A stretch of 63,395 nt of DNA, filler included, from Trichosphaerium sp. ATCC 40318 (lineage: Eukaryota; Protista; Tubulinea): assembly GCA_038496445.1 (NCBI GenBank). It is 3 parts of 3 records of this genome, joined end to end, with 100 filler letters (N's around TTAATTAATTAA, not from the genome) between each part and the next. Parts side by side here need not be neighbours in the genome. Positions count along the whole stretch, not along the records: positions 26,253 to 56,400 come from JALMLS010000067.1; 2 more parts are not named here. One strand, written 5' to 3'. Shown here one piece after another: positions 1 to 63,395 of the stretch (position 1 is the first letter of the stretch; each line of letters begins with the position of its first letter). A model generated the notes under the pieces. That model worked only from the letters and a program-made list of their open reading frames with translations. It was not told the origin of the DNA and did no database searches. The position numbers were made by a program, and so were the translations under genes.

Positions 1-126
1 AATACAGAACGCGGCCTGAGGCATTCGGCAATGCCACCTTCAGATGAGAGCGATTCCGGTGGCTGGTTTCATAGTGATCCATGGCCTTCTTCGGGGAGGT
101 GCCTAACCGTTCACCGACAAGGTTTG
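1..126 (-). rRNA. 5.8S rRNA, 5' part, divergent, truncated by window edge
   Basis: Lies ~240 nt downstream of the 18S 3' end on the same strand. Minus strand CCTTGTCGGTGAACGGTTAGGC...CGAAGAAGGCC...GGAATCGC loosely matches the 5.8S consensus CGGTGGATCACTCGGC...CGATGAAGAAC...GAATTGC. Confidence 0.65.
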
Positions 127-364
127 GTTTCTTTCGAAAATCTTGACGTTCTTTATAGTCGTGCCACGACTGTGTTTTTGGTTTGCCAAAATGGCGGTTG
201 TGGAGCTGGCAGATATACAAGATATCACCACAGCAGAGGATGATTACATCTTCAATTACCGAAGTAAGATCAGATTTACCAAACCAGAGCTGATACTCCA
301 ATTTTTTTCTTTTAAACTTGGTTAAAAGTTGGTTTAATTGCTTCTAAGGGTTAAATACCAATAG
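127..364 (-). other. ITS1
   Basis: Spacer between 18S 3' end and putative 5.8S; contains hairpins such as 154-174. Confidence 0.65.
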
Positions 365-3012
365 TATTGATCCTTCAGCAGGTTCACCTACTGAAACCTT
401 GTTACGACTTCATCATCCTTTATGAGCGCAAGTTCGAGCAGGTTCGATAACCGGCAAGCCGGTCGTCCCCCCTGGTCTCACTCGCACCCACATCGGTCGA
501 TGCGACGGGCGGTGTGTACAAGCAACAGGGACAGATTCCAGGTGCGTTGATGACACACCTGTACGAGGCATTCCGCGTTCGTGGCTACAGTTACAGCAAC
601 CAGTCCCTAAGCACGCATGTGTCTTTTCGAAGAAGCAGCATTGAGCACACTTAACATCCAAATCGACCACACGGTGCGCTTTCATGTATTTTTTTATGAA
701 CATTGCAGAAACTTGCTTCATAATAAAGTTTGCCTTGGTAAAGATATAATCTTCCAAGTCAAAGCATTTAAGTGAAGAAGAAACCTTGTTTGTTAATTTG
801 AAACGATCCACAGCTCTTTCAATGTTTACACTAAGGAACAAGTCCAAAGATGTAAGTTTTCATCTAACAGCGCTTCTCATCTTAACATTAAAGGAATTTA
901 ACTTCCTAAAAAGCCTCGACGAGGGGGTTAACTCTTTATATTAGGTTCAGGACAGACTTTGTTTTGAAGGTGGTAGTTTCCGAAGGTGCGTTTAAGTGTA
1001 GTCGTATTTAGATAATAAAATCTGAGGTTTAACTCGCTGTCGTGAAGAAGTGTTCTGGCGGTTTCAGGGCTTGCCCGGATGCCTGTTCGGCCCAGGAACC
1101 CGTTGAACTAAGCAGTGTAGGCCGCGTGCGGCCCGGAATATCTGGGGGCATCCCGGATCTGTTATAGCCGCCGCTTCTTACGACTTTTCGCCGTCAGTCC
1201 TGCACAGGGGTCCCGCACGAGGCGGGGGAATCAATGTGACAGTAGCGATCTCGCCCGTTATCGGAATAAACCTGACAGATAAGTCCACGAGCCTAAAACG
1301 ACCATGCACCACCGTTAGCTAACTCGGAAAAGACCCTTCAGTCTGTTCGTCCCCTTAGAGCGTCCGATCCCGGTAAGTTGTCGCGCGTTGAGTCAAATTG
1401 AGCCGCAGCCTCCAGAGCCTGGTGGTGTTGCTCCGTCAATGCCTTTAAGTTTCAGCCTTGCGACCATACTTCCCCCCTGGGCCCGATTACTTCGGTTTCC
1501 CGTGGGAACGGGCCCCGAGCCTTGGTTTGCCCGGCGCCCATTCAGTCGGCATCGTTTACTGTGGAGACTACACGGGTCTCTAATCCGCTTCGCTCCCTCC
1601 ACCATCGTTCTAGATCACCGGCCACGCCCTTGCAGAGCGCCTTCGCTTCGGGTAGTTTGGATCAGGTCAAAAGATTTCACTCCTCGCTGATACCACACTC
1701 TCTACCCCGTACGCACCTAGTAATCGTGTGTTCTTTATTAGTGTGAAGACTAACTCAAGTTTTTTCTCAAGAATACTTGCATAATTCACAATGTTTTTAT
1801 TCCCTTAATGAAGAACATAAGTTTTCACTCAGACTTGCATTTCAGGATATTGTTCATACTTAGTAAAATGAGACTCGAGCGTCGCACTTGGTAAAGTGTT
1901 GTTTTTGTTTTTTTAAAGCCCAATTCCAGGATGCTGGTGGGTGGCATAGCGGCCGAAGCCTAAACTGACCTTGCGTTTGAGCGAAGCCATTTATGCCTGG
2001 TCGGGCGATGAAAAAGAGTCGGGGGGTTTTGTCAGAGAATAAATTCTCGTCTAAACCTTATCCCTCTCAGCTGTGTCGTTGTTTGGACTGCGAGCGCTTT
2101 AACAGCAACAGCAAAAGTATAAGCTTTCGGAGTGGGTGTTACCGCGGGTGCTGGCACCCAACTTGTCCTCCAATAGTTTCTCAGGGCGACATTCAGTTGC
2201 CCCTCATTGCGACGACCGGTTTAAATGCCGGCCTCGTTACACTCAGTCGCTGGCTCGATTTGCAATCAATGGCCAAGTTACGCGCCTGCTGTTACCCGTA
2301 AGTACAGGGGCCGTATCTAATGCCCCTTCTCCGGGAACCGAACCCTAGTTCCCCGTTACCCGTCACTGCCGCGGTAGGCCGTTACCCTACCGCCTGGCTG
2401 ATAGGTCGGCCGCCCTTCCGACTCGTGGAGGGGGAGAACTCTCAACTTTATATCGATATGATCTTTTTTATGAAAAAGCACATTCAGCGAAGGATCGAGA
2501 TTTGAACAATGTTCATTTTTCTTTCACCTAGTTTCACTTAAGTAACTTTACATTATTTTTTAGAAACATGTCTAGTCAGAGAGAACTCCTCGTAACTCCA
2601 TCGCATGCCCCAACGCCGCTCTTCCCGACGGAGTACGGACGCCGCTTCCTAAGGGGAGGCTGCTTCCCTTGGCGAACCAAGATGGGATCGGGTGATCGTC
2701 CGCTCCTGAGCGTTGGATGCGACCGATGGGTCCTTGCAGCAGAGGGGCCCATCGGCAGCGCTAGGCGCATTACGTATTAGCCGCAGGTTTCCTTTAATCC
2801 CGGTTATCCGCGGGGGAGGCCACGAGTTTTGGTTATAGTGCGTTTAGGAAACGAGTTCCTGTGTGCAAAATGACGTGACCATTATTAGTCTTGTCGGGTG
2901 GGTTACGACCGTTTTAAGGAGCCGTTTGCGGCTCCGAGGATACCTCTTTGCTGAGCTTGCATGGCTTAATCCTTCGAGAAAGCTTATCACTCCTGGCAGG
3001 CTCAACCAGGTA
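365..3012 (-). rRNA. 18S (SSU) rRNA, ~2.65 kb, highly divergent with AT-rich insertions
   Basis: Minus strand starts TACCTGGTTGAGCCTGCCAG, contains TTAAGCCATGC, GTGCCAGCACCCGCGGTAA, AAACTTAAAGGCATTGACGG and TGTACACACCGCCCGTC, and ends AAGTCGTAACAAGGTTTCAGTAGGTGAACCTGCTGAAGGATCA. Confidence 0.98.
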
Positions 3013-5381
3013 CCTTTTGCATCAGAGTTTTTAAAGCAGATAGCTGCATTTAAAATAAATTCTCATCAGACCAAAGGTGGTTGAGGTTTTTAGGTGGTTT
3101 TTTGAAGAATGAACTTCATAAGAAACCATTCAATCTTTATTCCTATTCTCTTTCAAGGAGGATGTAAGATGAAAGTCTTTTTGATGAACATCACAAATAC
3201 CTGGTGCCGGACAACATCAGCCTTTCTTGTTGGAGAAGAAGCTGATGTGTCTTGGTTATGGTTTTTATGGCAAGAGATGCTCATAGAGCACATTGCCACA
3301 ACAGCATAGGGTTGTGTCTTTTTAAAGGACTACTTTTCTTGATGAGTCATGCCTATTTTTTACTGAGTAGCCCTTGAGGCATCGTCGGTAATAGCTTGCA
3401 ACTGCATCATTTTTCATACACTCTTTTTGTTTTGATTTTGTTTACTATTCAAGTACTTGGACTGTGCCTTTCCTTGTTGAGTCTTCAAGTTGTAGCAACT
3501 TGGCTACACTTGTTGTGTTGATGTACTTGGCTTGTGTGCCTTTCCGTCAATTTGCCCTTTTCACATTTCTGCTTCAGGCTCACATCTATTATTACCCAAG
3601 TACTTGATACTTTGTCTTTCCATTGGGTTGTTTTGGATGTGATACAGCTTTTGCGGATTGATTGGAGCACTTTGACTCCTGTCGTCCACCTAAGCATGTG
3701 ACTTTGCACATACTTAGAGCTGTATTGTTGTATGACTCTGAACTCGATTAGCATTTCTACACTCCAAATGGGTGTTATAATGCTAGAAGAGAAACACAAG
3801 TTCATACATATGGTAGGTTGTTGCCCACTAAGGGCTTCAATCTGCCATTCTTTTGTACACTACCGTATTGGTGTGATTAACTCACACACTTGGAAACATG
3901 TACTTTTAAGACTTGCAACTCGATTAGCATTTCTACACCTCTTAGTGAGTGTTCTAATGCTAGAAGAGAATGAAAGTCTATCAGTATGACTCGATTAGCA
4001 TTTCTACACTTCAAAGTGTTCTGATGCTAGAAGATATCATATCTGTTTTGTATACATGTTAGTTGTTGCCCACTGAGGGCTTCATACTAAATGCTTAAAG
4101 TATTGACTGTTCTAAGCTATTGCCCACTGAGGGCCACAAAACTCATTTACAGCATGTTGATGACAAATGACTCGATCGACATCTCTTTATCAATCTGTTA
4201 TTTTTTCATAACAGAGATAAGATGAAGGAGGAGTGTACAAATTGTCTATGTGTTTGTAAACAATACCATTTTGCCCACTCGGGACAATGATGGTGTTGTA
4301 TCTCAAACGATATACATAAGCGGACTACTTTCGTGTCACTAAACAACGTTCACCATTATTAGGTGTCGTTGTTATGTGTCTCATTGAGAGTTACATACAC
4401 ATACCCAAGGACTCGATTAACATTTCTACGCTCGTTTCAAATTTTTTTTTTTAAAACTGTGCGTTATAATGTTAGAAGAGAACCCTCTGTTATTGGAAGT
4501 GGATACAGTATTAAAATAGCTGCTTATTACATACACACATAACCAACTGGCATCGTCATCGATGGATATACTAAGAGGCGAGTGGTAACTCGTCCTTTTC
4601 TATCACATAAGAAAAGCTAGAGTAGCCATCACTGTGGTGTATGTGCATGTGCGTAAGCGCAACTAAAACGCTGATATCCAATCTTCACTTGAGAAGAAAG
4701 GGATTTTTACTGAGGTTGCACAGCAAACAGGACTTACAGTCATATGCTCAAAAACGCTCACAAAAACTCAATAAAGTTTCTTGTTCTCGCGATAGATGAA
4801 TACAGACTAGCCTTTCCGCTATGCTTGGCGACCTGTTTCTGTAGTTTACAGAGAGACATGCCACCATATATTCTCAGATGTTGAGGCAGAAATCGATTAC
4901 CACTGCCCTTTGTACTGATGTAAGCTTTTTAATATTACAATCTTCCAATATAGGGTGCTTATGTGGTAGAAGACAACAGCGTCCTAGGTCCTTGCTCTCT
5001 ACCCTCAGCACTCGATCAACGTATAGGAGTATGATTCAAGTGTGATAGCAGAGTCACCGCAAATGTGCTGCACGACGGGCGGACCCATAGTCATCGTACA
5101 CTCCCTGTGGGCTCTTTCGTTGGGAATAACAAAGGCTGCGCGGTTTTTTTTAAGATGCATACAAAATTGTACGCTCGCGACTGACCGATCCTTTTTTTTT
5201 GTCTTCTCAATTTCGCCAAGGGAAGAGAATCGATTTCTGTACGCGCCCAACTGCTCATTTTTTTTTAACGCCCTTCCTCGCAGGTAAATCGCCTGGCGGT
5301 TTAGGGGAATTATTTTTTCGTTGGTGCCTCATAGTCTTTTCTCCATTTACGCCTCCGTTAGGCTACACGGTTGTAAGACTG
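3013..5381. ncRNA. rDNA-upstream structured region (candidate 5' ETS or antisense RNA) with repeated conserved hairpins
   Basis: No credible ORF. Recurrent hairpins CTCGATTAGCATTTCTACAC..GTGTTCTAATGCTAGAAGAG and GCCCACTRAGGGC. About 3740-5381 is homologous to 44286-45596 with compensatory changes. Confidence 0.6.
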
Positions 5382-5941
5382 GGACTCTTTCCTGAAAATA
5401 TCCAGTTTTCGCGGTCCCTGGCTTCACTTTTTATTCCAAAAACATCGCTTACAGCACTTTTTATCGCGGTTTTTTGGTTCATCTCCAGAAAAATGCGACC
5501 CAAAAAAAAACTTTTCAGCGTTGTGCCCGCCCGCGCCAAACAGTTACGCTCTTTTTTATTTTCCTTTGCCCCTGGAGCCCCTTGATTCTCTCTTCTTCGC
5601 GTTCAAACGCTCGATTTGGACTCAAACCGTACTGTACGCTCTTTTTTTGAAATTTTTTCGTATCCACTAAAAAAAAAAAATCCACAAAACTACTCGGTAC
5701 ACTTCATTTTTGCTTTTGTATGTCCCGAATTCGCTCGTTTTACCTCCGTTCCTCCTTTCCTGTGCGTCGCGAATCGCAACGACCCTTACCAAACCGCCAA
5801 CGAAACACGCCAAAACACCAAAACGAACGCAGCAATCAAATTTTCACGTTTTCTTCAAAAGTCGTAATCAAAATAGGAGTGGTTAAGCATAAGTACTAGC
5901 GAAGCAGAAGCTCCACATATATAGCGCCCAGTGATCTAAAG

Positions 5942-7221
5942 ATGGTAACGTTATTAATTCCGCACCCAATTCTCCAGAACACTCACCGCTAGTAGAGTTA
6001 CAATGATGACGACTTAAAATTCAATTTGCAAGGTCCAGAAGTTGTAGATTTGAAATGCGTAGCGGAATATAAAGTTTTAGTTATAAATGTCAAAACAAAT
6101 GCACCTAGCGAAGCTAAGGGCAAGTTTGACGTATTCGTTACGCGTAGACATAATTATAGACCATCTGTTTCTTGCGAAATAAAAGGTACAAATTACATCT
6201 TACGTTGCATCTATCGTTGATTATGGCGCAGGGACGTATGTTTTCTCGTTTTTACCGGAAAGTAGAGGTTCTTACGACGTAGACGTGCAGTATAACGGCG
6301 AAAGTAAATTCAAATTTACAATGCGTTGTTGGCCCGAATTGGCGCCTAGAGAAGGTACGATAAAGGTGGCCTGTTGCGCAACTTGTTAATAGGTATTGTT
6401 ACAGAGGGTTTGGGTCTTCCTACTGCAATGGCAATGGAGGGGAAAGGCTTGACATGCGCAAAAGTTAACTATTACTCATCTTTTGCAATAAAGTGTACTG
6501 ACACACGCACAAATAAGCCGGCTGAGTATTTAGATGCTTCTTATGTTAGAGTCCAGGTACAGAATAATTTTTTCATTGCGTCAAAATGGATATAAACAAA
6601 ACCACATTACTAACCACGTGATTGTTAGTTGACAGGACCAGAAACAATTAAAGGTGAAGTGTCTGGCACCAAAGGAGATTTTGTTGCTACTTACAAGCCA
6701 CGGAAGCATGGTGTGTACAAACTATCAGTACACTTAGAGGGTGATAAATGTACTCTACGACCAAACGAAGTGGAGATTACAGTAACGGCCAGTATGTTAA
6801 TTACACATTTTTACTTTCTTGTATTGCCTCCAACTGACATGTATATTTGTACGTAGATGCAGGTGTAGATAGTTACATTACAGCTGAAGAAACTACACTG
6901 TGGAAGAGCACATACGTATTCTCTGTAACGGGAATTGATACTTATGGTGAGCAAGTTCTACTGGGCGGTGATCCGTTCCTGGTAGATATCAGAGGTCCAG
7001 GTGTTCAAAAGAGTAAGTTGGGTTTTTTTTTTTTACAGTTAGTAATGGCAAATATTAACTGAGTTTTTTTTTCAGAGCCTGAAATTACGGATAATGACAA
7101 TGGTACATACAATATCCAGTGCTTCTTGCAGGAAAAGGATTCCGAGTACACAATAAGCACTACTATGCATGGTAAGCATATAAAGGGGAGCCCTTTCAAA
7201 GTGTATGTAAAAGGTTGGTAA
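5942..7221 (+). CDS. Filamin/ABP280-type Ig-repeat protein, multi-exon (start approximate)
   Basis: Exons encode GGDPFLVDIRGPG, ITDNDNGTYNI, HIKGSPFKVYV and ATYKPRKHGVYKLSV, typical filamin-repeat motifs; short GT-AG introns. Confidence 0.8.
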
Positions 7222-7306
7222 AACCCAAATAACCTACAACGAATTTTGTACATAAACATTTTTTTAAATTGAAGAAAAGGTGTTAACGGTTTATTTTTCG
7301 TTGGGT

Positions 7307-7654
7307 TTACAAGTGGCAAAAAGGCATTGCTAGAACTTCGTCAGGTTCGTGTTCATCGTTGTTTACAAATACACGACACGAATCGCCTTGAGAGTTTTTA
7401 GATTTGATTTCTTTGATAATGTGAAGTATGTGCTCTATCATTACTTTACAACGCTTTGGTTCCATTCCACTGTGAAGTTGCGTTTCTAACTCTTCACTTC
7501 CTTTGAACTTGTAGTCCATTTTGATGAGTTTATGATCGCCGACACTGAAACGCATTTCCTCTATCCAATTTACGTCTTCAGGTGATTGATTGTTTTCGAG
7601 GGAAGCGCCAAGGGGCATCATGCATCCTGTAGTACGTTTTTGTTTTGAAGCCAT
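7307..7654 (-). CDS. Hypothetical 115-aa protein with PTS1-like C-terminus (CHL)
   Basis: Clean ATG-to-stop single-exon ORF with protein-like composition, convergent with the filamin gene. Confidence 0.55.
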   Translation of the reverse strand: MASKQKRTTGCMMPLGASLENNQSPEDVNWIEEMRFSVGDHKLIKMDYKFKGSEELETQLHSGMEPKRCKVMIEHILHIIKEIKSKNSQGDSCRVFVNNDEHEPDEVLAMPFCHL

Positions 7655-8148
7655 GTTGTTATCTTGGTTTTATTTAATGTTTTGATTTTAACTGTACACA
7701 CGTCATGACATTCTGAGAAGATTAGGAAGTCGTTAAGGTATTTCTTAAGCTTCCAATTAAAAAGTAGTCATAGCCATCACACCTTGACTGTACGAAAATA
7801 GCAAAAACGCTAACTTTGTCAATCAATCAATCACATCAATGTGTTTTCTTCAAAATATTTTCGTCGTATGTCATACTAAGTCCCAAGCTCGGAGGTGCAC
7901 TGCATTCACTTTGAGCTTTGATAAGTTGCTACTAAGTTATGTACTTCGCGATTTACAGTCAAGCAAACCAAAAAAAAAACCAGTTATGTTTTTTTTTTTC
8001 AGCAAATTGCAACAAAGGCCAAGTCAAAGCGATTAAGATAACGGTTTTTCTCAGAGAGACTTCCTTTTGTTGTACCCAACGATGGAGAAAGAAGCAGTAG
8101 TAGTACGCCCAATTAAATTCATCAATTCGTAGAACCAACAGTAAGCTA

Positions 8149-11100
8149 ATGTACCAAAAGGACGCTTCAGTTGTGTCAGTACCTCGAATTACGCGGTTGA
8201 CATCGACGAAATACAAAATAAACCCTTCTACGCTTGGTTACTATTACAATCTTCAATGCGATCGTTTTTTCGCGTTTAAAGGCGCCACAGTTGATCAAAT
8301 ACGTTGGTGTTTCAAGGTAAGCCATAAACAATTTAAAACAAATACTAACACCGCAGGACAACAAAAATGAGTGGATACCGTTCGCTTTCAATGATAGCAT
8401 CGCCATCGAGCTCGTTTTTCGAGCAAACAAGAACGTACGCGTTTAACAGCACGGTATTTTGGCTAAACGCTGTAGACTTGCGCTGTGGAAATAGGATCAG
8501 TGAATTTGTCAGCAGTACAAGTGACACGAAGAGGTATGCGCAACTGCTTACATTAAATTCTTATATAACGTGCTCAATAGACGGATCTACGCATGCAATA
8601 ATGCGTGGTACATGGTTTGTCGAAAAACTAAACGTTAAACCAGGCATGGACAAGGTAATTTTTGGAAACGATGGAAAAAAAAAACCGTTTCGCGCTTTCG
8701 TTGTAACATTTGTACCCTTTAGTTCCTTTGCTATGAGCCTCTATCCCAAGACCTTAGTGAACTTCTTTACAAAGCTTATATCAAAGATAAGGAAGCTGTT
8801 ACGGCACGTGAACAATTTTGAAATGCTTGTGACGTTTTAAAATTTTTAATTATTTGTCTCAGATGCTCACAACAAAAGAACATACACTTGTTGGTAAACA
8901 AGTGACAATCTCTCTCACTCCATCAATCACGTTTCAAGTTGTTGGAGAGGATAAACGGAGGCCTGTATATCGGGGGTTCCCAATGCGCGTTGGTGGAGAT
9001 GATCTTGTTGGTGCGTATTATGTGTTTATTTTGTTTCTCTAATCTATGTTTATAGGTTCTGCACATAAGATGAGTGGTGAAACGTGGGAAGAAGACATCA
9101 TTAACAAGCACATTATTCCTAAAAACTACAGCATAGCATCTTCGCAACAAGAGGAGCAAAAAAAACTACCTCTATCACAACGGTACCTTTCCACAAATAT
9201 CCACAAGTTTCTTAAATCACTTATTTAGAAAACTGAATTACAATGAAATGATTCATATGCTGCGAACTATGAAGCCTGCTTCTGGAGCAGATGCTTCACA
9301 TAGATACTTCCTTTATCAGCCTACATTTCTAGTACCTCATCAATTCTATGAGCGATATAATATTAGCCGTAAAGATATATACATGTCTCATTGCTTCCCG
9401 GACTTTCTTGAGGTCAAGTTCACCACCATAAAAGATAAAGGTACAAGCGCAAATCACGTACGTATTCTGTTGTTAAAGCATTCAAATATTAGTGTACACC
9501 GAAGTTATCATCGTAGATGCAAAAGCATCTCCACATGTGAAGCTCTCACATCGTATTCAAGTCGGTTTGTATGCACTACTGCTCGAACAAATAATAGTAA
9601 AAGAGCGACTTACAAATGTAACAATTTCTCGAGAGGTACAGCACGAGACTGAGCAACAATCAACACTGCGTTACATTCTTACAATTCTTTTTCAAAATAG
9701 GGAGGTGTTTGGCTTCGTCCACATGCTGATTATATTGCATTTGATCTTGAACCTATTCTTCATAATATAAGAGAGTTTCTCACCTTTGGCGCTGGTGGAA
9801 AACTTGAGAAGCTAGTAAAGAATGACATCGGTGATATTTCGTGGCATCTTATGCATAAGTGTAGTCACTGTGACTTTGTTTCGTTTTGTAGAGAAGAAGC
9901 ACAACTCAATAGTGATTTATCGCTTGTACACAAGTTATCTAAACACCGTAAAACGTTCATAACTGGGTTCATCAATAAGTTAAAGGTATAGTTATTAGAA
10001 ATTTTATTTGAGTTGCTAAAAGAATTGGCGCCAGGGTATAAAAGGGAATAAGGTTGTCGACATTGAGGATGCGCATGAATGTTTGAGCAATTTCCTACCT
10101 TCTCGGGAGACTGAAAAGAAAGAGGTTGAGCCATTAGTAGTGCTGTCAACTCCTAAAAAAAAGGGAGTCAAAGCTGCAACTGGTTTTGATTCGCCAGCAG
10201 CAAACCGAAAGCCTATCACACCTACTACACCAAGTACAATCCTTTTCGTTCTTGAGAGTACTAATAAGATTACTAGAAACACCTCAAACACCACAATCGA
10301 AGATCAAAAGGTAGAAGTAGAACTGGAAGCGTCAAACGTTTGACTTACTTTTGTTAGTGAACTAAATCCACCATCTACACCTCTCGCTCCTGTACTTTCA
10401 GATGCGCCAGCTACACCAGACGTAATGCCTATTTGAAGAATCAATTTGTCTTATTAATACGTATCAGGTCAAATCTCCAACACTTGCTGATCTAGCGTCA
10501 CGTCCAGCACCAGATCCATTTGCAACACCTACATTTTCTCGTATTCCAAATTCCTATGCGGAAACGCCCACACCAACTAAATCAGTACGTCTTACATGCC
10601 CTCTTTTGTATTGCGAATAGACAGTAGTTAACTACCATGTGCAGTTGTATAAGTTGAAGTACAAGAACTTGATGCCTAGTGTAAAATCAGAGCTATGGCT
10701 GGTAAAACAAAAGCTCGACTCCTTCATAATGGGTGAACCTTTGCCTTACTTCAGATCATCGCATGTACGGCTCTCTTTTTATTTTTGTTATGTATCAACC
10801 AAGCACGTGAACAGAGTCGACATCTAATGCTCTAAAGGTTATGCCAACAAGTGAACAAGTAGCAGTGTTCATTACTCTGCTTGAGAATAAGCCAGCCAAC
10901 GCTTACTACGCTTGGGGTATAAAGGTGGTTTGTCGTGAACCAAAGCTCTTGAAGAAAAAGTTTGTATTTAACATGAAAGACAGTGTAATGAAGTTTGTAA
11001 ATGATGTACAACTCATCTATTCATATTTCGTGTTAACACGTATCTCTTAGGACATCAAAATGGTTGTAACAGAAGATACCCTTGTCGTGACTTGTACAGG

Positions 11101-14100
11101 GACCAAGGGGTTATTAGATTCATTAGTTGATGTACTGTACGCCGTTTTGGATGCTGGACACAAGGTACCTATATGTACTCGATAATGTACTAATAGATTT
11201 TACAGTATAATAAGAAGTACATATCCGACTCAGCGAAGATTGGTTTACAATGCTACATGTTCTCTAAAAGCGAAATATTTTCTCTTAAAACAGTATTACT
11301 GGAACAAGCTCCTTTGAGCCTGTTGAAGCTTTCTGGACGTGCTTATAAATCCCAAGTTCTTTTGTTAACTTTGTATGAGGATGAACAAGTGCGTCAATGC
11401 CTTTTGCATGTCATAATGATTTACTAAAACCATTTTAGCTTATGACTGCGTCTCAACAACCTGACTTGTATACTGGGCAATTCAATAGTTTAATATCCTT
11501 CAAATCTGCGGTCGAGAGTGTGATGGCACTTCCATTCAATTTCCTGGCTAGCTTTGATGACTTCAACATCGTTCTCGGGTACCAACACTTGTTATTTGTA
11601 CGATGACTTATTCCTTAAGGATGGGTGGTAGCCAACCAGATGACTACACTCAAGTGAGCGGTGCAAGTATTTTAGAAGCGTTCTATCAAGCATTCAAAGA
11701 TGAGAATGTTGATGAGAAGAAAGTGGTTCTTGAACGACTCAAATTGCGTTTGGATGGATTTGATGAGATGCTTAATGCTACACGGAAAGTAATAACAAAG
11801 CACTCAGATATGATCTTACTTCGCAGAGCCATTAAGGTAAACACAAAGTACTTTGAAACAAACCATACTAATATGTCGCTTTTTAGTTCACTTTCAGATT
11901 TCCTCTTCGCTTCACGAATCCTGGAATATCTAGACTTGCTTTCCTTATTCAGCATGAAGCTTTTTTGAAGGCCGAGAGCTATACAAAGCAACGAACATCT
12001 GTTCTAGCAACGATCATTGACAATGATATTCCTGGTAATAGTTTCAACTGCTCTGAACCATCTAACCTTTATGTACTTCTTTAGCTGATAAAGTAATGCG
12101 TATCAAGTATATTGGTACAGATGAAGAAGTTTCTATTGAAGACACAACAAAAAAGTCTTTTACATTTGAGAATATTGAGCTGAACGAGGAAGTCAAAACG
12201 CCTACAAAAAAAAAGAAGAAAAATATCAACCACATTTTTAAGATAATGGCGAGCTCTGAAGGTGTAAGGATTGAACCTGACAAGTTAAAGATTTACTCAT
12301 GGTACTAAAAAAGAACATCAATATCCTTTGATGACATAACAATAGGCTCCTTGTTGCTGAAGATTCATCCAATATTTCAGACTTTTTGAAGTACAATGAT
12401 TGGAAAATGAGAAACTTTAAATTCAAGAGTCCTGCAGGTACACCCGCTTACCTAACTGTTCTATGGTCAATTAACATATTCAATACTAGGAGGTGTAACA
12501 TTTGCATATATAGACGATGCTAACAATGACACATGTCGGATCGCTTTAAAAACGGAGAGCACAGTATCTCTTGTTAAAGACAAAGTTTATTTGCTCAGCG
12601 AAAAGTATCTCAATCTTCTATTGGATACTGCTATTTCTATCTTGAAGGAAGTAGATTTTGCGTATGGTATAATAGAGGCTTTGCGCAAATATGAAGAGAA
12701 TAACGGAGAGCTCTCAAGAGACTTTTTGAAATGGCTTCAAGGTGTATCTTTGATGCATGCATCAGCGTCTATTCCGCGAAAACGCAAGGATCGTGAAACC
12801 TTTTTAATGTCAATGTCCGTGCCATTAGAGTACCAACCACCCATGAAAGCTTTAAAAACGCAACTCTATCTTGAAGTACAGGATAACAATAGTACGAACA
12901 AGCCTTGTTCAACAACCAAAACATTCTTACATATGTTAAGGTGTTGAAGATGTTGGCGATGATAGTGACACTGAAGAAATAGAAACCAAGGAGCTTATAA
13001 TGGCGCCCTCATTCCACTGGTGGGAACCAGAGGTATCAAGATTACTGTTCCGTGCATTGTACTCTGCAACGTGCACTATGGAAGTACGTTTTGTAGCTTC
13101 TTTTGAGGTTGTTTACTTATTTTGTTTACAAGGGCGGGACTGATACTACGTCTTTGTTCATGGAGCTTGTGAACGATCCTATAAAATGGGGATCATTCAA
13201 GCTGAAATATGAAGATGATAACGTAATCAGAAAAGGCTTACTCTTGGCTTGTCAACTTGCCTCTAAGGACTACTTATTGACTTCATCACAAAAGAGGTAC
13301 GGCGCCTTTGTTCTTTGTCCTACAATTTTTATTTACTTGGTTGTGAATTCTAGAGTGTTTGATAGTGTTTTCTCTCAACGTATGACACTTGTTTGGGGCC
13401 CACCAGGCAGCGGTAAAACAGTACGTGAAATACGATATTTTCTGTTTTAATATTAACTGACTTATAAGCATTTTCTTGCGGCTTCATTGTTGCTGCTATG
13501 TCATGGTCATCAAGCAGCCGTAGATGCCACTATTAACAAGATCACACCTATAAAAACTGAACAGAGCGAGAAAGAACCTGCCAAGGAGAAGCCATCATCC
13601 AAAAAACAGGCAATATAAAAAAGATCTTATTCCCAAATCAAAAACTTACCCTTGTAGCAGTCAAACGGAGATACTCCATTCAAAGTTCTTTGTATTGCCT
13701 TCACTCATAATTCAATCGATAATCTATTAGAAAGAGTAAAACAACACCAAATAGAACTCAGTACGTTACAAAACAATTGTGTTTAATCCGAAAAAAGACA
13801 TCTAATGATGTTTCTTAGATGCCAAGTTTGGCACCACTGTGGATATTAAACTGGGTCGCTTATTGAATAGAAAGGTTATAGGATCGGCTAAAAACCTTGA
13901 CGCTAATCCAATGCAATTTTCGGATGATGCACAGAGTATTAGAAGAGAGTAAGCAGCACTGCCATTTTGTACAATCTGTTTAACATCATTCCAAGTTTCC
14001 TCTCAAAATACCCTGTTTGCATTGTTGGCGGTACTGTTTGGGCTGTCCGCAAGGTATTTCAGAAGCCCATAAATAACCCACCAAGGTACATTGTTTTTAA

Positions 14101-15565
14101 TAAGAACCAATTTTTACTTACTTGTTTTTAATAGATTTGACATGGTTGTCATTGATGAAGCATCTCAGTTACTTTTCGCGAATGCTTACCCTGCTATAAA
14201 ATACTTATTGGCTGATACTGGCCGTCTTGTACTCGCCGGTGATGATCAACAACTGCCACCAATCATTTCAGGTTAGATATAGAGCTTAAACTATCACGTG
14301 GTTTAGTTTTAACTTTGTTTTAGGTATTTATCCTCCGCCAGTACCAAATGAGACATACCTGTATTCGTCTATTTTCAAGGCGATCAAACACCTTGACACA
14401 AAATTTGAATGCACAAAGATGTTAAATGAGAACTGGCGTATGAATAGCGCTCTCGCTGCTCTTCCATCCAAGACTATTTATAAGACGATAAAAGAGGATG
14501 AAGTGTACAGACCAGCTAATGATGAAGTACGAAACCAAGTTTAAGTTGTACTGTTAACATCTGTCAAGGTGGCAAATCGTTCCTTTTATTGCAAGAGAGA
14601 GGCTGGAAATAAATTCAGCTTTCCAAGTTTATCTGATAGGATAGAATTTAGTGTTAATGACCCAATACTTCAACTATTACTTGATGGAAACTTACCTCTT
14701 GGAGTCGTTCTTCTCAAGGTGAATTCTTTTGATGACATTGGTGAGAAACGCGTTAGCTGCTTGGATTCATACTAACGCACCATCCTAGGATTGTACCCAC
14801 AATCGAAGCTTATAGCTGCAATGGCAACAGCTGTTCGCAAGTGTCACCAGAAAGTTCATGTAGAAGTACGGCGCTTCAGTAGAACTTACAACAGCTAATC
14901 GCTCTTAACTAGGAATCAGAAGAAACGTTCTGGGAAAAGAGATTACTTGTGGTTGCGCCTCATCATGTACAACGTATACAAATACAAAAAGAGTTATACG
15001 GGAAAACGTATGCACAACACTTTGAACAGAACGATGGAAATCTAATACTTGTTTAGTGGAATCGCAGCTAATTTTGGGTATGAGTGGGATAAGAAAATTA
15101 CGCCGTTTATAGCCACTGTAGAGAAGGCTCAAGGTAAAATATTTTGGGGAGAGTACACGTTAAATACTTAACCTTTCTAGGCAAGGAAGTAGACACAGTC
15201 ATCGTTGATTACGGACTTGTTAATGGCGTTCAAATAAAAAAAGAACTTAACTTTATTTACAGCCGAAATCGCCTCAATGTCAGTATTACACGGTACATTA
15301 TATAAACCTTATATCCTTATTCAAAGATACTAATTTGCTTGTTTTTTTAAGTGCTAAGCGTAAATGTGTTATAATACTATCAGATGTGCTGCTATCAACA
15401 GGTTTTGATGTTTTTTCTTCAAAGAAAACAGAACAGGGCTTCTCATACATGCAAGCACTTGTAAGACATGCGAGAGAAACAAATGCACTTCATGAAGTAA
15501 AGTTATCAAAGCTAACAGATCATACAAACAACCTTGAGCTTGAACAGTTCTTTACTACATTGTAA
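8149..15565 (+). CDS. Large multi-exon PD-(D/E)XK (RecB/Cas4-like) nuclease fused to Dna2/Upf1-like SF1B helicase
   Basis: N-terminal QCDR, CFPDFLEV..IVDAKAS..IQVGLYALLL, and HKCSHCDFVSFC cysteines. C-terminal WGPPGSGKT, VVIDEASQ, LAGDDQQLPP, LNENWRM, TVEKAQG and NRLNVSITRA helicase motifs. Confidence 0.85.
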
Positions 15566-15683
15566 ATACATGTAACAAAAAAAAACCCTTTTGTTTACTC
15601 CTGAATAAAATAAGAATTTAATTTAGTTCACTACACTTTTCCGTTGTCTACCTTCACTTTTGAGAATCTAATCAAAATTGCAG

Positions 15684-16460
15684 TTACCAACAATATGATG
15701 TTGTATTGGCGTTATAGTCTGGTACAAGAGAAACTGTAGAATTGTCGGGCTCAAGCTAAAACACTCGTGAGTTTTTTGTAGCAGGATTCTTTTACAAACT
15801 TGAAACATACCTTCTTCAGTGCCTGCTGAGCAATAACTCGATACAGCTCATCTAGATTTGTACCATCTTTTGCAGACGTCTCAATGTATATCAGGCCCCT
15901 ATCATAACAGTATTTGGATGCTTCTGCTTTATCAACAACACGAGTTCCATCGAGATCAATTTTGTTTCCAACAACAACTAACTGGATTTCTTCAGGACTT
16001 GTACCATCGTCATTTCTGTTAACAAGATACTCATCACGCCACTTCTCTAAGCTTTTGAAAGAATTCATATCATCAACAGCAAATACAAGAACACAGCAGT
16101 GTGCGTGTCTGTAATATGCACGAGATAAGTACATAAACCTTTCCATACCAGCAGTGTCCTTAAAAAAAGGATAAGAACTGTTGTTCACGTGGCTAGAAAC
16201 GGTACTTTTTTCACGCACCCAAAGCTGAAGTGTGACTCTCCTCGTCACACCTCTTTCGGTGACAGAAAGTGTTTCACAATGAAAATCTGCACCGATGTTT
16301 GTTTTTGGAGGCGGTACTGAGCTTTTAGTCAAAATGCTCGTCTTGCCTATACCGTAGTTGAGGAAGACAAAGAAAAAATATCATAGTTTAGCGAACCTAC
16401 GCCTAATTCGCCAAGTAGAATAATCTTAGCGCAAGGGACAGCTCTCCCGTCAATTTCCAT
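15684..16460 (-). CDS. Rab-family small GTPase (divergent, Rab7-like), multi-exon
   Basis: KIILLGELGVGKT, IGADF, WDTAGMERF, VVGNKID and ETSAK motifs; Cys near the C-terminus. Confidence 0.9.
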
Positions 16461-16759
16461 ATCAGAAGTTAACTTCTACTCTCCAATATCTAATCTACAC
16501 TTCCAAGTGCGCCTGCGAAACCTCTTAACTACACTCTTTGAGTTGTTTTATATAAAAATGCGTACAAATACCTTGTACTACCACCCTTTTGTCGCCACTG
16601 TAAAGCAGTAGCGTCGAACTAGTTGAAGCAATTCCACTATTGAAGCGTTGTTTAAATGGCCTACCTTAAGTGAACGTTCCAAAAGCTTAAGGCATGTAGT
16701 TTTTTTGTTTTGCTTACGTATTGGCAGGAGATAACGCTTTTGATTGTAAAGCTAGAGTG

Positions 16760-17743
16760 ATGCAAAAGAACGAAACACCTCCACACGTGATAAAACAAGA
16801 TTTCAGTAACAATTTTTTCGATAATCTCTACAATACGCATCAAACGTTTTGTTCAGTGCTAAGGGCCATACTGGCGCTTTCATTGGCTTGTATAATGTTG
16901 TTTTTATCAGCGTATTGGCTTCATAGCTCTCCTGAGCATTTTTCTATGCACATGACAGCACCTACGCCTCCGGCGAAGATCCTCATTTTTCAATTTTCCA
17001 ATATCAGATTTTCTGGCGATTACTCGGACTATATTGGATGTATAAAGGAGTACTCCAAAAGACATGGCTATGAGTATAAGATAAAGATCATACCTGATCT
17101 TGCAGGTACAGGAGACATTGCAAAACTTAAACCTTTCTACATTCGTGATGAATTTGAAGAAATGCGACATGATGATTACCTTGTGTTTTTTGATACAGAT
17201 ACATGCGTCATTCAACAACATAGGTCTATAATGGAACTAATAGAGATAGCAAATTCTAAAACTGATGGCAAGGAATGTACTTTCATGGCACAAGACAGTA
17301 ACCACACTGTTAATGCTGGGTTTCTTATTTTTAAAAGAACAGAAAAAATGCTGAATTTTCTGAGAATGTGGGAGTATGAAACAGCACGTGTTAGTGGTCC
17401 TACCTGGCAGAAAGATCAAGGACCACTTCAATCTGCTATAACATTCAATGCAAGCATCTACCTTAAGAAAATATGGACAGATTGCACTGTTAGACCAGTC
17501 GGTCTAAGGAACTTTTGTTACAATGATTTAATGACTAGATATGGCTTACCTCTTTTCAATAGAACATTTGACACTTTCTGTTTCTGGAACGACTCACCAG
17601 GAGAACGAATTAACATGCATGATTATGAAGAAAGGGATTACCGAGATGGTGACTTTCTATACCATGGCCATGACTTGTATAAACTCCAAACGCTACTTAA
17701 AGCAGTACATGAAAAACCAAAAACACCAAGTAAAGCAAAATGA
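16760..17743 (+). CDS. Type II membrane glycosyltransferase, GT34/MNN10-like, intronless
   Basis: N-terminal TM helix, YSKRHGYEY, DYLVFFDTD (DxD), VNAGFLIFK and DQGPL. Confidence 0.75.
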   Translation: MQKNETPPHVIKQDFSNNFFDNLYNTHQTFCSVLRAILALSLACIMLFLSAYWLHSSPEHFSMHMTAPTPPAKILIFQFSNIRFSGDYSDYIGCIKEYSKRHGYEYKIKIIPDLAGTGDIAKLKPFYIRDEFEEMRHDDYLVFFDTDTCVIQQHRSIMELIEIANSKTDGKECTFMAQDSNHTVNAGFLIFKRTEKMLNFLRMWEYETARVSGPTWQKDQGPLQSAITFNASIYLKKIWTDCTVRPVGLRNFCYNDLMTRYGLPLFNRTFDTFCFWNDSPGERINMHDYEERDYRDGDFLYHGHDLYKLQTLLKAVHEKPKTPSKAK

Positions 17744-17788
17744 ACTCAAGGATAGATAGTGCAGTGTCTTGGCTGTTTGTTTCTATTT

Positions 17789-18947
17789 TTATGACTTGAT
17801 CATCTGCTTTATTGTGTCTCCTCCGAATACCATACATACAGTCGCCCATACACCAAGACCGATACGTGGTAACACACCACGGAAAAATCCTTTGACACCA
17901 TTATGTTTATAAATAAATTGAGCTGTTTCAGCCATTGTTCTCTTATTAAACTGTACAGATCCTTCTTTCAATGATACCTTTTGCATCTCTACTCTAATAA
18001 CTTCAATAGGGTGATTCCAGCAAGCTAAAATCCAACAAGTTAATAAATGACATTTTTTGAGTAACAAAGACAAAGAACGTTTACCTAATGTCCCTCCAAC
18101 AACACTTGCTAGTAGTCTCTCCCATGTCTTCAATCTTCTTTCTGTGTTGCCCATGCGTATGATGTGCTCAACACCCTTTGAAATACCTTAAGAAGTAAGA
18201 GAACTCTACAGTAACAAGTATTCTATTGTACCAAAACGTGATCCCCAGTTTGTCATTTGACGAATTGCAACAGCATTAACACCTCTATAAAAACCGCGTA
18301 TACCATTCTCACTCCAAACTTTCCTAGCAATAGCCATTGCATTACTGCCACTATGTTTCCTAGTAACTGTTGAAAATAAATAAAACTGTCAAAGACATAG
18401 GTGTTAAAAACACAAACCTTCGACAGTAACCATAAATGTACAGAATCCCATTGTAGTGTAGGCCTGACATATGCCTCCACCCATGCCACCAAGCGCTGTA
18501 CACGTGTTAGATTATCCAATCACGTGAATACTTACCTGCTGCGAGCGGTCTAGATGCTCCTAGATGGCTACAATAGTTTGTGATTTCTGTTTGAGACAAG
18601 AGTAGCACACCTAACAATAAATTCTCAGTAACTGACCCTCATGCTCGAACAAAGAGGGTATTGCTCCCTGTAAAACGTTACCTCCTTTGGAAGCGCACTC
18701 TATCCAAGCCCACGGAATAAGACCTTGTAACGTTAGTCACAGTACATTTTATAGACATACCTTGGTAAAAGCCTAATAGTCCACCTCTGGCATACGTTTT
18801 ACGCACTGCGTCACGCCAGGAGTCATTTCTAAATGCGCATTGATGCGTCTTTAGCACTTTAAACGGCTGTCCAAGCGTTGTGATCTTAAAAACATCCAAA
18901 CAAGCGCCTATCAGTAGATTTTCTACAGGGAAGCGCCGTGATGTCAT
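17789..18947 (-). CDS. YHM2: Mitochondrial carrier, Yhm2-like citrate/oxoglutarate carrier, multi-exon
   Basis: [45 protein letters not shown] and [15 protein letters not shown]. Confidence 0.85.
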
Positions 18948-19192
18948 TATTGGAGCGATTTAAGCTAAGTGCACTCTAAGGAATACGTACAGAAGGACAA
19001 ACACTTGCTTAATTATCACGTGGTAATCGCCAGCGGTATAAGCATCTGAAACGTACAAGGAGCGCGTTTAAATTATTGTTGGTAACATTAACGAATTAAA
19101 AGCTGTTATTCACATTAACTTATTGCTAAATAGCTAAAATACAGCGTATTCAGACCACCTAGATCGCGTACGTTGGTAATTTCAAAAAAAAA

Positions 19193-20702
19193 ATGGCCAA
19201 CGTGGCATACACGCCAGTAAATGTACTGCAATCATCACCGGTACGCGGAATGGATGTTAACATTAACTCATTGCGATAGTTGAGTAAACATGGCTATACA
19301 CCAACTTATTCAAGCCCAACGAACTACTCTAACAAATTGTACATGTCACCGCAATTATCTAGAGAAAAGAAGCAAGTTTGGGCAATACTAAAACACGACA
19401 CGGCCGTACAACGTATGCTGATGCTCTTTGCGGTATTTGGTGTGTCTTCCCTTGTCACAATTTTCTCTGCGTATCGCATAGGCTGTGTGGGTAAGATGAA
19501 ATGTCAAATCAGATAGTCTCTGTATCTGATAGATTTTAGCACTGCTGGCGTGCGGATTTCACGCGTTATTTCATTGTTGTGCAACAGGAATAAACTTAAT
19601 CGGGCGTGTATGGTCAAAGTACAGGCCTTCTCGTACAAGCACATATGGCTACGATAGGTAGGACTAACATCCGTCTTGTTCAATCCTGTTGCTAAGCTTG
19701 CTCAGATACGAAATAATATGGGGCTTCACAAACGGCACATTTTTAACATTTGCTGGTTTATACTCCTTCTTTGAAGCATTGGAACGTATATTCTTCGAAC
19801 CTTCTGAAGTAGACGCAAACGGACTGCTCTGGGTTCCTATAACAAGCTTGATTGTACGCCTCACTAGAGTTTTCTGATTTTTTTTCCGAAATTGTCTACT
19901 TTTCTATCGACTGTGTGGCTCTCCTAACACGTTCAGGTGCACATAATAGGTGCAATGTATTTTACACAGTACCTCACAGTGCGCTCAGAGTCTGTTATTT
20001 CAGCCAAGACAAAAATTGCTGATAGACTTGTTGATGTCACAAATATCGCGCTGCCTTCGCTGCTAGCAACGTACCAATACATCTATTCTTAGATTAAGAA
20101 CCATTCTAAAAAAATTGTAGAGTTACTATCGGATTACTCAATATACACTCACAATGGCACCACGCAGACGCTTACTTTGCCTTGGCCATCGTTGGTTTAA
20201 TTTTTTTTACAGCAGTGCCGGTTTGCATGAGGTACGCTTTTTTTAGCACGTGTGGTGCCACAAGTGTTCACCCTATACTAGTACGGGGCGTGTATTGCTT
20301 TTGGGTACACCTTCGACATTGCAAGCTATTCTTGACAAAAATCTGCAAGACGTTGTAATGATACCAGGAGTACAGGTAGTGGTTGTAGTTGCAAATTGAA
20401 GTATTGAAAATGATGCAGGAAGTAAAACGAGAAAGTACTCATTTTTGGACGTACAGCCCTGGTGTATTTGTGGGGACGCTAGTAGTTCGCACAGAGGTAC
20501 AAAATATTTTGGGTAGTTTTTAATTAAAAAATGCTGTTTCGATTAACGTAAAACTTTTCGCTCTTTTACTCATCGGCGTGTGTAGATGGACGCGGACGAC
20601 CAGCAGATTTGTCAACAAATAACGCGTATATTTAGACCCATAACATCACATTTGACAATACAAGTCGAAAAAGACGATTGGATGCAAGGGCGTGTACAAT
20701 AA
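19193..20702 (+). CDS. Cation diffusion facilitator (ZnT/SLC30A6-like) transporter, multi-exon
   Basis: TYGYDRYEIIWGFTNG..FLTF..FEALERI; C-terminal HFWTYSPG..GTL and HLTIQVEKD. Confidence 0.8.
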
Positions 20703-21092
20703 AAGGGTTTAAAAGGAGAAAAAGATTTTGTAGTTATCTGATAACGCACAAAGCAGCAAATGCTATCTTTAGCATCTCTTAGCGTAGCGGTAGTAAATCA
20801 GACCATTGCGCGTAGATACTCCGTCAGAGAGTTTGTCTATTCTGCCGTGAATAGGGCACTGCTCTAATAGCAACAGTCGTAGGTAGAGCATGCTATGGAG
20901 TTAGACAGATGGCCGAAATAAATTTGGGTAAAAAAAAAAAAAGCCTTTACGTTTATTTTACTCAATTAGCCTTAAAATACGTAGAAGCCACCCCAAAAAA
21001 CGCCCTTTCGTCTAAAAGTCTCCTTAACTGCGCGGTTTTTAAGTAAGTGCAAAAATAGAAAATATTAAAACTCAAACAAACATCACAACAAC

Positions 21093-21473
21093 ATGTCGTG
21101 GCAAGCATACGTAGACAACAGCTTAGTCGGAACAGGCACTGTATCACAAGGCGCTATCGTAGGCCTCAACGGCGGTCTTTGGGCCAAATCTGCTGGACTA
21201 AATGTCGGCGGTGACGAAGTAAAGGCTATTTTGGCCGGTTTCGCAGATACACAAGCAGCCACACGCAACGGTATTAGAATTAACGGAGTCAAATACTTCT
21301 GCTTGAAGTCTGACGGTAGATCAATATACGGAAAGAAAGCCGCTACTGGCGTATGCTGTGTCAAATGCCAACAGTGTGTTTTGATCGCTTGTTACAACGA
21401 CTCTATGCAACCTGGAGCTTGCGCTCTAACTGTCGAAAAACTTGCTGATTATTTGATGGAGAACGGCTACTAA
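21093..21473 (+). CDS. PFN: Profilin
   Basis: MSWQAYVDNSLVGTG..AIVGLNGGLWAKS..VEKLADYL; 126 aa, intronless. Confidence 0.97.
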   Translation: MSWQAYVDNSLVGTGTVSQGAIVGLNGGLWAKSAGLNVGGDEVKAILAGFADTQAATRNGIRINGVKYFCLKSDGRSIYGKKAATGVCCVKCQQCVLIACYNDSMQPGACALTVEKLADYLMENGY

Positions 21474-22032
21474 TTAGTCTCCCTACAGCACTCAAATTGT
21501 AACCTACAACTCGTAGAGTTGTTTATCGATTTAATAAATCAACTTGTACCTCATCTTCGTTTGATCAACCGAAAAGTTTATTTGAGCTGCTTTTCGCGTC
21601 ATAGATCGCACTATCGCTTGCGTACTGATATAACCAGTGCGCGTTTGTAGCGGATTCTTTTTTGCTGTACAGCAAAAGTTTGGTTTTAGCCCCCGCACTC
21701 AGTTTTATGCTTGCATCAAATGGTACGACAATAGGGCGAGTGGTTGCGATTAACGGCTACGCGTGGTTAGTGTCACTTGTCATGCTCCACCTGTAGTTTC
21801 AAAAAAATTTAATTAAATCCTATTTAGTCGCGTTCCTCAATGATTGACTATGACACGTAAGCTGTTGTGTGACTATAAAGCGCTTTTACAGTTTTTTTTT
21901 AGGACTTAGTAATGCGAATTCTGGAAACGCCTTTATTTTTAACAACACAACGCTTTTGGCATATCGACCGTTTGAAAAAGCGAAACAACGACATGCGATC
22001 GTAGTTAACGTTGTACAACATCAAAAAAAAAA

Positions 22033-25000
22033 ATGGCTACTCCGCCTGCAAGCGCTACCACACCGATAGTAGTAACGCTCCCAAAGCCGCGTAGAGGTAC
22101 AACCTTTTGCAGTTTTTAGCATTGCTTCAAATTTCTGAGTGGGTTGAACAACGTCTGGTGCACATGTCGTCTTATTTGAACACCACGCTCCCACAGAGTG
22201 CTCCAGCCTGCTCAGAAGAAAAAAACGGCTGTCACAGCGTTGATTATGTTGTAAAAAACTCACGCAACGGAGGTTCTACAGGCTCTGCCACGCTCGTTGA
22301 GGAGCAAACAACAAAGGATAAGAGTAGTTCGAGACTAACAGACACACAATCGAGCACAGATAATAACACTAAGCGTACGTGAAACTGTTATAAACGACGT
22401 TTGTAAAAATACACTGTGAACACAAAAACCATTTGTATGTTCCGTATTGCGCTCACACCGGTATTAGGTAGCTCTGCGACGCATCAAAGCTCCAATGGCT
22501 CTCTTCAACTGAGTTCTAGCAGCAGACAAAAAGTAAAACGATCAAGTAAATGGCAACAAGCATACGTGTACGCTATTTTAGAAACCATGCTGTAGTAGTC
22601 TTTTTTAGGCTTTTCTTTTTTTTTTAAAAACCTGTTTTTGTCGATCCTTTAAACGTGACGCGTCGGTTCTCACCCTTCCTTTAGGTCGACTAAACAGAAG
22701 CGAAAATCTGCTGAAAGAAGACCTTCATTACTAGGTGAGTGTAACCTAACTACGCCAGGCCCTTTTTTAGGCATGAGAAGCGAAAGGAAGAATAAAACTA
22801 AACTTCCCAAACGCACAAAAAAAATCGAACCATTTTTCCAAGGCTTGCTATGTTTTTTTTGACATATTGTTGTGGCTCTGCAACTCTTCTCACTCTTTCA
22901 TTTAGTTACTGCAAAAAATCAAAAGCGAAAAAGCCAAAAAGCGCGACGTAATAGCCACGTACCAAGAGTAGATAAAACGAAAAATGTAAGCTTGCCTCCA
23001 CGCAGTAGCTCAGTTAGTATAAATGATTTGGACACATTCTCAAGGCCTCGCCGAAACAGTCACTCTAGGACTATTTCCGGTGGTAGTGGAGTTACAACAG
23101 CTATACCTCGATCGTTCAGCATGGAGTATGGCGCATCTAGACTAGTTAACGTGGATTCTATGCAAAGTTTCCCACAACAAAAAAAGCCACGACCAAAGAG
23201 CGTTGATTATAATCGCATGAGCGTCAAAAGAGCTCTGTCAGAGATTGCCGCATACGAAAGTACACGTGAGCCCGAAAAAAAGAGGCGTGGAACGTATGGT
23301 GGTGTAGCAAAGCGTAGAGGAACAATTGGTGGCGGTCCTGCACCAAATGTAGAAGAGGAACAAGTTGACGTCAAATTATTTCGAGTTCGTTTGCCTGGAG
23401 GTGCGTTAACCTCCTATTAGTGTAAGTTTTTTGTAAATTTTTTTTTTATAGGGTGCTTGCGATCTGTGCTGTTTGAGCCTGAGCGTCTACTTAGCGCTGT
23501 TATTAAAAAAGTGTCAATCAAACAAAATAACATGATTAACAATACATGGGTTGTCAAAGCCCCTGATGGAACAGTCCTTGATCAAGACAAGACATTAGGA
23601 GAGTTAAATGTGACTGAGATTTATTGCTCCCCAAATGGTACACACATTTATGTACCTCTCATTTTCTTACTTTTCTTTATAGCCAAGAACGTTGACATCG
23701 GCAATGTACGTGACACATCTCATGACATTATTTCTCGGCTTTTTTGTTCTGAATTTTCCTTGTAGGTAGGAGATAGTGAAGATAGTGTTGCAACTACTGA
23801 TGGTGATGATAAGACAGCAACCCAACAAATGCTTGCCAGTTTCGTGCCTAAACACGTGCAATGTACGCTTTTCCTGTTTCTTTGCACATACTGAAAGTAA
23901 CGCTGTTTAGCTTGGTTTCTTGATAATAAAACAAAGTTGGTTACACCAAAAGCGGATGAGGTCTATGCATGTGTTCTTTTCGCTGATATTTCTGGATTTA
24001 CTCCGCTCACTGAGAAATTATCTAAACTTGGAGACAAAGGTTCGTTTGAAATATTTTTTTTCTAAAAGTGATTTCTGTCTTCTCATAATTGGATGTAGGC
24101 GTGGAGCTACTCACAAGACATTTAAATGCCTATTTTGGACAAATGATAGAGCTCATTGAGAAACATGGTGGTGATGTTGTAAAATTCGCTGGTGATGCCT
24201 TACTTGCCTGGTGGCCTTCAAAGTGTATGTATTATTAAGATTGAATGAAATCAAACTAATGTTATTCCAAGCAAAATCGGGATTATCGATGTGTGTACCA
24301 CTTGCGAGTCAATGCGCGATAGCTATGACGAGAGATCTTGTTGGTACTGATATGGACGGTTGTACTTTGACGCTTCACATTGGTGTTGGTGCAGGTAAAC
24401 AGCTTAGTTGATTTTTTTACAATATTAATTGTTATTTCTTAGGCAAAGTACACGCTATTCATGTTGGTGGTCAGAATAATCGAGTAGAATTTATTATAGC
24501 AGGTAATGCCTTGGATCAAGTTAGCGAATGTGAAAAAGCCGCTGGTTCTGGTGAGGTGTTTATCTCAAGGTATGTACTTTCTTTTATGGTGTTCTATGTT
24601 TCTTACTTTACAAAGACCTGCCTTGAAGTGTATAGATAATCCTAGCTCTGTAGAAGTATCGTATTTAAACAAACGTGGTACTTACTCAAAACTTAAACAA
24701 GGGAAAAAGAGCAGGCGGCTATCCAGGAGGACGAATGGTGAGGTTTTTTTTTTGTTCATGACGAAATGTTAACTGTTTTTTTTGCAGCAAAACTAGCTTC
24801 GTACCTTGAAGCATTAACTATCTTTCGTCTTGACAATATCGAGCATGTTGAAACGAAGGCACCTAATAAATTACCGTTCACGCCTGAATTGCAAAGCTTG
24901 CTGGAACCTTATGTCCAGTCTGCTGTTCAGAGTCATTTGGGATCTGGTCAAATGGTATATTTTTGATTTTCTTTTTGAATGGTGATTAACCTCCCATGTA

Positions 25001-26152
25001 GGCATCTTTTTTGGCTGAGCTACGACATGTGAGTGTCATTTTTGTAAATCTAGAATTGACATACAGTAAACCTTTGTTGGCCAAGCTACAGGTACGTGGG
25101 TTGTGTTTTTTTATTTGCTTTGACACTTTTTGTAGGAAGCTGTGTGTGAAATGCAAAAAGCAGTGTACCTCTATGAAGGTGTTGTTCGTCAATTTATTGT
25201 AGATGATAAAGGTACTACTATTTCCTTATTTCAACTTGTTAACATCTTTTCAGGGAGTGTTCTAATTGCTGCATTTGGACTACCTCCAAAGACGCATGAA
25301 GATGATCCTTCACGTGCTGTAAAAGCTGCAATAAAGCTCCGAGAATGCCTTACAAGGCTAAACATTCAAAGTAGTATTGGTGTAACTACAGGATCGGCGT
25401 TTTGTGGTGCTGTTGGAAGTAATCTACGGCGTGAATACGCTCTTGTTGGAGATATAGTGGTATGGTTTTCAACTAGCTTTTTTTATTATTTTGTTGTAAG
25501 CCTTACTTATTATCTATAGAATCTCTCTGCACGTCTTATGGTTGCTGCTGGTACAAACCAAATATTTGTAGATAAGAAAACGTACCTAGCGGCTAAGTGT
25601 GTTGACTACCAAGCTCTTGCTCCTATCAAAGTTAAGGTATGTAATTTATCTTCGTTTAAGTCAAATACACGCTGAACGAACTTGTTAGGGTAAAGAAAGA
25701 CCTGTAGAAGTTTTTGCACCTATCCAACATCAGATATCGAAGCGTACACTCAGTATAAGTAGTTTTAGACCTCAAATGCTTCAGACTATGCGTCAGTCTG
25801 GTGCACAAAGTGTATTTGTTGGAAGGTATTGTACTATCTTCAAAATGGTTGATATTAATTTGATGATTTGTAATTAGATCCGGTATTCTAACAAAAGTTT
25901 TTGAAGCAGTTGGCTCTGCTGTTGCAAAAGAGGGTAAAAACGCAAGGGTATTTGTAGTAGAAGGTAGCCCTGGTATAGGAAAGACAGCATTGTTAAAAAT
26001 GATGAACTCCAGATGCGGAAAATTAGGTGCCAAGGTGAGTATTACAATTTTTTTTTCCTCTTTTGTACTTAATGGTTTTTTCTTCTTATAGACGTCTATT
26101 GGTGTTTGTGATGCTATTGAGAAGAATGCACCTTACTTTCCTTGGCGTAATA
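22033..26152 (+). CDS. Soluble adenylyl/guanylyl cyclase (ADCY10/sGC-like): low-complexity N-terminus, RBD-like domain, two class III cyclase domains, P-loop NTPase; truncated at contig end
   Basis: LFADISGFT..KFAGDAL (C1); ELRHVSVIF..DDKG..AFGLPP.THEDD..RREYALVGD (C2); VEGSPGIGKT. Confidence 0.9.
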
Positions 26153-26252
26153 NNNNNNNNNNNNNNNNNNNNNNNNNNNNNNNNNNNNNNNNNNNNTTAA
26201 TTAATTAANNNNNNNNNNNNNNNNNNNNNNNNNNNNNNNNNNNNNNNNNNNN
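26153..26252. other. Artificial contig linker
   Basis: N-run with central TTAATTAATTAA stop linker. Confidence 0.99.
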
Positions 26253-26520
26253 GATGACATTGTTATTGGGTTTTGGTTAGTACAAGGTCTTTCATGTTGA
26301 AGGAATAGTAACAAAGAATACAAGTAATATACATAAGCGAGTCATTACTTAACTAGCTCATTAAAATAGTTCATTTGGTGTTTCCACAATTTGCGACAAA
26401 AAGACATTCACTCATACTATAGTTCCCTTGCAAAATGAGTATGCTTCTGAATCAAACACCAACGGATCTAGAAGAGTAAGTTCACGTTTCAATGCAGCAA
26501 ATACACGTGTTTTACTGTTA

Positions 26521-27837
26521 ATGGCAACATTTAGCATTGAGAGGCCATTAGAACTGCTTTGGCTGCCGATAGAGATTATATTTTGTATCCTGGCGTTTTT
26601 GGGCAACAAATGTCGTATATCCGCAACATTCGTTTGTAAACTCTTTTCTACGATCATTTTGAATCATTTGGGTTATTTTGAGGTGACTGTCAAGTCAAGA
26701 GAAGAGCTACTCACACTAAACGGAAGTCCTCTTTTAAAAAACACAAAAGTAGTTATTGATATTAGTACATTGACTGATGATGACTTTAAAAGTATTTCTG
26801 GTGTCCACCACCTGGAAACAAGCGATTGTGTATCACCAACAGATACTATGTTAGAACATATTTCAGGTGTACATCATCTAGAACTACGTATAAGAAAACG
26901 TGGATGCAAATTGACACGTTTTGGATTTAAATCACTTCATGGTATCCATACACTCATTGTATCATGTGCGCATTTAAAAGATGAATGGATTCAAGAACTT
27001 GAGGGTATCCATACAATCGATATTTCGCACACATCTATAACTGATAAAGGACTTGCAGCACTCTCTGGAGTTCATACTATTAATTTAAGTGAGTGTTATA
27101 ATATCAGTGATAAAGGTGTTATTGCCATTTCAGGCAGTGTACACAAGATACTGCTTAATCATTGCTATATTACAGATAAAAGTGTAAGAGCACTAACAAA
27201 TGCAAGAGCAATATCATTGGCTAGTACAAATATTACAGATGAAGGATTAAAGTACTTGTTGACTCAAAATCGAGTGACAAACATCATTAACAAAATTAAT
27301 CTTGATTGCATTCAAATATCAAATAATGTATTGAAACTCCTGGCTGGTATTCCTTGTGTAGAGATTCGTTATTCCCAACTAAATAGCAATACCCTGTCAT
27401 GTTTGGTAGGAATACAGCATATTACTTTGAGAGCGTGCAATGTATCAAATGATGCTATAAAGCAATTGGCAGGTGTTAAAATGATTGATATTTGTTGTAT
27501 TGCTTGCGTTGATGATAGTACTTTAAAGGCACTTGCAGGAGTACATACAATTTTCCTCGATTCAACATCTGTGACAGATAAAGGTCTAGGCTACTTGGTT
27601 GGCGTTAAAGTCATTAGCCTTTGTGAATGTAAGCTTATAACAGATAAAGGAGTGAATAGCCTTATTGGTGTCAAGGAAATTGATCTGGGAGACTGTTCAC
27701 AAATCACAAATGATGGAGTTGTTAATTTAACAAGCCTTGATTTCCTGTACTTTTATGGTACCCAAATAACACAAAGAATGGTTTATAAACTAGGATGCAA
27801 CACAAGCTACTCACACCAATTGTGGCCAAAGTTTTAA
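26521..27837 (+). CDS. F-box-like/leucine-rich repeat protein, intronless
   Basis: LLWLPIEIIFCILAFL F-box-like motif followed by ~21-22 aa repeats of the type ITDKGLxxLxGVHTIxL. Confidence 0.85.
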   Translation: MATFSIERPLELLWLPIEIIFCILAFLGNKCRISATFVCKLFSTIILNHLGYFEVTVKSREELLTLNGSPLLKNTKVVIDISTLTDDDFKSISGVHHLETSDCVSPTDTMLEHISGVHHLELRIRKRGCKLTRFGFKSLHGIHTLIVSCAHLKDEWIQELEGIHTIDISHTSITDKGLAALSGVHTINLSECYNISDKGVIAISGSVHKILLNHCYITDKSVRALTNARAISLASTNITDEGLKYLLTQNRVTNIINKINLDCIQISNNVLKLLAGIPCVEIRYSQLNSNTLSCLVGIQHITLRACNVSNDAIKQLAGVKMIDICCIACVDDSTLKALAGVHTIFLDSTSVTDKGLGYLVGVKVISLCECKLITDKGVNSLIGVKEIDLGDCSQITNDGVVNLTSLDFLYFYGTQITQRMVYKLGCNTSYSHQLWPKF

Positions 27838-28155
27838 AGTGGACCATATGTAGTTAAACGAATTATCCAAAGACTTTTTTCTCTTTTTTTTTGATCTAAG
27901 TGCAAGTTGTTTCTTATGTGCTTTCTGTCTGTAACGCTCTGTACTTAACTACGTTACTTAAATACATACTGAGTTTCCATATCCAACCTTCGTACCCTTA
28001 CACTGTCCTTGTAGAAATGTGTTTCTGTACCATTGCAGTTTGTCAAATGCGTTGTTTATGCCGATATCCCGAAAAAAAACAACAAGGAAGGTAAGTCACG
28101 TGTTTGGAGAAATGTACGCTGATGAACGAAAATCTTCGTTCCAAACCTAGCAAAC

Positions 28156-29375
28156 ATGCTCAATATTTCCACAACCATTCCTAGTACGTGAGTCTCGTTC
28201 AGTCAATACGCGAATTTTTTTTTTATCTAACAAACTTATTGTCGCTCGAATTGCGTACGTTGGTAGGTTTCAACGCATTCGAAGTAAGATAGAGCAAACT
28301 ATGAAAACTATGACTGTCAGTAAGCCAACAGAAGATGTTTCTAGTTCTAAAATAGACCAAGTCATTGCGAGGGTAGTGGGAGGAGATATTATTCACTTTA
28401 AAACAACCCATCCTCAAAAAAGCTCGCAGATTACTTGCGCAAGCGTCTAGAGCGTATATTACACGAATCTAACATTCATCTGTGCCAATACGCAATTTCT
28501 AACGGAGAACATTTTAATCGCATCCAAGAGCTACGAAAGTCTCTTCTAAACGATACATACATACATGAATGCATACGTGGGCTATTAGAGGTAACAAACT
28601 ACAAATATGATGTTTTTGAGGCAATGACCTCTCTGACAGCCTATCCTGCTCGTGTAGGAGCTTGGATTCAATCTAACGTTAACGTACTTTGATAAACCAA
28701 GGCTACGTGCTGTTACAAGCGGTGGACACCTCAATAGAGCATCAGAAATGGTTTATTCCCTTCATCGTGATACTTGGTGAGTGTTTTGAGTTTTCTTCAG
28801 TCTAGCTCCCTTTCACACCTTGTTCAATAACAGAAATGTGGTTTAGGTATACATACGCAGAGCATGGTATTAACTTTTGGATCAATATCGATGATGTGTT
28901 GCCGTCAGAGAGTTTTATGATTTTGCCAAATTTTTTCAATGTCCCTGTCGAAAACACTTCAAGCTTTTTCTCCTATGATAAGTGGTGTGCTTCAGGAGGG
29001 TTTCAATCTGTTAAACCAAAGTCGTATTATCCTCACCTAACTTCTCCAGAGTCATTTGAGGACCAGATTGAAGAAAAAACTTGTTTTAATTGTACACATG
29101 GAAACATCATAATGTTCTCTCCTTCTCACTTACACGGCACACAAAAGCATAGTAGTGGACGTACTAGGTTCAGTATGGAGTTTAGAGTTACAACACTTGA
29201 TGAAAATCATGTACAAATGCGTTATGAAGGTGTTGATAATGAGTCAAAAGGAGATGCTCTTGTTCATAGTATATGCGCCAAAGACTTTGTATCTATTCAT
29301 TCATCTGATGTTAATTTATTACGAGAGTTAATTGCTAACTTTAAATCTCAACAAAAGCTTCAGGTGCACAAATAG
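28156..29375 (+). CDS. 2OG-Fe(II) oxygenase (PhyH-like), multi-exon, start approximate
   Basis: SLHRDTW (HxD), INFWI, FSPSHLHGT (distal His) and RTRFSMEFR. Confidence 0.7.
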
Positions 29376-29734
29376 CAGCTAGTTATTTTTTTGTAGACAA
29401 GTCTATCACGTGACCACCTCCCAATGTATTGGTTGTGCACAAACAATAAATCACCTTGTGAACGATGGAACAACACTCCTGCCTGTAGTTTCCTTGGTGT
29501 TAGAAATATGTGGTGAACCAAAAAAAAGGTGAACGAAGTGAGAATATTCGCTAGCTTTGTATGTATTCTAGAACGAGCTATTTAACAAAAAAAAGAGTGT
29601 AGTTTGCTACTGTAATAACAAATAAATCATTGAGTGGTTATTGTAAGAGGGAAATTCCTCACTGTAAAGTCACCCAATGTAAAATACCTGGATAATAAAT
29701 GTGAGTTAAGAGTTACAACTTTACCTGTTACATA

Positions 29735-29784
29735 TGGCGACCCTAGCAGGATTTGAACCTGCACAGCAGAGGGGCCAATAGACT
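29735..29784 (-). pseudogene. Orphan 3' half of a class II (Ser-like) tRNA with encoded CCA
   Basis: Minus strand AGTCTATTGGCCCCTCTGCTGT-GCAGGTTCAAATCCTGC-TAGGGTC-G-CCA: perfect T-arm with correct spacing to CCA; no 5' half seen nearby. Confidence 0.4.
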
Positions 29785-29860
29785 GTATTCCTTTTCAGTT
29801 GTATTTGGATTTAGTAACAAAACTTTCAAGTGGTTGCCATATACTTGATGAGAGCTTTAT

Positions 29861-30298
29861 TTACATAAAGTTTTTTTTGAGGTATAAAAATACACCTCTT
29901 CTTTTTGAAAATCCCATTCTTTGTTTAGGTACTGCATAAAGGGAATAACTTTCATCAGAAGATTTGAATGTAAAAAGAATTTTTTTGTCGTGCAACCAAT
30001 CTGGGCTAACATAGCTACAAACCATTCCTTTTCCTCTCCCAATAACAGATACTCTACCAAGTAGAACAGTACTTGATGAATAAAGTGTTTTGGGTCCTGG
30101 GCATTTGATCTTAAAGCGCCTGGTATCTTTCGCTCCAAAGATTTTTCTACCGCGTTTTGGGTTGACTGTGATGGCACTTACGCCATCATACGTTGGTTGT
30201 CGTGTATATTTCACTCGTTGGCGTTCATAACTAGCAGTAGTGCATTGAATAGATAATAATACTATCACAAACAGAACCAGAGAGTAAATGGTTGCCAT
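29861..30298 (-). CDS. Hypothetical small secreted basic protein
   Basis: ATG-initiated ORF with signal-peptide-like MATIYSLVLFVIVLLSIQCTTA; 3' end may be spliced. Confidence 0.55.
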   Translation of the reverse strand: MATIYSLVLFVIVLLSIQCTTASYERQRVKYTRQPTYDGVSAITVNPKRGRKIFGAKDTRRFKIKCPGPKTLYSSSTVLLGRVSVIGRGKGMVCSYVSPDWLHDKKILFTFKSSDESYSLYAVPKQRMGFSKRRGVFLYLKKNFM

Positions 30299-31300
30299 GT
30301 TGTGCTATTTGTGCGAAAACTTGATGTTAATTAGGAATGTCCTTTCTTTTTTGGGATAGCTCCTTCCAAATACATGATTTGAAGTGTGTTGTCATCACCT
30401 GGGCGTAAAAATGCCATTATTAATATTCTCACGTTGGATGTCGCTAATTTGACGAAAGATGTTCCTCGAGAACTGACCCGGATTATCGATCAACAAAATT
30501 AGCGATAATAATCCCAATTTTTAGTTTGTTATTACCCATAACGTACATCTTTTTCATCCCTCATAGTTTACCCAATGGATGCTAGCATATATGTATGTAT
30601 ATATAACTAAACAGTTCTCCTTGTTAACATACACTAGATACTCACAGTGATGAACAAAACCGAGTGCAAAAATATGGACTATTGCTAATCTTTTTTATCG
30701 CTCTGCGCCAAATTCCGGCCATATTTTGTTGTAAAATTAGTCACACACGAAAGTATGACAATGTCCTTCATACATAGGAAATTCGTAGTTGGAAGTCCAA
30801 TATCATTTGGGTAGCCAACACGCGAATCTTCGTATTTTGGTGAATCGCCCAAACAGTCAAGCAGAGTAAACTAACACGTGGCTCGAGCTTGTAGAAACCA
30901 GTAATTAGAGCTACTAATCGGTCAGAAAACAATTAACCCTGATTTAAAAAAGGTACGGTAACAAGAATGGTAAAGCGGAATTGTTCCTCTCGTTCGAATT
31001 GGTATTTGTTTACAGATACTGACGTCATACTCTGTTGGCTATGTATCTACCATACCCGCCAATGGTGACATTTTGTGAAGGTCAGTTATAGACCCGAGCG
31101 ATGCGACGAGCCCAACAAAAGGGAATAGCGGTCATTGTAGCTAGTATTTGCTGTATTACATCTTTTCGAACAAACTCGAACAATTTTCGAACCAAATTTT
31201 TTTACCAGTTTTCTGTATATTAATCCATGATAGAAAAACTCGTTTTGTAAGCACGTGGACCATTTAATTCCTGTACAAGCTTTCGCTAGCATATTTCGAC

Positions 31301-34300
31301 ATGTCTGATCTTACGCCTACGGAACCAGGTACGTACAATTTTTTCTATCCCAATTTAGACCACAAGCTCACGTTTTTTTTTTGTAAAATGCTGAAATGGT
31401 TCTTCAGCATGCCAAGAATCAATTGGTCAAAACAACCCCAAAATATTTAGTGGTGTGAAGTCACGTGAACAAGCAAAAAAGAAAAAACAGCTTTTTCTTT
31501 TTAACGTTTTGATTTTGATCCCAAGTTGGTGCTAATTGTGCTCATAAAGGTAAACAGCAGTATTTTACTGAGCTGCATAATGACGAAGGCACTCTCATAT
31601 ACAAAGGTAACTTTATGGACAGCACCTATCATGGTACTGGAGAGAAGTATAGGTCGTCAGATGGTACACTCTTATACAAAGGAAATTTTTCGCATGGTGA
31701 TTACCATGGTACAGGGCAATTATATTGGGAAAATGGTAACATCCAACGTAAAGGTATATTTAAGTACAATCGCCTTCAGATAGGAGAGTGTTATAGGCAA
31801 GATGGTACACTCTTATACAAAGGAGAATTTGAGCAAGGTGATTACCATGGTACAGGACAATTATATTGGGGAAATGGTAACATCCAATATAAAGGTGAAT
31901 TTAGGAATAATTGCCTTTGTAGAGGAGATTGTTATAGGCAAGATGGTACCCTCCAATACAAAGGAGAATTTTGGGGCAACTCAAGATACATACCTAAATT
32001 TATGGGGACATTTCATGGTAAGGGAGTGTTTCTTTATCAAAATGGTACCAAGTACATTGGACAATTTGACAACGATAAGTTCCATGGTATTGGTGAGAAG
32101 TATTGGCCAGATGGTCGTAAATACATTGGTAAATTTGAACACAACAAGAAGTCAGCAAGCGGCAGTAAAAAGCAGAAAACTATTGCTGGAAACCCAGATC
32201 AGGTTGCCTTTTCTAATATTGTGGATACAATATTCTCTTCCCCTAGCATAAAAAATATAGACGACCAAAGTATAATAGAAGAAGTTCGGGTGTTTACACA
32301 ACATACTAGCGCTCACAGCAACTTATTTATGATTCCCAAAATCATCGATATTGCAACAGACAAATTAAACTTTATAGGCATGTGTACATCACAAAAAAAA
32401 GTATTTGAAGTATATTCTAAGAGTGAATGTATATTGGTTAAAGATGCTATAAAGCAGCACCAAGCAGTACAAAAATATGGCAACAATGTAGATTGTTATT
32501 GTGATTTTGTATTTATCTATGACCTTTGTAAAAAAGATCCTGAGATATCACTTCATGAAGGTGCGGTGTCTTTTATACCACTATCTTTATACTTATTGAT
32601 TATTTAAATAGTAACAACTATGGCACGTGGTATTTCTAGAGCACGTGTGATACCCATAAAAAAGGACACGCTATCAGACGAAAAGATACAACAGTTCCGA
32701 TATTACTTTCGGTATGGTTGTGACAAACTGGATTCGGTAATTAGCTGTGGTATTGTTAATGGAGTGTGTCATGAAAAATATGATTTTGATGGTTCTGAGC
32801 AATTGGAAGCTAAAATAATGGTTATGGGACATGAAGGATCAGGTATTTTATCAAAGTCGGATGATTGATGATACTCTAATTATTAATTAGGCAAGACAAC
32901 ACTTGTGAGGACATTGGCAAAGGAAACAAATAGAATAGCGGATTCAACAATTGGTTTTGATACATCACATCTCTCGTATGTTCTATGTTATGGTGCCATA
33001 ACTTTAATCCAATTTAGTTTACATGGCGTATCATTCACAGTGTTAGACTTTGCTGGACAGACGGAATATAAAGGATTACATAAGTACTTTTTAGCAAGGC
33101 AACTCACTATTTACATCATCGTTGTAAGTTCATAGTGCACCAATATCACGCTTGCTTCCTTATCATTCACCAACTTTAGATTGACTTGTCAACATCAATC
33201 AAAGAGCAACAGGAGCACCTCAAATATTGGTGTCGGGCTTTAAATGAGATACTATTTGGCCAAGATCCAAAGTTATACTCGGTGATTGTATTTGGATCCA
33301 AATTGGATATCTTTTTAGGAGATATCAAGGCCAATAAACAAGCATTGATTCCTATAGGACTATCACTAGTACAGTACTATGCTTAGACGGTACCACCTTT
33401 ATACGTTTTTACAATCGCTTATCCTTACTGTTTAGGAACAAGTGCTCTCGTCAAATTATTGGAGCATCAAGCCAAGTACTTGAAGGCCCAATATCCTAGA
33501 GTACCTTCAATGTACATAGATATCAAGAATGCACTTGAGAAAATCACAAACAAGGATACTCTTAAGGACAACATCATATCAATGTACGTTGTGTTAGTGT
33601 ATTTAATATTGTCACTAACTAGTACTCAGAAAGAAGCTAATAGAAGAAAAGTTTATTAAAAAGTCCACTACATGTATAATGTCTCCAATAGAGTTGGTTG
33701 CTGCATTAAATTACATTCATTCCATTGGTAGCATCATGTTTGATGAGGTATGTGCTTCTTCAACTAGGAGTATACTTGCTTAACAAACTGATTTTACCAT
33801 ATTTAGTCGTCATACATGCTGTGTTTGCACCCTCCTATTCTATCTCGTATCATGAGTGCTTTTCTAGCACCCAAAGAACATCTTGATAGATTGATCAAAA
33901 ACAACACTCATAATCATCATGCTGTATTCACTGACTCAGAAGCTAAATCTCGAATCTCAAAGCTATTTCCAAAATGCACTAAACGTGAAGTGAAGCAGGT
34001 GATGAAATTCTTGGTACAAATGTCGTTCTGCGTTCGCTTGACAGAAGAAGAAAAGGTAACAGATAGTGTATGTACTCTACAACTTTTTCTCAATGTAGTT
34101 ATTCAGGTTGTGTATGGCGCTGATGGATACCTTATTATATCGCTATTACCTAAAGCTGATATGCTTTACTTTCCTCCATTGACCCAAAAGGAGCAAAGTA
34201 TTACGTTAGTTCAGACAAAGAACAAAAACTCACATGAGTTACCAGAAGTATTCTCTTTGTCTAAATCACCAACAAAGTGGAAGATATTATCATACACACC

Positions 34301-36149
34301 TACAACAGACTCTAAAGTTGAACATAAAGTGATAGAAACAGTCACCATAAACAAGGAAAGCAATAAAATAGTACGGCATATTCCATAATTCAAAACTAAC
34401 AATATCACGTGTTAGTCACTACCTGATCAATATGAGGTCATACCACATGTTTCAAAGTTCTTGGCATACACTTTTAACTCGCAAGATCTACCTATAGAAA
34501 TATTTAATGACTTGCAGAGAAGACTGAGAAGTATGCCAACATGAACGGTTTATGATTATGATTAGATACTAAACACTTGTACAATAGAGTTCCAAAACAA
34601 AGAGTTTCGTTTGTTTTCAAACTTGATTGTACTCTCTGATTTCTACGGCAATATCATCACATTATATTATATTGATCATAGCATCAAAGTTATCATTAGA
34701 GGGATAGTACCACAGCTATGGACGGTAATAACAAATCATCAAGCGAAATTATCTGATAACATCTTTAGGTATCTCTTGATGCTTATTTAAAATCTTTGGA
34801 CATCACTCCAGTTCCACTCTGTCCTATTAGCGTACAATTTGGAGAGTTTGTTGAAGTTACAAACAGTTCATACACATGCAATAAAACAAGTGCGTTTTTT
34901 GGCATACAAGTTAACAAACTGATCATTTGTTAGAACATGTTGTCACTGAGAGTCATTTAAAAGAAGGATTTCCTTTACAAAAACGTGGACGACATAATCT
35001 ATGGGGTAGCCTGCACGGAGAAAAATTTCTGAAAATAGGTGACTGGGAAACACCTCAAAAGTATCCTGGGTTACAAATCACGTTTCTCACAAAAGATGAG
35101 AAAAGCAAGGTACAAACCACATTTGAATACCATGACTTTCTTACTAATTGATATAAGGCGTTATGATGAGTATCTGAGGGCTAGCAACATGTTTTATAAG
35201 TTCATGGGGACTGACAGTGCTTCATTTTATGAGTTGGAGAAGATTGCGTTCTTTAACAATCCAAAACTTGAGGAGCAATACAATACTTTTGTCAAGAAAG
35301 TACTTCAATCCAAAAAATCAGGCAAGTCACACCCTTCTTGGTCAGCTTTCCCCAACAGTTTAGATGTGAATGACAATTCCACTGTGGATGAAGATACACG
35401 TAAATCACAAGAACGGACTCTGAATCATTTGAAGAGCTATGTGATGCGTGTTTCAGGCAATGAGCAAATCAACCTCATACCTGGATTACACGGTACATCA
35501 GAGGTACATCACATTTATTTTCATCAGTACCTAACCTTAGATTTTAGGATACTAGTTTTAAGATCGCTTTGGGCAACTTTAAAGAACCTCAGGAGAATAC
35601 AAACAAGAAAGATGGAGGATACTTTGGTATGGCTTAGTAATAAGTTAGTTTAATTTACTAATTGTAACCAGGAAATGGGATTTACTTTACTCAGTATCCT
35701 GATTGCGGTATGTCATTTTATACAACTCTTGGCCACTACCCATGTACCAATTTGTATTATTGTATTAACAATCGAGGTAGGAAGGAAGTATGCTGAATGG
35801 GATAAAAAGGAGAAGAATCCGTGCATGTTGATATCATGGATAATGATGGGAAACCCTTATCCAGCAACAGAAAACCCTGTACCAGGTGATCCCAACTCTC
35901 TTTATGGAAAAGAATGCAAGGTACAACTCTTTTTTTCTTATGGACTTCTTATACTTTTGTTTTTAGAAAGGTTATGATTCTCACTATGTACTCACTAAAT
36001 CAACTGGGTTTCCATGTGGCATTGATGATACGCACAACAACTTTTGTGTACAACATTTCAAGCATTGTATACCATTGATATTACTGGTATCAATGTTTGA
36101 GAATACCACGTGGAAGGCAATTAATACAATGAAAAGCATATTAGTTTGA
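31301..36149 (+). CDS. MORN-repeat / Roc GTPase / COR / PARP-like ADP-ribosyltransferase protein (Roco-ART), multi-exon, ART C-terminus replaced
   Basis: YKGxFxxGxYHGTG MORN repeats; KIMVMGHEGSGKTT, STIG, DFAGQTEY, GSKLD (Roc); LNYIHSIGSI, LVQMSFC (COR); LHGTSE, GYFG.GIYFT, GYDSH (ART). Start uncertain. Confidence 0.85.
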
Positions 36150-36248
36150 ATGTCTTTTGTGGCGTGCAACAAGTAGCAACCGCCAAAATAGATAGTTTTG
36201 AAACTAAGAATTTTAAAGAGTGTAACAGAAGGCTACATTTAACAGTTT

Positions 36249-37400
36249 TTAATCTTTACATAGTGAATCAATAACATCTTGCAGGACAGCACGCTCCTAT
36301 ATACACGAAATTAGCACGAAAAACAATGACAATGCTGGAAAAAACAACCTTTTTGCTGACAAGGTCAAACTCTTCAATGAAATAATGAAAGTGCTTGAAA
36401 GCACTATTCAAATGAGCTTCTTCTCCCAAATCTTTGATCTTTGAAAAGTGTTCATAGTATATATGAGCGTAAACACGGAACAGCCTAATCGCTGTATTAG
36501 TAAAGTTACAAAACTCAAAACGGAAGCAAGGCTTTTTTGGATTTTTTTTTTTTTGGAAATTTCGTTCTTTTTGACTTAAAAATGTCAGTTTCTTTGATTT
36601 GTTGCCGCCATTGCTTAATATGTTATTAGGTATAAATATAACATACCGTTTAAAAATAGTTTTGACAAGATTTACAAAATCACGAGGGAATGGTGCCGTT
36701 TCATCAATTGGAAAATAGTGTTCATCAGCAATTTTACTTTCAATCCAAGCCATAAGCTTCTCTACATACACAACTGCTGGAACAGATTCTGGTTTACCAT
36801 CTACATAAAATACTTAACGTGATATGGTCAATTAAAGCCATTAATGAACGTGAGCGAGGTGTGAAAGTTGAGATCTCTTTTTTTTTTTTTTTTGTTGTTT
36901 GGCGTTACCTTCTGCCCATAGATATTCATAGTTCGGTCCTGCTGTCATACGAGGGTAGTCTTTGACGTTAACATACTCAGCTATTGAACCAAAAAGGAGG
37001 TTTGTGTTATTAAAAAAGTCTATTGTGTTTACTGCAAGCCATTCTATATAAAAACTATTAGTACGTGATACGTTATCGCCTCTTCATCTATTTTAAAACG
37101 AAAACGAGCGTTTATAAGAAAGGCAAGTACTACTTCGTTTTCAACAGTTAAAACGAATAGCTCGTACCATTTAGGTTCTCTCCTATTGTTTACGATGAGT
37201 ATAACTGCGATAGTAATAATAGTCAAACAAATTGCACTTGGCGTACCAGGAGGTAGCTTTACTAGCTCTTTGACCTTTGAACCAAGCCCTAACGTAGCTT
37301 TTGTATCTTTGGTGTGCAATTGGAATCTTGATCCTTTGTTATGTCCTTTCTTTGGTTTAAAGGTCTTATCTTTGCTACGTTGGAATATCTTCTGGTGCAT
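36249..37400 (-). CDS. MOB1: MOB kinase activator 1-like, multi-exon
   Basis: KTFKPKK, VKLPPG, EWLAVNTIDFFN, MTAGP.YEYLW, RLFRVYAHIY and EEAHLN. Confidence 0.95.
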
Positions 37401-37513
37401 TTGTGAGCTTTAGTTGTTGCAACGAGATAATCACGGTCAAACGCCGTCTTGCGAAGAAATAAAGCCAACAGCACATAAAATCCTGGGGAACACCAAAGCG
37501 CTTGTTTAATACT

Positions 37514-39870
37514 ATGAGTGGTCCAGGTTATATCCCTCCTGCGCAACCAGGCTATTCCTCGCCTTTCGATAACTGTACAAGAAAATTGCGTTACGATAGC
37601 AACTTTAACCAGTATTCTAGCAACACAAGAACCTGGGCATAACGGAGAGTACGCAGATGAAGGTCCTGGCTTTTTTGACGATTCAATAAACACGCAATAC
37701 AATGGCCCTAATTACGGTCAACCACAACCGTACCAGCAACCACCACAACAACCACAACCATATTATACAGTACGACAGACAAAATACTAAAAAGCAACGT
37801 GGCATTAAAACTCGTTTAAATCGCCTAATTTCACGCTAAATCATATACTACTCTGTATTCTAACGCGCGTAGCAACAAGAACCACAACAGCAACCACAAC
37901 AGCCATATCAGCCTGTACAACCAGTACAACAGCCTCAATATGGTGTTGGGTACCAAAACCCGCAACAAACTGCCCCAGGAAGTACGTTCACTAAAGAAAA
38001 TCTGTTTTTTGAAATGACGTCACGTTATTAACGTTTTTTCTCTAGTAGCCGCACCTTTTGCACAAATGGGCGGTCAAGCACCTTTCCAGAATCCTATTGC
38101 GAATGTAGCAGCTACTATTGGCGTAGCACAAGCAGGGGTATGGTAGTAAGAAGATAAAACGTTGTCGAATTTTTTCTGACTTTTTGAAAAAAAAAACCAC
38201 GTGTTTGTATTTGAAAGAGCCTTTTTCGTAGTATAATAAGCTACAGTGGGCGCTTTTTTTAAATTATTAGTGACTACTTTCATTTGGAAAGAAATTGTTT
38301 TTTTTCTGTTTCTCTGCTTCAGAAACTTCTTCTTTTGGACCGCTTTTGCTATCAAGTATCCTGTAAATTGTAAGCAAGTGTTTGTAGCTTAATTGGTTAG
38401 AGCCGTCCGCTGTTAACGGGAAAGATGGTGGTTCAAGTCCACTCAAACACTCTTTTGTCTTGCACACTTTTTTTTTGTTTTTTAATTTGGGGTCTTCCTG
38501 TCGGTTCCTTTTTTCTTTGTTTTTGTGCTTATTCTCTTTATAGGGTTATATTGCAAAAAGTCAAGCTGTTACTCAACAATGGTTCCAGTGGTTAAAGTAC
38601 TACTTTGCTGTTAATAATAGATATGTTTTCAATAAGCTTGGTATAGTAATTTTTCCAGTTGCTCATAAGGTACGCTTAAATTTATTTAAAGTACATTAAT
38701 AATAAGATTTTTCAAAAAACGCTATTAGAAGCTAAGCATTGGTTGTTTTCGTTCTTTTTTTTTTTGACAGCTGAGTGTCAAATGACATTTTGTTTCTTAT
38801 TTTTTTCTGTCTTTTTCCTTTTTCAAATGATTATTAGTTTGTTTTTCTGACTTATAGTGTAGTCATGGTCTCGTGGTACAGGTGGAAATATTGGTCATGA
38901 GGTATTTCTACCACCTGACCAAGATCCAGCATACAATGCACCTGATCTATACCTACCCGTCATGTCATTTATCACCTACGTCTTAATCATGGGCGTATTT
39001 TTTGGTACTACATTAAAGTACGTTTTTTCACACAAAAAAAAATCCCATGAAGACTTCCATCTGTTTACCTCTTAGACATGTATCTGAGCTATTAGCAAAC
39101 AAACAATTTTATATGCTTTGTTTTTTTATTGGCTCGTCAAGGTCATGTCCAGCTTTGGTAGTTTTTTTTTTCTTATTGTTTTGTTTGGTCACTTATGTTT
39201 TTTTTTCTCTTAGATTCACTCCTGAGGTCATTGGAAGTGTTGGTACAAGTGGTTTAGCAGTTTGGGGTTTTGAAGTTTTTTTGATAAGTGCTGGACTTTA
39301 TTTACTCGGTTTCCGTAATTCTGTATCTCTCCTTGATATGATAAGCTATAGTGGTTACAAATTTGTTGGGTACGTTTTTTCTGGCGACTATAATGTTGAT
39401 GCGCTTTTTTTTTGCTTTTTTTGACTTTGTTTTTGGTTTAGGATGGTTGTAAACGTTTCTGCAGGCATGATTTTTGGATCTTATGTTTTTTATGCATGTC
39501 TTATATTCAATTCTATTATGGCCTCTATTTTCATGGTACGTTCTATGAAGGAAACCTCGAACCTTTTTTTTTTTTTTTTTTTGTAAAATCAAACAAAAAA
39601 ACTTGTTTCTCTCGGCCTACTGTTAGACCTTATTTATTATTTCTTTAGGTTAAAACATATAGATTGGTTATACCTAAACAGACACAATACCAATCACAAA
39701 GGAATTACTTTTTACTTTTCATTGCAGCACTTCAATTTTTGATTGCATTTTTCTTATGTTATCTTGATTTCAAAGATGGTATTTTCTCATCTATGAGCAC
39801 TGGTAGTACTATGGGATCAGCAGCTTCTGTAGATCCAGGTATACCGAAAAATACCCAAACATTATCATGA
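37514..39870 (+). CDS. YIF1: YIF1 ER-Golgi membrane protein, multi-exon
   Basis: LKYYFAVNNRYVFNKL, NAPDLYLPVMSFITYVL and YSGYKFVG; Q/P-rich N-terminus; head-to-head with MOB1 (~110 bp apart). Confidence 0.92.
38378..38451 (+). tRNA. trnN: tRNA-Asn(GTT), inside a YIF1 intron
   Basis: Acceptor GTGTTTG/CAAACAC, D-arm GCTT..GAGC, anticodon loop CT-GTT-AA, T-arm GGTGG-TTCAAGT-CCACT; TTTT downstream. Confidence 0.88.
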
Positions 39871-40239
39871 ACACGTTATCGTCTTATCAATGTCAATGAT
39901 TTTGAAAAAAAGAGAGAGTACAGTGACAGTCACGTGTTACAAAAAGCTTCACCAAAATGTAAAAAAAATTCTCAGAAAAAGATAAAAATAAACTAACTAA
40001 GTACACCTACCTTTCGGTTTATTTTTCCCTAGTCATCCAACACCGTATTATTGTTTATAGATACTATTTATCAAATTGGTAATTCTGACAAATGGAGTTT
40101 GCATAAACGACAACAAGGCCATTTTTAGTGATTTTTGAAGAATTTGGCAGGGAAATTCACTACATAGTTGGCAACTCGACTACGGAGACTGCAATCTCCT
40201 TTCAAATTGAAGTTCTCTTCTTAGGTATGCGCTTGTACA

Positions 40240-41082
40240 CGTATTGAGGCAAAAGACGCCAAAATCAATTCGTTTAGGACGAATCTGGCTAAAACTGTTG
40301 TAGAGGAACAGGACAGAAGCCAAAATGGCGATAACAGTCAAAATAAGGAGCGTATAAATTACTACAAGGAAGTTGTGAACTCGACGGGCTTTGGCGCCTC
40401 GCTACAGAGTAAAAGTACGCAATTGAGAACAATTAGCGTATTGCCGTTAACCATAAACGCAGCTATTCAAGAACTTCAACAGATGGCCATAACAATACGG
40501 GAAGACGCATCAAAACATCACAAGACGCCTGCATCAGCTCCCTATGTACATTTTACTAAAAAAGAACATAAACGTTTTGTCGCTGGTTTTCGGTTTTTCA
40601 ACAACTGACTATTGTCGTTTTAGGGTCCGAACGAACCTCCCCAACAAGATAGACCTCCCTCGCCTACATCTTGCTATGGACCTCCTAGTTTTTTTGGCAT
40701 AGAAGAAGATCTTATAACCCCTGATCCATACGCTAATCCGTATGTTGATCAAGAGAATTTTCCGGGGTTTACTTATGCCACACCGGAAGTAGAGCCCTCT
40801 CCGGAACTTAAAGAATTATCACTTGAAGAAGAGATAAAACCAATAAAGAGAAAGCCTAAACTAAAGGAAGAACTGCCTAAAAAGATAAAGCCAACAATGA
40901 AGGAGGAACAAACTAAGAAGAGAAAACCAACAATGAAGGAGATGAGAGAAAAAAAGAAAAAAGAAAAACAAGAAAAAAAAGAGAATAAGCCCTCGTATGA
41001 GTCTACAAAACCTAAGAAAGAGAAGAAACCTTCTTATAAATTTAAAAAACCTAAGAAAAAGAAGAAAAAACCAACAAAGTAG
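40240..41082 (+). CDS. Hypothetical multi-exon protein with Pro/Glu-rich then Lys-rich C-terminus (start unclear)
   Basis: Long open stretches joined by a GT-AG intron (~40545-40623); no recognisable domain. Confidence 0.4.
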
Positions 41083-41349
41083 AAATCACGAAGGCACCTC
41101 TTGTAACAACTAAAAAAAGAAAAAAGTAAGAATTGTTTCTGTGCTCAAATACCTTGGTGTTCAGTACGTGATCATGAAAATCTCCACTTTTTTTTTTCAA
41201 AATCGCCACTTTTTTATTCTGTCCCAATAGTTGTTTTACACCTTAGTTTACTCCCCAAAGCCACTACAGCATTGTTTCAATGTGTAACACAAATCTGCTA
41301 ATGTCATAGACCTTCAGACAACTTACTAAATAAGGAAAAAATGGTATAT

Positions 41350-43519
41350 TTATTGAGTCGCTCCAAAGCGTTGTACAGGCACTGAAACACGCTTTGTATG
41401 CTGTGTTTGTAAGCGCTGTTTTAACACAACCTCTCCATCAGGTAGCACTTGTTTAACTTCATGGCTTAAACCAGCTGCAAGTCCAAGAGCTTTTTTTTGT
41501 TTTATGATGATAATTCTTTTCTTTTTAGTACTAGAAAGAAGGGGTTTTTTGTGTCGTACAATGATCACAGTCTTTCTCTTTTTTTTAGGTGGTACCATTG
41601 AAGGTTTTAGGCTTTTGCGCTTGCGATTTGCTTTCTTCTTTTTTTCTTCTTCCTTTCTTTCTTTTTCTTCCCGTTTTTTTCTTTTTTTGTCAATTTTGTG
41701 TTGCATACTCAAGACCAGAGGAGTATTGTTTACTTCTACAAATAAAACATTAACATTATTTAAAGAACGTTGTAAGGGTAGTACTTTTTTGTTCATCTTT
41801 TTTTAAAGCAGCTTGTTTCCTTTTTTCTGTAGTAGAATGAGGGGTACCACTGCCTTTAACACCTTCTATAACACGGAGTGCTTCTTTACAACTGGCTACA
41901 GTGTATTTGACAAGAGTGTCAACTACATGATCAGTGATACTTCCTTTGGCACCATATAATTTAAGCACCTGTTGAACATTGCTGTTGTTGCCTTCACTAA
42001 TATTATTGGTTCGATTATTGAGATGTTCTGGGTTGTTACAACAAAACTGAGCCCATGTCTTAGGAGGAAACCTAAAAGAATGTAAGCAACATATGTAGAA
42101 CCAATTAAAACGTGTACTTGCTGACATCATTGCTTGGTGTTACATAATTGTCTTCTAAATATTGCATATATTTTTTGATATTACCACCTGCTATTATAGC
42201 ATCCTGTAGATAACAACCATTAGTACTACAACCACTCAAAATACAATGTACCTCTTTGAATTTGTTCCAAAGCTTCCAAAACTGCTTTTCCTCCGGACAA
42301 GTTGTTAAATCCTTACTAAACTGGGTACACCAAGCATATTCGGCCTTGTTCTTTTCTCCACCCAACCCACATTTCATACGATTCCTTCTATGAGCTTCTG
42401 CCACATGAAATAAACAGTGGTAGACAGGCATATCATCTCCCCAAACTTTGAAAGCAGCTAAGCGTTAAATTAACATTTTTTCAGTCAGTTTTTTTACCTT
42501 TTTTCAAATTGACCTCACAGTCAGCCATCATCCGTAAAAAGACAGGACCAAAAACTTCGTTTAGATGCTCAAAAGCATACACATACTCTGGTAATGTTTT
42601 ACCTTCTGTTAAAGCCCATCCGATATTAGTTCCCTTAGATGCAACAGGGCCAACAGCTTTCAACCAATACATTAATGTCTACAAAAAAAAAATAAGCAAA
42701 AAAATTGTGTCTTTTTCTTTACGTGAGATCCAGCATCCGTTGAGTTGTGAACAGCATCCACAAACAATGTTTGTTTATTTAACTGTTCTATTAAAGGTAC
42801 AGCTAAAGGCTCAATGTATGATATGACAGTGTGTTTGGCCATATTTATATACACTGCTTCTCGGTACTTTAGTTTGATGTTTGCGAACACCTGTTGGCGT
42901 AGAGTAAGCCTTAAATAGCATATAAAAAAGATTATGATGCAAAAGGTACCTCAGGGTTTTTTCTTCCTTCTGCGCGTTGTAGACGCACTCTATACATTAA
43001 CGCATTGTTTGTTGGTACTATGGAAGCATTTAAAGGGTTTTTCGCAGCACATAAAGTATTAATAGCCTAAACAGCAATTGAATACTTTAAAAACACCTTG
43101 CTACGCACGATCACCCTTTTAGACACTCCTTTTTTATAATCTGTTTGAATTTCGTGTCCAATGGAATATTTCAACTTAAAGTTCTTTACTGGATCTGGAG
43201 TGCACCCAGGAACATGTTCTACACTTTTTAAACAACATTTTCTACAAAGAAACTCACGTTTTGTTAACTTCACCATGCCTATTTTGCCAACTTTTGTTTT
43301 GTGAGAGTGTATGTTTAAGCGTGCTGAACATTCCGAGTGATTGCATTCAAAATAGTATGAAATCTTCTCAGGGTTTTTTTTATGAGGCTTGCTGCCCTTT
43401 CGAGTAAATTGGTACCCATGTGAGCGTGCAGAGCTTGTGTAAACAATTGCACGCTCATTTGGCACCCAATCTATTAAATTAAGGTCTCCCACGCCTGGGT
43501 CTATTACAACAGCTGCCAT
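41350..43519 (-). CDS. MULE DDE transposase, multi-exon, with WRKY/FLYWCH-like zinc finger
   Basis: YYFECNHSECSARL..H; LFVDAVH (D1), MMADCE (D2), YHCLFH (CxxH), RTNNISEG (E); Lys-rich tail. Frame break at a homopolymer near 41800. Confidence 0.88.
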
Positions 43520-43579
43520 GCCATGATTGCACTTGTTTTTACTGGTTACTTTTTTTGGCGCTAAGTTTGCCTTCCTTAT

Positions 43580-44280
43580 ACCATGTCACCTTTAGTTATT
43601 CCGTGTTACTCTTAGTAAGGTACACTGTGTTACTCTTAGTTTATTCCATGTTACTTAGTTTATCCCGTGTTACTTAGTAAGGTACACCATGTCACCCTTA
43701 GTTTATCCTGTGTTACTCTCAGGTCATATCTTTTTGTGTCACGCGTACTAAGGTACACTGTGTTACTCTTAGTTTATTCCGTGTTACTTGGTACACCATG
43801 TCACCCTTAGTTTATCCCGTGTTACTCTTAGGTCATACCTTTATGTTACTCTTAGTTTATTCCGTGTTACCCTTAGTTTATTCCGTGTTACTTAGTAAGG
43901 TACACCATGTCACCCTTAGTTTATCCTGTGTTACTCTCAGGTCATACCTTTTCGTGTTATGCGTAGTAAGGTATACTGTTACTCTTAGGTTATACCGTGT
44001 TACCCTTAGTTTATTCCGTGTTCCTCTTAGTAAGGTACACTTAGTTTATTCCGTGTTACCCTTAGTTTATTCTGTGTTACCCTTAGTTTATTCCGTGTTA
44101 CTCTTAGTAAGGTACACTTAGTTTATTCCGTGTTACCCTTAGTTTATTCCGTGTTACTCTTAGGTCATACCATGTCACCCTTAGGTCATTCTGTGTCAGT
44201 TACATCATACCATTTCTTGTAGAGCAGGTATTCTGTGACTTTTAGTAATGTCCATGTCCTTAAGGTATACCTTAGGTGTT
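43580..44280. repeat. Minisatellite of ~20-bp units CTTAGTTTATTCCGTGTTAC interleaved with AAGGTACACCATGTCACC units
   Basis: Directly visible tandem array between the transposase start and the structured cargo. Confidence 0.9.
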
Positions 44281-44285
44281 ATAAA

Positions 44286-45596
44286 CTCGATTAGCATTTC
44301 TACACCAAAATGAGTGTTTTAATGCTAGAAGAGTAGTTGGAGCTCATTAAAAACTTGAACTGAGTTTGAATGTGACAACTACTGGAGTTGCTACATATTC
44401 TTGAGCTAGTCAATGCGTCGATTAACTTTATTACACTCATTGTTGGTGTTGTAATGTTAAAAGAGCACATCAAGCATGATGCTATGTTATGAAGGTTGTA
44501 GTCTATGTGATGAAAGCAACACTTATCATTTCTACACTCCAAAAGAGTGTTCTAATGCTAGAAAAGAACATGTGCTTTGGTACACAAGTAGTTGTTGCCC
44601 ACTCAAGGGCTTCAGCTCATGTTGTATTGAACTGTTTGCCCACTCAGGGCTACAATTTTCAACATGTCTAATGGACAATGACTCGATCGACATCTCTTTA
44701 TCAATCTGTCATTTCATTTGACAGAGATAAGATGAAGGAGGAGTACAGGTGTCCATGTTGTACAATAAACATTGATCCACTCAGGACAATATTGTATTGT
44801 GACAATGTCTGTGTTCTAATGATACAAAGCACTTGAGAGTATTTTGTGCCACTAACATCACACACTATTGAAGTGGTTGTGTTGCTGTATCTTTGAGAGT
44901 ACAGTCTCATAACCCAAGAACTCGATTAACATTTCTACGCTTTGTACTAAAACATGCGTTATAATGATAGAAGAGAACTCTTCATTCTGGGAGTGGACAC
45001 AGTATTAAAGCTGCAATTACCACATACCCCTTTTTGTTATGCCTTGATAGACAGTGTTCTGTAACTACAGAACACTGTCATCACCTCAGACGAAAGGTTG
45101 TGTTGGAGCCAGAAGTTGATTACCACTGCCTATGTTGCTATGTTTATTACACATGTTTCATAGGGGCTTACGTGGTAGAAGACGACAGCATCCAGGTCCT
45201 CGTGCTTACCATCACACTTGAGCGCACTCCTGTATTTTGGGAGTGTTGCTTGGGCGTGATAGTCAGTCACCATAAATGTGCTACACGATGGGCGGAACCC
45301 ATGGTCACCGTGCACTCCCTGTGGGCTTGTTCATCGGGTACAACAAAAGGGCTTTCAGACGTCACGCTTAGCTGCATTTTCTTCAAATGCATTTGCATTC
45401 GACTGATTCTTTTTTGTTTTCTCGATTGTGCCAAGGGAAAGAGATGCGATTTCTGCAGGCACATTTCACTCAAATTTTTTCCTTGTCCTTCTGCGCAGGT
45501 AAATCGCCTAGCGTTTATGGGGGAATCTGATTTGGGTTATGCCTCATAGTCTTTTCTCCATTTACGCCTCCATTAGGCTACACGGTTGTAAGACTG
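44286..45596. ncRNA. Transposon-borne paralogue of the rDNA-upstream structured region
   Basis: Collinear similarity to ~3740-5381 with non-triplet indels and compensatory stem changes; shared terminus CTCCATTTACGCCTCCRTTAGGCTACACGGTTGTAAGACTG. Confidence 0.75.
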
Positions 45597-46430
45597 CGAA
45601 TTTATTGAGTTTTCACGCAGCACACTACACTCATCACATTCTTATAACTCTGAATAGGCAGGTATTGTACGTTACAATAATTTTTTATTTTTATTTTTTT
45701 TTCTACAGTACAGCCGGCGACAAAAATCACGTGAAGGTACAACAAAACTGTTTTTTTTTTTGTAAAATTGGGCTTTATTAATAAATTACAGGTTAAAAAA
45801 CCAGTTGAGAGTATTTAAACCATATATAAAGGGAAGACAGCCCGTTCCTCACCACAATGACCCAAACTGACTATGCGAAAGGAAATCTCCACCTTTTTTG
45901 CCTAGCCGTTCATGGTACTGTACCTTCCGCTGTTTGAATCAACAACCAACGCCTACACATAACACGTTAACTACAAACAAAAAAAAAAAACACCAAAAAA
46001 AGTGGCAACAAAAAGTGGCGATTTTGCATGTCACCGTTCAGTAATACTAGTTTCAGCACAATCTAGTGCTTGAGGAACGTTTCAAGTTTATAAACGCTTA
46101 ATACGCTGGCTGTTAAACAAATGCTGTTTTTGTAGTGGTGAGCATGAGTGAACCTTTTTACACGTGGTGTCTACGCTCCAAAAGTATCGATAAATTTGTG
46201 AATCTAGCCATTGGCTTGTACACCTTTTTGACATCTTCAATGCGAGTACCTGGGGCCATTGATACTTTGAATGTATAACAAATTAGCAGGAATATGAGGT
46301 ACAGATATTACTACTATAAGTGCCCGCGAATTCCACGTTTCCTGTGAGGCTTTAAAGAGCTGGCGGATAACTGTATCTTTATTATCTGGTTCATTGGTGT
46401 ACACCCTAAACTTTTGTAACTCTTAAACTC

Positions 46431-49400
46431 CTAAATCTCCAATACATCCTGAACTTTACTCGTGACGGAAACCTTTTTGTACTTTTTCTTGAGGTATTTT
46501 GCCTTCGACACGTCTCCTAATACTTGTTAACAAAAAATCATGTGATTAATAAAAGGGGTAGTTAACATACCACAAAAAACAATAATAGGTGTTTTGGCAC
46601 ATGTTTTCATTTTTCTAATGCTCTTGATCAATTTCTCTGCTGCTAGCTCGTCTTCATCACCTTTTCGATATCTATTTGTGATGATACGTAACCTGTTGTT
46701 ACAGAACCCTTTGAATTTATCAATCCATCCCAAGACCTCAAATGATGACTTCATTACCAATACCTTTGTAGTTCTTTAGATGAATGGCTGTATTTGGTTT
46801 GTGTACCTCTGTCTTCTTTGGCCTGTTTTTAAGCATTTCCATAATCTTCTTGTTTTCAACTGATAGATTAGCGTCAACCCACAAAACAAGACATTTAGCA
46901 TCCCTGTACTTGGGTCCATATGAGTCGATATTGGTACTGTCTATTGCTTTGTAGTATACAAGGTATCGTGGAAGAATCTAAATCATGAAATAAGAACACA
47001 TCGTGGCTATGGTGATGTCTACATACTTGGTTTTTTGAAAATACAACAATCTCGTTTTGATCTATTTTATCGTCAATGCCACATGGAAACCCAGTTGATT
47101 TAGTGAGGACATAGTGAGAATCATAACCTTTCTAAAAACAAAACTATAAGAAGTCACATAAGAAAAAAAAGAGTTGTACCTTGCATTCTTTTCCAAGAAG
47201 AGAGTTGGGATCACCTGGCACTGGTTGTTCTGTCACTGGATAAGGTTTTCCCATCATTATCCATGATATCAACATGCATGGATTCTTCTCCTTTTTATCC
47301 CATTCAGCATACTTCCTTCCTACCTCAATTGTTAATACAAGAATACAAATTGGTACATGGGTAGTGGCCAAGAGTTGTATAAAATGACTTACCACAATCA
47401 GGATACTGAGTAAAGTAAATCCCATTTCCTGGTTACAATTAGTTAATTAAACTAACTTGTTACTAAGCCATACCAAAGTATCCTGGATCTTTCTTGTTTG
47501 TATTCTCATGTGGTTCTCTAAAGTTGCTCCAAGCGATCTTAAAACAGTATCCTAAATAAAATCTAAGGTTAACTATTTCTTGGTACTGATGAGAATAATG
47601 TGATGTACCTCTGATGTACCGTGTAATCCAGGTATGAGGTTGATTTGCTCATTGCCTGAAACACGCATCACATGGCTTTTCAAATGATTCAAAGTCCGTT
47701 CTTGTAATTTACGTGTATCTTCATCCACAGTGGAATTGTCATTCACATCTAAACTATTAGAAAAAGCTGACCAAGGGTGTGACTTGCCTGATTTTTTGGA
47801 TTGAAGTACTTTCTTGACAAAAGTATTGTATTGCTCCTCGAATTTGTCTTCAGGTGTTGGATTGTTAAAGAACGCAATCTTCTCCAACTCATAAAATGAA
47901 GCACTGTCAGTTCCCATGAACTCATAAAACATGTTGCTAGCCCTCAAATACTCATCATAACGTTCCTTATATCAATTAGTAAGAAAGTCATGGTATTCAA
48001 ATGTGGTTTGTACCTTGCTTTTCTCATCTTTTGTGAGAAACGTGATTTGTAACCCAGGATACTTTTGAGGTGTTTCCCAGTCACCTATTTTCAGAAATCT
48101 TTCTCCATGCAAGCTACCCCATATATTATGTCGTGCATGTTCGAGTAAAGGAAATCCTTCTTTTAAATGACTCTCAGTGACAACATGTTCTAAGAAATAA
48201 TCAGTTTGTTAACTTGGAAATATGCCATCTGGTTGTATAATATATGACAACTACATGTGTATAAATGTATGCCTAATACACTCACTTGTCTTTTTGCACT
48301 CATACGAATTGTTTGTAACCTCAACAAACTCTCCAAATTGTATGCTGACTGGACATAGCGGAACCGGAGTGATGTCCAAAGGTTTTAGGTATCAGGTCTA
48401 AAAAAATATACCAGTTTTTTTGGTATATACCACTTTTATACCACTTTTTTATACCAGTTTTTTATGGTATATACCAAAAAAAGTGGTATATTTTGACCGA
48501 AATATACCAAAAAAAGTGGTATATTGACCAAATATACCAACAATATACCAAAAAAAACAGGTATAAAAGCAGAAAATATACCACTTTTTTTCACCAGAAA
48601 AAAAAAAATATACCACTTTTTTATACCACTTTTTTTAGGTATATACCAGGTATATACCACTTTTTTATACCAGTTTTTCATGGTATATACCACTTTTATA
48701 TACCACTTTATGCCTACTTATGGTACACCTGCAATTCCAGAAAATACACTTTATTTAATACACAGTTTGTGAGCTACAAGTTTTGGACAATGTCCACTAC
48801 AGTTACATTACTATGGGCATCTGGAAAATTCGTCCATCTCTATGAGCTTGCTGTACCTACTGTAAAAACATGCTGCGCACCTAATGAAAGTGGTCCCACC
48901 TGAATCCATCAATTACTAAGGCCTACGGAGGTCGGTTAATGTATATCAAACGAAAATAAAATAAAACTTTGTCTGGTACCCACGAACGTCTGTATAATAC
49001 CTGCAATGTATGTTCCTTAATGTTGGTACTGGAATCAGATCCTGTGGTTCGAATGAGCTTGGTTTGGTTAGATTCTATGATATACTAAGGTCCCTACGCA
49101 CCGTTCAATGTATGACATCTATGATCGTTCAACAAGAAAACCCATTACCAAAAAGCTCCTTAATGACCTTCTTGAAGCATACCATAAAAGTGGTATATAC
49201 CAATAAAAAGGTGGTATATACCACATACCATAAAAAAGTGGTATATACCACTTTATATACCATTTTTAGAAGGTCTCATTATGTGAATGAAAAGTGGTAT
49301 ATACCACTTCCATATACCACTTTTTTATTCACTTAATTTCTAAAAAAAGTGGTATATCAAAATGGTATATACCAGTTCATATACCATTTTGTTGAAAAAA

Positions 49401-51108
49401 GTGGTATATACCATAAAAAAACTGGTATATACCACTTTAATTTTTAGACCTGATGTATCAAGAGATTCCTAAAGATTTCAATGTTTAAACTTCTAGTTCA
49501 TGTTATTACCATCCATAGCCGCGGTGCTATGCCTCTAATGACAACTTTGATGCTATGATCAATATAATATAATGTGATGATATTGCCATAGAAATCAGAG
49601 AGTACAATCAAGTTTGAAAACAAACGAAACTCTTTGTTTTGGAACTCTATTGTAAGTGTTTAGTATCTAATCATAATCATAAACCGTTCATGTTGGCATA
49701 CTTCTCAGTCTTCTCTGCAAGTCATTAAATATGTCTATAGGTAGATCTTGCGAGTTAAAAGTGTATGCCAAGAACTTTGAAACATGTGGTATGACCTCAT
49801 ATTGATCAGGTAGTGACTAACACGTGATATTGTTAGTTTTGATTGTTGAAATACGCCGTACTATTTTATTGGTTTCCTTGTTTATGGTGACTGTTTCTAC
49901 CACTTTATGTTCAACTTTAGAGTCTTTTGTAGGTGTACGATAATATCTTCCACTTTGTTGGTGATTTAGATATAGAGAATATTTGTGGGTTCTTGTTCTT
50001 TGCCTGAACTAACGTGATACTTTGCTCCTTTTGGGTCAATGGAGGAAAGTAAAGCATATCAGCTTTAGGTAATAGCGATATAATAAGGTATCCATCAGCG
50101 CCATACACAACCTGAATAACTACATTGAGAAAAAGTTGTAGAGTACATGCAATATCTGTTACCTTTTCTTTTTCTGTCAAGCGAACGCAGAACGACATTT
50201 GTACCAAGAAGTCCATCACCTGCTTCACTTCACGTTTAGTGCATTTTGGAAATAGCTTTGAGATTCGAGATTTAGCTTCTGAGTCAGTGAATACAGCATG
50301 ATGATTGTGAGTGTTGTTTTTGATCAATCTATCAAGATGTTCTTTGGGTGCTAGAAATGCACTCATGATATGAGATAGAATAGGAGGGTTCAAACATAGC
50401 ATGTATGACGACTAAATATGGTAAAATCTTAGCAAGCATACTGCTCTTATTTTGAGAAGCACATACCTCATCAAACATGATGCTACCAATGGAATGAAGG
50501 TAATTTAATGCTGCAACCAATTCTATTGGAGACATTGTACACGTCTTGGGTATCACTTCTAATACTTTCCTCCTAATTAAATACTTGATCAGCAAAAGCA
50601 AGATCCACTGCAGCTAACACACAACATACACTGATATGATGTTACCCTTTAGGGTATCCTTGTTTGTGATTGTATTCTCAAGTCCTTTTTTTATGTCCAT
50701 GTAGATCAATGGTACTTTTGGATATTGGGCCTTCAAGTACTTGGCTTGATGATCCAATAATTTAACAAGAGCACTTGTTCCTAAACAACAAGGATAAGCG
50801 ATTATAATAATGTACAAAGATAGTACCGTCTAAACACAAGTACTGTACTAGTGATAGTCCAATGCGAATAAAGGCCTGTGTATTGGCCTTGATATCGCCT
50901 AAAAAGATATCCAGCTTGGATCCAAATACAATCACTGTGTATAGCTCTGGGTCTGATCATGTGGGTCATACCACATATTTGAGGTGCTTGTTGCACTTTG
51001 ATTTGACAAGTCTCCTAAAGTTAATGAATGATTGGAACAAGTGTGAAAGAACTGAACGATGAAGGAAAATTGTGATTGAACTAAACACTTAAATTGAGTT
51101 GCCTTGCT
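46431..51108 (-). pseudogene. Roco-ART paralogue (Roc end, COR, complete ART, receiver-like domain), disrupted by a MITE, 5' part missing at the fold-back junction
   Basis: High similarity to ~33090-36030; continues NEIVVFQKNQ/ILPRYLVYY then LVLWVDAN..LRIITNRYR..TPIIVFCG. Confidence 0.85.
48393..49452. mobile_element. Non-autonomous TIR element (MITE-like, 1060 bp) with AT target duplication
   Basis: Termini CAGGTCTAAAAA/TTTTTAGACCTG; many subterminal GTGGTATATACCAC palindromes. Removing it plus one AT restores LDTYLKPLD, matching LDAYLKSLD in the uninterrupted paralogue. Confidence 0.92.
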
Positions 51109-54100
51109 AACAAAGAGTTTCGTTTGTTTTCAAACTTGATTGTACTCTCTGATTTCTATGGCAATATCATCACATTATATTTATATTGATCATAGCATCA
51201 AAGTTGTCATTAGAGGCATAGCACCGCGGCTATGGATGGTAATAACATGAACTAGAAGTTTAAACATTGAAATCTTTAGGAAATCTCTTGATACATCAGG
51301 TCTAAAAATTAAAGTGGTATATACCAGTTTTTTTATGGTATTATACCACTTTTTTCAACAAATGGTATATGAACTGGTATATACCATTTTGATATACCAC
51401 TTTTTTTAGAAATTAGTGAATAAAAAAGTGGTATATGGAAGTGGTATATACCACTTTTCATTCACATAATGAGACCTTCTAAAAAATGGTATATAAAGTG
51501 GTATATACCACTTTTTTATGGTATGTGGTATATACCACCTTTTTATTGGTATATACCACTTTTATGGTATGCTTCAAGAAGGTCATTAAGGAGCTTTTTG
51601 GTAATGGGTTTTCTTGTTGAACGATCATAGATGTCATACATTGAACGGTGCGTAGGGACCTTAGTATATCATAGAATCGAACCAAACCAAGGCTCATTCG
51701 AACCACAGGATCTGATTCCAGTACCAACATTAAGGAACATACATTGCAGGTATTATACAGACGTTCGTGGGTACCAGACAATGTTTTATTTTATTTTCGT
51801 TTGATATACATTAACCGACCTCCGTAGGCTTAGTAATTGATGGATTCAGGTGGGAACACTTTCATTAGGTGCGCAGCATGTTTTTACAGTAGGTACAGAA
51901 AGCTCATAGAGATGGACGAATTTTCCAGATGCCCATAGTAATGTAACTGTAGTGGACATTGTCCAAAACTTGTAGCTCACAAACTGTGTATTAAATAAAG
52001 TGTATATTTTCTGGAATTGCAGGTGTACCATAAGTAGGCATAAAGTGGTATATAAAAGTGGTATATACCATGAAAAACTGGTATAAAAAAGTGGTATATA
52101 CCTGGTATATACCTAAAAAAAGTGGTATAAAAAGTGGTATATTTTTTTTTTTCTGGTGAAAAAAAAGTGGTATATTTTCTGCTTTTATACCTGTTTTTTT
52201 TGGTATATTGTTGGTATATTTGGTCAATATACCACTTTTTTTGGTATATTTCGGTCAAAATATACCACTTTTTTTGGTATATACCATAAAAAACTGGTAT
52301 AAAAAAGTGGTATATAAAGTGGTATATACCAAAAAAACTGGTATATTTTTTTAGACCTGATACCTAAAACCTTGGACATCACTCGGTTCCGCTATGTCCA
52401 GTCAGCATACAATTTGGAGAGTTTGTTGAGGTTACAAACAATTCGTATGAGTGCAAAAAGACAAGTGAGTGTATTAGGCATACATTTATACACATGTAGT
52501 TGTCATATATTATACAACCAGATGGCATATTTCCAAGTTAACAAACTGATTATTTCTTAGAAACATGTTGTCACTGAGAGTCATTTAAAAGAAGGATTTC
52601 CTTTACTCGAACATGCACGACATAATATATGGGGTAGCTTGCATGGAGAAAGATTTCTGAAAATAGGTGACTGGGAAACACCTCAAAAGTATCCTGGGTT
52701 ACAAATCACGTTTCTCACAAAAGATGAGAAAAGCAAGGTACAAACCACATTTGAATACCATGACTTTCTTACTAATTGATATAAGGAACGTTATGATGAG
52801 TATTTGAGGGCTAGCAACATGTTTTATGAGTTCATGGGAACTGACAGTGCTTCATTTTATGAGTTGGAGAAGATTGCGTTCTTTAACAATCCAAAACCTG
52901 AAGACAAATTCGAGGAGCAATACAATACTTTTGTCAAGAAAGTACTTCAATCCAAAAAATCAGGCAAGTCACACCCTTGGTCAGCTTTTTCTAATAGTTT
53001 AGATGTGAATGACAATTCCACTGTGGATGAAGATACACGTAAATTACAAGAACGGACTTTGAATCATTTGAAAGCCATGTGATGCGTGTTTCAGGCAATG
53101 AGCAAATCAACCTCATACCTGGATTACACGGTACATCAGAGGTACATCACATTATTCTCATCAGTACCAAGAAATAGTTAACCTTAGATTTTATTTAGGA
53201 TACTGTTTTAAGATCGCTTGGAACAACTTTAGAGAACCACATGAGAATACAAACAAGAAAGATCCAGGATACTTTGGTATGGCTTAGTAACAAGTTAGTT
53301 TAATTAACTAATTGTAACCAGGAAATGGGGATTTACTTTACTCAGTATCCTGATTGTGGTAAGTCATTTTATACAACTCTTAGGCACTACCATGTACCAA
53401 TTTGTATTCTTGTATTAACAATTGAGGTAGGAAGGAAGTATGCTGAATGGGATAAAAAGGAGAAGAATCCATGCATGTTGATATCATGGATAATGATGGG
53501 AAAACCTTATCCAGTGACAGAACAACCAGTGCCAGGTGATCCAACTCTCTTCTTGGAAAAGAATGCAAGGTACAACTCTTTTTTTTCTTATGTGACTTCT
53601 TATAGTTTTGTTTTTAGAAAGGTTATGATTCTCACTATGTCCTCACTAAATCAACTGGGTTTCCATGTGGCATTGACGATAAAATAGATCAAAACGAGAT
53701 TGTTGTATTTCAAAAAAACCAAGTATGTAGACATCCCCATAGCCACGATGTGTTCTTTTTTCATGATTTAGATTCTTCCACGATACCTTGTATACTACAA
53801 AGCAATAGACAGTTACCAATATCGACTCATATGGACTCAAGTACAGGGATGCTAAATGTCTTGTTTTGTGGGTTGACGCTAATCTATCAGTTGAAAACAA
53901 GAAGATTATGGAAATGCTTAAAACAGGCCAAAGAAGACAGAGGTACACAAACCAAATACAGCCATTCATCTAAAGAAACTACAAAGGTATTGGTAATGAA
54001 GTCATCATTTGAGTCTTGGGATGGATTGATAAATTCAAAGGGTTCTGTAACAACAGGTTACGTATCATCACAAATAGATATCGAAAAGGTGATGAAGACG

Positions 54101-56400
54101 AGCTAGCAGCAGAGAAATTGATCAAGAGCATTAGAAAATTGAAAAATGTGCCAAAACACCTATTATTGTTTTTTGTGGTATGTATAACTACCCCTTTATT
54201 AATCACATGATTTTTTGTTAACAAGTATTAGGAGACGTGTCGAAGGCAAAATACCTCAAGAAAAAGTACAAAAAGGTTCCGTCACGAGTAAAGTTCAGGA
54301 TGTATTGGAGATTTAGGAGTTTAAGAGTTACAAAAGTTTAGGGTGTACACCAATGAACCAGATAATAAAGATACAGTTATCCGCCAGCTCTTTAAAGACC
54401 TCACAGGAAACGTGGAATTCGCGGGCACTTATAGTAGTAATATCTGTACCTCATATTCCTGCTATTTGTTATACATTCAAAGTATCAATGGCCCCCAGGT
54501 ACTCGCATTGAAGATGTCAAAAAGGTGTACAAGCCAATGGCTAGATTCACAAATTTATCGATACTTTTGGAGCGTAGACACACGTGTAAAAGGTTCACTC
54601 ATGCTCACCACTACAAAAACAGCATTTGTTTAACAGCCAGCGTATTAAGCGTTTATAAACTTGAAACGTTCCTCAAGCACTAGATTGTGCTGAAACTAGT
54701 ATTACTGAACGGTGACATGCAAAATCGCCACTTTTTGTTGCCACTTTTTTTGGTGTTTTTTTTTTTTGTTTGTAGTTAACGTGTTATGTGTAGGCGTTGG
54801 TTGTTGATTCAAACAGCGGAAGGTACAGTACCATGAACGGCTAGGCAAAAAAGGTGGAGATTTCCTTTCGCATAGTCAGTTTGGGTCATTGTGGTGAGGA
54901 ACGGGCTGTCTTCCCTTTATATATGGTTTAAATACTCTCAACTGGTTTTTTAACCTGTAATTTATTAATAAAGCCCAATTTTACAAAAAAAAAAACAGTT
55001 TTGTTGTACCTTCACGTGATTTTTGTCGCCGGCTGTACTGTAGAAAAAAAAATAAAAATAAAAAATTATTGTAACGTACAATACCTGCCTATTCAGAGTT
55101 ATAAGAATGTGATGAGTGTAGTGTGCTGCGTGAAAACTCAATAAATTCGCAGTCTTACAACCGTGTAGCCTAATGGAGGCGTAAATGGAGAAAAGACTAT
55201 GAGGCATAACCCAAATCAGATTCCCCCATAAACGCTAGGCGATTTACCTGCGCAGAAGGACAAGGAAAAAATTTGAGTGAAATGTGCCTGCAGAAATCGC
55301 ATCTCTTTCCCTTGGCACAATCGAGAAAACAAAAAAGAATCAGTCGAATGCAAATGCATTTGAAGAAAATGCAGCTAAGCGTGACGTCTGAAAGCCCTTT
55401 TGTTGTACCCGATGAACAAGCCCACAGGGAGTGCACGGTGACCATGGGTTCCGCCCATCGTGTAGCACATTTATGGTGACTGACTATCACGCCCAAGCAA
55501 CACTCAAAATACAGGAGTGCGCTCAAGTGTGATGGTAAGCACGAGGACCTGGATGCTGTCGTCTTCTACCACGTAAGCCCCTATGAAACATGTGTAATAA
55601 ACATAGCAACATAGGCAGTGGTAATCAACTTCTGGCTCCAACACAACCTTTCGTCTGAGGTGATGACAGTGTTCTGTAGTTACAGAACACTGTCTATCAA
55701 GGCATAACAAAAAGGGGTATGTGGTAATTGCAGCTTTAATACTGTGTCCACTCCCAGAATGAAGAGTTCTCTTCTATCATTATAACGCATGTTTTAGTAC
55801 AAAGCGTAGAAATGTTAATCGAGTTCTTGGGTTATGAGACTGTACTCTCAAAGATACAGCAACACAACCACTTCAATAGTGTGTGATGTTAGTGGCACAA
55901 AATACTCTCAAGTGCTTTGTATCATTAGAACACAGACATTGTCACAATACAATATTGTCCTGAGTGGATCAATGTTTATTGTACAACATGGACACCTGTA
56001 CTCCTCCTTCATCTTATCTCTGTCAAATGAAATGACAGATTGATAAGAGATGTCGATCGAGTCATTGTCCATTAGACATGTTGAAAATTGTAGCCCTGAG
56101 TGGGCAAACAGTTCAATACAACATGAGCTGAAGCCCTTGAGTGGGCAACAACTACTTGTGTACCAAAGCACATGTTCTTTTCTAGCATTAGAACACTCTT
56201 TTGGAGTGTAGAAATGATAAGTGTTGCTTTCATCACATAGACTACAACCTTCATAACATAGCATCATGCTTGATGTGCTCTTTTAACATTACAACACCAA
56301 CAATGAGTGTAATAAAGTTAATCGACGCATTGACTAGCTCAAGAATATGTAGCAACTCCAGTAGTTGTCACATTCAAACTCAGTTCAAGTTTTTAATGAG
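51109..56400. repeat. Inverted duplicate of 44343-49638 (includes MITE copy 51297-52359, Roco-ART 3' part, MULE right end and RNA cargo 55150-56400); probable fold-back artefact
   Basis: Near-identical reverse complement with scattered 1-bp indels, running exactly to the contig end. Confidence 0.9.
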
Positions 56401-56500
56401 NNNNNNNNNNNNNNNNNNNNNNNNNNNNNNNNNNNNNNNNNNNNTTAATTAATTAANNNNNNNNNNNNNNNNNNNNNNNNNNNNNNNNNNNNNNNNNNNN
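56401..56500. other. Artificial contig linker
   Basis: N-run with TTAATTAATTAA. Confidence 0.99.
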
Positions 56501-56868
56501 GTGTATCCTTTACAATGTCATTGTCTCTTTTTTGAATGAAACTATGCCAAAGCTATTGGAGTATGTTTGTCAAACATATCTCACCAAATCTAAATGGATG
56601 GTCTGACTATACTTTGAAATATTCATCTAACAAAGAAAAAGCTATACAAAACAGTTTTGTTATGCATTGTATTTGGAAGTGTAGGAATTCTCTTTTTTTT
56701 GACAATGAAATACCTCACAAAAAAGTCATGTTTTGGCACCAACAAAACATTCTTATTACACTCAATATAAATAACTCTCAATGTGTATCATTGTTAGATG
56801 AAGAAAAATTTACACAGATAGAAATTATGGGAAAGCTTCAAGCTAAATGGCCAACTTTATTTTTTTGA
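56501..56868 (+). mobile_element. 3' fragment of a non-LTR (L1/Tx1-like) retrotransposon ORF2
   Basis: HCIWKCRNSLFFD matches the IWxxRNxxxF motif downstream of the RT zinc finger. Confidence 0.6.
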
Positions 56869-57057
56869 ACTATATGAAAAACAACTTGTAAAAAAATGCA
56901 TGCATGGCCTGTATGTGTGGCATGTACTTTTGAACTGTATCTAATTTGTATGTGGCATGTACTTTTAACATGTACATAAAAAAGGTAAAAAAAAATTTGC
57001 CCAAAAATCTGGCATTTGGTAGCCAAAAAATTCAAAAAAAAATCTCAAAAAATAACA

Positions 57058-58689
57058 GACAGCTTGTAGTCACAAGGTACGAAACCATGTATTATTAATA
57101 AAAGAGGGTGTTTTAGGATTATTAGGGCATTTACTTAAAAACTAGAGGAGAAAACTTAATAAAGTGCAAAATGTAGCTTTTTGCTGTGTTTTGTTGTTTT
57201 ATTGCATAACTTAGGTCTCTCTGTACGAACCACTCAGAAAATGTAGCATTAGGTATAATTAGGTACAATGCATGGTTTCATGGTGGTTTGGGGTTCAGTG
57301 TACCATTTTTAGGCAAAAACGACAGAAAATATGTATTTGGAGTAGTTTAAGGATATTATGGCTTAATAGCTCTATTAAACCACTTTTTAAAGGCGATTAT
57401 GGGTTTCAAGCATTTTTCTGAAATAGTCGTTAAGTTGTGGTGGTTAAGTTGCAGTTGCAGGTTGATAAGGCATGATGATAGAAATATCTCCTGAAACATG
57501 GTCGTTTAGTGGTAATGTATTGTAATGTATTGTATGTAGTGTATTGTAATGTATTGTAATGTATATGTAGTTGTAATTACCAATAAACCAATCCATCGTT
57601 TTTAGTATTTTTTGTTCAAAACGAGGCAAAATTCCAACTTTTGACACGTACAATATACGTACGTGGCACGTACTTTTCACACATACAATATACATACGTG
57701 GCACGTACTTTTCACACATACAATATACATACGTGGCACGTACTTTTCACACGTACAATATACATACATGGCACGTACTTTTCACACGTACAATATACGT
57801 ACGTGGCACGTACTTTTCACACGTACAATATACGTACGTGCCACGTACTTTTCACACGGATGAAATACGTACGTGGCACGTATTTTGACACGTACAATAT
57901 ACGTACGTGCCACGTACTTTTTCACACGTACAATATACGTACTTCACACGTACTTCCGATTTTACTACTGATGTCAAAAGTATGGAACTCGTACAGATAG
58001 AGTATGGGTCAAAAAGTACGGATCCTGTACAGGTTTTGTACAGGTCAAAAGTACAGAACCTGTACAGGTTAGGTACAGGTCAAAATATGTGTCGGCAGTT
58101 ATAATTGTGTACACAAAATAGTAAAAACGATGGATTGGTTTATTGTTTTCTTAACTATTACAAGTACATTTACATTACAACACATTACAATACATTACAT
58201 TACATTACAACCTCATTACCACTAAATAACCATGTTTTTGTCTTGTCCTGTTTGAGGAGATATTTTAGACATCATGCCTTAATTGTCCTAAAACCCAACT
58301 TAATATCCACAGCTTAACGGCTATTTCAGAAAAATGCTTGAAACCCATAATTGCCCTTAAAAAGTGGTTTAATAGAGCTATTAGGCCATAATATCCTTAA
58401 ACTACTCCAAATACATATTTTCTGTCATTTTTGCCTAAAAATGGTGAGTTGATCCCCAAACCACCATGAAACCATGCATCGTACCTAAATATACCTAATG
58501 CTACATTTTCTGAGCAGTTCGTATAATCAGACCAAAGTTATGCAATAAAACAACAAAATTCAGCAAAAAGCTACATTTTGCACTTTATTAAGTTTTCTCC
58601 TCTACTTTTTAAGTAAATGCCCTAATAACCTTAAAACACCATCTCCTATTAATAATACATGTTTTTGTACCTTATGATTACAAGCTGTC
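57058..58689. mobile_element. Foldback-type element: ~560-bp inverted arms (57058-57615 and 58110-58689) around a tandem array
   Basis: Arms are diverged reverse complements (GACAGCTTGTA..AGTGCAAAATGTAGC vs GCTACATTTTGCACT..TACAAGCTGTC); degenerate extension further out. Confidence 0.8.
57640..57955. repeat. 35-bp tandem repeat CACGTACAATATACGTACGTGGCACGTACTTTTCA, about 9 copies
   Basis: Period read directly (TACTTTT at 57671 and 57706); decayed units also near 56910-56975. Confidence 0.92.
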
Positions 58690-59899
58690 ATTTAATTGCA
58701 GTAATTTTTTTTTGGATTTTTTGATCACCAAATCCAAACAAAATTTGATGGCCAAATTTTTTTTTTGATTGCAAGTGTATACTGATGGTTGTGGTTTTGG
58801 CACACATGTGATATATGTGTACACATACATTGTATGGAAAAAGAGGAGTATGTTCTGTATCCAATAGTTACAATTTTTCATATTATTTAATTGTACTCTA
58901 CCTGTATGGATTGTTGGTTTTTGGGTATTTTTAGATTTTTCCACCTACTTTTAAAGCCATGCTGATACAAACCTAACTACTGCTTACTAGGGTGAAAATA
59001 CATGTTTTATTGTTAACAATTGGAGGTGATCAGCTTTGGGGTGAGATGGTTGAGTTTTGAGTTTGCCAATTTTTTTATTTTGAATTTTTGGCCAAATTTC
59101 TATTAAGGACAGGTCATGGTTAAAACATGCAAATGGCACATTTTGGGCATGTTTATTGCAAATATACAACACGCAAATGGCACATTTTGGACACGTTTTG
59201 GGCACATTTATTTTCCACACAAATGACACATTTTAAGTATGTGTATTTTGTCTGATTCCACCACTGTACCAAATTACAGTACATTCAATACAAGATTTCA
59301 AGCTTTGTTGTTTTTGCACATCACACAACAAATTTAAATAAGTTCCACTAGTGGCTTCAATTGCACACTGTCCTGAAAGTGCATGTCAAGCCCTCTGTAC
59401 ATCTTCAATCTGATGCCACAATAGAAACAACAAGAAAACAGCTTGATGTGGCCCTTTGTAGGCTCATCCAAGAGAGTCACAATAGCAGCAGGAAGTTTAT
59501 ACTTCTCATGTGCAAATTCCACACAGTGCTCAAAGAGCCACTTTGTCGTCTTTTGAGTTGTCATGTCTGTGCTGTTCACAGTGTTCTTTATGTAAATTGC
59601 AGCAGTCATTGCAATGGTTCTGCACACAAAGTTAGCACAATGATTTATGCACCCAGCTCACAGATGTGTCCTGTACAATGGCTTATGCCACAGTGATGTA
59701 GTGGTGGAATTGGAAACCAGCAAAGAATTTGTAACTTTTTACCTAAAATGGAGCCAAAAAATACAATACTGGCCTAAAAACAATGCCAAGCTGATCTTTC
59801 AAAGTCTTTTCTTTGTTGGATAAATATTTCAAAGTATTGTCTGAACACTCATTTAAATCTGGGGAAATATGGTATTTTCTCCAAACAATTCTTAATTGC

Positions 59900-60010
59900 A
59901 GTTATTGAGCCATAATATCCTTAATCTACCCTAAATACCTATTTTTTATCATTTTTGCCTAAAAAAAGAGCATTGAACCCCAAACCACCATGAAACCATG
60001 CATCATACCT
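59900..60010. repeat. Third partial copy of the foldback arm sequence
   Basis: GCCATAATATCCTTAA..TTTTTGCCTAAAA..CCCCAAACCACCATGAAACCATGCATC matches 58385-58480. Confidence 0.75.
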
Positions 60011-61769
60011 AGTGTGCCATACTTTTTTTTTTAAAGAATTTGTACTAGTACTTGGTGACAGTGGAGCCTGTTGCTTGTTGTATTGGCATCAAAGATAGAG
60101 TTTGAGATGATAGCCATGCCAGCATCAAGGTGAAAAAAGTAGGGCTAAGAGCATTGCCTTGCTCCACTTTAAATACTTGTTGGAAATGCATTAATGTGGA
60201 TCAGAGTTGAAGTTAAAGTCTTTTTTTTTTGTATCAAATACAACCTTATCAGGGTTGAAACTAAATAAGGTTTTTTTTGTAAAAGCCTTTTTTTTGCCAC
60301 CAAATACAGCCTAAATTGCCTTGTTTTTGCCAAAAAAAATGAACAAATATGTGGCATTGTAATTTTGGGCTTTGATGTCTCATATTTGGTGCCAAATAGC
60401 AAGCAATTGGTTCAAATGACAATGCTTTCATTAGAATCCATAAAATACTAAGCATGTGGTGACATTGTCTATATAAAACGTCAGTAAATGGAAAAAAATG
60501 TTTAGGAAGTGTTGGTGTGGTGGAAACTTACCTTAAACCAATGTATCCTTAATGTACAATGTGTACACAACCAATGCCTAGTTATTGCTGGTAAATTTAA
60601 GGCTGGCAATGCATAAAAAAACTAGGGCAGGCATTGCCTATAAAAAACAAGACATTGCAACAATTAAGACAATGCCCAATAAAGCCTTATTTCAATGCCT
60701 GCTTTTCTTCTTTGTTGCCATTGCCTTTGCAAAATCAGGCATTGCCATTTTTGAATTTTGCCATCAATGCTTGATTTTGAAAAATGCCTTTATATTTATG
60801 ACAGCCTTGTTTAGCCCTGATAAAGACATCAATTTGCATCAAATTTACAATGGTAGTGCTATTACTAAAGAAATACCAATATAAGTGACAATCATGACAA
60901 GGATGATAACTTTACAATGTAGAAAACCAATTACATGCAGGGAATTTACATTTATTTCTTTGTTTCAGAAACAAAGAACATTTTTATTGCTGTACATAGT
61001 GTCAAAAATGTAAATAGAAATCAAAATAAAGATAACCTGAAACTGTACAGAAAAGACATGTTATCTGTCGGTGTTGTTTATCTGCAGAGATGCCAATACA
61101 ATGTATACAGGCGTGAAATTGGTTAAACAAACTGTTAAAGAATGTGCCATTTGGTCTAAAATACCAAGGTGAATTTTTCGGATCATAACTGATATTTAGT
61201 AATTACGTGGTAAAGGTGTAGGTATCATGAAGCGCACGTAAAAGCGTTGGACTTTGGAAATTTTTACGTAATTTTAGTGCGTCGTAATGTACTCTCTTTG
61301 TAGCTGTTGTCATTGAGGTGTTAAGGTTGAGCGAAAACTCATGTAAGAAGTTATAATATCCCCTTTCTGGTATAACTCCACAAACGACCTTGTAAATACG
61401 CTAGGTCTCCTTTTCTACGCATAAATAAGCGAATGAGGCCTAGTCACTTTATCCGACATCACGTGAAAATGCCGTGAGAATTTGGCTAAATTTTCTCGCT
61501 AGCGCTTATACAGTCAATCTTATACGCTCATTGTGGTTTATCAAGTCAATACTTGTCAATTCGTATCAATCCAATTATATCTGTAACAAACAGCTACACC
61601 ATATCCAAAATTCGTTGTGTGAAGACAAGCTACACCTGAAAATAAACACGTGTTTCAGAAAATACCGATGGCAGGCACCAGGCATGCTCAAGACAGGTTG
61701 CTAATACCTAACGACCACGACGGTAAAAACAGCTACCCCGCTACCAAACGCGTACGACAATAGTTTGTA

Positions 61770-62940
61770 GCTGCACTAACGAAACCCACAAGGCAAGAAG
61801 ACGTTCTCGACACTCGACCGTGCGTGAAACTTCAACACCGTTTTCTGATTTGCGATAGGCTGTGTCATTGGACATAGGGGATAAAGCATACGGTAAATCT
61901 GAAGACATGGAGAATGGCAACAGAATTATGCGTAAAAAACAAAAGAAGGCTCGTAGACGGTCGGTATGACTCCATTACACTTTAAGAGCAATCACTAAGC
62001 CCAAGACAGAAACACGTGGGTGACGGAGCTGTGGAAAGATTGCCTATAGATGGAGTACAGGTTTGTCTTGAAAACTCGAGAACCGTGCGCGCAACACGTA
62101 ATTAATTACCACCTAAAAGGGTCGAGACAACATGCGATTACAAGGTGACGCTGCCAGCAACAACACAGAATGGGTGCGATGCTATCATATTAGGCGGTAC
62201 CTAACTCTAGGTGCCTAGCTGAATCGGGAACAGATACACAAAAGTTTCGATATTGCGGTTGACAAGTACAAGAAAAAATTTGGAGACGTTCGCGAAGATA
62301 TGGAAGCTTTAAAATCGCAAATAAGCGCAGAATGGATACAAATATTTCAAGCAGCTGGATACTTCCACTGGCTAAAGACGCATTATCCAAAAGAAGCGAA
62401 GACCAGGTACCACTCCGCCATTCGAAGCCCCTTTTTGCCGCTTAATATACATTCATAGAGACTTCTACACCAATGGAGGTTTGGATAAGGACGAACAAGC
62501 CAAGCTCCGCGATTTGGTAAGCAGCTTTTCTTCTGACGCTTGCAATTTACATTATCTGTATTGTGTGGATTAAATAACCGTCGGTTAGATACTCTATGAA
62601 ACTATTTGGGTAACAATAACATCACTAAAAATCCATTCACATATATACTTCAACTGTAGGGATTATCAGAACACGTGCGCACATGTCCTGGCCGCATAGT
62701 CCAATTGTTTCACATGCACAGAAATGCTGCAAAAAACAACAACTATTTCTCAGATACAAACAAGCTAATGCACGCCCTCCATCGTTTTGTATCTCTGCTA
62801 ATACAATGGCATTAAAGTCACTTGATTTACAAGCCCCCTTCCCCTAGAGAAGGCGCTAGGCCAAGCAATAAAGGATCTATTGTACCACCACACGTTGATG
62901 TACCTGAAGTGAAGAAGGGCATTGCTGAATTCATCAAAGG
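61770..62940 (+). CDS. Hypothetical multi-exon protein (ends not resolved)
   Basis: Open segments bounded by GT-AG introns, e.g. LNREQIHKSFDIAVDKYKKKFG..FHWLKTHYPKEAKT, DFYTNGGLDKDEQAKLRDL and GLSEHVRTCPGRIVQLFHMHRN. Confidence 0.45.
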
Positions 62941-63395
62941 TGCTGTGTTGGTTTGCTTCAAAATCACGTCTCCTTAACCACTGACACTGTATGTAGGAGA
63001 TGATAAACTCAATTTCGGTACGAAAGCTTGTGTTTGGTGCTTAATACTGATACCGTGATTGGATGACATTGATGAGTGCGGAAGGTTTAACCTACAGGAG
63101 ATAAAAAAGACGTATATCGAGCCACCTAAATGGAGTTTGTACTTTTTAATTTTAAAGTATTGTGACAGCTTTATCATGTTCAAAATGTGGTGTGTTGCAA
63201 TGCTCTACTTCACGTACGAGTCAGTAAGTTAATGCATAATAACTTTGTACTCCTCATAATGTGCACTAAGAAACTAAACTGGCTCGTTAATTTTACAAAA
63301 CTGGATTTCATGACTGTCAACATTGCTGGTTTTCCATTCCAGGGTACTCACTGCTGATACAACAACTTATAGTAAACGCTCAACTTCTACTGTAG

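Follow-up and report, generated by a model that had tools for sequence, protein, structure and literature searches.

A Mutator-like transposon at positions 41167-46035 of the window (the whole stretch of DNA, 63,395 nt) carries beside its transposase a 1.3-kb non-coding, hairpin-rich block at 44284-45596 (the cargo), and we favor, with a rough probability of 0.55, the explanation that this block is a structured rDNA spacer sequence that was passively captured into an autonomous MULE and is now decaying. The analysis covers positions 26253-56400 (~30 kb), and all local counts refer to this piece. The element is an autonomous, expressed and mobile Mutator-like cut-and-paste transposon, because it has an exact 8-bp TSD on both sides, TIRs, an open and spliced transposase with third-position differences, and a second flank in public run X5. 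Its features are as follows.

41159-41166, no strand: left TSD, GTTCAGTA
41167-41215, plus strand: left TIR, an imperfect and short repeat in which the CCACTTTTT motif occurs twice; the element starts at 41167
41350-43519, minus strand: MULE-type transposase of 8 exons and ~617 aa, an open frame with 7 GT-AG introns
43519-43097, 43066-42950, 42890-42723 and 42678-42498, minus strand: transposase exons 1-4
42457-42252, 42203-42118, 42071-41785 and 41735-41350, minus strand: transposase exons 5-8
43576-44214, no strand: minisatellite with a 21-nt core and 56/77/109-nt higher-order units
44284-44980, no strand: left half of the cargo, a single hairpin unit repeated in tandem as degenerate copies
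44981-45596, no strand: right half of the cargo, unique sequence with long hairpins and a terminal stem closing at 45596
45597-45989, plus strand: segment between the cargo and the right TIR, a pattern only, to which no reads of the public runs mapped
45990-46035, minus strand: right TIR
46036-46043, no strand: right TSD, GTTCAGTA

A sequence-only reading of this DNA had proposed the TIR- and TSD-bounded element, the minus-strand transposase and the minisatellite, and all three were confirmed. The 8-bp repeat is expected by chance at one fixed place with a probability of ~2e-5, and its length falls inside the range of the MULE superfamily (8-11 bp; PMC6446971). The TIRs are ~27-45 nt long, imperfect, mismatched at their outermost bases and centred on the CCACTTTTT motif, and they fit the MULE range of 14-500 bp, for which degeneracy is allowed. 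One X5 contig shows the left end, at exactly 41167, fused to 17 nt of foreign flank, which provides a second insertion site and attests mobility; an empty target site was not found in the public runs. Two intron-like GT..AG stretches (about 45662-45708 and 45737-45791) lie in the segment 45597-45989, as does a TATATAAA box at around 45823, and perhaps this segment is a second captured gene scrap.

The transposase model has D225, D289, C311-H314, W400 and E420 and a lysine-rich tail, where the exons were joined solely for length and residue numbering and the MULE class rests on anatomy and residue spacing. The DDE residues, the CxxH after the second D and the W before the E that characterize MULE transposases are all present in the exon-joined model, and their spacing is that of Muta1 from Aedes aegypti (D214/D283/H307/W401/E419; PMC5225508). 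The N-terminus is weakly WRKY/GCM/FLYWCH-like, with a Pfam WRKY match at E 0.012 (under the cut-off, exon-by-exon search) and Atlas neighbours GCM, FLYWCH and DBD_Tnp_Mut at 0.83-0.85. The exon-by-exon search gave no match to the Pfam MULE domain, and zinc-finger repeat proteins returned by a separate exon-wise database search are spurious matches. Beyond one metagenome fragment (L001), exon-by-exon database searches gave no close relative of the transposase; L001, a short contig that lacks the 5' region, is 47-60% identical across three transposase exons, shares their intron positions and keeps the second D, the CxxH, the W and the E. The transposase is transcribed in related isolates, and introns 42458-42497 and 41736-41784 are seen as spliced joints in public runs X1 and X2. 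Intron 1 is the least certain, with a doubtful donor, and one X1 contig passes through it unspliced. The X1 differences inside exon 1 all fall at third codon positions (3/3).

The surrounding host sequence is AT-rich, with GT-AG introns of 40-60 nt, and the piece also holds MOB1, YIF1 and F-box/LRR genes, the MOB1 matches being undiagnostic; the short introns and these genes show that the host is a eukaryote, probably a protist. The stretch 44343-49677, including the right element end, is mirrored in inverted orientation at 56400-51069, a duplication that the sequence-only reading overlooked, and the two 5.3-kb arms differ mostly by one-base indels. Such a fold-back region invites the explanation that the element is an assembly chimera, but transposase and cargo lie between the two copies of one exact TSD, the minisatellite is linked to the hairpins by an independent X1 contig, and the cargo is 4-6% different from the abundant form described below. 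We regard a chimera as highly improbable.

The left half of the cargo contains at least five degenerate hairpin units of 50-70 nt, starting at 44284, 44414, 44520, 44680 and 44919. It also contains small hairpins at 44599, 44640 and 44777, and the loops of these three carry a CCACTCA motif. In the hairpin unit the lower stem and the internal loops are fixed, and the apex and the linkers are variable. This tandem array had been overlooked by the earlier reading. Compared to shuffled sequences, the block folds with z values of -6.9 and -5.8 on the plus strand and -5.1 and -5.1 on the minus strand, consistent with the earlier description of a structured non-coding block; the stem in which TCTGTCA (44705-44711) pairs with TGACAGA (44719-44725) and the GTAAGACTG sequence ending at 45596 were also found as described.

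Several other identities of the block were considered and rejected. A 171-codon frame at 45034-45549 is not coding, with differences of 9/8/4 at codon positions 1/2/3, and neither a Fanzor nor a second gene has ORF support. The best Rfam match (snoRNA, miRNA, ribozyme, rRNA) has an E of 0.28, far under the gathering score, which leaves a snoRNA, miRNA or ribozyme without support. The unit-linker joints seen in X1 prompted the idea of a CRISPR-like array, but the loops vary within the unit and the linkers are mutually similar, so a degenerate tandem repeat fits instead. A nested independent repeat (SINE, MITE, Helitron) was rejected on the absence of its own TSD, TIR or termini and of dispersed copies in the 30-kb piece. 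Patterns made from the end of the block and from the hairpin unit had no match in public metagenome or viral contigs, and two bacterial matches in the pattern scan equal the ~2 expected by chance.

Relatives of the block are abundant in run X1, which contains spliced RNA and may include DNA (its type is guessed, and its contigs show no strand). Dozens of diverged contigs lie on 44238-45538 at a depth of 20-60 each, and the transposase contigs have depths of 2-5, so that the block relatives are ~10 times deeper than the transposase. This depth reflects high copy number or high expression, and either would fit an rDNA unit. On the unique right half, the X1 contigs are 94-96% alike to the cargo. 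Many contigs pass from the end of one unit to the start of another through differing 20-28-nt linkers, and because many of these unit-linker-unit joints are missing from the transposon copy, a longer hairpin array exists at a more abundant locus. Another X1 contig, with a depth of 4, joins the minisatellite to the first hairpins (44072-44430), and because it spans this joint the X1 isolate, too, probably has the cargo linked to the element. Transposase pieces were found in X2, X4 and X5, and no piece of the block was found in these runs, a pattern to be expected if these were poly(A) libraries and the RNA of the block is not polyadenylated.

The many diverged X1 contigs could also be explained by a dispersed or satellite repeat that was inserted separately near the rDNA and in the transposon, with the X1 depth, in a run of guessed type, then measuring copy number and the adjoining minisatellite fitting such a history. 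This explanation appears very unlikely to us. The sequence-only reading had named a dispersed block with its own termini as part of the outcome that would overturn its proposal, and no TSD or TIR was found at the block edges. In addition, a model built from the five units matches solely the cargo and the mirror arm in the 30-kb piece, the block is missing from X5 (a run guessed to be DNA), and the unique right half shows no less structure than the array.

The direction of the differences between the two forms was evaluated with 27 of the 34 listed X1 differences, from three contigs of another strain, with indels ignored. Changing window letters to X1 letters gives a summed change in folding energy of -15.2 kcal/mol compared to +5.1 for random changes (P<0.005), and the reverse changes give +15.2 kcal/mol compared to +17.2 (P=0.43), which is the damage that random changes would do. 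For example, one hairpin is intact in X1 and is disrupted in the transposon copy by two changes, at 44830 and 44849. This asymmetry suggests that constraint acts on the abundant form and that the transposon copy looks like a decaying derivative of it. In this small sample one compensatory pair was found (45357/45404), and double-sided changes are not beyond chance (P=0.17). The stems kept in the transposon are expected anyway, because the copy is only 4-6% diverged from a hairpin array. Thus, of the earlier proposal, an autonomous MULE with a structured cargo that has an abundant relative in X1 stands, and the claim that the cargo is under RNA-structure selection in the transposon is not supported (P=0.43 for the direction, P=0.17 for compensation).

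The preferred explanation, passive capture, can be set out in steps. A piece of an abundant hairpin-rich host sequence would have been captured into the 5' non-coding region of the MULE, the putative source being the spacer or leader upstream of 18S, with the match reported by the sequence-only reading as the one link to rDNA. Uptake may have resembled that of Pack-MULEs and Pokey, via recombination or gap repair. Selection at the host locus, together with the tandem duplication of a single hairpin unit, would have shaped the stems, and those in the transposon would be inherited and slowly decaying, with no role in transposition required. The abundant X1 relatives with more hairpin units, as an rDNA spacer would show, support capture. 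Counterpoints to passive capture are that a second isolate probably retains the cargo, to judge by the X1 contig at 44072-44430, and that the segment 45309-45538, one of three tested, is mildly protected, with damage below random (P=0.045), and holds the compensatory pair. A third is a non-significant lean of G-U-type changes to the plus strand (P 0.09-0.32); with the orientation given in the sequence-only reading, an RNA from that strand would be antisense to the pre-rRNA.

The strand of the block bears on the explanation that it was copied from an abundant long non-coding RNA gene that is distinct from the rDNA leader and located next to the rDNA, such as a hairpin-array scaffold or a small-RNA precursor cluster transcribed from the plus strand and ending at 45596. 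Among the X1 differences, predicted pairs are kept in 15/22 on the plus strand and in 7/21 on the minus strand, the one-sided changes between hairpin units are mostly of G-U type on the plus strand, and a repeated unit whose internal loops are fixed while its apical loops and linkers vary fits an RNA of this kind. However, the strand tests are indecisive: the lean to the plus strand is not significant, and the unpaired bases are U-rich on the plus strand and A-rich on the minus strand. Moreover, the X1 contigs are strandless and may derive from DNA, the block is without an Rfam match, and hairpin repeats are ordinary in rDNA spacers. A separate RNA gene is, in our view, an improbable source. 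If the orientation in the sequence-only reading is right, the leader RNA would be the minus strand and a plus-strand RNA would be a separate transcript antisense to the pre-rRNA.

The block may also be a working module in cis, similar to what has been suggested for Pokey, in which a piece of the rDNA promoter or leader drives, enhances or shields transcription of the transposase; it would have the same sense to the transposase as to 18S and would be kept by selection or by rDNA gene conversion. The position of the block 5' of the transposase, the cargo-minisatellite joint in another isolate at a depth like that of the transposase, the end of X1 coverage slightly before 45596, the better fold of the terminal hairpin on the minus strand and the precedent of Pokey (PMC3849761) all agree with this explanation. 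Against it, X2 and X4 have transposase pieces without the block, the differences are decay-like (P=0.43), and the match in the sequence-only reading ends at the supposed start, so the upstream Pol I promoter elements would be absent. Spliced RNA is a product of Pol II, not of Pol I. The transposase RNA is spliced, and expression of the transposase by Pol I is disfavoured for this reason. We consider a working module doubtful. A broader proposal appears quite unlikely, namely that the block is a module not described before, either an abundant hairpin-array RNA or an rDNA leader, which most copies of an active Mutator family keep functional. Its use would be nucleolar or Pol I-linked expression, titration of a host factor that binds RNA or acts in silencing, or service to the transposase as its RNA partner.

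We compared the element with known systems. It resembles Pack-MULEs in having host DNA within MULE termini. Pack-MULEs are usually non-autonomous and carry gene fragments, whereas here an open transposase lies beside a non-coding cargo; the element is not a Pack-MULE in the sense of a non-autonomous copy whose transposase is not intact, given its open, spliced 617-aa model. With Mutator-like elements (MULE/MuDR; Muta1, PMC5225508, PMC6446971) it shares the 8-bp TSD, the TIRs and the DDE/CxxH/W spacing, and its N-terminus weakly resembles their WRKY/GCM/FLYWCH-like domain, but its TIRs are short and imperfect, its transposase gene has seven short introns, and L001 is its sole close relative in the databases searched.

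Pokey, a member of the piggyBac superfamily in Daphnia, carries IGS- and ITS2-derived repeats upstream of its transposase, and a role of these rDNA pieces in transcription has been suggested but is unproven (PMC3849761). Both are autonomous DNA transposons in which sequence from an rDNA spacer, putatively so in the present element, occupies the non-coding stretch 5' of the transposase. Pokey belongs to another superfamily, targets 28S genes and has repeats that evolve in concert with the IGS, whereas the present element has one 1.3-kb structured block, is inserted outside rDNA, with no rRNA match anywhere in 26253-56400, and shows signs of decay; retention of its cargo is suggested by the one linking X1 contig, and the differences are decay-like, where a carrier of the Pokey type would evolve in concert with rDNA. 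In Anopheles, the transcribed rDNA spacers ITS1 and ITS2 contain tandem hairpin repeats (PMC9935728, PMC3994965). The array resembles them in its tandem degenerate hairpin units, conserved base motif, internal loops and lineage-variable copy number, a likeness of architecture and not of sequence, but the sequence-only reading places the array upstream of 18S. Captures like that in Pokey are listed in a 2024 review, which anticipates no benefit from most of them (PMC10946416). The description of the cargo as an undescribed system was thus overstated, with IGS/ITS2 pieces present in Pokey (PMC3849761) and hairpin spacer repeats common (PMC3994965, PMC9935728).

If the capture was passive, a second superfamily, in a protist, would join the few autonomous DNA transposons with rDNA spacer DNA, and the cargo would preserve a copy, open to dating, of a spacer that evolves fast. 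Should the cargo be functional, deleting this compact block would test the unproven idea that rDNA control sequences or structured RNA are borrowed by transposons for their expression or protection. The hairpin array that is abundant in X1 merits attention in its own right.

At least eight contigs from X1, a public run with abundant diverged relatives of the cargo (the hairpin-rich non-coding block at 44284-45596 of the Mutator-type transposon at 41167-46035), lie on 44284-44340 at similar depth, and they have the hairpin unit in common, with a variable loop and linker. The abundant hairpin array in X1 is longer than the transposon copy, and two linkers of its contigs contain TTCG, which could form a tetraloop on the plus strand. 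The sequence-only reading had matched the cargo to a copy upstream of the 18S gene (3740-5381), and the TGTTA/TAACA variant of that copy is absent at 44705-44725 among the X1 differences listed. The cargo block may exist in more than two forms.

The segments 44343-49677 and 51069-56400 form an inverted mirror of 5.3 kb with 98.8% identity, in which one-base indels make up most of the differences. The arm at 51069-56400 duplicates the right terminal inverted repeat (TIR) of the transposon, the target-site duplication and most of the cargo; the mirror reflects an inverted duplication that arose recently, or else it is an artefact of long-read fold-back. An older inverted paralogy, of a spliced gene region, links 33146-36030 and 47068-51046 with 87-88% identity. 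Other features of this record are as follows:

26428-27837, F-box/LRR gene
31615-32607, MORN-repeat gene
about 36268-36950, MOB1 gene
48388-49455, non-coding element of 1.07 kb with inverted ends; mirror copy at about 51290-52365

The 1.07-kb element contains numerous TGGTATATACCA palindromes, shares the CCACTTTTT motif with the transposon TIRs, and is possibly a MITE; its empty site is seen in the paralogue at about 34780. A tRNA gene (38378-38451) lies within an intron of the YIF1-like gene, on the same strand as its host.

The predicted intron 1 of the transposase (43067-43108) is unspliced in one X1 contig; if it is retained, the frame is predicted to end after 150 aa, giving a DNA-binding-only product. 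The introns of the homologous transposase on a metagenome fragment (L001:60-445 and 1000-1290) are enlarged by a short degenerate minisatellite; the lineage seems to tend to accumulate tandem repeats.
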